Assembly: GCA_963769425.1 (NCBI GenBank)
Contig: CAVYLP010000006.1
Location: forward strand, 128,001-192,000
Length of the DNA stretch: 64,000 nucleotides
Direction of reading: 5' to 3'
Source of the DNA: Candidatus Bathyarchaeota archaeon
GTDB lineage: Archaea; Thermoproteota; Bathyarchaeia; TCS64
Position numbers and translations under genes: made by a program. Shown in pieces: positions 1 to 64,000 of this stretch (within the stretch, counting starts at the first letter, position 1; the number at the start of each line of letters is the position of its first letter). Under the pieces are notes generated by a model. It did not search any database. It had not been told where the DNA came from and was given only the letters and a program-made list of their open reading frames with translations.

Positions 1-12
1 CTTGTGTTGGCT

Positions 13-88
13 GGGCTGGTAGATCAGTCGTATGATCGCCGCCTTGGCATGGCGGAAGTCGGGGGTTCAAATCCCTCCCAGTCCACCA
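13..88 (+). tRNA. tRNA-Ala(GGC), intronless, CCA encoded
   Basis: Acceptor stem GGGCTGG/CCAGTCC with the G3:U70 Ala identity pair; anticodon arm CCGCC-TTGGCAT-GGCGG; T-arm GGTTCAAATCC; ends ACCA. Confidence 0.96.
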
Positions 89-249
89 ACCTAACTAACC
101 TAAAATGGGTCGTTTTTGGGGTTATTTTGGGTTTTAAGCTTATTTTAATTCTTCTCCCGAAATGCGCGTGCACTCATTTGGAGCCGGGAGGCTGTCGAAA
201 GAGAGGCAATCTCTTTGACTATACCATACTTCATAGCAGAGAACGAAGC

Positions 250-300
250 GCATACGATACTGGATCAATGCGATACCTGGGTATTTTGCACCTTTTCACT
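250..300 (+). repeat. Degenerate direct repeat, copy 1
   Basis: Core ACTGGATCAATGC at 259-271 is identical to 1400-1412, with further similarity over ~50 bp. Confidence 0.6.
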
Positions 301-465
301 AAATCTGATTAACCTTTAGACTCGTCTAGATTTTTCTAAAAAGCCTTCTCAACAGTTCTGATATTGCAACCATATTTCACAGCCTCGCTTCTGAGACCAT
401 CAAGCAAATCAGTGTAATGTCGAATAAACGTGAAAAGAACACTGGGCTCATCGCTGTACGTGAGA

Positions 466-1350
466 TTATTCATTTGGGCCGAGCAGTTGTCTGTCCTCAG
501 TTTTTCGCGATAACCGCGCCGGACCAAAGAATACTACAAGTGATATTGCCAAAATCCCGTGCAGAGCAGTAATAAAACACATCTTCACCCACCAAGTGAA
601 TTCAAAATTATCAAAGTGAAAAATCGTCCCAAATAACGCTGTATTAAGCACGACGTGGTAAAGATAACAAACGAATACACTTCCTCGAGTATTATTAAAT
701 AACCACGTCATTACGATTGAAATAAATATCACATTGAGTGAAAATACGAGAAAGACCAGGGGGTCTAAAGGCACAGGAAAGTTAGCGCCGGGGATTAGAC
801 TTATTGGCAGATGCCAGGTTGCCCAAATCACCCCGATGATCAAACTAGCGGTTAAGGCGCTTCTTGATTTCATCAGCCTTGGAAGTGCATACCCGCGCCA
901 CCCTGTTTCTTCAGCTAATGGACCACCAATGAACGCGGCTTGAAGAAACGCTGGAAATACCATGATCCACGCACTCCAATTGACCTCAGGACTGGCTCCA
1001 AATATGGAGACATATAGTTGAGTGGCGACAAAGTCAATCACGATTTGACTGACAAAAATGGCGAGGTACCACTTAGCGCCAACTCGCCATAGTTTCCACC
1101 CAGAAAAGAGCTTCTTTATTCCGCTGCGGCCCTCCTCAAGACCCGTGAGAATAAGTGCCGCGAAGGTTGGGCCAAAGAAGCCCAGGAATGCGAGGAGAAT
1201 GAGCGGAACGGGTGTGCTAGTGAATGATACTTGAAATGGGCTGAGGTAGTAGTATATTACTAAGGGAGTCCATATTCCCCAAGTTATAATGAATGTTAGT
1301 AAGAAGAATGACAGTAAGGGTTGTTTTGTTAGAATATTTGATTTAGACAC
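466..1350 (-). CDS. CPBP (CAAX/Abi family) intramembrane glutamic metalloprotease
   Basis: EETGWRG, WATWH and H-x3-N motifs; multiple TM helices; likely GTG start at 1350 after AAGGA (the ORF track extends to 1455). Confidence 0.88.
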   Translation of the reverse strand: MSKSNILTKQPLLSFFLLTFIITWGIWTPLVIYYYLSPFQVSFTSTPVPLILLAFLGFFGPTFAALILTGLEEGRSGIKKLFSGWKLWRVGAKWYLAIFVSQIVIDFVATQLYVSIFGASPEVNWSAWIMVFPAFLQAAFIGGPLAEETGWRGYALPRLMKSRSALTASLIIGVIWATWHLPISLIPGANFPVPLDPLVFLVFSLNVIFISIVMTWLFNNTRGSVFVCYLYHVVLNTALFGTIFHFDNFEFTWWVKMCFITALHGILAISLVVFFGPARLSRKTEDRQLLGPNE

Positions 1351-1390
1351 CGTTGTTTCCTTACAAGCTAGCCTACATGTATTATTAAGA

Positions 1391-1444
1391 GCATCTAACA
1401 CTGGATCAATGCAATAATTGAGTAATTTCGTTCCTTTTACTTCA
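1391..1444 (+). repeat. Degenerate direct repeat, copy 2
   Basis: ACTGGATCAATGC at 1400-1412; TTTTACTTCA at 1435-1444 recurs at 1970-1979. Confidence 0.6.
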
Positions 1445-1515
1445 TGTACGCACAATAAAAAAAGGGTAACGATCTCGCACCCAATGCTCCGTCTGACTAA
1501 TCTACGTTGATCAGC

Positions 1516-1818
1516 TTAAGTCGTTAACTCAGCGGCATCAGCGATTACTCGTGTCCTCTTCCGGACCCTTCTAACGGGAGCGGCCTTCACCACCGTAGGA
1601 GCCGCGACGTGGGGAGGAACCTCCGTGAGCCTCTCCGAGGTAAGGATCAGCTCGTAGCTCTCCACATAGTGTTCGAAGATGTTAGCTAAGCTGTTGTAGA
1701 TGCTCCCGAAGGAGTCATCACGACTAAACCTCATGGAGCAATCCCTTATTTCCCTAGACGCTTGTCGGGAATAGTCAATGTATCTCCGGATAACTTCGAG
1801 AGTGAATTCGTTCAACAC
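1516..1818 (-). CDS. Hypothetical protein (100 aa)
   Basis: Clean ORF in an otherwise noncoding gap; helical N-terminal part and basic C-terminal tail. Confidence 0.55.
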   Translation of the reverse strand: MLNEFTLEVIRRYIDYSRQASREIRDCSMRFSRDDSFGSIYNSLANIFEHYVESYELILTSERLTEVPPHVAAPTVVKAAPVRRVRKRTRVIADAAELTT

Positions 1819-2024
1819 AAGTCACCCAAACTGACGAGAATCAACCAAATACAAAGAAGTACGTGTGGCAACTGAATGGAACGATGGGCACTCTCAAGAC
1901 GCCATTACCTTATTTCCTAGTAAGAATAAACTACAGACTCGAGAGCATAAATCTGACAAATTCATTCCGTTTTACTTCACCGAATTGTCAATAATCCGTA
2001 AATGTGAACCGTATATGACTTCTA

Positions 2025-2038
2025 TCCCAGTCCACCAA
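2025..2038 (+). repeat. attR-like duplicate of the tRNA-Ala 3' end
   Basis: Exact match to 76-89. Confidence 0.75.
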
Positions 2039-2065
2039 ATTTTTTACTCCATAGAATTCGGCAAT

Positions 2066-3318
2066 TTAGGGCTTTTTTGACCGCGTACGCATAGGCACTT
2101 CCTCAAGCGCATCAACAAGCAAGGGAAGAAAAGCTCCCACGTCAGAGACTATCCCAACAGCCTGACTAGTACCCCTATCGCTGAGCTTAGTGACGACAGC
2201 CGGGTTGATGTCTAAGCAGACAACCTTCACACTCGACCTCAGCATATTCCCCACGGCTATGGAGTGAAGTGTGGACGCAAGCATGAGAACGAAGTCGACG
2301 TCCCTGACCAACTCCTTGTACCTCCTCTGAGCCTCAACAGAGTCCTTAATGACCTCGGGAATAGGCCCATCGTCTCTGATGGAGCTAGCTAGGACAAAGG
2401 GAATATCCTTCTTTACAAGCTGATAGAAAATACCGCTCCTGAGCCTACCCTCATCAATTAGGGCCCTAATTGATCCAGCCCTATTCACCTCGTTTATAGC
2501 CGCGATGTGGTTACGCGGCTCCCTCCTCCTCATACCATTATCAAGCTCCACGCCGAGGCTGGTACCGTAGAGCGCATACTCAATATCGTGAACAGCTAAT
2601 GCATTCCCAGCGAGGAGAGCGTCGACATAGCCAAGCTCGATCAGTTTAGCCAAGCTAGGAGCCGCGCCGGTGTGGATCACCGCGGGTCCAGCTACAACTG
2701 CTATCTTACCCCCATTCTCAGCCGTCTCGCGGAGCTCCTTAGCTATCTTCCTAATGAGGGAGATTGAGGGCTTTTCGGAGGAGACGTCGCTGTTCATGAA
2801 CTCGAAGACGCCCACTCCCTCCCGAGGACGTTCAGGGGGCTTTATCCTGATCCCTCTCTCACCCGTTACAACGAGGTCTCCTCTCCTAACTTGACCAATT
2901 GGCTTACAGTAAGCGGAACGCCTCTCCGGGTCGACGACGATCTGCTTGTCCATCATCAAATCCTCAACCTCAACCCATCCACTGCCTAAGTAGATGGAAG
3001 TTGGATGATTCGATGTGGAGTAGAAGTCAACTGGGAGAGTCATGTCCTGGGTGGCGGGCTTGTATTCGACCTCTGGGGTCTCTGGTGTCTTCGCCCCCAG
3101 GCGGAAGACCTCTTTGAGGATGTAGTCCAGGTGCTCCTGGTTCTTCCCTATGATCTGGATTCTGGTGGAGCTGTAGTCGTTTTTATGTTTCCCGATCTTG
3201 AAGTCGATGAACTCGAACTCTCCTCTCTGATCCATTATCTCGTCAAGAATCTTCGTCAGTATCATGGAGTCGATGAGATGACCTTCGACTTCTATAATCT
3301 GGGAAAAACTTGCCTCAT
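2066..3318 (-). CDS. LOR/SDH bifunctional-enzyme-domain protein (TIGR00300-type, ornithine cyclodeaminase-like); 5' end needs a frameshift or non-canonical start
   Basis: FYSTSNHPT, FEFMNSDVSSEK, GPAVIHTG, GNALAVHDIE, SIRDDGP, LHSIAVGN motifs; the N-terminal EVEGHLIDS motif lies upstream of the ATG at 3265. Confidence 0.85.
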
Positions 3319-3380
3319 TCCCTGAGGCTAATGGGAAAACTATCCCTCATCTGATTCACCGAGAGGTTAACCACCCAACT

Positions 3381-3393
3381 CATATATTAAAAG
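3381..3393 (-). promoter_or_regulatory. Probable TATA box for the LOR/SDH transcript
   Basis: TTTTAATATA on the minus strand ~25 nt upstream of the GGTGA SD-like motif (3360-3356). Confidence 0.45.
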
Positions 3394-4044
3394 TTACTGA
3401 AATGTTAATCGAGAGTAGGATCCCCTACAGTGTGGGCTTCCTTGATTTCGCATTTTTATTGATTTTCCTCCTCTCTATCGTGCGGGGTGTCACTGAGTTA
3501 TAGGTAACACATTCACCCACGCAACACTCTTTCAGCAAAGAGTTTGACTGTTAACTCACCGTCTTTCGAAAACTGATTCACCGTCATGCTGGTTTTACCA
3601 AGCACTCCAGCCGACACGCGAGGGTGATTGAGAAACCAAGTATTGCCCCAAGGGTTGCATTAAAAACCCATTACGTTCAGGAGGATTTTTTTTAAATATT
3701 ATAAAATTAACCTAACCGATACTAGCTAGGAAACATCTCTATTGCAGAGATAAAGATTATTGAGAATAAATAGACAGAAACTAAAAAAGGAATAAGAAGA
3801 TAGCACCGAAAAATCATCCAATTTCAACTAAAAGAAACATAAGAATTTAACACAAGGACTGAATGAGAGAGAAATTGAAGGAGCTAGGAAGAGAAAGAAG
3901 CTAAAAACCCGTACTTAAGGCCCGCATATAAATATAATGAATAATTTCTTAGAAATGTGTGCTCGGTCTGATGAGACCCAAGATAATCTATTATGAGTCT
4001 GATTTACTTTAAATAATATTTAGTGACATATGACATAGTCAGAA

Positions 4045-5388
4045 ATGGGGGTTATCACGAGTCACATGTCGCTTACTTCTGAGATGAGTCGAAAGGTGGA
4101 TGCCCTTCATAAACTCGTCACTAAGATGGCCAGAATGAACACCCTAAACGAGGTCTATACGTCCAGCTTCGACTTGCTCGGTAACCTCGATTTCTCTGTT
4201 AGCATCTGCATAGGTGTGGTGGAAGGGGATCTTCTCAGATTAACCTGCGCCAAGAATGTTCTTGATGCAGTTGCCGATCTTCCCCGAGGTGGCAAGGGGA
4301 TCATGGTTCGAGCGTGGCAGACAGGGGCCACGCAGGTCGTTAATGACACTCGGTTAGACCCTGACTTTGTTACTTCTAGACAGATTAACTACCTATCAGA
4401 GATGGCTGTTCCGGTGTGGTTCGATGGAAACGTCGTCGCGGTGATTAACATCAAGGACCAGAGAGCCGACGCTTTCACGGAGAGCGATCGGCAGATCGTC
4501 GAGATCCTGTCCGAGCATATGTCATCAACCATGTACAGGATCCGGCAGTCCTTGGAGCTGAGCGAGTCAGAGTCTAGATATCGTACATTGGTCGAGAACT
4601 CTAATGACGCTATACTCGTCGTGTCCTCTTCAACAATCGTCTACGTGAACACCGTCACAGCGAAGCTCTGTGGTTATGATAAGCCTGAGGAGATTATCGG
4701 TAAAGATGCTTTGGGATTCATCTCGCAGCGGTACCGCGAACAATTTAGAGAGCGGATTAAGAGCAGGCTCGAGGGTGAGCCGCAGCCAAGGAGATTTGAC
4801 CATGAGATAGTGAGGAAGGATGGCTCTATCATTCAGGTCGAAACCACCGCTTCGCTGATTAATTACGGTGGTAATCCAGCGGTTCTGTTCGTGGGACGAG
4901 ACTTGACGGAGAGGAAAAGGTTCGAGTCGAAGCTTTTCGCCCTCCATAAGCATGCGGCTCAGCTTGGTGCAGCGGAGACCATGGTCGAAGTCTCCGAAAC
5001 CACGCTTAGCGCTATCACCTCCGTAATGGGTTTCAAGCTGGCCAACTTCTTGGTGAAAGAGAGTGACAGCTTAGGTTGTATCGACGACGTTGGGTTTGGA
5101 TCGACCTATTGGAGTGTGCCAATAGAAGGGGAAGGAAATATTCCTCGGGCAGCTCGTGAGAAAAAAACGGTGCTTGACAATGATCTGAGTGGAGACTCTG
5201 ATCCCTATAAGAGCCAGCATGGTATCCGGTCACAGCTCGCTACGCCCGTGGTCATACAGGGAGAGGTGGAGGCGGTCATCAGTGTCGAGAGCACGAAAAA
5301 AGGGGCCTTCATAGATTCCGACGTGCAGATCCTTGAGATAATCGCGCAGCACGTCGCATCCGCCTTGGAAAGGATAGGGCACAGCTGA
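4045..5388 (+). CDS. GAF-PAS-GAF sensor protein with no output domain
   Basis: SEMAVPV..GNVVAVIN..AFTESD GAF; SESRYRTLVENSND..RDLTERKR PAS/PAC; second GAF (SQLATPV..AFIDSD). Confidence 0.82.
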   Translation: MGVITSHMSLTSEMSRKVDALHKLVTKMARMNTLNEVYTSSFDLLGNLDFSVSICIGVVEGDLLRLTCAKNVLDAVADLPRGGKGIMVRAWQTGATQVVNDTRLDPDFVTSRQINYLSEMAVPVWFDGNVVAVINIKDQRADAFTESDRQIVEILSEHMSSTMYRIRQSLELSESESRYRTLVENSNDAILVVSSSTIVYVNTVTAKLCGYDKPEEIIGKDALGFISQRYREQFRERIKSRLEGEPQPRRFDHEIVRKDGSIIQVETTASLINYGGNPAVLFVGRDLTERKRFESKLFALHKHAAQLGAAETMVEVSETTLSAITSVMGFKLANFLVKESDSLGCIDDVGFGSTYWSVPIEGEGNIPRAAREKKTVLDNDLSGDSDPYKSQHGIRSQLATPVVIQGEVEAVISVESTKKGAFIDSDVQILEIIAQHVASALERIGHS

Positions 5389-5884
5389 TCACGGCGTATT
5401 CAATACACTGCGTGCGACTCTAATTCTAGGAAACGATGATAACCAGAGGAGAGATGTGCCAGGGGATAAAACTACAGAAGGCGGAATATTATCGTGATAG
5501 TTCACGAGCGTGCTATATCGTCATCGATTGACAAGTCTTCGAAAGATGATCCGATCTTGAGTACAGAATAAGGAATCGCTGATCGTCACTCACTGCTGAC
5601 CAGAAAGCGCTTGTCTAGTTATTCTGCAGCGACGACCTGAAAATCTCCATCCCAGGCCCAACCAATAGGGCACCTGCCCAGAATAACACGGACACCTTGG
5701 GCCGAGTTATGAAAAAAGAAAGTTCAGGGAGTTAAACGAAGCCTGAGCCTCAGAACCGATGAAAGAAAATGCTGCGAATTGAAACGATTTAGAGGATAAA
5801 TGGAACCCACGGTAGGAGCTGCTGAATCATCCTTGGATGAACTCATATCTAAGTAGTGGTGATAGTTCCATACTGTGAGTCAAC

Positions 5885-7063
5885 TTGGTGTATGACTTCG
5901 ACACAATAATCGACAGACTCTCGACGAGCTCCTCGAAGTGGAGCTATAGGAAGAAGATGACCGGATACGAGGACATTCTCCCCATGTGGGTCGCCGACAT
6001 GGACTTCGCCTCCGCACCAGAAATAGTAGCCGCAATCAAGGAACGAGCCGCCCATCCAATCTACGGCTACACCTCTAAGACCGACGGCTACTTCAACGGC
6101 ATGATCAACTGGATGGCGAAGCGCAACGGGTGGAAGGGCATCCAGCGTGACTGGATCCTCTCGAGCCCCGGCGTCGTCCCCGGCTTCAACTACTGCGTAC
6201 AGGCCTACAGCCAACCCGGGGACAAGGTCTTAATCCAGCCCCCAGTCTACTACCCTTTCAAGAACGCCATACTTAACAACGGCCGCCAAGTCGTCGACAA
6301 CCCACTGAAGATCGTCGACGGCTACTACGTGATGGATTATGAGGACCTCGAGAAGAAGATCGACGGCAGGACGAAGATGCTCATTTTCTGCAGTCCGCAC
6401 AACCCGGTCGGCCGCGTCTGGAAGAAGGACGAGCTAAAGCACATGGCCGAGATCTGCGAGAAGAAGGACATCGTTATCGTCAGTGACGAGATCCACAGCG
6501 ACCTCATCCTGGGGAAGATCAAGCACACCTGCACCGCTACACTCAGCGACGACGCCCTAATGCGAACGGTGACCCTCACGGCCCCTAACAAGACATTCAA
6601 CATCGCCGGCCTGCAGAACGCCGACGCCATAATCCCCAACAAGAAGCTCAGGGACGCCTTCTTCAACGTCACGCAGAACAACAGCGTCAGCAATCCCAAT
6701 ATCTTCGGCATAGTGGCTCAGGAGGCCGCGTACGCGAAGGGTGAGCCGTGGCTCGAGGAGCTGCTCAAGTACCTGAAGGCAAACCTCGCATACTTCGAAG
6801 AATACTTCAAGAAGAACATGCCAATGCTCAAGGTCTACCCGCTCGAGGGCACGTACCTCGCCTGGGTCGACTTCACGGCCCTAGGCATGGGCGACAAGGA
6901 GCTACACACGTGGATGCTCGAGAAGGCGAGGCTCTGGCTCGACGACGGCGTAATGTTCGGCGCCGAGGGCAGCATGTACATGCGCTTCAATATCGCGTGC
7001 CCACGCGCCATGCTCAAGGACGGCCTCGACAGACTCGCGAAGGCGGTCAAGGCACACAAGTAG
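5885..7063 (+). CDS. MalY/PatB family PLP-dependent cystathionine beta-lyase
   Basis: LPMWVADMDF, CSPHNPVGRVW, SDEIHSD, APNKTFN (PLP Lys), GTYLAW. Confidence 0.92.
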   Translation: MVYDFDTIIDRLSTSSSKWSYRKKMTGYEDILPMWVADMDFASAPEIVAAIKERAAHPIYGYTSKTDGYFNGMINWMAKRNGWKGIQRDWILSSPGVVPGFNYCVQAYSQPGDKVLIQPPVYYPFKNAILNNGRQVVDNPLKIVDGYYVMDYEDLEKKIDGRTKMLIFCSPHNPVGRVWKKDELKHMAEICEKKDIVIVSDEIHSDLILGKIKHTCTATLSDDALMRTVTLTAPNKTFNIAGLQNADAIIPNKKLRDAFFNVTQNNSVSNPNIFGIVAQEAAYAKGEPWLEELLKYLKANLAYFEEYFKKNMPMLKVYPLEGTYLAWVDFTALGMGDKELHTWMLEKARLWLDDGVMFGAEGSMYMRFNIACPRAMLKDGLDRLAKAVKAHK

Positions 7064-7174
7064 CCGTATTTACGAATCTGGTTACGCGGTTTTTTTATCG
7101 TTTTATTCCATCACCCGAGTTACAAGGCCGGCATAATTTGTTATATCCTGCTTGTCCACTGATATTCGGCCGTA

Positions 7175-8059
7175 ATGACAGACCCTGTTATAATCATACA
7201 TGGTGGGGCTTGGGCGATACCCGATAGGCTCGTGGAGGTCAACATCAAAGGCGTCGAGGAAGCCGCCGAGAGGGGCTGGGCCGCCCTCGGGAGAAGCGGT
7301 TCAGCGCTCGACGCCGTCGTCGCCGCCGTCAACGCCCTCGAGGACAACCCCGTCTTCGACGCGGGCATCGGCTCGGTGCTCACGGAAGACGGCACCGTCG
7401 AGATGGACGCCATGATAATGGACGGTTCCACCCTCGGCGCTGGGGCCGTCGCTGGGCTCCACGACATCAGGCACCCCGTCGACCTGGCCCGAATCGTAAT
7501 GGAGAGGACGCCTCACGTCCTCATGATAGGGGAGGGTGCCCGGAGGCTCGCGGAGAAGTACAAGGTCGAGAAGCTCACCCAGAAACAACTCGTGACCGAG
7601 GAGGCGCGGAGGGAGCTTGCGGAGTGGCTGGAGAAGAGGAGGGCTGGGGCAGCCTTCGGCCACGAGACCGTTGGCGCCGTCGCCCTCGACGCAAAGGGTA
7701 ACGTGGCGGCAGCGACCTCAACCGGCGGGATGACGGGCAAACTCGTCGGCAGGGTAGGCGACGTACCGATCGTGGGCAGCGGCGGCTACGCCGACAACAA
7801 GATAGGTGGAGCCTCCTCCACCGGCCACGGCGAGGCCATCATGAAGGTCAACCTCGCCAGACTCGTCCTCACCCACGTGGAGGCGGGTACCCCTGTACAG
7901 GAGGCGACGGATAAGGCGCTAGTCTACATGAAGGAACGTGTCGCTGGGACGGGCGGCGTCATAGCCCTAGACTCTAAGGGTAACGTGGGGCATAGCTACA
8001 CGACGCCGCACATGGTCTGGGCCACCGCTAGGAATGGCAGGATAGAGTCGGGCATATAA
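7175..8059 (+). CDS. iaaA: Isoaspartyl peptidase / plant-type L-asparaginase (Ntn hydrolase)
   Basis: IIHGGAW, HETVGAVA (Thr nucleophile), TSTGG, GRVGD, STGHGE. Confidence 0.92.
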   Translation: MTDPVIIIHGGAWAIPDRLVEVNIKGVEEAAERGWAALGRSGSALDAVVAAVNALEDNPVFDAGIGSVLTEDGTVEMDAMIMDGSTLGAGAVAGLHDIRHPVDLARIVMERTPHVLMIGEGARRLAEKYKVEKLTQKQLVTEEARRELAEWLEKRRAGAAFGHETVGAVALDAKGNVAAATSTGGMTGKLVGRVGDVPIVGSGGYADNKIGGASSTGHGEAIMKVNLARLVLTHVEAGTPVQEATDKALVYMKERVAGTGGVIALDSKGNVGHSYTTPHMVWATARNGRIESGI

Positions 8060-8068
8060 CCCCGAAGA

Positions 8069-8410
8069 CTAAACCGCTCTCTTCTTGTACTCCTCGAGAT
8101 AATCCCGGGCGAACTCGTTCGCGTATCGCTCGGTCCCCTTGTGGCGGCCACTCACCGACCTGAGGTGGTGGTAGAACTCGTGGAGGATCAGGAACGGGTT
8201 TGAGAGCCCCTCGCCGCTCGCAACGTAGATGGTCACCTTGTCGAGCACGTAGCAGCCCGCGACGTTGGCGTGGCCCCTCGGGAGGCCGACCTGGAGGCTC
8301 GGGACATCAACGTCATAACGGTCCGCAAGCTCCTTTAGCGCCCCCTCGGCGTCGTGGGAAAGGATCATCTGGACCATCCTCGCCTTGAAACTCCCGTCGA
8401 CGCCCGACAC
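8069..8410 (-). CDS. Hypothetical protein with HExxH zincin-like motif
   Basis: ILHEFYHH followed by E..ANEFA. Confidence 0.65.
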   Translation of the reverse strand: MSGVDGSFKARMVQMILSHDAEGALKELADRYDVDVPSLQVGLPRGHANVAGCYVLDKVTIYVASGEGLSNPFLILHEFYHHLRSVSGRHKGTERYANEFARDYLEEYKKRAV

Positions 8411-8504
8411 CTGTGAGCCCCCTCAATACCCGTCAATGCCCGGTATTAAGGGATGAAGTGACAGATTCACGCTTTTAAACTCCTGAGCCCCCCTTCTCCA
8501 CGGA

Positions 8505-9419
8505 ATGGGGATAGAGAGAACCACGATAGGCAGCTTCCCGAGGTCGGAGAAGCCCCTAGGGGAGGCGGTGCGGGACGTCCTCGACCTACAGCTTAGGTAC
8601 GGGATAGACGTCGTCACCGACGGCGAGCAGAGGGCGGACATGATCACGTACTTCGAGCAGATACCCGGCCTCGACAGGGGGGGCAGGGGGCTCCGCGTCT
8701 CTGGGAAGATTAAACCCATGGACGACCCCAATGACTTCTACAAGATCAGGGACTTCGCCCTCGTCGAATCCTACCTCAGCGCCCACAAAACGCATGGCAT
8801 CAAGGGCAAGATAACGCTGACCGGCCCCGTCACCCTGGGGATGACCTCCGCCATGGGTGGGCTCACCGGCTACGGTAACGTCAGGGACCCCACACTCTAC
8901 GAGGACTGCGCCGACGCACTCATCCCCCTCGCCCAGAGGGCACTCGACCGGGGGACCCACCTCCAGATCGACGAACCGGGCCTATCCGCGAAGTTCGAGT
9001 CACCAAAGTACACTGAGCGGCTACTCTCCGCCCTCCCGGACAAGGCATTGGACGAGGGGAGGGTGAGCCTACACGTCTGTGGCTCCGTTGGCAAAATCTT
9101 CGACGAGTTGATGGGCCTAAGCGTGAACATCTTCAGCTTCGGCTTCAGCAGGGCGCAGGAGTCTAGGAACGTGGAGATGATAGCGGAGAAGTCGCTAAGG
9201 GAGGGGAAGAGGCTGGGGGTCGGGTTCATCTCCAACACCTCGCTGGAGGGACCAGAGACGGCTCAGGCGCGCCTCGGGAAGATAGCGGGGATCGTCGGCG
9301 TGGAGAACATCGCGTACATACACCCAGACTGCGGCTTCGCCCCCACACCCCCAGAGCTGGTCGAACCGATACTGAGGAACATGAAGGAGGCCTCCGACAG
9401 CTTCCTCCGCACGCTCTGA
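8505..9419 (+). CDS. Core (short, single-barrel) MetE-like methionine synthase
   Basis: TTIGSFPR, TDGEQR, TGPVTL, QIDEP, LHVCG, HPDCG; 304 aa with no folate-binding N-terminal barrel. Confidence 0.82.
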   Translation: MGIERTTIGSFPRSEKPLGEAVRDVLDLQLRYGIDVVTDGEQRADMITYFEQIPGLDRGGRGLRVSGKIKPMDDPNDFYKIRDFALVESYLSAHKTHGIKGKITLTGPVTLGMTSAMGGLTGYGNVRDPTLYEDCADALIPLAQRALDRGTHLQIDEPGLSAKFESPKYTERLLSALPDKALDEGRVSLHVCGSVGKIFDELMGLSVNIFSFGFSRAQESRNVEMIAEKSLREGKRLGVGFISNTSLEGPETAQARLGKIAGIVGVENIAYIHPDCGFAPTPPELVEPILRNMKEASDSFLRTL

Positions 9420-9421
9420 GG

Positions 9422-10063
9422 TTACTTCGTCCACTCCTTGCAGATGGAGACGCCCTCGACAGCGTCCCTCGCTGCCGCGTCGGCACCGATTGAGGATGCA
9501 TATGCGTTGTCAACGGCTGCGCCACCGATTATCACCTTCACCACGGTCCTCAGCCCCCGCCTCTTCAGCTCGGCTATCGTGTCGGCCATGCTGGTCATGG
9601 TTGTCGTTATGAGGGCTGACATTCCGAGGATGTCGGGTCGTGTCCTCTCCACCTCGTCGGCGAACGCCGCCGGTGAGACGTCGAACCCGAGGTCAATGAC
9701 TCTGAACCCGGCCCCGCGGAGGAGGTTGCCGAAGATGTGCTTCCCTATGTCGTGGAGGTCGCCCTGTACGGTGCCGATGACGACGGTTCCCCGGGATTCG
9801 GCGCCGTTTTTCATCAGGTGGGGCTCGACGACCTCTAGGGCCGCCTTCATCGTCTCCCCAGCCATGACGAGCTCGGAGAGGAAGTAGTCACCGCTCTCGT
9901 ATCGCTTGCTGACCACCTCCATGCCCCTCGCCATCCCGTCGACGATTATCTCGTAGGGCGGCACACCCATGGAGATGGCTGTCCCGCATAGCTCCGCAGC
10001 CCTCGCTGGGTCGAAGTTGGTGATCGCCTCGCTGATCTCCCGGAGTATCTGTTGCTTATCCAT
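9422..10063 (-). CDS. Methyltransferase cognate corrinoid (B12-binding) protein, MtaC/MtbC-like
   Basis: Helical cap plus GDLHDIGK (DxHxxG), MSAL and IIGGA motifs. Confidence 0.92.
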   Translation of the reverse strand: MDKQQILREISEAITNFDPARAAELCGTAISMGVPPYEIIVDGMARGMEVVSKRYESGDYFLSELVMAGETMKAALEVVEPHLMKNGAESRGTVVIGTVQGDLHDIGKHIFGNLLRGAGFRVIDLGFDVSPAAFADEVERTRPDILGMSALITTTMTSMADTIAELKRRGLRTVVKVIIGGAAVDNAYASSIGADAAARDAVEGVSICKEWTK

Positions 10064-10066
10064 TCG

Positions 10067-11200
10067 TTATGCCTCCTCCCTGTAGCTTCCCGCCGCCTCG
10101 AACATGGCGATGACGTTCCGCGGGGGGACGTCCGCCTGGATGTTGTGGGCGCCGGCGAGTATGAGTCCGCCGCCCCTGCCACCGACGCGGGCCACCCTCC
10201 TCACCTCCGCCCCCACCTCCTCGGGGGAGCCCTGTGGTAGCAGCCTCTGGATGTCGACGCCACCGTGGAAAGACAGTTTCTCGCCGAAGTCGCGCTTCAG
10301 GGTCTCGATGTCCATCTTCGCCGCCAGCGGCTGGATCGGGTTGAGTACATCTAGCCCGAGGTCGATGAGGTCTGGGATGAGTTGGTGGACCGAGCCGCAG
10401 GTGTGCAGGAAGAGCTTCGCCCTCGTCTTGCCGCGGATGAGGTTGAAGAGCTTCTTATACCTGGGCTTGAGGTACCTCCTGAACATCACGGGCGACATGA
10501 TGGGGCCCGTCTGCATCCCGAGGTCGTCGTTGTAGTCGACCATCTGGATGTAGGGGCCGACGACGTCGAGGTACCCGTCGTAGAACTCCATGAAGAGGTC
10601 GAGTATCTTGTCTAGGAACTTCTCTGCGAACTCGGGCCTCCTGTAGAGGTCAACGGTGAAGGCCTCGAAGCCCCTGAGCCACCATGCGCACTCGTAGATG
10701 CCCCCGAAGAAGGCGTCGGCCTGAATCGCGTAGTCGGTGCTGTGGTAGAGGTTCTCAACCTCTTCCCTCAATCCCTTGAACCTCAGGGGGTTCCTCGGGT
10801 CTGGCCAGTCGAAGTCGTCGAGGTCGTCGACCCCGGCGTCCTTCAGCGGGTGGTCGATCATGTCGTAGTAGTTGGGGTTCCTCCCCCACTTGATGCCCCA
10901 TTCGTCGATGAAGTAGGGCCTACCCGAAGCGTCTGGTCCTATACCACCAGGGCCGGGGACCGTGCGGAGGCCGACGTGACGGAAGTCGACGCCGAACCTC
11001 TGTAGGACGGCCTCATCCAGCTTCGCCAGCTGCTGCACGTCCCGTGGGTCGATCCTGACCTCAAGGTCGAGACCAATGGTGTGGATTAGGTTGTCGTAAG
11101 CCTTGTTGTGTATTCCCGACACGGTCCCGCCGAGGTCGACGGGCAGCCTGTCGGGCTCCCTATGCTGGAGGGTTTCGATGACTCGTTCTCTTGAGTTCAT
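10067..11200 (-). CDS. UroD/MtaA-CmuA superfamily corrinoid methyltransferase-like protein
   Basis: MNSRERV..HREPDRLP, DEWG, DDLGMQ, LHTCG, HNIQ; 3 bp upstream of the corrinoid gene. Confidence 0.82.
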   Translation of the reverse strand: MNSRERVIETLQHREPDRLPVDLGGTVSGIHNKAYDNLIHTIGLDLEVRIDPRDVQQLAKLDEAVLQRFGVDFRHVGLRTVPGPGGIGPDASGRPYFIDEWGIKWGRNPNYYDMIDHPLKDAGVDDLDDFDWPDPRNPLRFKGLREEVENLYHSTDYAIQADAFFGGIYECAWWLRGFEAFTVDLYRRPEFAEKFLDKILDLFMEFYDGYLDVVGPYIQMVDYNDDLGMQTGPIMSPVMFRRYLKPRYKKLFNLIRGKTRAKLFLHTCGSVHQLIPDLIDLGLDVLNPIQPLAAKMDIETLKRDFGEKLSFHGGVDIQRLLPQGSPEEVGAEVRRVARVGGRGGGLILAGAHNIQADVPPRNVIAMFEAAGSYREEA

Positions 11201-11417
11201 GCTTGCACCCCTCGCTTGGGTGGCTGGATGTCTGAGATGGGACCTAGGCGCTAATATTACTTCGCGCTCGATCCCGTGGAGAGGAGAAAAGCTCTCTTGA
11301 ACTCGAATTCGAAGTCCGCCCTCCCAGTGAACCCCACGTACCGAGTTTCCATCGATTTCTCCGGTTTATATTCGAACCATCCAAATGGAAAGGCGGAGAA
11401 ACGCTGGAGGAGTCTAG

Positions 11418-12002
11418 GTGAGGAAGGTTATCTTGAGCATGATGATGTCCCTCGACGGCTTCGCCGCTGGGCCAAACGATGAGATGGACTGGCTGCCACC
11501 CTTCGACGACGAGGAGAAGTGGAGGGACTTGCACGGTGAGATGTGGAAGCAGCTAAGGGGGATCGACACGTTCCTCCTCGGGCGCGTCACGTACCAGATC
11601 TGGGAGAGATACTGGCCGGCTGCCGCCAAGAACCCGAAGAGCACCAAGAGCGACATCGACTTCTCCCGCTTCGCCGACGAGACCCAGAAGGTAGTCTTCT
11701 CGAAGACCCTAAACGAGGTCAGCTGGAAGAACTCTAGGCTCGTCAAGGGGGACATCGCGGAGGAGGTACGTAGGATGAAGCAGATGCCCGGCAAGGACAT
11801 CGCGCTCGCCGGCGGCGCCGGCCTCGCCCGGACCTTTATCAAGCTAGGCCTTGTTGACGATTACCTGTTCACGATCCACCCTGTCATACTCGGCGCGGGT
11901 AAGCCCCTCTTCAGGGACCTCGAGGAAAGGCGGAGGCTGAAGCTCGTAGAGACGAGGACGCTCAACCCGGGGGCTGTCCTACTACACTACCAGCCCATGT
12001 AA
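11418..12002 (+). CDS. Dihydrofolate reductase / RibD C-terminal family protein
   Basis: MSLDGF, LLGRVTY, GGAGLA, LVDD..HPVILGAGKPLF. Confidence 0.88.
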   Translation: MRKVILSMMMSLDGFAAGPNDEMDWLPPFDDEEKWRDLHGEMWKQLRGIDTFLLGRVTYQIWERYWPAAAKNPKSTKSDIDFSRFADETQKVVFSKTLNEVSWKNSRLVKGDIAEEVRRMKQMPGKDIALAGGAGLARTFIKLGLVDDYLFTIHPVILGAGKPLFRDLEERRRLKLVETRTLNPGAVLLHYQPM

Positions 12003-12047
12003 ACAGAAGATTACACGCGCTCGATGTGTGGCATATAATTGGCCCTA

Positions 12048-13226
12048 TTAACTAGCTTTCTTCGTCTCCCTGAGCCAGAGGCACGGGACGAAGACAGCCA
12101 GAAGAAGGATCGATGAGAGGTAGAAGCTCATCGCGTTCCCGTATACCCCCACGACCCAGATCATGAGGATAGGGCCGAAGACTGAGCCCGCGTCGAAGAA
12201 TGTGCGGTATGTCCCCACGGCGGCGCCCCTGTGCTCCGGGTCGACGACCTCCGCCGCGATCACGGGGCAGATTATCCAGACGGCACCCGTCGTTATCCCG
12301 ATCAGGAACATGACGACCGCAACCGCGGTGAACCCAACCATGAAGCTCAGGACCACACTCATGATCGCGGTGCCGAGCGCCCCGAAGAGTATGACGGGCT
12401 TCCTCCCGATCCTGTCGGAGATGGTGCCCATGAAGAGCATAGAGAGTACGTACCCGATGGACCTGGCTCCCTGGACGAAGCCTATGTCGGTGAGGGACAT
12501 GCCCAGCGTCCCGTTAAGGTAGAGGGGGAAGGTCGTGAAGAGGACGCCCTGATAGAGCATGAAGTTCATCAGCGTCACGGCGCAGACGATTAGCAGCCCC
12601 TTGTTCATCAGGACCTTAGGGATCGCCGAGAGCTTGATGCTTGAGGACGTTGGGAGGGCTCTGACCTCGCTTCGCAGGCGTGGGAGGAAGAGCAGAAAGA
12701 GGCCAACGACAGCCATCGCCGTGGAGAGATAGAAGGCGCCGATGAAGCCGAGGCCGGTTATTATTACGCCGCTGAAGGTTGAGGCGAGGGTGCTCCCAAG
12801 GAACTCGATCCCCTGGAAGAGCCCCATGGCGCTCCCCCTCCGTTCCACTGAGAACATGTTGATTATCAGGGTCATCGAGACCGCGAAGAAGAGGGGGGCC
12901 CCTATCCCGAGCAGCACTCTTGCGAAGAATAGCTGAATCGGGTCGACGACGTAGGCGCATAGGATGTTGCCGACGGCTGTCAGTAGGAGGCCGGCCGCCA
13001 TTGGGAGATAGTAGCCTAACCTCGTCGAGATGAAGCCGCTCGGAATCTCGAGTAGGACCCTTGCAACCCAGTAGGCGGAGACGGAGAGGCCGATCCAGAC
13101 CCCTACTGCACCCACCTGCTTCGCGTAGATCGCGAGGAGTGGATTGATCAGCTGCGTGCTGAACATGGCGAGCACGGCGATGACGCATAGGACGATGTAG
13201 GTTAGGCTGTAGCGGCCTTGAGCCAT
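12048..13226 (-). CDS. MFS transporter
   Basis: About 12 TM helices; GTISDRIGRK motif A; ATG at 13226. Confidence 0.88.
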   Translation of the reverse strand: MAQGRYSLTYIVLCVIAVLAMFSTQLINPLLAIYAKQVGAVGVWIGLSVSAYWVARVLLEIPSGFISTRLGYYLPMAAGLLLTAVGNILCAYVVDPIQLFFARVLLGIGAPLFFAVSMTLIINMFSVERRGSAMGLFQGIEFLGSTLASTFSGVIITGLGFIGAFYLSTAMAVVGLFLLFLPRLRSEVRALPTSSSIKLSAIPKVLMNKGLLIVCAVTLMNFMLYQGVLFTTFPLYLNGTLGMSLTDIGFVQGARSIGYVLSMLFMGTISDRIGRKPVILFGALGTAIMSVVLSFMVGFTAVAVVMFLIGITTGAVWIICPVIAAEVVDPEHRGAAVGTYRTFFDAGSVFGPILMIWVVGVYGNAMSFYLSSILLLAVFVPCLWLRETKKAS

Positions 13227-13251
13227 GCTTGGTATGGGGGAATCCGCGAGG

Positions 13252-14115
13252 CTAAAAGATTGGTGATGGCTGAGAGGGTGCAACCGCGTTTATAGGCCCG
13301 ACATACCCCTCCGCGACCTTCCACAGCCTCTCGGCCTTCTCCATGTCGTATGACTCCCTCGACGAGCGTTGAGCCTTGCGATTCGAGAAGTATTCGCCGG
13401 TGACCCCCTCCACTTCGGGGGAGCTGGCGAGGTACACCGAGGTCCTCGCGCCCTTCTCGGGGCTAGTCCCCAGCAGTTTGAAGAAAAACCTCAAAGCAAG
13501 TCCAGAGTCCCTGCTGAGGTTGCTCTTAACCATCCCCGGGTGTACACAGTTGGCGGTGATGCCCGTGCCCTCCAGCTTCTTCGCAAGAAGTCTCGTGAAG
13601 AGGATGAGACACAGCTTCGACTGGGCGTAGACCCTGAACCCCGAGTAGTGCTTCTTGAACTCTATGTCGTCGAAGTTGACCTTACCACGGTGTAGGGCGG
13701 ATGCCAAGTTGATGATCCTTGAAGGCGCACTCTGTTTGAGTAGGTCCAACATGAGGTTGGTCAGCAGGAAGGGGGCGAGGAAGTTCACGGCGAAGGCCCT
13801 CTCGACGCCGTCGACTGTCTCCCTCCTCTTGAAGTCCCAGACCCCCGCGTTGTTTATGAGAACGTCCAGCTTCGGGAATCGGGACCTGAACTCCGCGGCG
13901 CAGCCCCTGATCGAGTCGAAGGAGGCGAGGTCGCAGACTATACTATGCACGTCCTCGCTGCCCGATGCCTCCCGGATCTCCTTCCTCGTGGCTTCCCCGC
14001 GGGCCGGGTCGCGCGTGGTGAAGACGACCGTGGCGCCGAGCCTTGCCAACTCTGTCGCCGTCGCCTTCCCTATGCCCGAGGTGCCCCCGGTGATCAGAAC
14101 GACCTTACCCTTCAT
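13252..14115 (-). CDS. Short-chain dehydrogenase/reductase (retinol-DH-like)
   Basis: TGGTSGIG, NNAG, YAQSK, HPG. Confidence 0.92.
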   Translation of the reverse strand: MKGKVVLITGGTSGIGKATATELARLGATVVFTTRDPARGEATRKEIREASGSEDVHSIVCDLASFDSIRGCAAEFRSRFPKLDVLINNAGVWDFKRRETVDGVERAFAVNFLAPFLLTNLMLDLLKQSAPSRIINLASALHRGKVNFDDIEFKKHYSGFRVYAQSKLCLILFTRLLAKKLEGTGITANCVHPGMVKSNLSRDSGLALRFFFKLLGTSPEKGARTSVYLASSPEVEGVTGEYFSNRKAQRSSRESYDMEKAERLWKVAEGYVGPINAVAPSQPSPIF

Positions 14116-14321
14116 AGTGTGAAGTCGGGGTTCCGCTCAGAAAAAGTGTCCCATTCACAACGTCCTCGCCACCTCGGGGGGACTTGGAAGATGAAGCGAG
14201 TTGGATCCACAATCTTAGATGATTATATCGCTCACTGAGACGTGAGTAAAGCGCCCTTGCATCAACCCCTCTTCACCAGATCCCGTTATAAACGAAGTTG
14301 ATTTAGAGAAAAACGATCGAC

Positions 14322-15182
14322 ATGGGCAACAACAGAACTACCGAGCTAGGCTCCACCGGGATCATGGTTTCTCGCCTGGGAACGGGAACCAACAGGTGGG
14401 CGAAAGGGGAGAACGACGAGCATGTCTACGAGGCCTTCAGGGCGCTCCTAGACGGCGGTGTAAACTTCTTCGACACCGCCGAAGTCTACATGGGTGGGAA
14501 GTCGGAGCGCCTACTCGGGGAGTGTATACAACGAGACGGGAGAGTCGTCGTCGTGGCTAGCAAGTACATGCCCTACCCCACTCGGCTCACCAAGGGGCAG
14601 TTCAACGAGGCCCTCGACGCCACTCTCGGGAGACTCGGGGTGGCGACCCTCGACCTCTACTACGTCCACATGCCGCCTACCCTCACGAGCATCGATTCAC
14701 TCATGGACCATATGGCCGAGGCGGTGAACGCAGGGAAGATACGCGCGGTGGGTGTGAGCAACTTTAGCGCGGAGCAGATGAGGAGAGCGGCTGCCCAGTT
14801 AGAGAGACACGAGCTCACCCTTGCGGCGAACGAGGTGGAGTACAGCCTCACTAACCGTGAGCCCGAGGAAAACGGTGTACTCGATGCCTGCAGGGAGATC
14901 AAGGCCTCCCTCGTGGCGTATCGACCCCTCTCGCGCGGGCTGCTCGCCACAGATGATGCACGTGGCGACAAGACCATGAAGACACTCGAGGGGATAGCCA
15001 AACGCCACGGGGCGAAGATGGGCCAGATCGCGTTGGCATGGCTGCTCCAAAAAGATCCCGTCGTGATACCCATCCCCGGCGCTACGAAGAGGGAGCATGC
15101 CCTCGAGAACACATCAGCCCTAAACATCGCCCTGAAGGACGACGAATTCAAGGAACTGGACGAGGCATCGAAGCCGCGATAA
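14322..15182 (+). CDS. Aldo/keto reductase
   Basis: FDTAEVY, LYYVH, GVSNF, IPIPG. Confidence 0.92.
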   Translation: MGNNRTTELGSTGIMVSRLGTGTNRWAKGENDEHVYEAFRALLDGGVNFFDTAEVYMGGKSERLLGECIQRDGRVVVVASKYMPYPTRLTKGQFNEALDATLGRLGVATLDLYYVHMPPTLTSIDSLMDHMAEAVNAGKIRAVGVSNFSAEQMRRAAAQLERHELTLAANEVEYSLTNREPEENGVLDACREIKASLVAYRPLSRGLLATDDARGDKTMKTLEGIAKRHGAKMGQIALAWLLQKDPVVIPIPGATKREHALENTSALNIALKDDEFKELDEASKPR

Positions 15183-15201
15183 ATGATACTGTAAAAACGA
15201 G

Positions 15202-16200
15202 CTAGAGGTGGAGGCCCATGAGCCTCATCGCGTTGCCGTGGGCAATCTTCTCCCTGTCGGCCGTGCTTACGGGTATCCCGTCGAGGAACGCACGCGCCGA
15301 CGCCATAGACCCATATGGGTAGTCGACGGAGAACATTATGCGATCCGCACCAACCTCCATGAGGAGGTCGAGGAAGGCGGGGGTGAAGTTGAAGCCGCTG
15401 AATGTGTAGTGGACGTTCCCGCGTAGGTACTCCGCCATGGAGCGGTCCAGCTTCGTCGCCTCGCGGGGCAGGTTCCTGTCAATCCTCTGCAGCATGAAAG
15501 GCAGCGCCTCGCCGAGGTGGCCTATTATGACTTGGAGCTTCGGGTACTCGTCGAAGGCGCCGCCGAGTATCATGCGGAGCACGTATAGGGCTGTCTCGAT
15601 GTGCCAGCCCCACCCGCTTGTGGAGAGGGTGTACGCTACCTCCTCGGGGTAGCTGCCGCGGTAGGAGGCCTCCACGACCTTCTGAGGCGGGGGCGTCGGG
15701 TGGATGTAGAGGGGGACGCCCAGGGTCTCCGCCCTCTCCAGCACGGGCCAGAATGCCCTGTCGTCGAGGTAACGCCCGGCGACGTGCCCATTTATCGCCG
15801 CACCGCTGAGCCCGAGTATTTTAATCGCCCGCTCAAGCTCGTCTGCCGCATCCATAGGCGACGGCATGGGTAGGGCTGCGAAGCCAGCGAACCGCTTCGG
15901 GTTGAGCTTGATAGCCTTCGCGAGGTAGTCATTGGCGTCCCGCGCTAGCTTGATTGCCTCTCCCGCGTCGAGCTGCTCGACCCCCGGGGAGTTGAGGGAG
16001 AGGACCTGCATGTCAACGCCGGCTTCGTCCATCGCCGCTATCCTCCTCTCGCCCACGTCCAGCAGCTGTTCGATCTGCCTCGTCGACCTCGTGGGCGCGC
16101 CTGAGCCCCTGCCCCTGAGCCACTTCCCCGGCCCCTCTATGAAAGAGGGGGTCGCGAAGTGCTCCTCGAGGGCAATCGCCTTAATCCTTTCGACAACCAT
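15202..16200 (-). CDS. Amidohydrolase-2 family; aromatic-acid (de)carboxylase-like (2,3-DHBD/LigW-like)
   Basis: IALEEHF, YIHP, GHLGEALP, FSVDYP. Confidence 0.85.
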   Translation of the reverse strand: MVVERIKAIALEEHFATPSFIEGPGKWLRGRGSGAPTRSTRQIEQLLDVGERRIAAMDEAGVDMQVLSLNSPGVEQLDAGEAIKLARDANDYLAKAIKLNPKRFAGFAALPMPSPMDAADELERAIKILGLSGAAINGHVAGRYLDDRAFWPVLERAETLGVPLYIHPTPPPQKVVEASYRGSYPEEVAYTLSTSGWGWHIETALYVLRMILGGAFDEYPKLQVIIGHLGEALPFMLQRIDRNLPREATKLDRSMAEYLRGNVHYTFSGFNFTPAFLDLLMEVGADRIMFSVDYPYGSMASARAFLDGIPVSTADREKIAHGNAMRLMGLHL

Positions 16201-16284
16201 AGCCAAGCTACACTTCCAGTATCGTCTCCATCACTCCAACGAAAAACATCTTCTATCCGGCGCCCACCTGAGATACGACTGGCA

Positions 16285-17316
16285 TTGTTGAGGGAGACAC
16301 TATTCAGCGAGCTCGCGAAGTTCAGCCTAGAGTTCAAGAAGGTGAAGGCGGGGGACGAGGTTCTCATCGTCGTCAGCGCGGACACGGAGACGTCGAGGTA
16401 CAGCGCCCTCGTCACGATGTGTAAGGCTATCGAGGCCATCCCGCACATCCTCGTCGTGAACACGCCGAAGGAGGCCATTGGCCTATGGAGCCTAGGGAGG
16501 GCGGTGAAGCTCCCGAGGACCGTCGCCGAGGCGCTGAAGGCGAGCGATTACATCTTCTGGTTCGCCGACTGGGACCCGGCATTCCTCCAAGAGATAAGAG
16601 ACGCGCGCCAAGCCGGTGCCCAGTTCCTATTCGGGTGGCAGTCGAACGTCAAGGAGGCGAACTGGCACATAAGGGACATTGACTCCGTCGCCCTCGCGGA
16701 GAAGGCGCAGCGCTGGGCGAAGATGCTCAACGAGCACAAGGGGAAGGAGTTCAGGCTCATAACCGGGGGTGAGGAGTTCGTCGGAACCACCCGCCGCTTC
16801 GAGGGCTGGGGACCATATTCGGGGAAGGCGAGCTGGACCCAGAACGAGTGTATGTCCGTCGGCGACTTCAACGATGCCAACGGGATCCAAGTCGTGGACT
16901 GGATTGGGACATTGAGCGAAGTCACCCCCGGCGAAGTGGCGAAGCTCCACATAAAGGACGGAGTTCTCGTTAAGGCCGATGGGGAGATGGGTAAATCATT
17001 CATGAAGGCCCTAGCCGCCATCGACGACCCGAACGTCTACAAGCTCGCCGAGCTGGCGGTGGGGATGAACCCGTATACTCGCAAGGGCCTAACATCGCTT
17101 GGGGCACCCAACCTCCCGATGACGATCCCGCCCTACCACGAGATCAAGCAGTCGGAGGGAACGGTCCACACGGCTTTCGGCGACTCCGGCGGGCGAATAT
17201 TGCAGCCCGGCGAGACGGGGATAATCGCCAAACTACATATCGACGTGATATCTTTCAGACCAACCCTGTTCATCGACGGGAAGAAGTACGTCGAGGACGG
17301 AAAACTGCTTTTTTAG
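16285..17316 (+). CDS. M29 aminopeptidase-like / NicX-like metalloprotein
   Basis: LAELAVGMNP, GTVHTAFG, HID C-terminal metal motifs; TTG start inferred. Confidence 0.65.
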   Translation: MLRETLFSELAKFSLEFKKVKAGDEVLIVVSADTETSRYSALVTMCKAIEAIPHILVVNTPKEAIGLWSLGRAVKLPRTVAEALKASDYIFWFADWDPAFLQEIRDARQAGAQFLFGWQSNVKEANWHIRDIDSVALAEKAQRWAKMLNEHKGKEFRLITGGEEFVGTTRRFEGWGPYSGKASWTQNECMSVGDFNDANGIQVVDWIGTLSEVTPGEVAKLHIKDGVLVKADGEMGKSFMKALAAIDDPNVYKLAELAVGMNPYTRKGLTSLGAPNLPMTIPPYHEIKQSEGTVHTAFGDSGGRILQPGETGIIAKLHIDVISFRPTLFIDGKKYVEDGKLLF

Positions 17317-17327
17317 AAACGCTGATC

Positions 17328-18371
17328 CTATGATTTTTCTCTCTGGCAGAAAAGCATAGGATACGCGTCTCTCAGGCTCTTGTAGTTGCCTATGCTCTCG
17401 GCGGAAAGCACCGCCCTTACTATGGCCCGAGCGAAGACGTCCGCCGCGGAGGCTCCGATCAGGCTCAATGCCCGATGTGTGCTTCTCCCATAGCGGGTCT
17501 CCTCCTCGGGTAGAGCCCTGCGCCCCGTTGAGAGGCAGAATATCGTGTCGCCGTCGAACATCGTGTGCGCCGGATAAATGGCGCGCGCTACGCCGTCCTG
17601 TGCCATCTGCGCCACCTTGGTCGCCTGCGCCTTACTCAGGGAGGCGTCGGTGGCGACTACGCCGATGGTCGTGTGCCTCACCGGCTCCCCCGCTAAACCC
17701 TTGTAGTAGGGGAGCCCAGGGACATGCTTCCCTTGGGCAACGCCGAATTCGCCCCCGATCTCCAGGTGCTGCGCGTAGAGCGTCCCGTTCCCCGGGTCGA
17801 ATGTGGCGCCGGTTGAGTTGACCACCGCTATCGCCCCTACGGTTATACCGTTCACCAACTCTTCACTAGCGGAGCCAAGGCCCCCTTTGAGGCCTCCGGA
17901 GACGGCGCCCGTGCCCGCCCCGACGTTCCCCATCTCAACCCTACCCGCTGAGAGCGAACCACAGGTCCTGTAGCCATCCGCCTCGGTAATGTGGCCGAGC
18001 TTCTCGCCTCGGCCCAGATCAAAGATCACAGCGGCGGGGACGATCGGGACCACCCTGCCCTCGCCCACCTGGAGGCCAACGCCCTTCTCCTCGAGAAACC
18101 TCATCACCCCGCCGGCTGCGCTGAGGCCGTACGCGCTGCCACCGCATAGTGCTACAGCGTCGACTCGTTCGACGAGATTGACGGGGTCGAGGAGGTCCGT
18201 CTCCCTAGTGCCTGGGGCGCTTCCCCGCACGTCCACTCCGCCGACGGCTCCACCCTCAGCCGCTACCACCGTAACCCCCGACAATAGCCCGTGATCGCTG
18301 ATGTTTCCGACTAATATGCCATCAACGTCCGTTATCGAGTTGAGTGGGCCGCTCCGCCGATTCTGAGGCAT
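17328..18371 (-). CDS. Peptidase S58/P1 (DmpA-like L-aminopeptidase/D-esterase)
   Basis: ITDVDGILVG, GSAPGTRETD, GGSAYGL, GAGTGA, HTTIGVVATD, DGDT. Confidence 0.9.
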   Translation of the reverse strand: MPQNRRSGPLNSITDVDGILVGNISDHGLLSGVTVVAAEGGAVGGVDVRGSAPGTRETDLLDPVNLVERVDAVALCGGSAYGLSAAGGVMRFLEEKGVGLQVGEGRVVPIVPAAVIFDLGRGEKLGHITEADGYRTCGSLSAGRVEMGNVGAGTGAVSGGLKGGLGSASEELVNGITVGAIAVVNSTGATFDPGNGTLYAQHLEIGGEFGVAQGKHVPGLPYYKGLAGEPVRHTTIGVVATDASLSKAQATKVAQMAQDGVARAIYPAHTMFDGDTIFCLSTGRRALPEEETRYGRSTHRALSLIGASAADVFARAIVRAVLSAESIGNYKSLRDAYPMLFCQREKS

Positions 18372-18514
18372 GCATCAACTGCCATCGGTTTGCAGATAAA
18401 CGCCTTGCGCGGATCATATCGGGTTTAAAAGGGATTTTTCCATAAAATTTACTCAGCGACGGGGGCGCTCCCCCGGGGACCTGTAGGTGCTTGATAATGA
18501 GGGACGATGTTGGG

Positions 18515-19003
18515 TTGGTGGATTCTAAGATTCGGATAGGGCTCCGCGTGAATGGGGCCTCGTATGGTTTGAACGTTGAGCCTAGGCGGACGCTCCTCGA
18601 CGCCCTCCGGGAGGACCTGCATCTCACGGGGACGAAGAAGGGCTGCGACATGGGGGAGTGCGGCGCCTGCACCGTCCTCTTAGACGGGAAGCCTGTCTAC
18701 TCCTGCCTCCTACTCGCAGTCGAATGCGAGGGGCACGAGGTGAGGACCATCGAGGGTCTATCAGAAGGGGAGAGGCTCGACCCGATCCAGATGGCGTTCA
18801 TCGAGTACGACGCCCACCAGTGTGGCTTCTGCACACCCGGGCAGATAATGGCCATCCGTGGCCTCTTAGAGGCGAACCCAGACCCGACTCCCGAGGAGAT
18901 ACGCGTCGGCGTATCCGGCAACATCTGCAGGTGCGGCGCCTACCACCGAATCCTCAAGGCTGCGGCCGCGGCCGCCCAAGTCTACCGGGAGGGGAGCGAA
19001 TGA
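18515..19003 (+). CDS. Xanthine dehydrogenase family 2x[2Fe-2S] subunit
   Basis: GCDMGECGACT, QCGFCTPG, GNICRCG; exact start uncertain (18491-18518). Confidence 0.92.
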   Translation: MVDSKIRIGLRVNGASYGLNVEPRRTLLDALREDLHLTGTKKGCDMGECGACTVLLDGKPVYSCLLLAVECEGHEVRTIEGLSEGERLDPIQMAFIEYDAHQCGFCTPGQIMAIRGLLEANPDPTPEEIRVGVSGNICRCGAYHRILKAAAAAAQVYREGSE

Positions 19004-21303
19004 CGAAGCTGATCAAGACGAGAATCGAGTTCGAGGGGACAACGCATGAGGAGCTCTCCCTGGTGGAGGGGGAGGAGCCGAGGGTCTGGGGGGCGGACGC
19101 CGAGCTCAGGATCGTCGGGAGGAGCGTCGCGAAGATCGACGGTGCAGAGCGCGTAACGGGGCGGGCTCGCTACACTGCGGACATTCAGCTACCAGGGATA
19201 CTGCACGCGCGAGCACTCCGCTCGCCCCTCCCGCACGCCCGGGTTAAGCGCATCAACACATTCAAGGCCGAGGCACTACCCGGCGTCCGCGCTGTTCTGA
19301 CACATGAGAACGCGCCGAGGCTGAGGTGGCTGAACGGCACCGAGATCCTCGACGGCGTAGCGAGGTTCGCGGGGGAGGAGGTGGCTGTCGTCGCCGCGGA
19401 CGACGAGGAGACTGCCGAGGAGGCGCTTGGCCTCATGGATGTGGAGTTCGAGGCGCTGCCATTCGTCGTCGACTCGGAGGGGGCTGGGAAGGAGGCGGCG
19501 CCGAAGATACACGGTGGGAGCAACCTGCTCGGCGGGGAGCCGAGGGTCTACCAGCGCGGGGACACGAAACGTGGCCTCGGGGATGCTTACGCCGTCGTCG
19601 AGGGGACCTTCACGACGCAGACGGCGGTGCACAACTGCATGGAGACTCATGGCGCCGTAGCTCAGTGGGAGGGAGACCGCCTCACAGTCTGGGAGTCAAC
19701 GCAGTCCATAGCGAACACGCGCGAGCATCTAGCCGCGGCCTTCAACCTCCCCCTCGACAAGGTGAGGGTCATCTGCAACTATATGGGCGGCGGATTCGGG
19801 AGTAAGCAGAGGGCGGGGAAGCACACCCTCCTCGCCGCCGTGCTCGCAAAGCAGACGCACCGACCCGTGAGGATGGTGCTTTCGAGGAAGGAGGACAGCC
19901 TAATGACGGGGAACAGGCAGGCAACCGTCCAGCACCTGAGGATCGGCGCGAAGCGCGACGGGACACTCACCGCGATAGAGATGGTGTCCAGTGGGGAGAT
20001 GGGCGCCTACGGAGCCTACGCGATGCCCATCGAGGGCCCCGCCCAGACCCTCTATGCGTGCCCCAATGTGAGGACTGAACATAGTCCCTACTTCACAAAC
20101 ATGGGGATGGCAACCGCCTTCAGGGGTCCCGGCTACGTCGAGGGCAGTTTTGCCCTAGAGTCGCTCATGGATGAGCTCGCTGACAAGCTGGGGATTAACC
20201 CGCTCGAGTTTAGGCTCAAAAACTACGCAAAGGCCGACCCGAGGAGCGGGCTGGCTTTCTCCCAGAAGAACCTCGATGAGTGCTATAGGAAGGGGGCGGA
20301 GATGATTGGCTGGGAGAAGGGATGGAAGGGATGCAGGACGGCCTCGAAGTGCAGAGCGATGGGCGTCGCTAGCCAGATCTGGGGAGGAGGCGGAGGACCG
20401 CCCGCTTACTCCTGGGTGAAAATGAACCCCGATGCCAGCTGGGAGGTTATAATAGGTGGGCAGGACATCGGCTCCGGGACGAAGACGGTCTTCGCCCAGA
20501 TAGCGGCTGAGGAGTTGGGGATTAGTCTGGAGAGCGTCTCCGTGAGGATGGGTGACACCGACGCGAGCCCCTACGCCCCCGTCAGCTCGGGGAGCCGCAC
20601 AACTCCGTCCGTGGGCCCAGCGGTCCGCCAGGCCGCGGCAGACGCAAAGAAGCAGCTCATCGAAGTCGCCGCGGGGTACATCGAGGTGCCCCCCGAGCAG
20701 GTCAGGTTCCAAGACGGCGCTTTCTACGTCGGGAAGGATAAGGAGCCCCGCTTAAAGATCGAGGACCTCACCGACGCCCTGGACGAGCTTACCATCCTCG
20801 GGAGAGGGATCAGGGGGCCGAACCCCTCTAGCAAGGAGCTACTCACCTTCGGAGCGCAGTTCGCCGAGGTTGAGGTCGACATAACCAACGGTGACGTTGA
20901 CGTCATCAGGGTGGCGACAGTGCTCGACTTCGGGAGGGTGATGAACCCCCTCGGCGCGGGCAGCCAACTTGAGGGCGGTGTAGCACAAGGTATCGGCTTC
21001 ACCCTGAGCGAGGAGCGGGTCGTGGACAGGCGGGACGGGGTCGTCTTAAACCCGAACATGGAGGACTATCTCATCCCCACGGCGATGGACATGCCTCAGT
21101 TGGAGTACTCGTTCGTGGACAAGCCTGATGAGGTGGCCAACAACATTGGCGCGAAGGGGCTCGGCGAGCCACCTATGATACCCACCGCACCGGCGATCGC
21201 GAATGCCATTGCACGCGCCACAGGGATCAGGATTCGATCAACACCCCTCACTAGGACGAAGATACTCGAAGCGCTCACGGCGACAAAGGAGGCAGCGAAA
21301 TGA
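19000..21303 (+). CDS. Xanthine dehydrogenase family molybdopterin-binding subunit
   Basis: GGGFGSK, AFRGPG, QDIGSG, SSGSRT, AKGLGEPP; ATGA overlap with the upstream gene. Confidence 0.92.
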   Translation: MTKLIKTRIEFEGTTHEELSLVEGEEPRVWGADAELRIVGRSVAKIDGAERVTGRARYTADIQLPGILHARALRSPLPHARVKRINTFKAEALPGVRAVLTHENAPRLRWLNGTEILDGVARFAGEEVAVVAADDEETAEEALGLMDVEFEALPFVVDSEGAGKEAAPKIHGGSNLLGGEPRVYQRGDTKRGLGDAYAVVEGTFTTQTAVHNCMETHGAVAQWEGDRLTVWESTQSIANTREHLAAAFNLPLDKVRVICNYMGGGFGSKQRAGKHTLLAAVLAKQTHRPVRMVLSRKEDSLMTGNRQATVQHLRIGAKRDGTLTAIEMVSSGEMGAYGAYAMPIEGPAQTLYACPNVRTEHSPYFTNMGMATAFRGPGYVEGSFALESLMDELADKLGINPLEFRLKNYAKADPRSGLAFSQKNLDECYRKGAEMIGWEKGWKGCRTASKCRAMGVASQIWGGGGGPPAYSWVKMNPDASWEVIIGGQDIGSGTKTVFAQIAAEELGISLESVSVRMGDTDASPYAPVSSGSRTTPSVGPAVRQAAADAKKQLIEVAAGYIEVPPEQVRFQDGAFYVGKDKEPRLKIEDLTDALDELTILGRGIRGPNPSSKELLTFGAQFAEVEVDITNGDVDVIRVATVLDFGRVMNPLGAGSQLEGGVAQGIGFTLSEERVVDRRDGVVLNPNMEDYLIPTAMDMPQLEYSFVDKPDEVANNIGAKGLGEPPMIPTAPAIANAIARATGIRIRSTPLTRTKILEALTATKEAAK

Positions 21304-22280
21304 GGAGATTCACACACGTCGACGCCACAACAATCGAAGAAGCACAGAAATTATTGGGAGAAACAGAGACCCGAGCGTTAGCTGGTGGGTCGAACATCAT
21401 TCCCCTCATGAAGCTGGGGATAGCGAAGCCGGATAGGCTCGTGAACATAAAGCCAATCCCGAAGATGGATGGCATCAGCTTCACGGAGAAGGAGGGGCTC
21501 AGGATAGGCGCCCTCGCGACCATCGACTCCATAGCCAACAACAAGATGGTAAAGGAAAAATACCCCCTCCTCTCCGAGGCGGCCTCATCCATAGCCTCCC
21601 CCCAAATAAGGAACGTTGCCACCCTCGGGGGGAACCTAACACAGGAGCCGAGGTGCTGGTACTATAGGGGACCCCAGCCCTGCTGGCTCAAGGGTGGGAG
21701 GATGTGCTATGCTGCGGCGGGTGAGAACGAGCACCACGCCATACTCGGCGCCGGCACCTGCAACAGCGTCCAGCCATCCGACTCAGCCCCGGCTCTGGTT
21801 GCGCTGGGAGCCACAGCCAACGTAGCGGGTATCAGTGGAGAGCGAAGCATCCCAGTGGATGAGCTATTCCAGAAGCCCGTGGAGGGCTCCAAGAGGCTCT
21901 CAGCCCTCAAGCCGGGAGAGCTCATCACGAGGGTCATAGTACCGCCGCCGAAGGCCGGTGGCACAGGGACCTACATCAAAAAGATGAACAGGCGTGTCTG
22001 GACGTTCGCTTCAGTAAGCATCGCAGCACAACTTACCATGAAAGACGGCACTGTGGAGGATGCGCGCCTCATCCTCGGCGGCGTCAGCTCGATCCCCTGG
22101 CAGCTGAGCCCGTCTGAGGCCGCCCTTAGAGGGCACCCCCTAGACGAGGGGACCATTGAGAAGGCCGCCGAAGCTTCGACCCAGGGAGCCCGCCCCTTGA
22201 AGCACAACGGTTACAAAGTCCCCTTAGCGAGGGCGGTGGTGACCGAGGCGCTCACAAAGTTACGCTCCAGGGCCGCCTGA
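21300..22280 (+). CDS. Xanthine dehydrogenase family FAD subunit with [4Fe-4S] insertion (PaoB/HcrB-like)
   Basis: LAGGS, ASPQIRNVATLGGN, and a four-Cys insert RCWYYR..C..C..C. Confidence 0.9.
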   Translation: MRRFTHVDATTIEEAQKLLGETETRALAGGSNIIPLMKLGIAKPDRLVNIKPIPKMDGISFTEKEGLRIGALATIDSIANNKMVKEKYPLLSEAASSIASPQIRNVATLGGNLTQEPRCWYYRGPQPCWLKGGRMCYAAAGENEHHAILGAGTCNSVQPSDSAPALVALGATANVAGISGERSIPVDELFQKPVEGSKRLSALKPGELITRVIVPPPKAGGTGTYIKKMNRRVWTFASVSIAAQLTMKDGTVEDARLILGGVSSIPWQLSPSEAALRGHPLDEGTIEKAAEASTQGARPLKHNGYKVPLARAVVTEALTKLRSRAA

Positions 22281-22374
22281 CAACCCCTTTTAGGAGGCGT
22301 TACATCCCGTTGCGCATGCGTATAACCATCGACGGCCCACAGCAAACTGCCTTCACTAGACTCGGCGACTCACC

Positions 22375-23577
22375 ATGATGATCAGGGACATCTTCGGCTC
22401 GGCTTGGACAGGGGTAAAGACACGGAAGTTCCGATTCGCCCTAAACCTAATAGGAATCCTCATCGGTTGTGCCGCGGTCACCGGCCTCATCTCCTTAACC
22501 CAGGGCCTAAGCAACAACATCAGCGGGCAGCTTGGCACACTCGGCGCCTCCACAATCACGGTCACGCCAGGCGGCGGTGGCAACGGAATCTTCGGTGGGG
22601 GAGGCGGCACGAGCACCCGGACCCTCAGCTACAAGGACGTAAACCAGATCTCCAAGCTCCCGAACGTCTTACAAGTCGGCCCTACCGACTCGGGGGGAGC
22701 GGCCACGTACTCCGTCGCTGGGAAGATGTACAGCCAGTCGGTCACCGGCGTCACAGACATCTACTTTACAATCAACACGGCCGTCGAGGTCGAGTCGGGG
22801 AGGGCTCTGCTGAGGACGGACGGCGCCGACGCGGTGATAGGAGCAAATGTCGCTCAGCCGGCAGACGCCACGAAGCCCATCATAGCTGTAGGTGACAGGA
22901 TCAAGATCACAGCGACGGTGAACAGCGTGAGCAAGGAGATGACCCTCAGGGTTGTTGGCATACTCAAGAAGACAGGAGGTAGCTTCGGTTCAAGCGATAG
23001 CGTGATACTCATACCTCTGGCCACCTTCGACCAGTTCTACGAGAGAGCCGGGAAATACAGCGCCATACAGGTGCTAGCGACCAGTCCCGACTTCGTAGAC
23101 ACAGTCTCAACCGAGATCCAGAACAACCTGACCGACATCCGGGTGATCACGGCGGCGGCTGCGCAGGCGGTCGTAACGAGCATCACTGGGACGATTCAGG
23201 CCGTCCTCGGGGGGATAGCGGCGATCTCACTCGTCGTCGCAGGTGTCGGCATCATAAACACGATGACCATCAGCGTCATGGAGCGGACCCGCGAGATCGG
23301 CATACTCAAGGCGCTTGGGGCTAAGGGGCGCGACGTGCTCGTCCTCTTCCTAAGCGAGGCCGTCCTCACGGGGATCGTCGGTGGCATCATAGGCGCCGCC
23401 CTCGGCTTCGTCGTAAGCACTGTTGCGGGGAGCATCATCGGCCTCCCACCGGAGATAAATATCTACCTAGGCCTCATAGTCGTCGGATTCGCGGTCGCGA
23501 CCTGTGTCCTCTCCGGCCTCTACCCAGCGTGGCGCGCCTCGAGGATGAATCCAGTCGAGGCCCTTAGGTATGAGTAA
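22375..23577 (+). CDS. ABC transporter permease, MacB/FtsX family
   Basis: GIINTMTISVMERTREIGILKALGA; YPAWRASRMNPVEALRYE. Confidence 0.92.
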   Translation: MMIRDIFGSAWTGVKTRKFRFALNLIGILIGCAAVTGLISLTQGLSNNISGQLGTLGASTITVTPGGGGNGIFGGGGGTSTRTLSYKDVNQISKLPNVLQVGPTDSGGAATYSVAGKMYSQSVTGVTDIYFTINTAVEVESGRALLRTDGADAVIGANVAQPADATKPIIAVGDRIKITATVNSVSKEMTLRVVGILKKTGGSFGSSDSVILIPLATFDQFYERAGKYSAIQVLATSPDFVDTVSTEIQNNLTDIRVITAAAAQAVVTSITGTIQAVLGGIAAISLVVAGVGIINTMTISVMERTREIGILKALGAKGRDVLVLFLSEAVLTGIVGGIIGAALGFVVSTVAGSIIGLPPEINIYLGLIVVGFAVATCVLSGLYPAWRASRMNPVEALRYE

Positions 23578-23583
23578 ACGGGC

Positions 23584-24399
23584 TTACTTTGAGACCCTGA
23601 GGTAGACGTACCAGTAGGCAGCCGCGACGAAGAGGCCGCCACCGATGAGGTTCCCGATCGTCACGGGGATGAGGTTACTAAGGAACCCGGAGAGGTTGAG
23701 GCTGCTCAGGTCGAATCCTGATGCGGCCGCTGCGGCCGGGTTTCCGCCCACTAGGATACCGAAGGGTATCATGAACATGTTCGCGACGCTGTGTTCGAAG
23801 CCCATCGCGACGAAGGCGGCCACGGGCATCATGCAGGCGAGTATCTTCCCGGCGGTGGATTCGGTCGAACCCGATATCCAGATGGCGAGACAGACGAGCC
23901 AGTTACAGAGGATACCCCTTATGAGGGCCTCGCTGAACCCGAGGCCGACCTTCATAGTCGATATGTCGAGGGCGCGCATGGACACTGCCGAGCCATAGAT
24001 AGCGTAGCTCCCGCTGGCGAAGATCAGCCCAGCGAGAGCGACGGCTCCGACTAAGTTACCCAAGTATACGATTACCCAGTTCTTGAGGACGGCACCCAGT
24101 TTCGCCCTCCCGGATAGGCACGCCATTGTGAGCAGACCGTTCCCCGTGAATAACTCACCCCCAGCGAGGACGATCAGCACGAGGGCGGTCGAGAAGGCAA
24201 GCCCACCCACGTACATGGCGAGGCCGTTACCGAGGTACCGAGCTGCATCGCTGGTCACCACGATGTAGAGGAAGCCGCCGAAACCCACGTACACGCCGGC
24301 TAGCATCGCTAAGACGAAGATCTTCCTCAGAGGCGTGTTCACCTTGCCGCTGTAGTATGAGCATAGTTGCTCAGCTATCTCACTCGGCTTCCGCGACAT
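23584..24399 (-). CDS. Formate/nitrite transporter (FocA/FdhC family)
   Basis: GGELFTGN, CNWLVCLA, GFEHSVANM, GNLIGG. Confidence 0.93.
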   Translation of the reverse strand: MSRKPSEIAEQLCSYYSGKVNTPLRKIFVLAMLAGVYVGFGGFLYIVVTSDAARYLGNGLAMYVGGLAFSTALVLIVLAGGELFTGNGLLTMACLSGRAKLGAVLKNWVIVYLGNLVGAVALAGLIFASGSYAIYGSAVSMRALDISTMKVGLGFSEALIRGILCNWLVCLAIWISGSTESTAGKILACMMPVAAFVAMGFEHSVANMFMIPFGILVGGNPAAAAASGFDLSSLNLSGFLSNLIPVTIGNLIGGGLFVAAAYWYVYLRVSK

Positions 24400-24475
24400 C
24401 CATTGTTCCTATGCGGTTTGGGCTAGATTCTAATAAAGAATACCAAAGTGGGATGCGTCGAGAAGCCTCAAGGGC

Positions 24476-25036
24476 TTAACGAGGAGTCTTATCCTTCACG
24501 ACTATCGTCTGAGCAAGGTATGTGAATATCCTCTGGCTCTTCTGCGTCGTGAATATCCAGCCGAGGACAACGTCCAGCAGGATTAGGGCGCCGAAGGCCT
24601 TCCCGAAAGACTCGATGGCGGCCTGCCCTAGGGTGATGTGCCCCTCGTTGAGGTTCGTGACCTTGATCTTCATGATCATCTTCCCGATGCTGGCGCCGTA
24701 GGTGTAGTCCATCCAGATGAAGTAGATGAAGAAGGCGACCTCCCGGAGGCCGTAGCTCGTGAATGGCGTGTACCGGAAGTACGGCATACCCCCGGTGAAG
24801 CTGAGCGTCGGTAGGGCGATGACGAAAGTCAGAATTCCGAATACAATGCCGAAGATGATGGAGTCGATGATGAACGCGATTATCCTCTCTCCCCAGCCGG
24901 CGAGGTCTATCACCTTTGCCGCCTCCATCGCGGGGGCGGGCGCAGCGGCCGAGGGTTGAGGGGCTGGCGTGCCGCACTGCTGGCAGAAGGCCGAGCCCTC
25001 CTTGAGCTCGGCTCCGCACTTCTCACAGTTTACCAT
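24476..25036 (-). CDS. Zinc-ribbon + RDD family membrane protein
   Basis: CEKCG..FCQQCG; ERIIAFIID; ASIGK. Confidence 0.8.
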   Translation of the reverse strand: MVNCEKCGAELKEGSAFCQQCGTPAPQPSAAAPAPAMEAAKVIDLAGWGERIIAFIIDSIIFGIVFGILTFVIALPTLSFTGGMPYFRYTPFTSYGLREVAFFIYFIWMDYTYGASIGKMIMKIKVTNLNEGHITLGQAAIESFGKAFGALILLDVVLGWIFTTQKSQRIFTYLAQTIVVKDKTPR

Positions 25037-25094
25037 GCTTCAGTCTCCTTGACTCACTGAAAAGTAGGGCAATTAATAACACTACCTGAGCCGG

Positions 25095-25601
25095 TCAGAA
25101 TGCGACCTCGGCTGACTTCTTCCCCGTCAGCTCCTCGAGGACTATCCTACCGACGGCTGTCTTTGCAAGGTTCGCGGCCACATTGGGGCCCTCGAGGCGC
25201 TTGAGTAGTTCGCCTGGCTTCTTCTTCTCCTGGGTGTGTATCATGTGTGCGAGTACCTTCTTCTTCTCCTCGACATCCTCGACGAACTCGACGCGTCCTT
25301 TGAAGACGGCGGAGACGTAGAGGTGGCTGCACTGCTCGGCGTAGTAGCCATGGTCGATGACGGCTATCCCCGAGACGGCGGGGTTGGCCCTCATGAAGTC
25401 GAGCTTCTTGCCCTCGGCGGCGCAGTGGAAGTAGAGGCAGTTGGCCGCCTCGTCGTAGCTGTGGCTGAGGGCCACCGCGTAGGGCTCCCCGTCTCTGGAG
25501 AGGGCGAGGGTCACGTATGTGGTCTCCTTTAGGATCTTGGCCAGCTTGGCCTTGTCCTTGATCTCCTTGTCGCCGCGGCGCATGTGGTATGTCTTTGCCA
25601 T
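25095..25601 (-). CDS. Pyridoxamine 5'-phosphate oxidase-like flavin-binding protein (NimA-like)
   Basis: MRRGDKEI, PYAVAL, LYFHCAAEGKK, LTGK; GAGGTGA SD upstream. Confidence 0.85.
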   Translation of the reverse strand: MAKTYHMRRGDKEIKDKAKLAKILKETTYVTLALSRDGEPYAVALSHSYDEAANCLYFHCAAEGKKLDFMRANPAVSGIAVIDHGYYAEQCSHLYVSAVFKGRVEFVEDVEEKKKVLAHMIHTQEKKKPGELLKRLEGPNVAANLAKTAVGRIVLEELTGKKSAEVAF

Positions 25602-25643
25602 GGGTTATGCTCCGTCACCTCGCTAATAACGGTTGGCGGGGGG

Positions 25644-27662
25644 CTAAGCCTTCTCGACTCGCACGGCGCATGCCTTGAACTCGGGTATCTTGGACTCGGC
25701 GTCGACGGCGTTGTTTGTGAGGATGTTCGCGGAGGCCTCGGCGAAGTGGAAGGGTATGAAGACGACTCCCTCCTTGATGCCATCAGTCACCCGAGCCCGG
25801 AGGGTTATCTCACCCCTCCGGCTCGCGACCCTCACGAGGTCATTGTAGTGGACACCAAGCCTCTCGGCGTCGGCCTCGTTGATCTCGATGAAGGCCTCGT
25901 TTATCTGGTCGGTGAGGGTTGGGCTCCGCCGCGTCATGGTCCCGGTGTGCCAGTGGAAGAGGACGCGCCCCGTGGTGAGGATCAGAGGATACTTCTCGTC
26001 CGTCTCCTCTGCGGGGGGCCTGTGCTCGACGACGTGGAACCTGCCGAGTCCCCTGCTGAACTTTTCCGTGTGGAGTATGGGGGTGCCGGAGTGGTCGGAG
26101 GAGGGCACGGGCCACCTGAGCCCCGAATCCCCGAGCCTCGCGTGGCTCACGCCCCTGTATATTGGGGTGATAGCGGCGATCTCGTCCATCACCTCCGAGG
26201 GGTGCCTGTACCCCATCTGGTAGCCGAGTCGGGTCGATAGCTGGCTGAGTATCCACCAGTCTGGCCTAGCGTCGCCGATGGGTTCAACCGCTTTATGGGA
26301 TAGCTGGATTCGGCGGTCCGTGGCGGTAAATGTGCCGTCCTTCTCCGCGTAGCTCCCCGCGGGGAGGACGACGTCAGCGACGCGCGCCGTCTCGCTCATG
26401 AACAGCTCGGAGACGACTAGGAAGTCGAGCTTCTTTAGCTGCTCCTCGACGTGGTGGGTGTCGGGGTCGCTCATTAGGGGGTTCTCCCCCATGACGTACA
26501 TCACTTTGACCTTCTCGCCGGCGCCGTTGATCTTCTCGGTGAGGGTTAGGCCGGGCGCCTCGGGAACCTCCGCACCCCATGCCTTGCCCACGCGGCTACG
26601 TGCCTCGGGGTCGGCAACTCTCGCGTACCCAGGGAGCAGATCGGGCAGCGCCCCCACATCGCAGGCACCCTGCACATTGTTTTGGCCGCGGAGCGGGTTC
26701 ACCCCTGTTCCTGGGCGCCCGATGTTCCCCGTGAGCATTGCGAGGTTCGCGGTGCTGAGGACGTTGTTGACGCCGGTTATGTGCTGGGTGATGCCCATGC
26801 TGAAGAGGATCGCCGCCCTCTCGGCGGAGGCGTAGATGCGCGCAGCCTCCCTAATCTTCCCCGCGGGGACGCCGGTTATGCCCTCGGCGTACTCGGGGGT
26901 GTACTTCTTGACGTGTTCCCTGAGGGCCTCGTAGCCCTCGGTGCGCCTCGCTATGAAGTCCTCGTCTTGGAGCCCCTCGGCTATGATTGTGTTCATCATC
27001 GCGTTGAGTAGGGCGATGTCAGTGCCGGGTCTGTGTTCGAGGTGGAGGGTAGCGTACTCGGTTAGGGGGATGGCCCGGGGGTCGGCGACTATGAGTTTCG
27101 CACCATTCTTCACGGCCCTTATGACTCGGCGCGCGAGGAGGGGGTGCTGCTCAGTCGTGTTGGAGCCGATGACGAGGAAGACGTCCGCCTCCTCGAGGTC
27201 CTCCTGGCTGTTTGTCATGGCGCCGCTGCCGAAGGCGCGTGTGAGTCCGGTGACGGTGCTGCTGTGGCAGAGGCGGGCGCAGTGGTCGATGTTGTTCGTC
27301 CCCACGGCGACCCTTGCGAGCTTCTGCATCAGGTAGTTCTCCTCGTTGGTCGCCTTGGCAGAGGCAAGGAAGGCGACTGAGCCGGGGCCGTATCGCTCCT
27401 TGAACTCCCTGATCTTGGAGGCGACGAGGTCTAGGGCCTCCCCCCAGGTGGCCTCCCTGAAGCCCTCGCCGTCCCGGATGAGGGGCTTCGTGAGCCTGTC
27501 GGGGTGGTGGATGAACTCGTGGGCGCTCCACCCCTTTATGCAGAGCTTGCCCTCGCCGGGTCCAGCGTCGTGTGGGAGGACTCCGACGACTCTCCCGTCC
27601 CTAACGTGGAGCCTGAGTAGGCACCCGACGCCGCAGTAGGGGCACACGGCTGTGACGTTCAA
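25644..27662 (-). CDS. fdhA: Formate dehydrogenase alpha subunit (FdhF-type, Cys-ligated Mo/W-bisPGD)
   Basis: CPYCGVGC..C [4Fe-4S]; DHCARLCHS active site (Cys, TGC codon); LRGQNNVQGACD; TTG start overlapping the hdrB TGA. Confidence 0.92.
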   Translation of the reverse strand: MNVTAVCPYCGVGCLLRLHVRDGRVVGVLPHDAGPGEGKLCIKGWSAHEFIHHPDRLTKPLIRDGEGFREATWGEALDLVASKIREFKERYGPGSVAFLASAKATNEENYLMQKLARVAVGTNNIDHCARLCHSSTVTGLTRAFGSGAMTNSQEDLEEADVFLVIGSNTTEQHPLLARRVIRAVKNGAKLIVADPRAIPLTEYATLHLEHRPGTDIALLNAMMNTIIAEGLQDEDFIARRTEGYEALREHVKKYTPEYAEGITGVPAGKIREAARIYASAERAAILFSMGITQHITGVNNVLSTANLAMLTGNIGRPGTGVNPLRGQNNVQGACDVGALPDLLPGYARVADPEARSRVGKAWGAEVPEAPGLTLTEKINGAGEKVKVMYVMGENPLMSDPDTHHVEEQLKKLDFLVVSELFMSETARVADVVLPAGSYAEKDGTFTATDRRIQLSHKAVEPIGDARPDWWILSQLSTRLGYQMGYRHPSEVMDEIAAITPIYRGVSHARLGDSGLRWPVPSSDHSGTPILHTEKFSRGLGRFHVVEHRPPAEETDEKYPLILTTGRVLFHWHTGTMTRRSPTLTDQINEAFIEINEADAERLGVHYNDLVRVASRRGEITLRARVTDGIKEGVVFIPFHFAEASANILTNNAVDAESKIPEFKACAVRVEKA

Positions 27663-28540
27663 GCGGTCAGCCTCCCGAGCTTCTCCTCCAGGGCGGGGTC
27701 CCTCACCCTGTGCTGCTTTACCCCGGCCTCGTCGAGGTTCACCCCCATCGCGAGGGCGAGGAGCTGGAGGTAGTAGAGTGTGGGGACTCGGTAGTCGAGT
27801 TTGAGCTCGCGCGAGGCGAGCATCTGCCCCGTGTCGAACTGGTAGAAGCACTGTGGACAGATGACGGTGGAGCAGTCGGAGGAAGCCGCGTGCATAGCGC
27901 CGAGCTTGACGCCGAGGAGACGATTCGCCGACTCCCGGTCACCGTAGTTTGTCAGCGTCCACCCGCAGCACCCGGTCTTCTTATCCCAGTCTACTGGGGT
28001 GGCGCCGAGCGCCTCAACCATCGAGTCGAGCACCGTTGGGTTAAGTGGATCGTCGAAGCCCATCGCTTCGGGAGGGCTGAGGATGTGGCAGCCGGGGTGG
28101 CACGCGACCCTGAGGCCCGTCAGCGGCTTCTTCACGGCGGACCTGATTCCCCCGATGTCCTGCGACAGTACCTGAGCGTAGTGTCTCACCTCAACTGTTC
28201 CCTTGAACTGGTGCCCGGTCTCAGCGAGGATGTCGTTCACCTTCTCCCTAAGCGCCGCGTCTCGCTTCAGGGTCTGGTTGGCTTGCCTCAGTGTGTAGGT
28301 GCAGCCATTGCAGAGCGTTAGTATGTCGAACCCCGCCTCCTCGGCGAGGCAGATGTTTCTCGCGGCTATAGCGAGCCCCGTGGTCTTGTCAGTGAGGAAC
28401 CCGACGGGCTCGGGGCAGCAGCTGAAGCCGTCGATGTCGGCGAGTTCTACGCCGAGTTTGGGGAGTACCATCCGTGAGACGGCCTCGAGGTGGGGGAGGC
28501 GCACGGGTATGAAGCAGCCGAGGAAGAGGGCGTACCTCAT
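27659..28540 (-). CDS. hdrB: Heterodisulfide reductase subunit B-like (two CCG domains)
   Basis: LFLGC, SCCP, TLCNGC, HPGCH, GCCG, ICPQCFYQFD. Confidence 0.88.
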   Translation of the reverse strand: MRYALFLGCFIPVRLPHLEAVSRMVLPKLGVELADIDGFSCCPEPVGFLTDKTTGLAIAARNICLAEEAGFDILTLCNGCTYTLRQANQTLKRDAALREKVNDILAETGHQFKGTVEVRHYAQVLSQDIGGIRSAVKKPLTGLRVACHPGCHILSPPEAMGFDDPLNPTVLDSMVEALGATPVDWDKKTGCCGWTLTNYGDRESANRLLGVKLGAMHAASSDCSTVICPQCFYQFDTGQMLASRELKLDYRVPTLYYLQLLALAMGVNLDEAGVKQHRVRDPALEEKLGRLTA

Positions 28541-29025
28541 TGCTTTGCCCCCCTGAGCCTCTCGGCGAGGCGGGTCCTCTCAGCTATCTTCGCGAGGTCG
28601 GCGATGGGCGGGGATGGTAGGAGCCTGAGGTTTAAGGCCAGCCTCTGCCTCTCAGTCGCCCCGGTGAGGGGAAAGGCGAACCCCGTCGAGACGATCTGAT
28701 TGACCTCCGCCAGGATGGTCGGGTGCACCCAACCGGCGTCGAGGGCATCACCCTTCAGCGTCTCTATGAAGTGGATGGGGGAGACCTCGTAGGGGCACGT
28801 CTCCTCGCACTTGTGGCAGCTGACGCAGAGCCAGATGTTGGGGTTCGAAGCCCCCTTCTCGGATGCGAGGCAGTCATAGACGAATGTGTATCGGGGGTTG
28901 AACCTGTGGTCATTCATGACGTGGCAGCTGTGCGCCACGGTGCAGCAGACGCCGCACTTTAGGCATACCTCGGCGGCTCCGCGCCTACCGCCCTCGTCGT
29001 CCCGGTAAACGGCCCTGATCGCCAA
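28537..29025 (-). CDS. hdrC: Heterodisulfide reductase subunit C-like 2x[4Fe-4S] protein
   Basis: CLKCGVC..C and IWLCVSCHKCEETCP; ATGA overlap with hdrB. Confidence 0.8.
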   Translation of the reverse strand: MAIRAVYRDDEGGRRGAAEVCLKCGVCCTVAHSCHVMNDHRFNPRYTFVYDCLASEKGASNPNIWLCVSCHKCEETCPYEVSPIHFIETLKGDALDAGWVHPTILAEVNQIVSTGFAFPLTGATERQRLALNLRLLPSPPIADLAKIAERTRLAERLRGAKQ

Positions 29026-29077
29026 CTGGATCGGGGTAGAATGAGGTGGTGACCGCTTTAACGGTTTAGCAGCGGGG

Positions 29078-29293
29078 CTACTTCTTCTTCGTCTTCTCCG
29101 CCTTCTTGCGGAGGTACCATGTCTCGCCCTTGGGACTCGTGTCTATGACGAACTCCGGGTTGTAGGCGAGCATCTCCTTGACGAACTCGCGCATCTTTAT
29201 CTGGACGCCGTCGCTCCTTACGATGTCCTCGTCTAGGTTTATAACGACCTTTCTTCCCTTGTCGAGCTTCGATGGCATGAGGATCACCAACAA
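29078..29293 (-). CDS. Small hypothetical protein
   Basis: ORF with host-like codon usage upstream of hdrC; may start at ATG 29278. Confidence 0.55.
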   Translation of the reverse strand: MLVILMPSKLDKGRKVVINLDEDIVRSDGVQIKMREFVKEMLAYNPEFVIDTSPKGETWYLRKKAEKTKKK

Positions 29294-29367
29294 TATTGGT
29301 GGCCCTGTTTAAGTTTTTTATGAGTCTAGGGTCCATCGAAGTTCGAAAACGTAACAAAACTATTGGT

Positions 29368-30834
29368 CTAGATGGCGTCGTCGCCGAGTTCTTCTTTAGT
29401 TAGCGTCTCAGTCTCCTCGACCCGCTTCCCCCTGAGGAACGATGGGACGATTGCACACGCGTTTATGACCGCCATCCAGAGGTATGCGTGATTGATGCCC
29501 GCGGCGAAGAGTGAGATCTCCGACGCGTTTATGGCTATATTGGAGCTTATGACTCCGCTGACTATGCGGTACGGGACCGTGAAGGTCATCACCAGTATGG
29601 CGAGGTTGATGCTGATCACAGAGCCGGTTTGGAAGAAGACTGCTCTCACCGCGGAGGCTATACCCCTGCGATCCGAGGGGACGGATCCCATCAAGGAACT
29701 CATGTTCGGCGAGCTGAACAGCCCGACGCCCGCGCCGAATATTGCGAGGTATATGAGCATCAGATAGTAGGGCGTAGTCGCTGTCGTCGTCGAGAATAGA
29801 AAGAGGGAAGCGCTGCTGAGGGCTAAGCCCACGGTCGTGAAGGGGGTGTGGCCGTACTTGTCGGAGAACCTGCCGCTGAGGGGGCCGACGAGGAGGAAGG
29901 CTATGTCGATGGGGAGTATGCGCACGCCCGCGTCGAAGGGTGAGAGGCCCTGTACCAGCTGGAAGTAGAGGCTCAGGAGAAGAGCGACGGCGCCCCACGC
30001 GATGCTGTTGAGGAACTGCGCTGTGACGCCGCCCGTGAACTCCTTTATGGCGAGAATCTTCAGGTCGAGGAGGGGGTGCGTATGCCTCCGTTCCTGCCAG
30101 ATGAATGCTACGAAAAATATCACTGTGATTATGGTGAGTCCGTAGACGAGGTTCCTGTCGGTCATACCGTAGGCGTCGAAGGTGAGGGCGAGGAGGAGGC
30201 TGACGATGGCGGTTGTGAATGTGCCAAAGCCTATCCAGTCCATCGGCGCCTCCTTCTCGACGCGGGCGATCTCTTTGAGCCTCTTCTGGGCCCAGAATGT
30301 GCCGAAGATGCCGATTGGGACGTTGATGTAGAAGAGTGCCCTCCAGTCGAGGAAGGCGAGGATGATGCCGCTGAGGGTGAGGCCCCCCATCATGCCGAAG
30401 CGCAGGGCTATCTGGTTTATGCCGAGGGCGAGGCCGAGGCTCTTCTTCGGCGTCGCGTCCACGATCATGGCGGCGCTGTTCGTCATCAACATCGCCCCAC
30501 CGATGCCCTGGAGGCCCCTGAATAGGATGACCTGTGTGGGGCTCTGGGAGAGGCTGACGAGGAGGGAGCCGATGGTGAAGACGCCGAAACCCGCCGTGTA
30601 TATCTTGACTCGCCCCACTATGTCTGTGGCCCTGCCGATTAGCAGGAGACTTATAGTGCTGAACAGGACGTAAGCCTGCGTGAACCAGACGGCCTGCTCC
30701 GCGTCCGCGCCGAGGGCCGCTGCGACCTGCGGGAGGCCGATGATGACTATCCTCGTGTCGAGGCCGGACATGAGGACGCCAACAGTAGTGACCGTGAGGA
30801 CCGTCCACTTGTACTCCAATGGGCTACACCTCAC
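29368..30834 (-). CDS. MFS transporter, DHA2/EmrB-like (14 TM)
   Basis: LDTRIV, RGLQGIGGA, WRALFYINVPIG, PLLDL. Confidence 0.9.
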   Translation of the reverse strand: MRCSPLEYKWTVLTVTTVGVLMSGLDTRIVIIGLPQVAAALGADAEQAVWFTQAYVLFSTISLLLIGRATDIVGRVKIYTAGFGVFTIGSLLVSLSQSPTQVILFRGLQGIGGAMLMTNSAAMIVDATPKKSLGLALGINQIALRFGMMGGLTLSGIILAFLDWRALFYINVPIGIFGTFWAQKRLKEIARVEKEAPMDWIGFGTFTTAIVSLLLALTFDAYGMTDRNLVYGLTIITVIFFVAFIWQERRHTHPLLDLKILAIKEFTGGVTAQFLNSIAWGAVALLLSLYFQLVQGLSPFDAGVRILPIDIAFLLVGPLSGRFSDKYGHTPFTTVGLALSSASLFLFSTTTATTPYYLMLIYLAIFGAGVGLFSSPNMSSLMGSVPSDRRGIASAVRAVFFQTGSVISINLAILVMTFTVPYRIVSGVISSNIAINASEISLFAAGINHAYLWMAVINACAIVPSFLRGKRVEETETLTKEELGDDAI

Positions 30835-31054
30835 TCACAGCTTCGCGCAGTCGCTGTGCAGAGTTGTTCGAGAAAGTAAGCATAGATGTAGAGGGGGCTA
30901 TTATCGTTATTTACAATTTTCTGTATTCTTCATTTTTAGGCTGGCTCAATGGGCCTGATTCAAGTCTTGGGGGCCGTATTTCGCTCTGTTCGTTAATCAG
31001 ATAGCGATATAATGAGTCGTGTGAAGTATAACCTAGACCTCGGGCTGATGACAT

Positions 31055-33988
31055 TTGTCTAGGAAAGGGCTCTCCCAGAAGAAGGACTTGGAAAAGGTGG
31101 GGCGGACAGAGTTTCCGGTCGTGGGCATCGGGGCCTCGGCCGGTGGCCTCGAGGCCATACAAGCGCTTCTTAAGGGTCTCCCCCAGGACACGGGGATGGC
31201 CTTCGTTATCGTGCCCCACCTCTCAGCCGAGCACAAAAGCGCACTCGCCGAGATTCTCTCCCGGAACACGGGCATGCCCGTTAACGAGGTCGCGGGGAAG
31301 ACGACCATCGAGCCAAACCGGATATACATCATCCCGCCCAACCACAACCTCTCGATTAAGAATGGCGCTCTGATCCTAGAGCAGGTGGATAAGGAGGCTA
31401 AGCTGCCGCGCCTCTCGATAGACCACTTCCTCACCTCCCTCGCCGAGCAGGAGAAGGACAGGGCGATTGGGGTCATACTCTCTGGCACGGGCTCGGACGG
31501 CACGAAGGGTGTGCAAGCCATAAAGGCGGAGGGAGGCATCACCTTCGCGCAGAGCGAGGAGACGGCGAAGTTCCCGGAGATGCCGAGGAACGCGGTGGTC
31601 TCGGGGAAAGTGGACTACATTCTCTCCCCCGGGGAGATCGCTGTGAATCTCGTCAAGATAAAGCCGAGGATTGAGTACCTCACCGGGACACACGATGAGT
31701 ACACTGACCCCTCGAAGGAGAACGCCTTCCAGAGAGTCATCGCAACCCTAAGGACCCAGAAGGGCATCGACCTCAGCCACTACAGGCGCTCTACTCTCAA
31801 CCGCAGAATAAACCGGCGGATGATACTCAGGAGCATAGACAAGATCGAGGACTACGCGTACCTCCTCAACGGGGACGCGAAGGAGGTGGAGGCCCTCTTC
31901 CAGGACGCCCTCATAAACGTTACAAACTTCTACAGGGACAAAGAGGCCTTCGAGGCTCTTAAGGCGAAGGTCTTCCCGAGCATCGTCAAGGACAAGGACA
32001 TCTCTAGGTCGGTGAGGATCTGGGTCCCCGCGTGCTCGACAGGGGAGGAGGCCTACACCATCGCGATGTCCCTCTTCGAGTACCTGGGCGACCAGAGGAA
32101 GGATGTCGCCATCCAGATCTTCGCCACGGACGTTAACGATCAGACCATCGCGAAGGCGAGGATCGGCGTCTACGGCGTGAACGCCGTCGAGGAACTCCCC
32201 GCCGATGTTCTGAGCCGCTACTTCACGCAGACGCAGCCGGGGCAGTACCAGGTCAAGAAGAGCATAAGGGACGTCTGCATATTCGCTAAGCACGACCTCC
32301 TCACTAACCCGCCCTTCGCCAACATGGACCTGATAAGCTGCAGGAACCTCCTCATCTACCTTGACGACACGCTGCAGGAGAGGGTGTTCACCCTCTTCCA
32401 CTATTCGCTGAAGAGCCACGGCTACCTGATGCTGGGGAAGTCGGAGTCCGCGGCACGCTTCAGGGACCTCTTCGAGGACGTGGATAAGTCGAACAAGATC
32501 TACGCCAAGAAGGCCTCGACGAGGGGGAGGAACGCCATACCGTATCTCCAGCCCTCGGACTTCAGGCCCGAGTGGGTGACAGCCCCTGTCGGGGTGGTAG
32601 AGAGGAAGGACTTCGCCTCGACACTCCAAAGGGAGACGGACCGCCTGATACTAAGCGAGCTTACGCCCCCCGGCGTGGTCGTCAATAGTGAGTTCGACAT
32701 ACTCCAGTTCCGAGGAAAGACCGGCCTCTTCCTCGAGCCCGCCTCGGGCTCGCCGAGCTTCAACCTGATGAAGATGGCCAGGGGCTCCCTCGGCGTGAAG
32801 CTTAGACTCGGCGTTGAGCGAGCAAAGAAGGAGGGGGTCCTCGTCGCCATTGAGGACGTTGAGGTTAGGCGGAACGGGGGCACGGCCCGTGTCGATGTCG
32901 AGGTCCGCCCGTTCAGGTTGGCCGACGACGAGGAGAGGTTCTACCTCATCGCCTTCAGGGAGAGGGGCGCGGCGAAGGAGGGAAACCAGGAGGTGGAGGA
33001 GGCCACTCTAACCGAGGAGCACAGGGACGCCGAGATAACCCGGCTCAAGAAGGAGCTCGAGGAGACGCGGGCGTACCTCCAGACCTACGTCGAGGAGAAG
33101 GACGCGAACACAGAGGAGTTGCGGTCGGCGAACGAGGAGCTACAGGCGAACTACGAGGAGCTTCAGAGCATAAACGAGGAGCTCCAGACCGCCCGCGAGG
33201 AGTTGCAGGCGTCGAACGAGGAGCTGAGGACCGTCAACGAGGAGCTCGCCGCCAGGAACGCGGAGATCAGCGACGTCTACAACGTGCTGGAGAACATGAT
33301 CAACAGCTCGAACCTACCTATCATCATGGTGGATGGCAACCTAAGGATCAGGAGGGTGACCCCCACGGCTCGCAGGGTCTTCAAAATGATACCCAGCGAC
33401 GTCGGGCGCCCCCTCGGCGACCTCAAGCTCAATCTCAGGCTCCCCAACCTCCTCGAGCTGGTGGGCAACACCCTCACCACCTTCACCTCTAAAACTATGG
33501 AGGTGCAGGACAACGACGGCCGCTGGTACAGCATGAGTATACAGCTCTACAGGACGACGGAGAACAGGATAGACGGTGCCGTCATCACATTCGTCGACAT
33601 CGATAATCTGAAGAGGGCGGAAGCATCGGCTCAGCGACTTGCAGCTGTACTGGCTCAGTCTGACGACGCCATAACGACTCTGGACGATGAGGGTAAGATA
33701 ACGGCGTGGAACAGGGGGGCGGAGGAGATGTACGGCTACGCCACCTACGAGGCGATGGGCATGAACATCTCAGCCCTCACCCCGCCGGGGGACCTGCCCG
33801 AGATGATCGGGGCCCTCGGAAAGGTGAAGAGGGGTGAGTTCGTCCCGCAGTTCAGGTCGAGGCGCCTCACGAGGACCGGCAAGACAATCGAAGTCATGCT
33901 TACCCTGACGAAGCTCGTGGACGACTCGGGGAAGACGATCGCGATAGCCAGCCTCGAGAGTCGCGTCCACGACGGCTCACACAAGTGA
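31055..33988 (+). CDS. CheB-CheR fusion with PAS and coiled-coil domains, no kinase domain
   Basis: CheB triad GASAGG/VPHL/GSDG; CheR NVTNFYRD, ACSTGEEAY, CRNLLIY; EELxxx heptads; two C-terminal PAS domains. Confidence 0.9.
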   Translation: MSRKGLSQKKDLEKVGRTEFPVVGIGASAGGLEAIQALLKGLPQDTGMAFVIVPHLSAEHKSALAEILSRNTGMPVNEVAGKTTIEPNRIYIIPPNHNLSIKNGALILEQVDKEAKLPRLSIDHFLTSLAEQEKDRAIGVILSGTGSDGTKGVQAIKAEGGITFAQSEETAKFPEMPRNAVVSGKVDYILSPGEIAVNLVKIKPRIEYLTGTHDEYTDPSKENAFQRVIATLRTQKGIDLSHYRRSTLNRRINRRMILRSIDKIEDYAYLLNGDAKEVEALFQDALINVTNFYRDKEAFEALKAKVFPSIVKDKDISRSVRIWVPACSTGEEAYTIAMSLFEYLGDQRKDVAIQIFATDVNDQTIAKARIGVYGVNAVEELPADVLSRYFTQTQPGQYQVKKSIRDVCIFAKHDLLTNPPFANMDLISCRNLLIYLDDTLQERVFTLFHYSLKSHGYLMLGKSESAARFRDLFEDVDKSNKIYAKKASTRGRNAIPYLQPSDFRPEWVTAPVGVVERKDFASTLQRETDRLILSELTPPGVVVNSEFDILQFRGKTGLFLEPASGSPSFNLMKMARGSLGVKLRLGVERAKKEGVLVAIEDVEVRRNGGTARVDVEVRPFRLADDEERFYLIAFRERGAAKEGNQEVEEATLTEEHRDAEITRLKKELEETRAYLQTYVEEKDANTEELRSANEELQANYEELQSINEELQTAREELQASNEELRTVNEELAARNAEISDVYNVLENMINSSNLPIIMVDGNLRIRRVTPTARRVFKMIPSDVGRPLGDLKLNLRLPNLLELVGNTLTTFTSKTMEVQDNDGRWYSMSIQLYRTTENRIDGAVITFVDIDNLKRAEASAQRLAAVLAQSDDAITTLDDEGKITAWNRGAEEMYGYATYEAMGMNISALTPPGDLPEMIGALGKVKRGEFVPQFRSRRLTRTGKTIEVMLTLTKLVDDSGKTIAIASLESRVHDGSHK

Positions 33989-33992
33989 GCCG
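33973..33992. terminator. Perfect 8-bp hairpin between convergent genes
   Basis: CGGCTCAC-ACAA-GTGAGCCG overlapping the cheBR stop codon. Confidence 0.35.
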
Positions 33993-34014
33993 GATTGGGG
34001 GCCTAGTTGGTCCG

Positions 34015-35295
34015 TCAGAACTTAATGTGGGGCGCCCAGTCGTAGGGCTTGGCCTTCGGGTGCTCGTCCTCGACCCGCGTGAGGAAGTTGATGCCGTAGA
34101 CGCGTTCCCCGTTCTTGGGCGGCCCCTGCTTCGTGGCGGGGCAGCCGTAGGCGACGGCGAAGTCGAAGATGGGGTCGTCGGTGCAGCCGCCGGCTCGGAC
34201 GCTGGGGATGGCGACTATGCCGTGTGACTTGGCGTACTCGATGGCCTCGCGGCTCTCCGTCATCGTCCCCACTTGGTTGGGCTTGAAGATGAAGGCCTCG
34301 CAGACCTTCATCCTCGCCGCCTTCTTGAGCATCTCGATGTTCGTAACCGTTAGGTCGTCGCCGACGAGCATGGTCCTGTTGAGCATCTTGGCGGCCTTCT
34401 TCCAGCCGTCCCAGTCGTTCTCCTCGAGTGGGTCCTCGACGTAGAGGAAGGGGTACTTCGTCGTCAGCTCCTTGAGGTAGTCGAGGAGGGCGTCGGCGTC
34501 GACATTCTCCCCTATGAAGTCGTATGTGCCCTTCTCCCTGTCGTAAAACTCGCTGGCGGCGACGTCGGTGGCGAAGGCGACCTTCTCCTCAGCGCCGAGG
34601 CGGCGAGCGGCCTCGTACATGAGGTCGAAGGCGACCGTCGGGTCCTGGCTGGGTGACTGCCACCCGGTGAGGCTTCCCGCCTTCGGGGCCTCGCCGTGCA
34701 TGTAGTCCTTGATGACGGCGGGGGTGATCGCGAATAGCTGGTACATGATGTGAACCGCCTCCTTGATGGACTCGGCCTTGTAGGGGACGACTGTGATCTC
34801 CTGGAAGGGCATAGAGCCCTTCTGGTAGCTGCCGCCGCTAATGCAGTTGACTGTAGGGAAGGGGATGGTTTTGATGGGAGCAGGGTTGAGGTGCTGGTAG
34901 AGGGGCACGTTCTCAGTCGCCGCTGCGGCGCGTATGCAGGCGAGGGAGACGCTGCAGAGGGTGTTGCCACCGAGCTTGGACTTGTTCGGCGTGCCGTCGA
35001 GGTCGATCATCATCCTGTCGATGGCCTCCTGATCCATCACGTCCATGCCCCTGAGCTTCGGGGCGATGGTCCTGTGGACGAGATCGCAGGCCTTGTAGAC
35101 ACTGAGCCCGTCGTACCACATGGGGTCATTGTCGCGGAGGACGTAAGCCTCGTGTTCCCCAGCGGATACGCCTGAGGGTGCGGAGCCGCGTCCGAGGACA
35201 CCAGCCTCGGTCACCACGTCTACCTCTACCATCGGCTTGCCCTTGGCGTCGAGAATCTGTCTCGCCTTTATGGATTTGATGCTCGTGTTACCCAT
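34015..35295 (-). CDS. Enolase homologue with altered catalytic motifs
   Basis: ARQILDAKGKP, DGTPNKSKLGGN, DVAASEFY, VEDP, VGDDL, KPNQVGT retained; GGxH, GDEGG and SHRSGE motifs substituted. Confidence 0.85.
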   Translation of the reverse strand: MGNTSIKSIKARQILDAKGKPMVEVDVVTEAGVLGRGSAPSGVSAGEHEAYVLRDNDPMWYDGLSVYKACDLVHRTIAPKLRGMDVMDQEAIDRMMIDLDGTPNKSKLGGNTLCSVSLACIRAAAATENVPLYQHLNPAPIKTIPFPTVNCISGGSYQKGSMPFQEITVVPYKAESIKEAVHIMYQLFAITPAVIKDYMHGEAPKAGSLTGWQSPSQDPTVAFDLMYEAARRLGAEEKVAFATDVAASEFYDREKGTYDFIGENVDADALLDYLKELTTKYPFLYVEDPLEENDWDGWKKAAKMLNRTMLVGDDLTVTNIEMLKKAARMKVCEAFIFKPNQVGTMTESREAIEYAKSHGIVAIPSVRAGGCTDDPIFDFAVAYGCPATKQGPPKNGERVYGINFLTRVEDEHPKAKPYDWAPHIKF

Positions 35296-35316
35296 AGTTC
35301 GCGCCCCTTTCGCGAA

Positions 35317-36717
35317 CTATTCCTTATCGGGGATATATAAGACGTTGAAGTCGCAGAGGTTCGTCCCTGTGTTGCCAGTGAAGACGGTACACCCGAGTTT
35401 AGATAGGGCTTCGTAGGTGGCGTGTCCACGGAGGGACCCCTGCAGGTCGATGCTTGCGGTTGCCGCTTGGCGGTAGGTCTCTGAGTCGGTGATGCCGCCC
35501 GCCATATTCGTTGTGCCGTCCGTCCCCTCCGTGTCGATGGAGAGCACACAGGCCCCAGGTACCTCCCTCGCGACTATCGCGAACCCGGTCACCAACTCCT
35601 GCGAGGGCCCGCCGTGCCCCTTGATCTCACGGTTGTTGAGGATGCGGGTCGAGGTCTCCCCCGCAGTGAAGATGAGGCAGGGCGGTGCAATGGGCTGGTG
35701 GAAGCGCTGTACCTCCTTGGCGATGCCTGCGAGGAATATTCCCGCGTCCTTACTTTCCCCTTCGAGGCTGGTGGTAAGGGTCATGTGGTTGATCCCCATA
35801 TACGAGGCGATCTCGGCGGCGTAACGGCAGGAGTCGGATAAGATGTTGAGTATGAAGTAGGTGGCGCGGGCGATTGACTTCGGTGTCTCCTGCGCCTCCG
35901 TACCGTTGAAGATGTACGACTCCACGCTTTTCGGCAATCGCCCGACTAAGTCATGCTCTCTGATGATCCTCTGCGCGTCGGCGAACGTGGAGTAGTCGGG
36001 GCCGATGGGCGTGCCACGCATCGTCACGGGCTCCCCGTAATCCTCGATGGGTGGCCAATCGAGGGCGTCCCAGATGTTTATGCCGATCATCTCGGCTCCC
36101 CGCCTCTCGATGCGCTGCCCCAGCCGCCCGCGGTTCATCTGTGATATGTGGCCCCTTATGGTGTTGATGTCCATGACCCGGATGTTCGACTTGAGCATGG
36201 TGTCGGTGGCCGCCATCTTCTCCTCAAGGGTGATCCCGTCCACCGGGTACGCCATCAGCGCCGTGCTGCCGCCGCTCATGCAGAAGATGAACAGATCGTC
36301 CCTTTCCGCGTTGTCGACGATCTCAAGCATCCTCCGGCTGCCCCGTATCCCCTCGTGGTTTGGCAGCGGGTGGCCGCCGACGAACACTTCCGTGTTGGCG
36401 TAGTGGTCAGTCTCCTCCACGATCTTCACAATAGCGACGCCCTTGGTCAGCCGGTTGCCCAGGATCTCATCCATCGCCATGGCCATGTGGTTCGCCGCCT
36501 TCCCCGCGGAGAAGACGTAAACGTAACGTTTCCGAGATAAGTCCCAATAGCGGTTGCCGATGTGGAGAATACCCCCCTCAACGCTGACGAAGGCCCTGAG
36601 TCGCTCATAGGCGTCCAGCCTCTGCAGGACCCGTTCCGTGACCTCCAGGACGACGCGGCGTGAGTCGGCCACCCCGTGGGCGAGGAGTTCATCACTGTTG
36701 CGAATCTTCACCGGCAA
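35317..36717 (-). CDS. Glycerate-2-kinase-like (DUF4147/MOFRL) protein, divergent
   Basis: AGKAA..MA, GHPLP, SGG, DTEGTDG, TGNTGTNLCD. Confidence 0.85.
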   Translation of the reverse strand: MPVKIRNSDELLAHGVADSRRVVLEVTERVLQRLDAYERLRAFVSVEGGILHIGNRYWDLSRKRYVYVFSAGKAANHMAMAMDEILGNRLTKGVAIVKIVEETDHYANTEVFVGGHPLPNHEGIRGSRRMLEIVDNAERDDLFIFCMSGGSTALMAYPVDGITLEEKMAATDTMLKSNIRVMDINTIRGHISQMNRGRLGQRIERRGAEMIGINIWDALDWPPIEDYGEPVTMRGTPIGPDYSTFADAQRIIREHDLVGRLPKSVESYIFNGTEAQETPKSIARATYFILNILSDSCRYAAEIASYMGINHMTLTTSLEGESKDAGIFLAGIAKEVQRFHQPIAPPCLIFTAGETSTRILNNREIKGHGGPSQELVTGFAIVAREVPGACVLSIDTEGTDGTTNMAGGITDSETYRQAATASIDLQGSLRGHATYEALSKLGCTVFTGNTGTNLCDFNVLYIPDKE

Positions 36718-36758
36718 TGGCCTTTCCCCCTTTTCTCTTCTCTTTGGGAGATAAGGTT

Positions 36759-36834
36759 TGGTGGACTGGGCGAGATTTGAACTCGCGACTTCCTGATTGC
36801 AAGTCAGGCGATCATACCACTGATCTACCAGCCC
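36759..36834 (-). tRNA. tRNA-Ala(UGC), intronless, CCA encoded
   Basis: Reverse complement GGGCTGG..CCAGTCC-A-CCA with G3:U70; anticodon arm CCTGA-CTTGCAA-TCAGG; GTTCAAAT T-loop. Confidence 0.95.
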
Positions 36835-36875
36835 GCCGAAGATACTGCATGGAGTCCAGATTTTAACCTATTGGG

Positions 36876-38015
36876 TTACACCGGGTAGACCTCGGGCATG
36901 AGCCCAGTCGCCCTAGCATACCAAGCCGGCACCTCATCCACGAACTCCGCTACGTAGCTCTTCGGCAGAAGGTTAATGGTACACCCACCCCAACCCGCCC
37001 CCGTAAGGCGGGCACCCAATACGTACCCAGTCTTAAACGCCCTATCCACGAGGGCATCCAGCTCTGGACAACTCACCTCATAGTCCTCCCTTAGGCTCTT
37101 ATGCGACTCAAACATCAGTGCCCCAACCTTCGCAGGGAAGTTGATCTCCATCGCAGCTGTCGCCGAGAGAACCCTTTCGTTTTCCAGCACCACGTGCCGG
37201 CAACGCTTGTAGACGATCTCCGACATCCCCACAGACGCCTTGACGAGGTCCGTGAGCGACGCATCCCTTAGAGACTGTATCTTTGGGTTCACCCTCTGTA
37301 GGGCGAGGACCCCAGCCCTGCACTGCTGAACCCTCTCGTTGTACGCGGAGGAGTCCAACTTCCTTCTGATTCCTGTGTGAATCGCGACGAGGGCGTAGCC
37401 CTCCGGTATCTTGACGTTCCTGTGCTTGTTCGTCTTGCAGTCGATCAGCAACGCGTAGCCGAGCCTCCCCAGAGAGGCGCAGAATTGGTCCATCACCCCG
37501 CTCTGGAGCCCTATGAAGTCGTTCTCGGCGGACTTCCCCAAGTAGGCCAGCTGGACGGGCGTCACCCTCAGATCGAAAAGCTCAACTAGAGCCCGGGCTG
37601 TCGCAACCTCGAGCGCTGCACTCGAACTTAATCCAGCAGCCTGGGGCACATCCCCCTTGATCACCAAGTCGACACCACCGATGCGCAAACCCTTACGCTG
37701 CATCGCGTCCACGACGCCCATAACGTAATTCGCCCAGCGTTTCTCCTCGTTGAACACCTGCTTACCCAGGGTGAAGGCATGGCTCTCCCCATAATCCTTG
37801 GCGTAGAGCCTGAACTCCCTGTCTCCCCTCTTCCGGCAGGCGACGAAGACTTGTTGACTAATCGGGGTTGGGAGGACGAATCCCTCATTATAATCCGTGT
37901 GCTCACCAATTATGTTGACCCTGCCCGGGGCGCTTGCCACAGTGACCCCCTCCTTCGTGCCGTAAATCTTCTCGAAGATGCCTAGCATCTCACCCTCGTC
38001 TGTCAAAGCATTCAC
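36876..38015 (-). CDS. galK: Galactokinase
   Basis: APGRVNIIGEHTDYN, GLSSSAALE, GVMDQ, GARLTGAGWGG. Confidence 0.95.
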   Translation of the reverse strand: MNALTDEGEMLGIFEKIYGTKEGVTVASAPGRVNIIGEHTDYNEGFVLPTPISQQVFVACRKRGDREFRLYAKDYGESHAFTLGKQVFNEEKRWANYVMGVVDAMQRKGLRIGGVDLVIKGDVPQAAGLSSSAALEVATARALVELFDLRVTPVQLAYLGKSAENDFIGLQSGVMDQFCASLGRLGYALLIDCKTNKHRNVKIPEGYALVAIHTGIRRKLDSSAYNERVQQCRAGVLALQRVNPKIQSLRDASLTDLVKASVGMSEIVYKRCRHVVLENERVLSATAAMEINFPAKVGALMFESHKSLREDYEVSCPELDALVDRAFKTGYVLGARLTGAGWGGCTINLLPKSYVAEFVDEVPAWYARATGLMPEVYPV

Positions 38016-39043
38016 CCAGCGTGGAACCGGAAAACAGTCATCTCATGGTACCTCTCCCCCGGCCTCAGCACGGTTGAAGGGAAGTCCGGCTTGTTCGGGG
38101 AATCTGGGTAGTGCTGCGTCTCGAGGCAGAGGCCGCTGCGCCTCGTGTAGACCCTCTCCTTCCCCTGTAGCTTTCCGTCGAGGAAGTTCCCCGTGTAGAA
38201 CTGGACACCTGGCTGGGTCGTTAGAACAACCATTGCCCTCCCACTCCCAAGCTCCCTCACCATAGCCGCCCTCCTGAGACTACCTGCTTCCCCCTTCACA
38301 ACCCAGTTGCAATCGTAGCCCCCGCCAACGATGAGCTGCTCGTCTCTGGTGTCGATTCTTTCACCGATCCTTTGGGGTGTCCTGAAGTCCATCGGGGTTC
38401 CAGCAACGCTCCTCACCTCACCAGTAGGGATCAAGCCCCTACCAGCGGGGGTGAAGTGGTCGGCGTCCAATGTCAACTCGTGGCTCAATATGTCGCCAGA
38501 GCACGCCAGATTGAAGTAAGTGTGGTTAGTGAGGTTAACCACCGTGGGCGCATCGGTCGTAGCGTGATAATCGATTGTAAGCTCCGACTCCCCAAGAGAG
38601 TAGTCGACATCAGCCTCGAGCTCACCAGGGTACCCCTCCTCACCATCCATGCTCAAATAGCGGAGACTTAACGAGTCGCCGCTCGCTTCGGCTCGCCACA
38701 GCACCTTGTCGAATCCCTTGAAGCCGCCGTGTAAGCTGTTCGCACCATCATTCTTGGAAAGTTGATACTCGTGGCCGTCGAGGGCAAACCTCGCACCGCT
38801 TACCCTGTTCGCGTAGCGGCCAACAACCGCCCCGAAATAGGGGTGGGGACCCAGGTAACCTTCAAGAGACTCGAAGCCATGGACGATGTCGCCCATGACC
38901 CCGTGGGCATCAGGCACCTTGATCGATGTGATGGTGGCGCCGTAGTTCATCACCTGGATCTCAATCCCACTCGCGGAGATCGTGTATCGGTCCACTCCGC
39001 GCCCGTCGGGTAGAACCCCGAAGGAGCCCCTCACTATTCCCAT
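38012..39043 (-). CDS. galM: Aldose 1-epimerase (galactose mutarotase)
   Basis: GRYANR, LHGG, NLTNHTYFN, QFYTGN, CLETQ; ATG at 39043. Confidence 0.95.
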   Translation of the reverse strand: MGIVRGSFGVLPDGRGVDRYTISASGIEIQVMNYGATITSIKVPDAHGVMGDIVHGFESLEGYLGPHPYFGAVVGRYANRVSGARFALDGHEYQLSKNDGANSLHGGFKGFDKVLWRAEASGDSLSLRYLSMDGEEGYPGELEADVDYSLGESELTIDYHATTDAPTVVNLTNHTYFNLACSGDILSHELTLDADHFTPAGRGLIPTGEVRSVAGTPMDFRTPQRIGERIDTRDEQLIVGGGYDCNWVVKGEAGSLRRAAMVRELGSGRAMVVLTTQPGVQFYTGNFLDGKLQGKERVYTRRSGLCLETQHYPDSPNKPDFPSTVLRPGERYHEMTVFRFHAG

Positions 39044-39122
39044 GGGAACCAAAGGACAACCATATTTAAAAGAGGTTAGGGTCAGCACATCGTTCATAAG
39101 TGGTGGCGGCGCAGGTCTCTGC

Positions 39123-39794
39123 GTGCGGCTCAAGGCTGTGGTCTTCGACCTCGACGGGACGCTTGTCGACTCTAAGATCGACTACGAGCGGATGGCGGGC
39201 TTGATCAGGGGTGTCCTATCCGCCGGAGGCGTCCCAGAGGAGCATCTAACTGATAGGCGCAAGATCTACCAGATCATCCGGGGTGGAGACAGGGTCCTAA
39301 CCGAGATGGGGGTCGAAGTTGGTAGGCGACCCCGTATAACCGCTGAGATGGAGAGGATAATGAACCAAGTCGAGTTGGAGGGTGCCCATCTCGCTAAGCC
39401 GATGAGGAACTCGGCTGAGACCCTGCGTATGCTCAAGGGACGCGGACTAGGCATAGGCATAGCGACGAGAGGATGCAGGGAGTACGCCATCGAGAGCATG
39501 AGGCTAACGGGTATCCAGGTCTACGTGGACAAGTGCCTCGCCCGCGATGAGGTGCCCTACCCGAAGCCGGATCCCCGTCACCTCCTCGAAGTCATGACTC
39601 GCATCGGAGCCAGGCCCGAGGAGGTATTCTACGTCGGCGACACTTCAACGGACCTTGAGACTGCCAACGCCGCTAAGGTCAAGTTCATTGGTTACAAGAG
39701 GGATGAGGAGTGGGGGAAGAGGCTCACCGACGCCGGCTGCAAGAGGATGGTCGACGACCTCATCGACCTAGTGGAGATCGCCGATAACTTCTAG
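39123..39794 (+). CDS. HAD-family hydrolase (phosphoglycolate phosphatase-like)
   Basis: FDLDGTL, KPDP, VGD..D. Confidence 0.88.
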   Translation: MRLKAVVFDLDGTLVDSKIDYERMAGLIRGVLSAGGVPEEHLTDRRKIYQIIRGGDRVLTEMGVEVGRRPRITAEMERIMNQVELEGAHLAKPMRNSAETLRMLKGRGLGIGIATRGCREYAIESMRLTGIQVYVDKCLARDEVPYPKPDPRHLLEVMTRIGARPEEVFYVGDTSTDLETANAAKVKFIGYKRDEEWGKRLTDAGCKRMVDDLIDLVEIADNF

Positions 39795-39913
39795 CTGAGC
39801 CGTGAAGCTGACCAGCGCTGCGTCGTCTCTGATGTGGATTATTATCTTTCGAAGTCTTCTAAGTCAAGTTTGACTTAAGGCCAATACAAAGAATTGAAGT
39901 CTCCTAGGCGGGA

Positions 39914-40633
39914 TTAGGGGAGCTTCTTGAGGGCTTCGGGTAGTTCGCCGATGCTCTTAATGACGGCGTCCGAGTGCTCTAGTTGCTCGGCGGGTGCCCC
40001 GTATAGATCTATGAGGACTCCCCGCATACAGGCCCTATGGGCTCCGACGACATCGGCAACATATGTGTCCCCGACCATCAAGGTGTTTTCCGGTTGGGAC
40101 CCCAACTCTTTGAGAGCCCTCTGGAAGAGTATTGGCGCGGGCTTCATGTACCCCACCTCAGCTGAGACTACGAGGCTGCCGAATATTGACTCGTACCCAA
40201 GGTCGTCAAAGACTCGTCTGGCGGTGGGACCATCCATGAAGTTCGTAACGACGCCGAGCCTGTACTTGCCACTTAACTTCTTCAAGAGGGCTGGTGTCTC
40301 AGGGAAGTATCTAGTCTGTTTTGGCCACTCGGCGAGGTAGTCTTTCCAAGCATTTACAGCTAGGTGGTTCCGCCGGGGTTCCTCGATACCGAGTCCCTCC
40401 AGGGTGAGCATGAGGCGCTTGAGGTAGTTCATCTCAGTCCACCCATTAGCTTCGGCTTCCGCTACCTGCTGCCGAGCTATGCCCCGGTATACTTCGATGA
40501 AGCGGTCACAGTCGTAATCAAAGCCTTGAATCTGGAGGCTGCGCTGGAAAATCTCCACCGATGCACCGCCCCTCATGAGCCCGGGCGCCTGCACCAGAGT
40601 GTTCCAGTTGTCGAAAAGGATCGTGTCGATCAA
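39914..40633 (-). CDS. HAD-family hydrolase
   Basis: LFDNWNTL, VVTN, KPAP, VGDTYVADV. Confidence 0.85.
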   Translation of the reverse strand: MIDTILFDNWNTLVQAPGLMRGGASVEIFQRSLQIQGFDYDCDRFIEVYRGIARQQVAEAEANGWTEMNYLKRLMLTLEGLGIEEPRRNHLAVNAWKDYLAEWPKQTRYFPETPALLKKLSGKYRLGVVTNFMDGPTARRVFDDLGYESIFGSLVVSAEVGYMKPAPILFQRALKELGSQPENTLMVGDTYVADVVGAHRACMRGVLIDLYGAPAEQLEHSDAVIKSIGELPEALKKLP

Positions 40634-40689
40634 GGCTTCGCCCTACGTAGTTTGAAAAGGCGAATATGTACCCTTGTATCTGAGCCGAG

Positions 40690-41154
40690 ATGGTTAACGA
40701 GGAGACTACTAGAAACCGTGTGATCCGCATCATCGCAGCGACGAGATTCCCATTCGTCGACCAAGAGGACTGGGGAGATGGCTACGTCACCATCGTCAAC
40801 GACGAGGTGAAGAGGAGGGGCATAGACACAGAGGAGGAGGTCGTCTACCCGAGCATCGTCATCGCGAAGCCAGATGGGCGTATACAGGAGATCGCTGACG
40901 TTGCCCTAGCCAGGGAGGTCGCCCCTTCGTCTGTTGCTAGGTGGAAGCTGCTCTCCGAGAAGGCGGGGGTCGGCGAGAAGGAGAAGAAGTTCTTCCTATA
41001 CGTGCCCCCGAAGAGCGAGGAGAAGGCGCAGAAGCTCCTAGAGAGCAACAGGATATCCTACGCGGGGTTGAGGGTCTACAAGATCAACGACAGGATACTC
41101 TCCGTGACGCCGATAACTACACCGGACGCCGAGTACGACCACCACAGGACATAG
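40690..41154 (+). CDS. Hypothetical protein
   Basis: Host-like codon usage; 10 bp upstream of the iadA-like gene. Confidence 0.7.
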   Translation: MVNEETTRNRVIRIIAATRFPFVDQEDWGDGYVTIVNDEVKRRGIDTEEEVVYPSIVIAKPDGRIQEIADVALAREVAPSSVARWKLLSEKAGVGEKEKKFFLYVPPKSEEKAQKLLESNRISYAGLRVYKINDRILSVTPITTPDAEYDHHRT

Positions 41155-41164
41155 AGGCTCAACT

Positions 41165-42367
41165 ATGTTCAAACTGATTGTCGGCGGGGACGTCTACGCC
41201 CCCGAGAAGCTGGGTAAGGTCAACATCCTGATAGCTGGAGATAAGATCGCAGCCGTGGGGCAGGACCTCAAGGCTCCCGGTGGGTACAAGTGCGAGGTAA
41301 TAGACGCCTCGGGGAAGGTCGTCTACCCCGGCTGGGTAGACCCACATATACACATCACGGGGGCTGACGACAGCCAGGGCCCCTTCGGGCACACATATGA
41401 TGTCTCGTTCCAGGACATCGTGGAGAGCGGCGTGACGACCGCCGTGGGCACGCTCGGCGGCGAATACGCGGTGCGCACCCTCGAGCAGCTCTACTGGAAG
41501 ACCATCGAGCTGGAGATGCTGGGAATCACCACCTACATGTATACTGGCTGCTTCCACATCCCGCCCCCCACGATCACGGGCACGGTCAGGGGGGACGTGG
41601 TGCTCATCGACAAGGTGAGGGGCTGCAAGACGGCAATCTCGGACGCGACGACTAGCCACCACACGTGGCGGGAGATGGCGGAGCTGGTGAGCGAGGTCGA
41701 GCTCGGCGCCGAGACGGTGAAGAAGACGGCGATCACACACGTCCACGTGGGGAGGCGCCCGCAGAGGATGGATATGCTCTTCGAGGTGATAGAGAACACT
41801 GGGCTGCCGGCGAAGCTGATCCAGCCGACGCACGTGAACCGCGCCACTCCAGACGTGATGGCTCAGGGCGTCGAGTGGGCGAAGAGGGGCGGCTACGTCG
41901 ACCTCACGACGCAGATGAGGAAGGAGGAGGGCACACTTACGGGTCTTAAGACGGACCTCGCCGTGAAGAGGATGCTCGCGGAGGGTTGCCCAATCGAGTA
42001 CATCACTATAAGCAGCGACGCCAACTGCCCCATGGCGATAAGGGACGCCAAGGGCAAGCAGGTCCAGGTTTACATCGCCCCCGTCGACTTCACCCGCCGC
42101 GAGGTCAGGGACATCGTATACAACCGCATCCTCCCCTTCGAGGAGGCGTTAAAGATGGTGACAATCAACCCTGCGAAGTGCCTTGGAATCGACGACAGGA
42201 AGGGCAGGATAGCGGAGGGCTACGACGCGGACATCGTCGTCGCCGACAAACCCGATGAGCTGCACGTTAAGAAGGTCTACGCCAGGGGCAAGCAGCTCGT
42301 CGAGGCCGGGAAGACCATCTGGCAGGGCTACTATGTCAAGGATCCCTACTACGACCAGTACCACTGA
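41165..42367 (+). CDS. Isoaspartyl dipeptidase (IadA)-like amidohydrolase
   Basis: DPHIH, GCKTAISD, HVHVG, PTHVNR, SSD, GYDAD. Confidence 0.8.
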   Translation: MFKLIVGGDVYAPEKLGKVNILIAGDKIAAVGQDLKAPGGYKCEVIDASGKVVYPGWVDPHIHITGADDSQGPFGHTYDVSFQDIVESGVTTAVGTLGGEYAVRTLEQLYWKTIELEMLGITTYMYTGCFHIPPPTITGTVRGDVVLIDKVRGCKTAISDATTSHHTWREMAELVSEVELGAETVKKTAITHVHVGRRPQRMDMLFEVIENTGLPAKLIQPTHVNRATPDVMAQGVEWAKRGGYVDLTTQMRKEEGTLTGLKTDLAVKRMLAEGCPIEYITISSDANCPMAIRDAKGKQVQVYIAPVDFTRREVRDIVYNRILPFEEALKMVTINPAKCLGIDDRKGRIAEGYDADIVVADKPDELHVKKVYARGKQLVEAGKTIWQGYYVKDPYYDQYH

Positions 42368-42408
42368 TCGACTCAAGTTTTATTCACGCCCCCGACGATT
42401 GATCCATC

Positions 42409-43185
42409 ATGCCGATGGCCAAAGTCGGGGACATCGATATCAACTATAGGGTCGAGGGCGAGGGTGAGCCACTCGTAATGATCATGGGCTTCGGCTCGGG
42501 CATGGAGGGCTGGACTTTTCAGGCTCCCTTCTTCGCGAAGCGCTTCAAGGTGGTCACCTTCGATAACCGCGGCGTCGGGAAGTCGGACAAACCGAAGGGT
42601 CCCTACACGACGGCGATGATGGCGGAGGACGCCGTCGGCCTAATGGACAATCTCGGCATTGAGAGGGCGCACGTTATGGGCGCCTCCATGGGCGGCATGA
42701 TCGCGCAGGAGCTCGCCATCAACCACCCGGAGAGGGTCAACAAGCTCGTCCTCGCCTGCACTTACGCGAGGCCGCTTCTGAGGGACACTGATGGGGCTAA
42801 GCTGACTGGCACGCCCGCCGAGAGGATGAACGGCATAATCGGCCTCGCATTTAACAAGCCCCTCTACCGGCTCGTCTTCGGCACACTAGCCAAGTTCAGG
42901 TCGATCCCGCTGGATTCGCCGGAGGCGGCGGGGATAGAGGGGCAGAGCGCCGCGGTTGCGACGCACGATACTCTCGACAGGCTCGGGTCGATAACCGCCG
43001 AGACACTCATCATAGTCGGCACCGGAGACAGGCTCATCGACCCCTCCGCCTCGGAGATCATCGCCGGCAGGATACCAAAAGCTAAGCTCGTCAAGATAGA
43101 GGGCGGCTCCCACACGTTCATGGTGGAGAACAGGGGCGAGTACAACCGCGAGGTCCTCAATTTCCTGACAGAAGCGAAGCAATGA
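42409..43185 (+). CDS. Alpha/beta hydrolase
   Basis: DNRGVGKS, GASMGG nucleophile elbow, GGSH. Confidence 0.9.
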   Translation: MPMAKVGDIDINYRVEGEGEPLVMIMGFGSGMEGWTFQAPFFAKRFKVVTFDNRGVGKSDKPKGPYTTAMMAEDAVGLMDNLGIERAHVMGASMGGMIAQELAINHPERVNKLVLACTYARPLLRDTDGAKLTGTPAERMNGIIGLAFNKPLYRLVFGTLAKFRSIPLDSPEAAGIEGQSAAVATHDTLDRLGSITAETLIIVGTGDRLIDPSASEIIAGRIPKAKLVKIEGGSHTFMVENRGEYNREVLNFLTEAKQ

Positions 43186-43253
43186 TAAAGAAACACGATA
43201 GCGTGGTTGTTCTAAACTGTAGATTTAATACGTTATAAAACATAAATGCAGGT

Positions 43254-43775
43254 ATGTCTTCGTCGGCTCCAACCTTATTCAAGTTCACCGCATTAGTTCT
43301 TATATTGATCTCGGTATCAGCAGTTTTCGCGGGGAACCAATATCCGAACTTTTCAAATGACGGCACTCAAATTATTTTTCGTTACGGTGTTGGAGCTAAG
43401 AACGTTCTGGACACCTACGCAGGTACATTCACCAAAGATCTGATTGGTGATCCAGCGGTAACAATCAAGATGATGTTAACGGAGGAGGATCTTCTAAAGA
43501 TCGAGGCTAAGCTCGAAGAGGTTGACTTCCTGAGTCAATCCGATTGGGATCTTATACCTCACGGATCCGTGTTAGGTTTGCGCACGCCATTCTCCACTTA
43601 CTATCTGAAGGTGAGCTTCAATGGGGTCACTAGAGAGATCCGTTGGAATGATTCGAATCTCTTATCTGACGACTTCAAGGGTCCTGCGGCTGAGGTTGCC
43701 AAGCTACTGTGGTCGATCATCGAGGCTAAGCCGGAGTACAAGAGCCTCCCTCAGCCCCGAGATGCCTACGCGTAA
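43254..43775 (+). CDS. Secreted or membrane-anchored hypothetical protein
   Basis: N-terminal hydrophobic signal segment; more AT-rich than its neighbours. Confidence 0.7.
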   Translation: MSSSAPTLFKFTALVLILISVSAVFAGNQYPNFSNDGTQIIFRYGVGAKNVLDTYAGTFTKDLIGDPAVTIKMMLTEEDLLKIEAKLEEVDFLSQSDWDLIPHGSVLGLRTPFSTYYLKVSFNGVTREIRWNDSNLLSDDFKGPAAEVAKLLWSIIEAKPEYKSLPQPRDAYA

Positions 43776-43844
43776 AAGCACCTATGTTTTGAACGTGTTA
43801 GTGTGGGGGGCAACTGTTTTACCCGGTTCGGCTACCCCTTACCC

Positions 43845-44921
43845 ATGTCTCAGGCAAACAGCGAGGAGAACATAAAGCAGCTAACCGACATGTACACCCG
43901 CCTCCACCCGCAGGTGCACTCAGAGTTCGAGGAGGAGATGCCGAAGCTCTGGGGGAGCAAGTGGAAGGCCAACACGACGATCGGCAAGCTGAGGACCGTT
44001 CTCGTCCACCGACCGGGGAAGGAGTTCCTTAGCATCGGGAAGAAGACGCCGTGGCCGCCCTACGAGTCGAGCCTCGCCGCGTGGCGCATGACCTTCAAGC
44101 CAGACCTTAAGGAGATGGTCGAGCACCACGAGAACCTCGTCAAGACGTATCACGACGAGGGCATCAGGGTCATCGTGAGGAAGCCCGACCCATACGACCC
44201 GCCGTATCAAGTCAAAGCCATATTCACAGACGACGTCTGCCACCCCGCCGTCTACGGCCAGGTCATACTCCGCATGTACGACTGGATCAGGAAGGGGGAG
44301 GAGGTGCCCACATACCAGACCCTCGCCGAGGCGGGTTGCCCAGTCGTCGGCATGATCATGGGAGATGGCATGGCAGAGGGAGGCAGCATCGGCTGGCTCG
44401 ACGAGAAGCACCTCCTCATGGAGGTCCACTTCGCCCGCGGCAACACACAGGACGAGACGGTCTCCAAGGCGAACGACTGGGGGCACGAGCAGCTCGCACA
44501 GATCATAAAGACTCAGGACCCCGAGGTCGACATAAAGACCGAGCCCGGCTACGGCTCCAGCAAGGGCACCATCGACTACGCGATGATCGACCGCCACACA
44601 AGCATAGGCGACCCCAAGTGGTTCGAGCCCCACCTCGTAGAGTGGATGAGGAGGACGATGAACTGGAAGTTCATCACGCCGCCGGAGGAGCTCGTCTACA
44701 CGGACACCCACGGCGCAAAGATCGGGCCAAACACCGGCGTCGTCCTCGAACCCATGAAGGTCATGGTCCCCATCGGCAACCCGAAGAACACGAAGTGGCT
44801 CGAGTCGATAGGCGTCGAGGTCGTCGAGGTCGAGTGTTCGAGCCTCGTCCGCCCGAGGAACAGCGGGAGCATCCACTGCACCTGCGGCAGCCTCGAGAGG
44901 GACCACGAGCCCTCCGATTAA
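43845..44921 (+). CDS. Amidinotransferase / arginine deiminase (pentein) family protein, divergent
   Basis: GKLRTVLVHRPG, FTDD, RKGEE, EGG, GSIHC. Confidence 0.8.
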   Translation: MSQANSEENIKQLTDMYTRLHPQVHSEFEEEMPKLWGSKWKANTTIGKLRTVLVHRPGKEFLSIGKKTPWPPYESSLAAWRMTFKPDLKEMVEHHENLVKTYHDEGIRVIVRKPDPYDPPYQVKAIFTDDVCHPAVYGQVILRMYDWIRKGEEVPTYQTLAEAGCPVVGMIMGDGMAEGGSIGWLDEKHLLMEVHFARGNTQDETVSKANDWGHEQLAQIIKTQDPEVDIKTEPGYGSSKGTIDYAMIDRHTSIGDPKWFEPHLVEWMRRTMNWKFITPPEELVYTDTHGAKIGPNTGVVLEPMKVMVPIGNPKNTKWLESIGVEVVEVECSSLVRPRNSGSIHCTCGSLERDHEPSD

Positions 44922-44937
44922 AAGTCTAGAGGTTGGC

Positions 44938-45633
44938 TTAGCGGGCCTTCGTCTGGACGCGCGGCTCTATCAGCGTCCATATCCAGCTGGCGAACTCCAT
45001 CAGGTTCTTCGTCTGTATGTAGACCTCTCCCGGCCCCGTGATCCGGGTGACGAGGCCCTCGCCGCTGAAGATGGTCTCCTTCCATCTCCCGATCTTCTCG
45101 ACGTGGTAGCTGCAGGAGTCGGAGAACCCGACGAGGTGGAAGTTGTCGACGACCATCTGCTGCCCGGGGGCGAGCTCGTGCCTGTCGATGGCGCCGAAGG
45201 TGTTTATGAAGAGGTCTCCCTGGCCTGTGGTCTTGATCATGAAGAGTCCCTGCCCGAAGAGGCCCTTCGTGAAGCCCTCCCAGCGGACGTCGAGGTCAAC
45301 GGATTGGCTGGAGGCGAGGTAGCTCGCCTTCTGGATTATGAAGCCCTTCCCGGGTTGAACGTCTAGCTTGGCGATGTCCCCGACAGGTGCGGCGACGAGA
45401 CCGATTTCGCCCGCTCCCCCCGTGGCGACGTAGTCGTTGACGAAGAAGCTCTGGCCGCCTATAATGGCCGTGGCGAGCGTCCCGAGGATGCTCTTCTCCC
45501 TCTTCCGCGTCTGGACCTCCATCGTCGGCGTCATGTACGTCATGGCTCCGGCCTCGCCGGTGATCTGCTCACCCTTCTCGAGGTTGACGACTAGCATCGA
45601 GTAGCTCGGACTGTACTTGATCTCGTACTTCAT
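44938..45633 (-). CDS. AIM24 / TIGR00266 family protein
   Basis: GEAGAM, GGQSFF, VDNFHLV, SGEGLV..GPG. Confidence 0.88.
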   Translation of the reverse strand: MKYEIKYSPSYSMLVVNLEKGEQITGEAGAMTYMTPTMEVQTRKREKSILGTLATAIIGGQSFFVNDYVATGGAGEIGLVAAPVGDIAKLDVQPGKGFIIQKASYLASSQSVDLDVRWEGFTKGLFGQGLFMIKTTGQGDLFINTFGAIDRHELAPGQQMVVDNFHLVGFSDSCSYHVEKIGRWKETIFSGEGLVTRITGPGEVYIQTKNLMEFASWIWTLIEPRVQTKAR

Positions 45634-45703
45634 GGCCCCTCGCAACGACTATGATTGAACCATCTTTTAAGGTTCTCAGACGTAGAAATCAGAGTCTATA
45701 TAG

Positions 45704-45838
45704 TCAGAGGTCGTCGTCCCTGTTCCGCCTCAGGCTGAGGATTAGGCCCCTGAAGAGGAGCCAGGTAAAATAGGCCCCGGGTAACATGCTAACTATAGCC
45801 GCGATTAATACCAGCGAGTTTGAACCCTGCTCCGCCAA
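45704..45838 (-). CDS. Unlisted 44-aa single-TM membrane microprotein
   Basis: TTG..TGA encodes MAEQGSNSLVLIAAIVSMLPGAYFTWLLFRGLILSLRRNRDDDL; TTTTATA box ~30 nt upstream. Confidence 0.55.
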   Translation of the reverse strand: MAEQGSNSLVLIAAIVSMLPGAYFTWLLFRGLILSLRRNRDDDL

Positions 45839-45893
45839 CGCAATCTCTTGGAGCCGCGTGGCGGCTGCTATAAAAGATTATGATTCGACGAGC

Positions 45894-46976
45894 CTAGGAG
45901 AGGATATATTTCTCGTACTCGCTGAGGCAGGGTGGGCCGCGGGTTATGTGGAGGCTCCGCTCATCGAGGTCCATAATCACCGAGGCAATAGTCTCGCCCT
46001 GCATGTCTGGCACAACATTTGGATCGGGGTGTGTGCAGACGCTGTAGGGTTTGCCGAAGTGGTCCCTGAGTATCTCCTTGATCCCGTCGACGCTTATTCG
46101 GCTGTCCCACCTCCTCAGTGTAGCATTCGTCCTGCTCAGCCTGTAAACTGTGTTGGGTATCTGTGAGACAAAGGTGTCCCGGACGGACAGGCTCCTTGGC
46201 CCGATGAAGTGGTTCGTATGGGCTATGTATCCGTTCTCGGGGACCATGATGGAGGTGTCGAGGGGGCTCATCTCAAGGTCGACGGCGACCCCACCCGCCT
46301 GCGCGAGGATGAGGTTAGATGAGACGCTCCTCTTCGCGTTGAGGACGCTGAACATCGCCTCGTTGAGGCCTTTACTGTTCAGAGCCTTCCTACATTGCAC
46401 GAGGAGCGGCGGGTATGGGGTGAAAGAGTCCTTGTCACTCACTAGCGCGTTAACGACTATCCCGAGGCCATGGGAGTTGACTCCCTTGTGCCCGACGGTG
46501 CCAGCCTCGGCGTGCAGGAGGATCGAGGGCTTCCCCTCCTGCTTGACCTCAAGGGTAACGCACCCGTCCTTGATTCCGGGGCGGTAATCCCAGTTCTGGG
46601 CGAGGAGCGTGTGCCCGACAGTGGTCGCGTCGGGTAGAGCGGCGAGAGCCGTACACTCACCGGGGGCAAGCTTCACCTGACTGAAGAGCAACTCGTACCG
46701 GGTGTTGAGGGCGAGGATCTCCTCGAGCTTCGAGCCGGAGCCCTCCGCTATCCCTTCGATCTCCTCATAGATACCGGCGTCGTACTTCCTGATCGGCTCA
46801 GCGGTGGAGGATGCTTTCTTTAGGGCCTCCTTCTCCGTCATGCCGCATATCCGGCCCCAAAGGCCGATGTAGTAGTCCACGTTGTAGCGGATCTGCTTCT
46901 TCGCTGCTTTACCGTACTTCACGCCGCATTCATGGGCGGAGCCGGAGACCTTGATGAAGGGAAATGGGTCGGGCAA
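45894..46976 (-). CDS. Peptidase C45 (acyl-CoA:6-APA acyltransferase-like Ntn hydrolase)
   Basis: LNTRYE, GE|CT autocleavage site, AQNWD, AHTNH. Confidence 0.88.
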   Translation of the reverse strand: MPDPFPFIKVSGSAHECGVKYGKAAKKQIRYNVDYYIGLWGRICGMTEKEALKKASSTAEPIRKYDAGIYEEIEGIAEGSGSKLEEILALNTRYELLFSQVKLAPGECTALAALPDATTVGHTLLAQNWDYRPGIKDGCVTLEVKQEGKPSILLHAEAGTVGHKGVNSHGLGIVVNALVSDKDSFTPYPPLLVQCRKALNSKGLNEAMFSVLNAKRSVSSNLILAQAGGVAVDLEMSPLDTSIMVPENGYIAHTNHFIGPRSLSVRDTFVSQIPNTVYRLSRTNATLRRWDSRISVDGIKEILRDHFGKPYSVCTHPDPNVVPDMQGETIASVIMDLDERSLHITRGPPCLSEYEKYILS

Positions 46977-47018
46977 AGCTTCACCGAAGGGATTTCCGTT
47001 GAATGAGAATAAAGCATT

Positions 47019-47582
47019 TTACTGCTCTTTTTGCTTATCCTGCTTCTGGATATCCTCGGTCTCCAGCTTGTGGAAGAGGCTTCGGAGCTGGCGCTTCATG
47101 TTTGATCGTTCCCTGCTGAGACCGAGGGAGTCAGCGAAGTCGTCCGTCGTCTTCAGCATCTTCGCCCTTCCGCTCCCCTTCTCCTTCTGGACGAGGCCCA
47201 TCTGGACGAGCTGTTTTATATGCTGGTATGACTGGCTCCCGCGGGCGAGGGCGACTTCCCTCTGTTCGATGGGCTGGTTGTAGGCTATGTAACTGAGGGT
47301 GCGGAGCGGGCCGGCTGTGAGGAGGGGGCGTATACTAAACTTGCGCGCCTCCTTCGTGTAGTCAGTCTTGAGCTGGATGACGACGCGGTCCTCGGGGAGG
47401 TGCCTGACTTCAAGGGGGCTTCCGTCCTGCTCGTATATCTCGCCGAGGCGGATGGTGAGCTGCTTCGCCTCCTGCTCGTTCTCGAGTTTCAGGTAGGCGA
47501 CTATGGTGGCGAGGCTAAGCGGCCTGCCTGAGGCGTATAGTATCGCCTCGAGGCGTGCCATCAAGTCGTCCCTGTTGCTCAT
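47019..47582 (-). CDS. scpB: Segregation and condensation protein B
   Basis: LEAILYA..PL, TLSYIAYNQPI, RG, TTDDF..FG-like motifs. Confidence 0.9.
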   Translation of the reverse strand: MSNRDDLMARLEAILYASGRPLSLATIVAYLKLENEQEAKQLTIRLGEIYEQDGSPLEVRHLPEDRVVIQLKTDYTKEARKFSIRPLLTAGPLRTLSYIAYNQPIEQREVALARGSQSYQHIKQLVQMGLVQKEKGSGRAKMLKTTDDFADSLGLSRERSNMKRQLRSLFHKLETEDIQKQDKQKEQ

Positions 47583-47634
47583 TCACCCACCTAGTTACCT
47601 ATCCCTCTTGGCGTTTCCTATTAACTTGTGTGGA

Positions 47635-48873
47635 TTAGACCCCGACGGCTATGTCGCGCCGGTAGAATAGGGTCCCCTTGACCGCTGAGGCATCAGAGTA
47701 AACCTTCTCCCGTGCCTCGGCCACGGACTTGCCCCTGGCCAGGAGGGCTACGGCCCTGCTGCCAGTCGTCCTGATGATGCCGCCCTCCTCGTAGACTGAA
47801 GCGTAGTAGGGCTCAGAGTTCCTCAGGGTCCCGACGGTGAGGGGTTTGTCCCTCTGTGGTGCCTCCGGGTAGCCCTCGGGGACGAGGTACACGCATACGG
47901 TGGCCTCCTTCCTGAACGTCGGCTTGCTGAGTTTCCCCTCGATTATCTTGAATCCCATCTCGAGGAGTGAGTCATCGAGTAGGGCGAGGACGTTTATCGC
48001 CTCTGGGTCGCCTAGGCGGGCGTTGTACTCGATCAGGTAGACGCCCTTCTCCGTATTCATGAATCCCCCGTAGAGGAAGCCGCGGTACTCGCCCACGGTC
48101 TCCGAGAGGGAGGAGATGGTCGCCCTCATGATCTCCGCACCCTTCTCCACCGTAGAGGCTGGGAGGTCGGGGAGGCCTTGGTCGGGGCAGCTGTAGCTCC
48201 CCATGCTCCCCGTGTTGGGGCCCTTGTCTCCGTCGTAGGCCCTCTTGAAGTCCCTGACTAGGGGCATCACCTCGACGTGCTTTCCATCGACGAAAGCCTG
48301 TAATGTGAACTCCTTACCCCTGAGCTTCTCCTCGAGGACGACTAATCCGTCGTTCTTGATGCACTCGAAGGCGTACTCCTCTACCTCCCGTGGGCTTCTC
48401 AGGTGCTCCCCCGTCAACTTTACGCCCTTCCCACCCGTGAGCACGTCCGGCTTAACAGCCACATTCGGGTGGTCGATGAGGAATGTTCTCACTTCGAAGA
48501 GGTCCCGACAGATTCTGAACTCGGGATTCCCCGGAATACCACTCTCCTGTAGGAGGACCCGGGCGTAGCTCTTGCTCCACTCAAGGCGGGCGAGGCTTTT
48601 CTTCGGCCCGACGACAGGGACGCCGAGTTCGCTAAGGCGATCCGCGACCCCAGCGGCGAGTGGGGCCTCCGGGCCCACGAAAGCGATGTTTACCCCCTTG
48701 AAGCGGTCGTAGTTGTCGGCCTTGTCGATATCCATGATCTCGACCCTCTTGGAGAGGGCGGCGATGCCAGGGTTCCTTTTCGACATTGCACTAACGAGCT
48801 CCGCTCCGTCTGCGTGCAACTTCTTCGCTAGTGCATGCTCCCTGGCGCCGTTGCCAACAACAAGGACCTTCAA
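47635..48873 (-). CDS. purD: Phosphoribosylamine-glycine ligase
   Basis: VGNGAREHA, GPEAPL, GGKGV, GPNTGSMG, EYNARLGDPE. Confidence 0.95.
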   Translation of the reverse strand: MKVLVVGNGAREHALAKKLHADGAELVSAMSKRNPGIAALSKRVEIMDIDKADNYDRFKGVNIAFVGPEAPLAAGVADRLSELGVPVVGPKKSLARLEWSKSYARVLLQESGIPGNPEFRICRDLFEVRTFLIDHPNVAVKPDVLTGGKGVKLTGEHLRSPREVEEYAFECIKNDGLVVLEEKLRGKEFTLQAFVDGKHVEVMPLVRDFKRAYDGDKGPNTGSMGSYSCPDQGLPDLPASTVEKGAEIMRATISSLSETVGEYRGFLYGGFMNTEKGVYLIEYNARLGDPEAINVLALLDDSLLEMGFKIIEGKLSKPTFRKEATVCVYLVPEGYPEAPQRDKPLTVGTLRNSEPYYASVYEEGGIIRTTGSRAVALLARGKSVAEAREKVYSDASAVKGTLFYRRDIAVGV

Positions 48874-48921
48874 AGGACCACCTGAACTCGATGAAGATAC
48901 CCGCGTCAGGAAGAAAAGCGT

Positions 48922-50097
48922 TTACCGGGGCTTCGTGACCTCGCGGAGGGCCTTCACGAGGGCGACGGCCTCCTCCTCCGTGTTATAGAAGTGAGGGCTC
49001 ATGCGTAGACCTCCGATCCTTGGGGCGACGTGTATGTTCCTCGCGAGCAGCTTCTCTCCAACCGCCTTGAAGTCGGGGACCTGGACGTTAACGTATATCC
49101 TCCTCTCCTCCTCTTTCGGGGTCTGGAGCCTGAAGTGCTTCTTCGTCAGCTCCTCGATTAGGGCGTTGTCGACGTCGCGGACTTGCCTATCCACCGCCTT
49201 CTTGCCGTGTGAGAGTAGGACCTTCATCGAGTTTTCAACGGCTACGTAGCTGATCTCCTGGCGGGGGAAGACCTCGATGCGTTCCAGGCCCTTGCGTGGC
49301 TTGAAATCGTAGAGGGTGAACTCGTCGATGGTGTTCCTCTCACCCACTTCGGGCTCCAGGGTCTTCTCGCCGACGTAGACGGGCTGTGTAGCGTCGATGT
49401 TTGGCTTGGAGACGAATAGAAATCCCGCGGACTGGCCATAGTGGCCGCCCATGAGCCACTTGTAGGTGCTTGTGGCGGCGAAGTCGACTCCCCAGCGGTC
49501 CGCCTCCCAGGCGAGGCTGCCGACGCTCTGGGTGCCGTCGACTACGAGCTTCGCCCCATGGGTGTGACAGACCTCCGCTAATCCCTTGAGGTCATGTAGG
49601 TAACCGTTGAACCAGCTCGGCTGGTCAACTACAACGGCGGCTGTCTTGTCGTTGACCGCCTTCTCGAACTGCTCTAGGGTGACAGTGCTCTTCTTGTTCT
49701 TTATGAACTTGGGCTTTGCGCCTCGGTCCCTCTGCTTGTTGACGACCGTGGCGGTCATGGGGTAGCTGAGGTTGGTGCATACTATGTTGCTGCCGCGTTT
49801 GACGGGGACCATGTTTAGGGCGGTGTTTATGCCGGCTGTTGCGTTGGGGATGAAGGCGACCTCCTCCTCCCTGCCGCCGATGACCTCGGCGAAGAGCTTC
49901 TTCGAGTTGAGGCGGCGCTTCGCCCAGTCGGCGGTGCCGCTCTGCCATGGACGCTCACCCCTGAACATGGCGGTCACATCGGCTACGTACTCCTCCATGA
50001 CTTTCAGCGTTGAGGCGGGCGCGGCGCCCGTCGTTGCCGTGTCGAAGTGTATCTTCCCCCTGAGGAGGGGGAACTCATCCTTCAGCTTGAGAACCAT
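48922..50097 (-). CDS. Class V PLP-dependent aminotransferase (kynureninase/CefD/desulfurase-like)
   Basis: PNATAG, VDGTQSVG, STYKWL, RMSPHFYN; ATG at 50097. Confidence 0.85.
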   Translation of the reverse strand: MVLKLKDEFPLLRGKIHFDTATTGAAPASTLKVMEEYVADVTAMFRGERPWQSGTADWAKRRLNSKKLFAEVIGGREEEVAFIPNATAGINTALNMVPVKRGSNIVCTNLSYPMTATVVNKQRDRGAKPKFIKNKKSTVTLEQFEKAVNDKTAAVVVDQPSWFNGYLHDLKGLAEVCHTHGAKLVVDGTQSVGSLAWEADRWGVDFAATSTYKWLMGGHYGQSAGFLFVSKPNIDATQPVYVGEKTLEPEVGERNTIDEFTLYDFKPRKGLERIEVFPRQEISYVAVENSMKVLLSHGKKAVDRQVRDVDNALIEELTKKHFRLQTPKEEERRIYVNVQVPDFKAVGEKLLARNIHVAPRIGGLRMSPHFYNTEEEAVALVKALREVTKPR

Positions 50098-50193
50098 GGT
50101 ACAGGTATCGCTAATCAGGCGAAAAAACTTTGCAGGCAGACGCGCCTGCCCAATCTTAAATCCGATGCCGCGGCACATAGATCAGTGATTCAC

Positions 50194-52107
50194 ATGCCGA
50201 GAAGGCTCGAGATCGAGGACCTTGACAGGTTCGTGATGGCGTCCCACCCGCAGCTGTCGCCTGATGGGGGGAGTCTGGCTTACGTAGTCACGAGGGTGGA
50301 GGGCGAAGTCTACGTACCCACGCTCTACCTCGTCGACCCCAGTGACGGGTCGCCTAAGAAGTACTGGGAGAGGGCTAGGAACCCGGTTTGGAGCCCCGAC
50401 GGCTCTCAGCTCGCCTTCGTCTCAAACAGGGGCCTGAAGGAGGGGGAGAAGGGTACCGAGATCTGGGTGACGACGCTCTGCGGCGAGCCGCGCTTCGTCT
50501 GTAAGGTGTCGGGGGGTGTCGAGCAGCCCGCGTGGAGCGGGGACGGCGGCAGCATTTACTTCCTCAGCTACGTGGGGAGGGAGCCGAAGGACGCCCGGGT
50601 GATCGACCACATCCCGTTCTGGTACGATGGCGTCGGCTGGACCCACTACAGGAGGAAGCACCTGCACGTCGTGGATGTCGCCTCAGGGATGGTAAAGCAG
50701 CTCACCGAGGGGGAGTCGGATGTGGTCTGCCACGCCCCCTCGAACAAGGAGGAGCAGGTCGCATACGCCATCTCCGAGACCGAACTGGCCCCGCGCGAGA
50801 CCTCCCTATACGTTCTGGATCGTGAGAAGGGCGAGTGCAGGAGGATACTCGAGAAGTACGCGGTGGCGAGCCTCGGTTGGTCACCCGGCGACGGACTACT
50901 CTACTTCTCAGGTAGCGACCTGAGTCGTGGCTACCAGACGCACACGACTGTGTGGGTCATCCCGCCGATCGGGGGTGAGCCCACGGACCTCACTGGGAGG
51001 CTCGACCGTGGTAGCGGGCGCGTCGTCTACAACGACCTGCGCAGCCAATACGCGGGACCGCCCAACCCGGTCTGGGACGTCGATAGGATCTACTTCCCCG
51101 TCAGCGACGGTGGCGGTTACGCTATACAAAGCGTCAGGCCCGAGGATGGGGAGATCGCGCAGGTGGTCTTCGGCGACTTCTGTGTCGAGGAGTTCTCCGT
51201 CAGGGGAGGCGTCGTCGCGTACACCCGGACGGGTGTCGCGGATCCGATGGAGGTCTACGTCAGTAAGGGTAAGAGGGAGACGAGGCTCACCCACCTCTGC
51301 GACGCCCCGCTCGCCGAGGCGCCGATGATCGACGCCGAGCACTTCACGTTCGAGGCGAGCGACGGCGCTAACATCGAGGGGTGGCTCATAAAGCCATACG
51401 GGTGGAGGGAGGGGAAGAGCTACCCAACCATCTTCGACATACACGGCGGACCGCGGAGCAAGTACGGGTACGCACCCATGTTCGAGCACCAGATATACGC
51501 CTCGGAGGGTTACGCCGTCGTCTACGCCAACATCAGGGGCAGCGACGGCTATGACCAGGAGTTCGCCGACATCAGGACACGCTACGGGACCCGGGACTAC
51601 CAAGACTTCATGGAGATGGTTGATCACGCCCTCGGCGCCTACGACTGGATCGACCAGACCCGAATCGCCGTCACTGGGCTAAGCTACGGCGGATTCATGA
51701 CAAACTGGGTCATCGGCCACACCGACCGCTTCAGGTGCGCCCTGAGCCAGAACAGCATCTGCAACTGGGTCAGCTTCTTCGGAACCACCGACATCGGGTT
51801 CCACTTCGGCCCCGACCAGATCGGGGGAGACCCCTGGAGCAACCCCGAAGCATACGCGGAGAAGTCGCCCCTCAACTACGCGAAGAATGTCAAGACCCCA
51901 ACGATGTTCATCCACAGCATCAACGATAACAGGTGCTGGATAGACCAGAGCATACAGATGTACACGGCCCTCAAGTACCTCGGAGTAGAGACGAAGCTGA
52001 TTCTATACACAGAGGGAAGCCACACCTTCAGGAACCTGGCGAGGCCAACGATCCGGAAGCGCCGTCTACACGACATGGTCGACTGGTTCAACTGCCACCT
52101 GAAGTGA
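50194..52107 (+). CDS. S9 prolyl oligopeptidase / acylaminoacyl peptidase
   Basis: Beta-propeller SPDG repeats; IHGGP, GLSYGG, D.RC and GSH triad. Confidence 0.92.
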   Translation: MPRRLEIEDLDRFVMASHPQLSPDGGSLAYVVTRVEGEVYVPTLYLVDPSDGSPKKYWERARNPVWSPDGSQLAFVSNRGLKEGEKGTEIWVTTLCGEPRFVCKVSGGVEQPAWSGDGGSIYFLSYVGREPKDARVIDHIPFWYDGVGWTHYRRKHLHVVDVASGMVKQLTEGESDVVCHAPSNKEEQVAYAISETELAPRETSLYVLDREKGECRRILEKYAVASLGWSPGDGLLYFSGSDLSRGYQTHTTVWVIPPIGGEPTDLTGRLDRGSGRVVYNDLRSQYAGPPNPVWDVDRIYFPVSDGGGYAIQSVRPEDGEIAQVVFGDFCVEEFSVRGGVVAYTRTGVADPMEVYVSKGKRETRLTHLCDAPLAEAPMIDAEHFTFEASDGANIEGWLIKPYGWREGKSYPTIFDIHGGPRSKYGYAPMFEHQIYASEGYAVVYANIRGSDGYDQEFADIRTRYGTRDYQDFMEMVDHALGAYDWIDQTRIAVTGLSYGGFMTNWVIGHTDRFRCALSQNSICNWVSFFGTTDIGFHFGPDQIGGDPWSNPEAYAEKSPLNYAKNVKTPTMFIHSINDNRCWIDQSIQMYTALKYLGVETKLILYTEGSHTFRNLARPTIRKRRLHDMVDWFNCHLK

Positions 52108-52214
52108 CCCATTTTGCAAGGTTGAGGTCCCAAGGAAAAATGCCAACTATGTGCGACTCAAGGTAAGAAGAGAATCGTTAGGACGTGAAATAGATAAGCA
52201 GATTGAGTTTTTTA

Positions 52215-52236
52215 TTGTAAACAACGCTGTTTACAA
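52215..52236. promoter_or_regulatory. Perfect 9-bp inverted repeat, probable regulator-binding site
   Basis: TTGTAAACA-ACGC-TGTTTACAA next to an AAATATA box upstream of the low-GC gene pair. Confidence 0.45.
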
Positions 52237-52337
52237 AGAAAAGAAATATAATGTTATGAAGAAATACTCCACAAACGTTAATTCTCATTTTGTCATAAAT
52301 CTATTCTAAATGCCATTCAGCTTCAAGGAGAGAAAAA

Positions 52338-53879
52338 ATGGCGGCCAATAAAAAAATCGACGTTCATAAATTTATTACAACAATCTATAATCCTAATTTA
52401 AACGAATTTATGAATTCCGTTTCGGATAACGGATTGGGATCATCTATCTCTGAAGGACGAATAATATATGGAAAAAATAAGCTTAATTTGTCTTCTGACG
52501 GTTTTTCCTTATTTCAAATTAGAAATAACGTCTTCCATTTAGGCGCATCACAGTCATCGGATTTTAGTGTGGATTATGATTCCTTCCTTTTATCCCTTGA
52601 ACCCCTGTACAAGTTCTATCTAAAAAACAGGGGAAATCATTTATCGAAGAAAATTGAGGATGTTTTAAGATCGACTGATTTAATGCTAGAGACTGATTAT
52701 TTTTCAACTAAACTATCTAAAAATGAATCCTACCAAGAAAATTTCAGTAGAGGTATTATAGACAGAAATTCTATAGGTGTTAAAAAATTTGAACAAAGCT
52801 ACAATGACTATCAGGGTAAGAAATTATTGGATACAGAATTGCATCTGAAAGAAAATGAGTCAAAAAAGGTCTCTGAAGGAACCTATGAAAAAATTGGCCC
52901 AGAGGAAGCATATGAATTTGATTCTTCATCAGGATTCGTGAGAAAGAAGGAAGAAGTGGATAAATGGTCAGAAGAGAAATTCTATAGTGAAGTCGGTCTT
53001 GGTGGACCTCAGAAATGGGGGGAAGGTCTACGAAGCATGGGTCCTAAAAACAAGAAAAACAGGGGACACATCAAAGTAGCTATTATCCTATCGATAATAT
53101 TAATAGGAACATATTATGTCACCACAACTTCTCTTCTTTCAGAATTCAGTGGTTTTCTTCAAACCCAAATGGCGGTAATTTCTTCTACACTAAGCTCTGT
53201 GGGCAAAGTAGAAAATGGCGATAGCTCTCAACTCCCAATCATTACCTTCTTTTCAAATAATACTGCTACAACTGGCAGGTATAAAAATTATCAACTTGGG
53301 CTTATCAAAGCTCCTGGGGGAGTCGAAGTAAATAGTTATGGAGATTTTATAGTCTTAATAAATAATAAGAATGCTAAGAATCCAACATACACTCAACTTA
53401 CTAGCTTTCTAAAATCAGATAAAACTGATCAGTATTCATATCAATTTGTTACCACCACCCTTGGCAGTTATTCTGGAAGTGCGGAAAGTTACGTGGATTT
53501 GAATACAATAGAAGAAATAATCGATGGCACGAAACAGCCGAATCCTCCTCGGATATGCGCTGACTTCGCTGAATTACTTCATAATAATGCCGAAAGAGCT
53601 GGCATTCGATGTGCCTTTGTATCTATCGAAGTTGGTGGTTCGGGACATACTTTAAATGCATTTGAAACGATTGATAGAGGATTAGTTTACATTGATGATA
53701 CTGGTTATCTGAGCGGTTTCAGCCCATCAAGTTGTGATAAGATAATTAATGTTCTAAAAGTGGGTAGTCAATACAGCCCAAATAGTCTATTCCCCGAATC
53801 TGGTTGGAGTTCAACTTGGGAAAATGCTGGAACCGTCACAAGCATTTACATGACCTGGGATGGCAACTGGAATAATTAG
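52338..53879 (+). CDS. Membrane-anchored hypothetical protein with C-terminal transglutaminase/papain-like domain
   Basis: Central TM helix; NPTY..FL..D.TD, ICADFA, GHTLNAF, YIDDT (Cys-His-Asp); strongly AT-rich. Confidence 0.7.
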   Translation: MAANKKIDVHKFITTIYNPNLNEFMNSVSDNGLGSSISEGRIIYGKNKLNLSSDGFSLFQIRNNVFHLGASQSSDFSVDYDSFLLSLEPLYKFYLKNRGNHLSKKIEDVLRSTDLMLETDYFSTKLSKNESYQENFSRGIIDRNSIGVKKFEQSYNDYQGKKLLDTELHLKENESKKVSEGTYEKIGPEEAYEFDSSSGFVRKKEEVDKWSEEKFYSEVGLGGPQKWGEGLRSMGPKNKKNRGHIKVAIILSIILIGTYYVTTTSLLSEFSGFLQTQMAVISSTLSSVGKVENGDSSQLPIITFFSNNTATTGRYKNYQLGLIKAPGGVEVNSYGDFIVLINNKNAKNPTYTQLTSFLKSDKTDQYSYQFVTTTLGSYSGSAESYVDLNTIEEIIDGTKQPNPPRICADFAELLHNNAERAGIRCAFVSIEVGGSGHTLNAFETIDRGLVYIDDTGYLSGFSPSSCDKIINVLKVGSQYSPNSLFPESGWSSTWENAGTVTSIYMTWDGNWNN

Positions 53880-53892
53880 GATATGTATTAAA

Positions 53893-54246
53893 ATGGCTAA
53901 AAGAAGACGAGGAACAGCTATAGTTGATACTCTCGATGGTATTTTGGTAGTCAGTCAAGATGGGAAAACATTTCTTCTTCCTGGTGGAGGTGCCAAAAGC
54001 AACGAGAGTAGGATGAATGCTGCGTTGAGAGAACTCACTGAGGAGACTGGTTTAGTTCCTACGGGATGTATTTTTCTTTTTGAATACGAATCTCATACCA
54101 CGTTCCACAAAGTATTTTTAATAAAATGTTCAGGTATCGCAAAACCAAGTCATGAAATAAGATACGTTACTTATTTTACTGGTAACAATGTAAGATTATC
54201 ATCTGGGACTAAGGCTATCTTAGAAAAATATTATGCCATGAATTGA
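53893..54246 (+). CDS. NUDIX hydrolase
   Basis: LPGGG..NES..AALRELTEETG Nudix box. Confidence 0.88.
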   Translation: MAKRRRGTAIVDTLDGILVVSQDGKTFLLPGGGAKSNESRMNAALRELTEETGLVPTGCIFLFEYESHTTFHKVFLIKCSGIAKPSHEIRYVTYFTGNNVRLSSGTKAILEKYYAMN

Positions 54247-54335
54247 GGTATAAACTGGAAAAAGGCTAATCTGCGCAAAATTTTGGTTAATGGAATTTAT
54301 AAAATACAATATTAATCATTTGCTGGTGAGCGTTC

Positions 54336-54782
54336 ATGGGTATTATAAAAGGGAGCTACTGCCTCTGTATAAGGGTCGACAGGGATTCGGAGATCAAAGT
54401 AGGCTCCTTCGGACTCATCCAATTTCCAAAAGGTCGATATGTCTACGTCGGCTCCGCCCTGAACAGTCTGATTCCCCGTCTCGGGAGACACCTGAGGACG
54501 AGCAAGGGGGAGGGGAGGGTCGCGCACTGGCACATCGACTATCTCCTCCGCGAGCCGGGCGTCGAGATAGAGGCCATCTACGCCACCGACTGGGCAGTGC
54601 GAATGGAGTGCGAGATAGCAGCCCACGTCGCAGAGAAGGGTGAACCCGTCCCCCGGTTCGGCTGCAGCGACTGCGCCTGCGTGAGCCACCTCTACAGGGT
54701 GAAGTCCTTCGGGTTCATCAGAGAAACCGGGTTAAAAAGGGTGGACCTGTCTACGCTTGCTTCTTCGCCATCTCCTCAATGA
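54336..54782 (+). CDS. GIY-YIG (DUF123) nuclease family protein
   Basis: KGSY, YVYVGSA, HWHIDYL, FGCSDC.C.SHL. Confidence 0.88.
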   Translation: MGIIKGSYCLCIRVDRDSEIKVGSFGLIQFPKGRYVYVGSALNSLIPRLGRHLRTSKGEGRVAHWHIDYLLREPGVEIEAIYATDWAVRMECEIAAHVAEKGEPVPRFGCSDCACVSHLYRVKSFGFIRETGLKRVDLSTLASSPSPQ

Positions 54783-55062
54783 TCGGGATGGCCAGCTCGG
54801 CGTTCGTGACCCCCGTGTTAAAGGCAAGGAGGGCTGCGGACTCTATCTGTTTCTTGGGTATCCCCGCTTTGAGGGCGAGGCCGACGAAGTGGCGTAGCGC
54901 GACGGGGTCGCGTGTCGTCGAGTAGATCCCTATGAGGATGAGGAGCCTGGTCTTCTCGTCTAGGCCGCCGTGGGTCGTCACGGCTTGGCTGAGCTTCATG
55001 TAGGCGTCGCTTACGCTGGGGCATTCCCCGGCGAATATCTCCCAAACGCTCTTCTCCGGCAT
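54751..55062 (-). CDS. Carboxymuconolactone decarboxylase (CMD/AhpD) family protein
   Basis: LDEKTRLLI..H...ALKAG pattern; no CxxC. Confidence 0.75.
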   Translation of the reverse strand: MPEKSVWEIFAGECPSVSDAYMKLSQAVTTHGGLDEKTRLLILIGIYSTTRDPVALRHFVGLALKAGIPKKQIESAALLAFNTGVTNAELAIPIIEEMAKKQA

Positions 55063-55172
55063 CTTTGGTCGCGTACTCCGTGTCTACTCGTTGTATTTAT
55101 TGCCTTGGAGTGGTCACCGGTTCACTTTAATAGTTAGTTTCACTGAGTGAGGGTAAGGGCTTCGGTGCGTAA

Positions 55173-55823
55173 ATGGGGGCTAAAGGGTCTACCGAGGAGT
55201 TCATGCGAGACGTAGACGCGGTAGTCTCCAAGATTCTAGAGAAACTCGACCCAGTATACCATCCGAAGATACACGTTCTCCGCGACGACCTCGAGAGGAT
55301 GCACAAGCAGAACAGGGTCAAGATCAACCACTCCGTCATGGAGTTGGTGTGCGCTGCCCACCTCGTCCACGCAGGGTTCGACGTCCAGCTTGAGACGGCT
55401 GTCAACGGGATAAGCACCGACGTCTACGCCGAGAAGGGGCTGGGGAGCCTCATGGTCGAGGCGGAGACGGGATTCGTTCCACCGGAGAACGCCATCGACC
55501 CGTTAGTATATCTGCGGGCGAGAGCCGCGAGCAAGATTACGAGGTACAGCGGATACGCCAGCAAGTTCGTCCTAGCGACTCCACCCTATTATGTTCTCCA
55601 GATCCCGCCGAGCCTCACGAAGCCGCCCAGGTTCCGCACCGAAGATGAAATCGCCTCGATAAAGCGACTCTGCGACCTATACTACAGCAACCCCCCAGTG
55701 AGCATCGAGGAGATCAGGAACGCCCGTCTCCACGCCATATACATCGTTGACGTAGACAACGTCTCCATCAGGGAGTGGGAAGTCAACGAGTACATGGGAA
55801 AAGCCAGCCTCTGGAACACATAA
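55173..55823 (+). CDS. Archaeal hypothetical protein with PD-(D/E)xK-like fold
   Basis: E..STDVYA..VEAETG pattern. Confidence 0.65.
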   Translation: MGAKGSTEEFMRDVDAVVSKILEKLDPVYHPKIHVLRDDLERMHKQNRVKINHSVMELVCAAHLVHAGFDVQLETAVNGISTDVYAEKGLGSLMVEAETGFVPPENAIDPLVYLRARAASKITRYSGYASKFVLATPPYYVLQIPPSLTKPPRFRTEDEIASIKRLCDLYYSNPPVSIEEIRNARLHAIYIVDVDNVSIREWEVNEYMGKASLWNT

Positions 55824-55926
55824 AATGAGGACCGAACTCCTCGCTTGGCAAAAGGGAAAAAGTTATAAAAAAAAAGTGGCTAGAAAGGTTTAAGATAACC
55901 GGGTTATCCCTGAGAGGGAGGTTTAC

Positions 55927-56169
55927 GTGAACTCCTCAATCGCGACGATCGGCGTGGGATTCCTCATCGCGTGGCTAGGCGTGATTATGGTCTACCTCAG
56001 CCTGCGCGCCGAACCGATCGATCTCGATAGGAGACACCTCGGATTCCTAAACGGGCCGATCGCCAAGGTGAGCGAGAGCAGGAGGGCGATAAAGTTCCTA
56101 ATAGTGGTTGGAATCCTGGTGACAGCTGTACTGTACGCCGCCTCTTGGGTAGGGTTGATAGCCTGGTGA
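55927..56169 (+). CDS. Small two-TM membrane protein
   Basis: Two hydrophobic segments; GGAGGT SD; GTGA overlap with the next gene. Confidence 0.65.
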   Translation: MNSSIATIGVGFLIAWLGVIMVYLSLRAEPIDLDRRHLGFLNGPIAKVSESRRAIKFLIVVGILVTAVLYAASWVGLIAW

Positions 56170-56834
56170 CAGAGAAGAGAGACGATATTTGCTGGGTCTG
56201 CGGTAGCGAGGGGGCGGACACTATGTGCCCCCGCTGCGGTCACCGCGTCTGCAGAGACTGCTTCGACGAGGATACCCAAATGTGCCTCGACTGCGTCGAG
56301 GATAAGGTCAACTCGAGGGCGCGGACGAAGAAGGTCTTGCTCGTGGGCGGCCTCCTCATGATGGTCGTGGGGCTATCCGCCGCGGCCGCGGGGATAGTCG
56401 CGGGGATTCCTACCCAGGGCGTGACAGTTATCTTTCCATTCATCATGGGGGACGTGAGCCCGGTGATAGCCGGTGCATACAGCTTCGTATTCTTCCTCAC
56501 CTTCGCCTCCGTCTCGCTGCTTCCTTGGTACATACACACCCACGTGAAGCCGACCCACGAGGACAGCGAGGACGTCACCATAGTCGAGGGAAACCTACTC
56601 GGGGGGGAGCACTTCGAACGCGTCGAGTACGTCATAACCGCGGAGATGCCGAGGAGGCTAGAGAAAACGATCCTCGTCGAGACGAACGGGGACTCGATCC
56701 ACCTCCACAGCTCAGCGGACAAGGATTTCGGTAGGAGCTACCCGATCCCCGAGGGACACGAACTGGAGGGACTCGACTACGACTACGAGGAGGGCTACCT
56801 TGTCCTCCGCCTCCACCTAATCAGAATCCCGTAG
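56166..56834 (+). CDS. Zinc-finger + two-TM + C-terminal HSP20-like domain protein
   Basis: Four CxxC pairs; TM pair; ITAEMP..YEEGYLVLRL. Confidence 0.65.
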   Translation: MTEKRDDICWVCGSEGADTMCPRCGHRVCRDCFDEDTQMCLDCVEDKVNSRARTKKVLLVGGLLMMVVGLSAAAAGIVAGIPTQGVTVIFPFIMGDVSPVIAGAYSFVFFLTFASVSLLPWYIHTHVKPTHEDSEDVTIVEGNLLGGEHFERVEYVITAEMPRRLEKTILVETNGDSIHLHSSADKDFGRSYPIPEGHELEGLDYDYEEGYLVLRLHLIRIP

Positions 56835-56875
56835 AAGCCTTTTAACAGAGACTCTACCAGACCTACCCGATAGAG

Positions 56876-57526
56876 TTGCCTCAGATCATCAACCTCGCCA
56901 ACGACACCCCGACCCTACGCGGCGTCAACATGATTGTGGGGGATGGGTTATGCAGCAACATATACGTCGTCGGCAGGGAGAGAGCGACCATAATCGACAC
57001 GGGTGTTGGGAACCGCCAGAACCCAGTCTGGCCCCAGCTCAGGGAACTTGGTGTGGAGCCGGGAAACGTAGAGAAGATCATAATCACACACGCACACCAC
57101 GACCATGCAATGGGAACCTTCCTAATCCTCGAGAAGGCGAAGCCCAAGGTCTACGTCCACGAGGCCGACGCTGGCTTCATAGCGTCCAGCCTCGGCGACT
57201 CCCTCGTGAAGGTGAGGGAGGGGGACGTCATCGAGACGGAGCTGTGGCCCCTTGAGGTTATCTGGACCCCCGGCCATACTGGGGGCGGGATGTGCCTCTA
57301 CGCGAGGGATCGGAGGATACTCTTCTCCGGGGACACGGCCTTCCCCGACGGCTACTTCGGCAGGTTCGACGGCGAGTCGGGGAGCCTCGACAATCTCGTC
57401 GAGTCGCTGAGGAAGCTGACGAAGCTCAGGGTGGATGTCATGTTGGCGGGCCACGGCGTCCCCGTGCTGAGGGGGGCGGAGGAGAACCTGAAGCTGGCGC
57501 TCAGAAACGCGGAACTTTACGCTTAA
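56876..57526 (+). CDS. MBL-fold metallohydrolase (glyoxalase II-like)
   Basis: IDTG, THAHHDH, TPGHT, SGD, GHG. Confidence 0.9.
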   Translation: MPQIINLANDTPTLRGVNMIVGDGLCSNIYVVGRERATIIDTGVGNRQNPVWPQLRELGVEPGNVEKIIITHAHHDHAMGTFLILEKAKPKVYVHEADAGFIASSLGDSLVKVREGDVIETELWPLEVIWTPGHTGGGMCLYARDRRILFSGDTAFPDGYFGRFDGESGSLDNLVESLRKLTKLRVDVMLAGHGVPVLRGAEENLKLALRNAELYA

Positions 57527-58416
57527 CCGAGCGGCCTTGTCTTGACTAGATGGGTGTACTGGTAGCTTATCGCTGAGTCGGCCCTGAAGAACATGCCGTC
57601 TGAGTCAGTGATCTTCGCGTCCGCCACGATCCTCAGCGCCGTGGAGTACCGGACCTCGACCCACGTCCTCAGGAGAGGGCTCCCGCTCTGCGGTATGGTG
57701 GGTATCTTAACCGTGTACTTCACGCTGTGTGTGGTGTAGGTGTAGTTTTTAGGGTAGAGTTCTTGCCAGATGGCCTGATATTGGGGTGGGTCGCAGACGG
57801 CCGTCGGAGATGTTGAGACGTCGCTGATGTCAGATACTGTGATCAACCACGTGTAGATGCCGATCTGGGTGACGTTGCCGTTACGGCTCACGCTAAAGGG
57901 GGATATGGTGACGTTGACGTCGGTGTTGTCTCCCCAGTAGATGTTCGAGGGGGTCACTGTCGTCTCCGGCGACTGACCCGGGTAGAAGACGCCCTCGACT
58001 GGGTCCATCTTGAAAGCCGCCTGCCCCGCCACCTTGTCGCTCGTCTTCAGGCCCGTGGCCACGACCGTGATGTTGCCTGTGTCGGGGTCGTAGGTCACCT
58101 GTATGTTGGTGGTGTCCTGCTGGACGGGTATCTCGGTTAGGTGTGGCTGAGCCTTGTCGTGCACGGTCACCTTGGGCGTGTCCTCCACGGCGTATATACC
58201 GTAGTCGATGAGGTACCTTGTCTCGGTCACGTTGCCAGTCTTGTTCGTCCAGTAGGATTCGCTACGGCTGACGTTCACGTAGCCCACGGGCGTGTTTGTG
58301 ACGGGGGAGGGGGAGGGGCGGAAGAGCACGGCTGCGACGCTGACCGTGAAGAGTGCTATGAAGACGATGGCTATGATGACCTTTTTGTTGATCTTTTTCC
58401 TCGACTTCTCCGGCAA
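57523..58416 (-). CDS. Membrane-anchored, beta-rich extracellular hypothetical protein
   Basis: Basic N-terminus plus TM helix; Thr/Pro-rich with many NxS/T sequons. Confidence 0.7.
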   Translation of the reverse strand: MPEKSRKKINKKVIIAIVFIALFTVSVAAVLFRPSPSPVTNTPVGYVNVSRSESYWTNKTGNVTETRYLIDYGIYAVEDTPKVTVHDKAQPHLTEIPVQQDTTNIQVTYDPDTGNITVVATGLKTSDKVAGQAAFKMDPVEGVFYPGQSPETTVTPSNIYWGDNTDVNVTISPFSVSRNGNVTQIGIYTWLITVSDISDVSTSPTAVCDPPQYQAIWQELYPKNYTYTTHSVKYTVKIPTIPQSGSPLLRTWVEVRYSTALRIVADAKITDSDGMFFRADSAISYQYTHLVKTRPLG

Positions 58417-58516
58417 GGCTATCAGAGCAGCTTCGGGTTGGTCGCTGATAAGGCTTATTCAGGATCAGTCCCAAATCCCTTAAGCGCGCTCAGCCCTCCT
58501 ACGTATTCGACAATTC

Positions 58517-59545
58517 ATGGTCGAGAAGAATCTGGATTTTAGAAGCGACACGGTGACGTGGCCGACGCCCGAGATGAGGGAGGCGGCGTTCAAGGCGAAG
58601 GTCGGGGACGACGTCATGGGAGACGACCCGACGGTGAACGAGCTGGAGAGGATCGCGGCCGAGATCACGGGTAAGGAGGCAGCGCTCTTCGTCACCAGCG
58701 GCACTATGGGGAACGCGGTCAGCGTCCTCGCCCACACGCAGCGCGGCGACGAGATAATCCTCGAGAAGACTAGCCACATATTCGTGAACGAGGTTGGAGG
58801 CCTCGCCGTCATGGGGCAACTCATGGCGCGCACCGTCCCCGGCGAACTCGGCTGGATGAAGCCCGAGGACATCGAGAAGGCGATCAGGCCGGAGAACATC
58901 CACTACCCGCCGACGCGACTCGTCTGCATCGAGAACACACATAACTCGGCGGGAGGCATCGCGCTCACCCCGAAGCAGATGAAGGCAGACTGGGATGTGG
59001 CTAAGAAGCATGGCCTCGCCGTCCACATGGACGGGGCGAGGGTCTTCAACGCATCAGTCGCCCTAGGCGTCGACGTCAAGGAGCTGACGAGGTACGCGGA
59101 CACTGTCCAGATATGCCTGAGCAAAGGCTTGAGTGCCCCGGTGGGCAGCGTAGTCGTCGGCCCAGCCGAGGTCGTGAAGAGGGCTAGGAAGTACAGGAAG
59201 ATGCTCGGTGGAGGCATGAGGCAAGCGGGCATAATCGCGGCTCCCGGCATCATAGCCATCACCAAGATGGTCGATAGGCTCAAGGACGACCATGACAATG
59301 CCAAGCTCCTCTCTGAGGGGCTCGGGAAGCTGGGCATCAAGGTCGTGAACCAGGTCCAGACGAACATGGTCTACATCGACTACACGCCCATTGGGTGGAA
59401 GGACGCCGACTGGAACAAGGCGACGAAGAAGATCGGCTGGAAGAGCGAAGGGCACGGCGGCGGTACGCGCCTCTGCACCCACTACGGCATCGAAAGCGAG
59501 GACATAAAGGCATTCGTCGACGGCCTCGCAAAGCAGATCAAGTAG
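58517..59545 (+). CDS. ltaE: Low-specificity L-threonine aldolase
   Basis: [47 protein letters not shown]. Confidence 0.94.
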
Positions 59546-59583
59546 CCAACCCTTTTTTACAACCTCCGCCCGCTTCCTTCTCT

Positions 59584-60627
59584 ATGATTATAACCGAGGC
59601 CCAGGGGCTCAGGGAGCTCGGGACCCAGATATTCGTCGCCCTCGGGGCTCCGAAGGCGAAGGCGGAGTTCGTCGTCGAGACGCTCGTTGAGGCTAACCTC
59701 TGCGGGCACGACAGCCACGGCGTCTACTACTTCCCCGTCTACGGGGAGAGGATCAAGGTCGGACACATCCACCCGAAGGAGAACCCGAGGATAGTGAAGG
59801 AGACGCCTTCCTCCGCTTACCTAGATGGGCGGTGGGGCTTCGGCCAGATCGCGGCAAAGAAGATGATAGAGGTAGCCGTCGAGAAGGCGAAGACGAGCAT
59901 GGTCGCCGCAGTCGGAGGCTATAACATCAACCACATCGGCCGCCTCGGCTACTACACGACTTGGGCGACTGAGCAGGACATGGTGGGGATGATGTTCGCG
60001 AACGTCGGCAACCCGCTAGTGTCGCCGTTCCACGGGACGGGGAGGACATTCGGCACAAACCCGGCCAGTATAAGCACCCCCACCGCCACGGGGGAGAACT
60101 TCCTCATGGATTACGCCACGAGCCTAGCCGCGGCGGGGAAGCTCAGCGTGGCAAGGGCCAAGCACGTCAAGGTTCCCAGCCACTGGATCAGGGACAAGAA
60201 CGGCAACCCAACCGACGACCCCAACGCCTTCTACGACGGTGGCTACCTCGTCGGCTTCGGCGAGCACAAGGGCTACGGCGTCCAGATGGCGTCGGAGCTA
60301 CTCGGCGCCGCCCTCACGGGTAGCAGGACGAGCATGGACGACAGCCAGAACCCCCCGAGCCCCAACGGCGTCTTCTGCATAGCCATAAACCCCGAGGCGT
60401 TCGTCGGCCTACAGGCATTCAAGGAGAAGTCCACCGAGGTCATCAAGATAGTGAAGTCCCGGAAGCCGGAGAAGGGGCAGCAGGTGCTCGTCCCCGGGGA
60501 CCCGGAGAGGATAAGCAAGGCACAGAAGCTGCGCGACGGCATACAGCTCCCTGAGGACACCTGGGATCAGATCACGAAGATCAGCAATGAGCTCGGTATC
60601 GACGCGAAGATCGCCCTCAAGGCGTAG
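59584..60627 (+). CDS. Ldh2/Mdh2 (ComC/AllD-like) 2-hydroxyacid dehydrogenase
   Basis: GHDSHG, NHIGRLG, GTNP, DYATS, HKGYG. Confidence 0.9.
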   Translation: MIITEAQGLRELGTQIFVALGAPKAKAEFVVETLVEANLCGHDSHGVYYFPVYGERIKVGHIHPKENPRIVKETPSSAYLDGRWGFGQIAAKKMIEVAVEKAKTSMVAAVGGYNINHIGRLGYYTTWATEQDMVGMMFANVGNPLVSPFHGTGRTFGTNPASISTPTATGENFLMDYATSLAAAGKLSVARAKHVKVPSHWIRDKNGNPTDDPNAFYDGGYLVGFGEHKGYGVQMASELLGAALTGSRTSMDDSQNPPSPNGVFCIAINPEAFVGLQAFKEKSTEVIKIVKSRKPEKGQQVLVPGDPERISKAQKLRDGIQLPEDTWDQITKISNELGIDAKIALKA

Positions 60628-61627
60628 AATATATCCACTCTTCCCACGCTGGAGAGACTGTCACGTTTTTACTCAGGAGCCCCATCGAGGTGAAGGGCTC
60701 AGCTACGTCTTGGTCATATAGGAAACTCCAGATTAGGAGCTCCGGTTTCAGAGGCGCCGTCGCTTCCTCGTAGAGCTTGATGAATCTCGCTTCTTCTTCG
60801 CTACTGCTCTTCCACCCACTCGGTCCGGCTCTGAACCACCCCGCCTCCGTGAAGGCGACGGGTTTGGTGGTATGCTGGGTGATCTCCGAGTAGTAGTCGG
60901 CTGGGATGTCAGATGGGTCGCTGTAGACTATGCAGGGATAGGTCGTGAAGGCGAGGAGGTCGGCGTCTGGGAAGTCGCCGAGGAGCGCCCAGTCGTTCAC
61001 CGTTGGATCGTTGACGCCCCCGTAGAGGCCGCCCCTGAGCCCACGCAGCCGCTCAAGCTGGAAGACGGTGAAGACTCTCGTATCGGGGGACGTCTGCTTG
61101 ACTACCTTGGCGATCTCGGCGAAGAACGTCTTGAATGTGGCGTAGTCGGCGGGGCTGGTCTCGTGTAGGGCGTTGACCTCGATGCCGAAGCCGATGTACT
61201 CGGGCTTGTACGCCTTGACGAAGCTGACTGCCCCCGCCTTGTAGGCCTGTTTTACCGAGTCGTTCAGTGGCCTGAGTAGTTTGCCCGTGGACTGGGTGAA
61301 GAACTGGGCGATGATGACGGGTTTGAGGCCGTTGGCGGAGGCTAGTTGCGCGACGACGTTGGGTGTCCCCTTCGGGTCGGATAGCTCAGCCCAGTCTCCG
61401 GACCACGTGACGACGTCCCCAGCCTGCTTCGCCGTGGTGAAGAAGTCGGTGAAGTTGCTGCCAACGTAGCTCCGGGGGGAGAGGCTCACGCCCCTGAGTG
61501 TCTTCGGTGGGGGCGTTGTCGTCGCGTTCGTGGTTTGCGGGGGCGCGGCGGGTCGATTCAGAAGTATTATGGCTGCGGCTCCGATGACGAGGACGGTGAG
61601 GGCTGCGGCGAGGATGCTCCTCTTCAT
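60617..61627 (-). CDS. Secreted glycoside-hydrolase-like TIM-barrel protein
   Basis: Signal/TM segment, P/T linker, GIEVN and FTEAGW candidate catalytic glutamates (clan GH-A pattern). Confidence 0.65.
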   Translation of the reverse strand: MKRSILAAALTVLVIGAAAIILLNRPAAPPQTTNATTTPPPKTLRGVSLSPRSYVGSNFTDFFTTAKQAGDVVTWSGDWAELSDPKGTPNVVAQLASANGLKPVIIAQFFTQSTGKLLRPLNDSVKQAYKAGAVSFVKAYKPEYIGFGIEVNALHETSPADYATFKTFFAEIAKVVKQTSPDTRVFTVFQLERLRGLRGGLYGGVNDPTVNDWALLGDFPDADLLAFTTYPCIVYSDPSDIPADYYSEITQHTTKPVAFTEAGWFRAGPSGWKSSSEEEARFIKLYEEATAPLKPELLIWSFLYDQDVAEPFTSMGLLSKNVTVSPAWEEWIYSTP

Positions 61628-61707
61628 CCAGAAAGCTTCACGGTCCGGCAGTTTATGGTTTCGCATAGGGGGACACGGTTAAAAGGGGTCCCGCGCCCTC
61701 ATCCGCC

Positions 61708-62892
61708 ATGGGCTTCTGGTTCCCCGTCGAGGAGGTGGAGGAGGGCGCGGCGAAGCTGCTCGTCCCCACCATCAAGAGGAGGGAGGGGGAGCCGCTCGAC
61801 CACGCCAGAAGCAGGGCCGCCGTCTTCTACAACCCGCTGATGAGGCTCAACCGGGACACGGCGGTCCTCGCCGTCTCCGTTCTGGGGGATAGGCTTGGGA
61901 GGCCTTTGGATGTCTGTGAGCCCATGTGTGGAGTCGGTGTCCGGGGGATACGCCTCGCACTCGAGGCGGGGGCGGGGAGGGTCACCATGGGGGACCTCAA
62001 CCCGAGTGGGGTCCAGATATCCGAGGAGAACACCCGCCGCAACGGGGTCTCGGACAGGGTGACCGTCCGGTTTATGGACGCGAACCTCATGCTCAACCTC
62101 CACAGCAGCCCGATGAATAGGCTCGACTACGTTGACATAGACCCCTTCGGCTCTCCCTCGGAGTTTCTCGACTCGACCGTGCGGGCGACGAGGGATGGTG
62201 GGATAATAGCTCTCACCGCGACGGATATGGCCCCCCTCTGCGGTGTGAGCCCAACGGCTTGCCTTCGAAAATACGGGGGGAAGCCGCTGAGGACGGTCTA
62301 CACACATGAGGTTGCTCTCCGCCTCCTAGTCGGGGCCGCCGTCAAGGCTGCCGCGATCCATGAGATGGGCGTCAGACCCCTTTTCGGCTACTACGCAGAC
62401 CACTACGTCCGCGTCTACCTCAGTCTCGAACACAGTGCGAAGCCCGCGGACGCTGCCCTCGCCGAGATGGGCTACATTGTCCACTGCCCCCGTTGCTTCC
62501 ACAGGGAGGCGGTGAAGGGCCCCTACCTCAAGGCGTCTAGGAACTGCCCCGTCTGCGGGGGCCAGATGCTCGTTGGTGGCCCCATGTGGCTCGGGGACTT
62601 CGCCGACGAGTCATTCACGGGGGAGATGCTTGGGAGGGCGGTGAGGATCGGTGGCTGGGAGCCCCGACTCATCCACCTCGTCGAGACGATCCGAGGCGAG
62701 ATAGGGTTCCCCCCGACCTACTTCCACCTCGATGAGTTCAGCAAGCGCGCCGGGGTGTCCAGTCTTAACCTTGAGGATATCATAGGGAAGCTCGTTGCCG
62801 CCGGCTTCAGGGTGGTGCGCACCCACTTCGACCCCAGGGGCATCAGGACCACCGCAAGCGCCCAGGATTTGGCAAACGTTATTAAAGGATAA
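61708..62892 (+). CDS. trm1: tRNA (guanine26-N2)-dimethyltransferase
   Basis: VFYNP.M..NRD, GVRGIR, DIDPFGSP, TATD, GPMWLG, RTHF. Confidence 0.95.
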   Translation: MGFWFPVEEVEEGAAKLLVPTIKRREGEPLDHARSRAAVFYNPLMRLNRDTAVLAVSVLGDRLGRPLDVCEPMCGVGVRGIRLALEAGAGRVTMGDLNPSGVQISEENTRRNGVSDRVTVRFMDANLMLNLHSSPMNRLDYVDIDPFGSPSEFLDSTVRATRDGGIIALTATDMAPLCGVSPTACLRKYGGKPLRTVYTHEVALRLLVGAAVKAAAIHEMGVRPLFGYYADHYVRVYLSLEHSAKPADAALAEMGYIVHCPRCFHREAVKGPYLKASRNCPVCGGQMLVGGPMWLGDFADESFTGEMLGRAVRIGGWEPRLIHLVETIRGEIGFPPTYFHLDEFSKRAGVSSLNLEDIIGKLVAAGFRVVRTHFDPRGIRTTASAQDLANVIKG

Positions 62893-62916
62893 CCCCGCGA
62901 AGGGATCGGAAAACCC

Positions 62917-63663
62917 ATGCCCAGCAGATGGCTCCACGAGCGCAAGACCGAACACTACTACAACAAGGCCAAGGTAGAGGGCTATAGGAGCAGGGCGAGC
63001 TACAAGCTCAAGCAGCTCAACGATGAGTACAAGTTCTTCGAGGGGGCGAAGCGTGTCCTCGACCTCGGCGCCGCCCCAGGGGGCTGGCTGCAGGTCGCGG
63101 GCGAATCCATCGAGGGCGGCCTGGTCCTCGGCGTCGACCTGAAGGAGATAGACGACCTCTACATGGAGAACGTCGAGACGATCGTCGGCGACGTTAGGGA
63201 CCCGGCGGTGCAGGAGGGCATCCTAGCCAGGTTCCAGGGCGAGAAGGCGGACGTCGTCATGAGTGACATGGCGCAGAATGTCATGGGTGTCTGGGAGGTC
63301 GACGACCTACGCCAGATACACCTTGCACGCATGGCGCTTAGCATCGCTGATAGGCTCCTCAAGGACGACGGCTGGATGATAGTCAAGGTCTTCCAGGGGA
63401 AGGAGCACGAGGCATTCATCAGGGAGATGAGGGCGATGTTTGAGCAGGTCTTCATCGTTAAGCCGCTGGCCTCCCGGAAGGGGAGCGCCGAGGTCTACGT
63501 CGTCGCCAAGAATCTTCGCAAGGATAGGGTCCTCCCCGAGAGCCTCAATGCGGAGGGGAAACCTCAGCCGATCGTCGAAGAGGAGCAGGAGGAGGGACCT
63601 CTCCCCGGTGAGAACCTCCCCGACTACGGGGAACCCGAAGAATACGGGAAGAAGAAGCCCTAG
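62917..63663 (+). CDS. rlmE: 23S rRNA Um2552 2'-O-methyltransferase
   Basis: YRSRASYKL, DLGAAPGGW, SDMA, KVFQG, KPLASR..SAE. Confidence 0.95.
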   Translation: MPSRWLHERKTEHYYNKAKVEGYRSRASYKLKQLNDEYKFFEGAKRVLDLGAAPGGWLQVAGESIEGGLVLGVDLKEIDDLYMENVETIVGDVRDPAVQEGILARFQGEKADVVMSDMAQNVMGVWEVDDLRQIHLARMALSIADRLLKDDGWMIVKVFQGKEHEAFIREMRAMFEQVFIVKPLASRKGSAEVYVVAKNLRKDRVLPESLNAEGKPQPIVEEEQEEGPLPGENLPDYGEPEEYGKKKP

Positions 63664-64000
63664 CTGAGCAGCTCGGCTAGGACATGGGCTACCATCGTGT
63701 TCGCCTGAACAACCGGCTTCCCCGTCTTCGCCGCGACCTTCTTACGGATATCTGTCGGGAACCCGAAGCAGTTCAGGAGGATGAGGTCTAGGTTCTGGGC
63801 GGCTAAGCGGTTGCAGAGCCCCTCGACGTCCTTGGGTTCGTAGGGGCTTACGGTGTCGCTGTAGACCTTTACTCCGGGGCGGCTCCAGTCCTTCTCACCC
63901 ATTGGTATCTGCTCCGCCGTCGGGTAGACGACGCCGAGCTTACCCTCCTTGAGGCAGCCCTCGAGGACGCCCTTCAGTATCTCCATCGGGGTGACGACGA
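63660..64000 (-). CDS. AroM-family-like protein, 5' truncated by the window edge
   Basis: Frame stays open to the window end; LGVVYP..EQ, SPY, LILLNCFGF, TGKPV pattern. Confidence 0.55.
   Translation of the reverse strand, partial: VVTPMEILKGVLEGCLKEGKLGVVYPTAEQIPMGEKDWSRPGVKVYSDTVSPYEPKDVEGLCNRLAAQNLDLILLNCFGFPTDIRKKVAAKTGKPVVQANTMVAHVLAELLS

Follow-up and report, generated by a model that had tools for sequence, protein, structure and literature searches.

Methanogens bring electrons from formate to the HdrB active site by means of the FdhAB-MvhD-HdrABC complex (7BKB, 9T1S/9SFI). The hdrC-hdrB-fdhA gene trio described here resembles this system in its formate donor, its predicted acceptor at the HdrB site and its catalytic families, with the trio HdrB matching chains 9sfi_C and 7bkb_B at 214 and 195 bits, respectively, and HdrC matching 7bkb_C at 43 bits. 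However, the trio is accompanied by no FdhB, MvhD or HdrA gene in its operon or flanks, and its HdrB appears to belong to a separate clade. It also has no flavin, and therefore would not be expected to bifurcate, and genes for CoM/CoB synthesis and Mcr were not found in the host genome.

HdrDE of Methanosarcina, DsrMK of sulfate reducers and the thiol:fumarate reductase TfrAB are HdrA-independent thiol/disulfide enzymes of the CCG type. Like the trio, they combine an HdrCB-type module with a partner that does not perform flavin bifurcation. That partner is either a membrane component (cytochrome b or quinol) or a fumarate-reductase flavoprotein, whereas the trio pairs the module with a soluble formate dehydrogenase of the molybdopterin type. 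Matches to the TfrB and QmoC families were also seen in our profile search. A further resemblance is to FdhF-HycB of formate hydrogenlyase and to hydrogen-dependent CO2 reductase (HDCR; 7QV7), in which a small subunit with several [4Fe-4S] clusters likewise receives electrons from a minimal FdhF-type enzyme carrying one such cluster. Their partner is of the HycB type (Fer4_11) and leads to a hydrogenase, whereas the partner in the trio is HdrC (Fer4_8/17) and leads to HdrB.

Hdr-like enzymes are also known outside methanogens. In the sulfur-oxidizing sHdr-LbpA system of Hyphomicrobium denitrificans (PMC6067878), the substrate is carried by a lipoylated GcvH-like protein served by a dedicated LplA ligase; unlike the trio, this system contains HdrA and no formate dehydrogenase. 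The hallmark of that system, a lipoate-binding protein and LplA-like ligase gene by the hdr cluster, is not seen beside the trio in the window. FlxABCD-HdrABC, an NADH dehydrogenase/heterodisulfide reductase of anaerobic bacteria, resembles the trio in supplying an Hdr module with electrons from an alternative input in non-methanogens (PMC12125255 and PMC5947623). FlxABCD-HdrABC nevertheless retains HdrA and is presumed to bifurcate, whereas HdrA is lacking from both the trio and the NuoEF-type variant that is its sister. Our literature search found no paper describing an HdrCB-type module paired with a soluble molybdopterin formate dehydrogenase.

A compact hdrC-hdrB-fdhA operon

The window is a 64,000-nt stretch of the Candidatus Bathyarchaeota archaeon (TCS64) assembly GCA_963769425.1 (CAVYLP010000006.1, positions 128,001-192,000), and all coordinates refer to it. 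The host is an uncultured archaeon from sediment. The genes run in the order hdrC, hdrB, fdhA, PNPOx-like, RDD and FocA (Table 1), and all six were recovered where an earlier sequence-only reading of this DNA had placed them. The tight junctions reported in that reading were found as well. Specifically, hdrC and hdrB overlap by 4 nt at ATGA (28540-28537), hdrB and fdhA overlap by 4 nt at TTGA (27662-27659), and the PNPOx-like gene starts 42 nt after fdhA, with GAGGTGA in the gap before its ATG. The TTG start of fdhA is supported by a GGGAGG located 9 nt upstream.

Table 1. Positions and features of the genes at the locus (window coordinates)
Gene	Position	Strand	Features
Small gene	29078..29278	-	66 aa, cysteine-free, basic tail; directly upstream of hdrC; no Pfam family
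hdrC-like	28537..29025	-	162 aa, TTG start; 2x[4Fe-4S] ferredoxin-like subunit; Fer4_8/Fer4_17
hdrB-like	27659..28540	-	293 aa; two CCG domains (PF02754 x2, 87.5 bits)
fdhA	25644..27662	-	672 aa, TTG start; minimal cytoplasmic Mo/W-bisPGD formate dehydrogenase, one [4Fe-4S]
PNPOx/Nim-like FMN-binding split-barrel	25095..25601	-	PF12900 (Pyridox_ox_2), 63.7 bits
RDD-family membrane protein, N-terminal zinc ribbon	24476..25036	-	PF06271 + zinc ribbon
focA-type formate/nitrite channel	23584..24399	-	PF01226, 246 bits

The cofactor ligands of HdrC, HdrB and FdhA are all intact. FdhA scores 911.2 bits against TIGR01591, above the equivalog cut-off of 666.25, and it contains no domains besides Molybdop_Fe4S4, Molybdopterin and Molydop_binding. 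It is thus of the minimal FdhF type, with no extra ferredoxin domains, as previously noted. The N-terminal four-cysteine [4Fe-4S] site (C7/C10/C14/C41), C132-H133 and R325-G326 do not vary among 30 orthologs; the assignment of catalytic residues follows E. coli FdhH. In five bacterial orthologs the codon aligned with Cys132 is an in-frame TGA, which puts selenocysteine at the active-site position. The best PDB matches of FdhA are 9t1s_L (808 bits) and 7qv7_S (the FdhF of HDCR, 710 bits), and it also matches 7bkb_D (685 bits) and the 1aa6/7z0t family (589 bits).

The HdrB-like protein scores 270.4 bits against TIGR03288, below the equivalog cut-off of 345.15. All five of its PDB matches are full-length matches to methanogen HdrB, with scores of 195-234 bits (best 8rvu_b, 234 bits). 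The ten CCG cysteines (C9, C41, C42, C77, C80, C151, C191, C192, C228 and C231) occur without exception in 25 close orthologs, and the corresponding columns do not vary in 15 distant ones. HdrC scores 53.6 bits against TIGR03290 (cut-off 160) with both four-cysteine [4Fe-4S] motifs present, and the PDB sequences it matches best are HdrC chains from methanogens (8rvv_C, 53.7 bits). Residues C21, C24, C27, C67, C70, C73, C77 and P78 are invariant in 34 FdhA-linked orthologs, and C34 is at least 90% conserved. The first motif had been called atypical, and it does read C-x2-C-x2-C-C-x5-C as claimed. However, the oddity reflects an inserted loop and not a lost cluster, given that all four ligands are kept. 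The insertion comprises 4-5 residues and occurs only in close relatives, being absent from the Asgard and bacterial versions. The motif is best described as a lineage-specific loop insertion with the predicted cluster ligands retained.

Conservation of the trio and exclusion of hdrA

The order hdrC-hdrB-fdhA is strongly conserved across phyla. It is present at 28 of the 30 best FdhA loci from 401 Bathyarchaeia genomes. Searches with an HdrB profile recovered it at 47 of 80 genome loci (a set in which one locus has only a fragment of fdhA and two others end at hdrB) and at 21 of 80 metagenome loci. Judged by record title, its hosts belong to Bathyarchaeota, Promethearchaeota (Asgard), the Chloroflexota classes Chloroflexia and Dehalococcoidia, Thermodesulfobacteriota and Atribacterota. 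The 4-nt overlap recurs at 30 of 41 HdrC-to-HdrB junctions and 27 of 46 HdrB-to-FdhA junctions. Because both the order and the tight junctions recur in many genomes, the adjacency is not due to chance.

The FdhA-linked loci have no hdrA gene, defined as an HdrA homolog of at least 100 bits, in their flanks (0/47 genome and 0/21 metagenome, or 68 loci together), and mvhD and fdhB are absent from these flanks as well. In contrast, hdrA flanks 17 of 33 other HdrB loci in genomes and 23 of 59 in metagenomes. Thus, fdhA and hdrA are mutually exclusive beside hdrCB. Given that the other operons of this genome have the arrangement hdrC-hdrB-hdrA, fdhA occupies the place of hdrA.

The description of the system as lacking HdrA, MvhD and FdhB holds for the operon, but not for the genome. 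Elsewhere the genome yields seven MvhD matches and several HdrA, with HdrA/MvhD at six other loci. One of these (C1, about 140 kb) combines HdrA/MvhD with an Mvh hydrogenase (MvhA) and has no hdrBC beside it. The only FrhB/FdhB-family gene lies on contig C3, beside a gene for ADP-forming acetyl-CoA synthetase. Another Bathyarchaeia genome (locus L052) carries a canonical hdrB-hdrA-mvhD-fdhA-fdhB cluster. Since MvhD occurs in 27 of 28 verified Bathyarchaeia carriers of the trio, and HdrA in four of five carriers from other phyla, the phyletic pattern does not separate direct from bifurcating models. In one Atribacterota MAG (G403; 2.3 Mb, completeness not given), the trio is present, no HdrA or MvhD was found, and the HdrB of the trio is the only CCG protein.

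A distinct HdrB group and a natural HdrC::FdhA fusion

A quick IQ-TREE analysis of 84 HdrB rows placed all 47 of the FdhA-linked ones inside one group of 53 (SH-aLRT 83; next fork out 97). Two changes suffice to explain the FdhA-link label, and none of 500 shuffles gave a number as low. This group is separate from the five same-genome HdrB-type paralogs that were included (four HdrA-linked, one orphan), from the HdrB of the hdrB-hdrA-mvhD-fdhA-fdhB cluster and from Methanosarcinales/ANME HdrB. The trio HdrB therefore seems, on a quick tree with SH-aLRT 83, to form a clade of its own. The six rows without FdhA nested in the group are found with genes for a nuoE-like protein, a nuoF-like protein, a 2Fe2S/Nqo3-type protein with an HdrC tail, and hdrB. 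In this NuoEF-type subclade FdhA has been replaced, again without HdrA.

The HdrC core is fused to the N terminus of FdhA in two genomes from the genus of the window's host (G108, 812 aa, and G180) and in one JGI cluster (P0007, 826 aa). In the fusion genomes hdrB is gone. Over 101 aa, the fused core shares 50% identity with the window HdrC, and it keeps both cysteine motifs, and the FdhA of the fusion nests beside the window's own FdhA group. The fusion is rare, being limited to three sequence sets from one genus. Because it occurs without HdrB, it provides indirect evidence for contact between HdrC and FdhA, but not for the whole trio.

Neighboring genes

A FocA homolog lies in the flanks of the trio at 7 of 47 genome loci, representing separate lineages, and at 3 of 21 metagenome loci, making the channel a recurrent accessory neighbor. 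As a downstream neighbor of fdhA, the PNPOx-like gene is restricted to the closest relatives (L009, L010, L012, L060, L062 and L065), and its product scores only 51-54 bits against Nim equivalogs (cut-offs 260-270). It is a genus-level neighbor outside the conserved core. The RDD gene, which adjoins the trio or the fusion form only in near relatives, is likewise a genus-level neighbor.

The 66-aa gene was found by tblastn at 11 genome loci and 3 metagenome loci. It is mostly located directly ahead of hdrC, but lies about 0.8 kb upstream in two cases, and is on the opposite strand at a locus of the NuoF variant (L167). An A/T-rich box lies upstream of this gene, which may be the first of the transcription unit. 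The AF2 model of its product has a mean pLDDT of 71.6, and no fold match was obtained at E<=0.001. Neither a membrane subunit nor a quinone-related gene was seen to recur in the flanks of the trio, and the window has no gene for GcvH/LbpA or LplA.

Proposed direct electron transfer and its alternatives

We consider it reasonably probable that the trio encodes a soluble, non-bifurcating FdhA-HdrC-HdrB formate:disulfide oxidoreductase that operates without HdrA, MvhD and FdhB. Formate would be oxidized at the Mo/W-bisPGD site of FdhA (Cys132-His133), and the electrons would exit via its single [4Fe-4S] cluster. They would then traverse the two [4Fe-4S] clusters of HdrC, which would bridge FdhA and HdrB, to reach two CCG-bound (noncubane-type) clusters of HdrB that would reduce a disulfide. 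The FocA channel could supply or remove formate, and at low formate concentrations the reaction might run in reverse, from thiol to CO2. Direct transfer of this kind had been proposed in the sequence-only reading, and comparative genomics supports it. It fits the natural HdrC::FdhA fusion, the dedicated HdrB clade, the sister variant in which NuoEF replaces FdhA, and the Atribacterota carrier in which no HdrA or MvhD was found. There is also structural precedent in the closeness of FdhA to FdhF enzymes solved bound to ferredoxin-like partners (7qv7_S and 1aa6/7z0t). Against the direct model, the HdrA/MvhD-Mvh locus on C1 could borrow the hdrBC of the trio, and passing electrons directly from formate to a disulfide would waste much free energy, which would be odd for energy-limited organisms.

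One alternative is that FdhA-HdrCB docks onto HdrA/MvhD encoded elsewhere, as in the methanogen complex, such that the trio is only the formate-input and disulfide-output part of a bifurcating enzyme. The many MvhD and HdrA genes in this genome, among them the HdrA/MvhD-MvhA locus without hdrBC, are consistent with this arrangement, as are the frequency of MvhD and HdrA in other carriers and the canonical cluster in the same class. However, hdrA is missing from every trio flank, and FdhB, the carrier between FdhA and MvhD in solved complexes, is likewise missing, the sole family member being on another contig. Moreover, the trio HdrB clade differs from HdrA-linked HdrB, the fusion would, we infer, short-circuit a bifurcating flavin, and the Atribacterota MAG of unstated completeness has the trio with no HdrA or MvhD found. 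We therefore judge docking to be quite unlikely. It is more improbable still that FdhA-HdrC is the working pair, a ferredoxin-type formate dehydrogenase, and that HdrB does not act on a disulfide but hands electrons on to another acceptor, quinone-like or otherwise, in the way of the CCG subunits in SdhE-type fumarate reductases, GlcF, GlpC and LutA. These CCG families have non-disulfide partners, and family matches to such proteins were seen for HdrB, including one to the MFR membrane-anchor subunit SdhE (171.6 bits, E 2.5e-50); the fusion form, moreover, works without HdrB. Yet HdrB scores far higher against methanogen HdrB, both by TIGR03288 and in all five PDB matches, none of the ten cysteines in its two CCG motifs varies, and no gene for a membrane subunit or related to quinones recurs nearby.

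Another possibility is a variant of the FdhA-HdrC-HdrB model with its direction flipped. The trio would then normally be a thiol-driven CO2 reductase, in which a reduced dithiol carrier is oxidized at HdrB, FdhA makes formate and FocA exports it, with formate serving as an electron sink in fermentation or syntrophy. In favor of this reading, the trio occurs in Asgard relatives, and FocA recurs beside it in separate lineages. However, FocA transports in both directions, and its presence thus leaves the direction unfixed. The reaction is also uphill at standard potentials, with formate/CO2 at about -430 mV, and would require very low formate and a low-potential dithiol. For CoM-S-S-CoB, a potential of -138 mV, revised to -281 mV, is given in PMC12054007. 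Two reports favor this direction: one proposes that a cultured Asgard archaeon disposes of electrons as formate through "FdhA" (10.1101/726976), and the other describes atribacterial HdrB-like and FdhA-like transcripts in subseafloor sediment (PMC7542362). On balance, we regard formate production as unlikely to be the normal direction.

Candidate substrates and implications

If the trio is a formate:disulfide oxidoreductase, CoM-S-S-CoB is unlikely to be its disulfide, because a search of the genome (91.3% complete) recovered no McrA (PF02249), ComA (PF02679) or comDE (sulfopyruvate decarboxylase alpha, TIGR03845). The leading candidate, although a weak and rather doubtful one, is a lipoylated GcvH/LbpA-like carrier. 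A GcvH gene lies near the trio at 1 of 47 genome loci (L106) and at none of 21 metagenome loci. One Dehalococcoidia locus has the order hdrC-hdrB-fdhA-lipA-gcvH, and LplA and GcvH-like genes lie beside a different Hdr cluster of the present genome.

We speculate, while considering the full proposal unlikely, that sediment-dwelling archaea and bacteria which make no methane (Bathyarchaeia, Asgard, Chloroflexota and Atribacterota) hold a protein-bound dithiol/disulfide pool as a soluble mid-potential electron currency, most plausibly on lipoylated GcvH/LbpA-like carriers. HdrA-less FdhA-HdrCB (formate) and NuoEF-HdrC'B (NAD(P)H) would feed or drain this pool, and HdrA complexes would use it for bifurcation. 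If true, such a pool would explain the role of many "orphan" Hdr enzymes outside methanogens. It would also tie thiol chemistry to the formate-based syntrophy of Asgard archaea, for which formate transfer has been proposed as the driver (10.1101/726976).

Uncultured anaerobes that do not make methane are rich in Hdr-type enzymes, whose substrates and electron supply are a long-standing question raised in several papers on Bathyarchaeota, ANME and sulfate reducers. The trio, conserved in at least five phyla that include the Asgard relatives of eukaryotes, appears to be the simplest Hdr system found so far, with three soluble subunits, a predicted formate donor and no flavoprotein. Its small size offers a tractable handle on the missing "heterodisulfide" of non-methanogens, and on whether HdrBC works without bifurcation on a soluble donor.

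The hdrC-hdrB-fdhA operon and its surroundings

The region spanning window positions 23584 to 29025 holds six genes, all co-directional on the minus strand, among which the hdrC, hdrB, fdh, PNPOx-like, and FocA-type genes lie where the sequence-only reading had placed them (see table). Also borne out are the overlapping stop and start codons described for hdrC-hdrB (ATGA at 28540-28537) and hdrB-fdhA (TTGA at 27662-27659), and the 42-nt spacer containing GAGGTGA that precedes the PNPOx-like gene. In addition, the fdhA start codon has GGGAGG 9 nt upstream of it. The FdhA protein scores above the cut-off of the curated formate dehydrogenase alpha model TIGR01591, and a domain scan agrees with its description as a minimal enzyme without extra ferredoxin domains, detecting only Fe4S4, molybdopterin, and dinucleotide-binding domains. 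The top models for its two partners are methanogen HdrB (270 bits, under the cut-off of 345) and methanogen HdrC (54 bits, under the cut-off of 160). Public databases name the three products heterodisulfide reductase subunits B and C and formate dehydrogenase alpha.

The PNPOx/Nim-like gene was considered as a fourth core subunit and rejected, because it is kept only in the closest relatives. Directly upstream of hdrC is a gene for a small protein whose orthologs precede hdrC, mostly immediately, at 11 genome and 2 metagenome loci, and also occur beside one NuoF-variant locus (L167). No Pfam family was found for this protein, and its AF2 model, of modest confidence (pLDDT 71.6, pTM 0.45), has no PDB fold match at E<=0.001. 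Elsewhere, the window encodes a protein combining CheB methylesterase, CheR methyltransferase, and several PAS domains, as well as a xanthine-dehydrogenase-type gene pair. Its G+C content is about 60% outside two stretches of 37% and 45-49%, which are possible foreign or surface-glycan gene islands.

Coordinates of features in the window, its genome (G000; C, contig), and other genomes (G) or extracted loci (L)
Feature	Position	Strand	Remarks
hdrC	28537-29025	minus	HdrC-like, 162 aa; dicluster families Fer4_8/Fer4_17
hdrB	27659-28540	minus	HdrB-like, 293 aa; two CCG domains
fdhA	25644-27662	minus	672 aa; TTG start; TIGR01591 911 bits, cut-off 666
PNPOx/Nim-like gene	25095-25601	minus	
RDD protein gene	24476-25036	minus	with zinc ribbon
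FocA-type channel gene	23584-24399	minus	
Gene upstream of hdrC	29078-29278	minus	66 aa; cysteine-free; lysine-rich tail
CheB-CheR-PAS gene	31055-33988	plus	977 aa
Xanthine-dehydrogenase-type pair	18658-22280	plus	xanthine-dehydrogenase/aldehyde-oxidase-family molybdenum subunit (881 aa ORF), then its FAD-binding subunit; upstream of ABC-type FtsX permease
Low-G+C stretch	52001-54000		37%
Low-G+C stretch	1-6000		45-49%
HdrC::FdhA fusion	L055:5283-7721	minus	G108
HdrC::FdhA fusion	L029:1-2379	minus	G180
HdrC::FdhA fusion	P0007		JGI protein cluster
NuoEF variant	L097:674-4867		
NuoEF variant	L105:793-4876		
NuoEF variant	L096, L098, L099, L104, L157, L167		
Fer4_11-Fer4-fdhA-hdrC-hdrB	L057:2463-6924		G046; distant form
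Partial fdhA after hdrB	L109:4882-5337		Promethearchaeota MAG
hdrC-hdrB-Fer4-flavoprotein-hdrA/mvhD	L039:4127-10222 (G000:C6:52126-58221)		flavoprotein fumarate-reductase-like (FAD_binding_2)
Second molybdopterin-oxidoreductase region	L044 (G000:C6:105201-107215)		matches FdhA model in four pieces
LplA, GcvH-like lipoyl carrier, HycI protease	L143:346-2378 (G000:C6:5523-7555)		in a row; next to extracted locus L038
GcvH-like paralog	L144:1441-2299		DGC-domain gene directly after
GcvH-like paralog	L142:2299-3133		putative; DGC and OsmC-like genes ~0.5 kb downstream
CMD/AhpD-family gene	L123:2773-3126		also L070, L132, L155

Conservation of the gene order

The synteny search proposed in the sequence-only reading revealed that the gene order is kept well beyond this genome. 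When the FdhA sequence was used to query 401 genomes of the class, 95 carried a match at E<=1e-50, and hdrC-hdrB-fdhA is present in 28 of the 30 best loci among these (FdhA 60-100% identical). A profile of the FdhA-linked HdrB, searched against all prokaryotes with one genome per species, yielded 80 loci. fdhA directly follows hdrB in 47 of them; two others end at hdrB and 31 are without fdhA. Among 80 metagenome-contig loci recovered with a second profile, another 21 are FdhA-linked. The record titles of the genome carriers cover Bathyarchaeota, Promethearchaeota, Chloroflexia, Dehalococcoidia, Thermodesulfobacteriota, and Atribacterota. At one Promethearchaeota locus counted among the 47, hdrB is followed by only about the first 95 FdhA residues and the remaining frame is unrelated sequence, through either disruption of the gene or misassembly.

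hdrC and hdrB overlap by four nucleotides at 30 of 41 junctions, and hdrB and fdhA do so at 27 of 46. Every other spacing falls between -14 and +17 nt except one of -64, an artefact of start-codon choice. Orthologs show no variation in the cluster ligands or in the Cys-His and Arg motifs of the active site, and five bacterial FdhA orthologs carry an in-frame TGA exactly at the active-site cysteine position, a hallmark of selenocysteine formate dehydrogenases. Neighbour clustering of the 47 genome loci revealed no recurrent partner other than FocA, the sole neighbour to recur across lineages (7/47 genome and 3/21 metagenome loci). Thus, formate traffic matters to these systems, and its direction is not fixed by the channel. 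Scattered neighbours include TBP, DJ-1/PfpI, FMN reductase, gamma-glutamyltranspeptidase (three loci), and an Lpd-like pyridine-nucleotide disulfide oxidoreductase (three loci).

Separation from HdrA-linked systems

No HdrA homolog of at least 100 bits was found in the flanks of FdhA-linked loci, neither within up to 4 kb at the 47 genome loci nor within up to 5 kb at the 21 metagenome loci. By the same measure, HdrA homologs flank 17 of the 33 genome loci and 23 of the 59 metagenome loci that make up the remainder. When 84 HdrB sequences were placed in a quick maximum-likelihood tree, one group of 53 rows took in all 47 that are FdhA-linked (SH-aLRT 83; 97 at the next fork outward). The FdhA-link label needs two changes on this tree, and none of 500 shuffles was as low. 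The five other HdrB-type paralogs included from the host genome (one an orphan, four linked to HdrA) branch outside the group, as do Methanosarcinales/ANME HdrB and the L052 sequence from a canonical hdrB-hdrA-mvhD-fdhA-fdhB cluster.

The six remaining rows of the group carry, instead of fdhA, genes for nuoE-like, nuoF-like, and 2Fe-2S/Nqo3-type Fe-S proteins with hdrB. In this arrangement, the Nqo3-type protein terminates in an HdrC-like tail and hdrB comes next; hdrA was not found at these loci. This module has the look of an HdrA-less NAD(P)H:disulfide oxidoreductase.

A single reading frame of 812-826 amino acids joins an HdrC core to the FdhA N-terminus in G108 and G180, both genomes from the genus of the window, and in one JGI protein cluster; hdrB is missing. 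The fused core is 50% identical to the window HdrC over 101 residues and keeps both cysteine motifs. Because the fusion nests beside the window's group in the FdhA tree, it derives from the trio. This natural fusion argues for HdrC as the direct electron partner of FdhA. The G108 locus additionally has a gene for a C_GCAxxG_C_C redox protein upstream and an RDD gene downstream.

More generally, FdhA in Bathyarchaeia behaves as a plug-in module with several wirings, of which the trio is the commonest among the closest homologs. Others include long forms with NuoG-type N-termini and adjoining NuoF/NuoE-like genes, the canonical hdrA-mvhD-fdhA-fdhB, a formate-hydrogenlyase-like set with a HycB-type protein and an antiporter subunit, and Fer4_22 with an FAD/NAD reductase. 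In a distant form (L057), the Fer4_11 protein is HycB-like, FdhA is 41% identical, hdrB is confirmed, and the flanks hold no hdrA.

HdrA and MvhD elsewhere in carrier genomes

The host genome (2.55 Mb, 6 contigs, 91% complete) was examined for hdrA, mvhD, and fdhB, which are indeed absent from the window operon but present elsewhere. Seven MvhD matches were found, as well as 13 CCG matches in seven HdrB-type genes, and the sole FrhB/FdhB-family gene lies on another contig adjoining acetyl-CoA synthetase. Pfam scans identified three hdrC-hdrB-hdrA operons with or without mvhD, an operon that includes a fumarate-reductase-like flavoprotein (L039), an Mvh-HdrD-like-MvhD-HdrA cluster, an orphan hdrC-hdrB pair, and a locus with HdrA/MvhD and MvhA. 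The L039 operon resembles a thiol:fumarate-reductase/Hdr hybrid. Given the order hdrC-hdrB-hdrA in the paralogous operons, fdhA occupies the place of hdrA in the window. This FdhA is the only one above the model cut-off in the genome; a second molybdopterin-oxidoreductase region (L044), with an in-frame TGA in two of its four model-matching pieces, could encode a selenoprotein or an FwdB-like enzyme, or be frameshifted.

In a less probable reading, the trio borrows HdrA and MvhD encoded elsewhere. The HdrA/MvhD-hydrogenase locus of the host is without hdrBC of its own and might provide such a partner. Moreover, MvhD occurs in 330 of the 401 class genomes and in 27 of 28 verified Bathyarchaeia carriers (the exception, G207, is 62% complete), and HdrA occurs in four of five carriers from other phyla. 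Thus, co-occurrence cannot separate docking onto HdrA from independence of it. The trio's HdrB is the sole CCG protein in an Atribacterota MAG (2.3 Mb, completeness not given), where a protein query for HdrA and a family model for MvhD both gave no match. Together with the exclusion of HdrA from the flanks, the HdrB clade, the NuoEF variant nested within it, and the fusion, this carrier makes five lines of comparative evidence that point the same way, toward a trio that would function independently of HdrA. The synteny, exclusion, clade, fusion, and NuoEF variant likewise support the original proposal of a direct, non-bifurcating FdhA-HdrC-HdrB complex.

Predicted electron path and candidate substrates

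In sequence, the window FdhA resembles FdhF-type enzymes solved bound to small ferredoxin-like subunits, matching HDCR FdhF (7qv7_S, 710 bits) and the FdhH family (1aa6/7z0t, 589 bits). This likeness is the ground for the path we propose, wherein formate electrons would start at the Mo/W-bisPGD of FdhA, pass to its [4Fe-4S] cluster and then to the two clusters of HdrC, and move via the two HdrB clusters to a disulfide. The atypical first HdrC motif noted previously is present: a loop is inserted after the third ligand and before the fourth, in closer Bathyarchaeia relatives only. Spacing is normal in Asgard, bacterial, and deeper Bathyarchaeia orthologs and in HdrA-linked paralogs, and the link with FdhA does not depend on the insertion.

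The formate/CO2 and lipoamide couples have potentials of about -430 mV and -290 mV, respectively. For CoM-S-S-CoB, a value of -138 mV has been revised to -281 mV (PMC12054007). At standard potentials the forward reaction, from formate to disulfide, is strongly downhill, and with micromolar formate and a low-potential dithiol it could reverse.

The classical substrate CoM-S-S-CoB is unlikely in this host, because McrA, ComA, and sulfopyruvate decarboxylase were not found in its 91%-complete genome. DsrC as substrate was rejected: the single TusE/DsrC-like gene is on another contig, unlinked to the trio, and its product has a non-canonical C-terminus with two Cys four residues apart. A possible thiol-disulfide partner is a small CMD/AhpD-family protein, encoded near the trio at four loci that belong to different lineages and, at two of them, accompanied by FocA.

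A lipoyl carrier of the GcvH type is a weak candidate and improbable as the substrate, because GcvH lies near the trio at only 1 of 47 genome and 0 of 21 metagenome loci, and not in the window. The one instance is a Dehalococcoidia locus (L106) reading hdrC-hdrB-fdhA-lipA-gcvH with an Lpd-like gene upstream. The host has four GcvH-family genes versus one glycine-cleavage set. One of these, in a row with LplA, directly adjoins the MvhAG-HdrD-like-MvhD-HdrA cluster, which recalls the sHdr-LbpA system (PMC6067878). Two further paralogs (L142 and L144) are accompanied by DGC-domain genes, which hints that lipoyl carriers act as thiol redox donors outside glycine cleavage.

Relation to described systems

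We found no description of hdrCB-fdhA without hdrA in the literature searched, where supplementary gene tables may list such clusters. In the passages covered, formate-Hdr clusters are only those containing HdrA, such as methanogen FdhAB-MvhD-HdrABC, divergent FdhAB with HdrA in ANME (PMC9012536), HdrBCA-MvhD-FdhBA in Chloroflexi and Desulfobacula (PMC5736913), and the HdrA gene-cluster types of methane-metabolising archaea (PMC12054007). Bathyarchaeia papers handle FdhA and Hdr apart (PMC8407382, PMC9534799). A preprint on an Asgard isolate treats 'FdhA' as a stand-alone formate-producing enzyme (10.1101/726976), and HdrB-like and FdhA-like transcripts of Atribacteria were interpreted as bifurcation (PMC7542362).

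Judged by gene content and phylogeny, the trio is a widespread HdrA-less FdhA-HdrC-HdrB module, and we hold, with moderate confidence, that it is most likely a direct formate:disulfide oxidoreductase. Its value is that no simpler handle is available on the thiol chemistry of non-methanogen Hdr enzymes.
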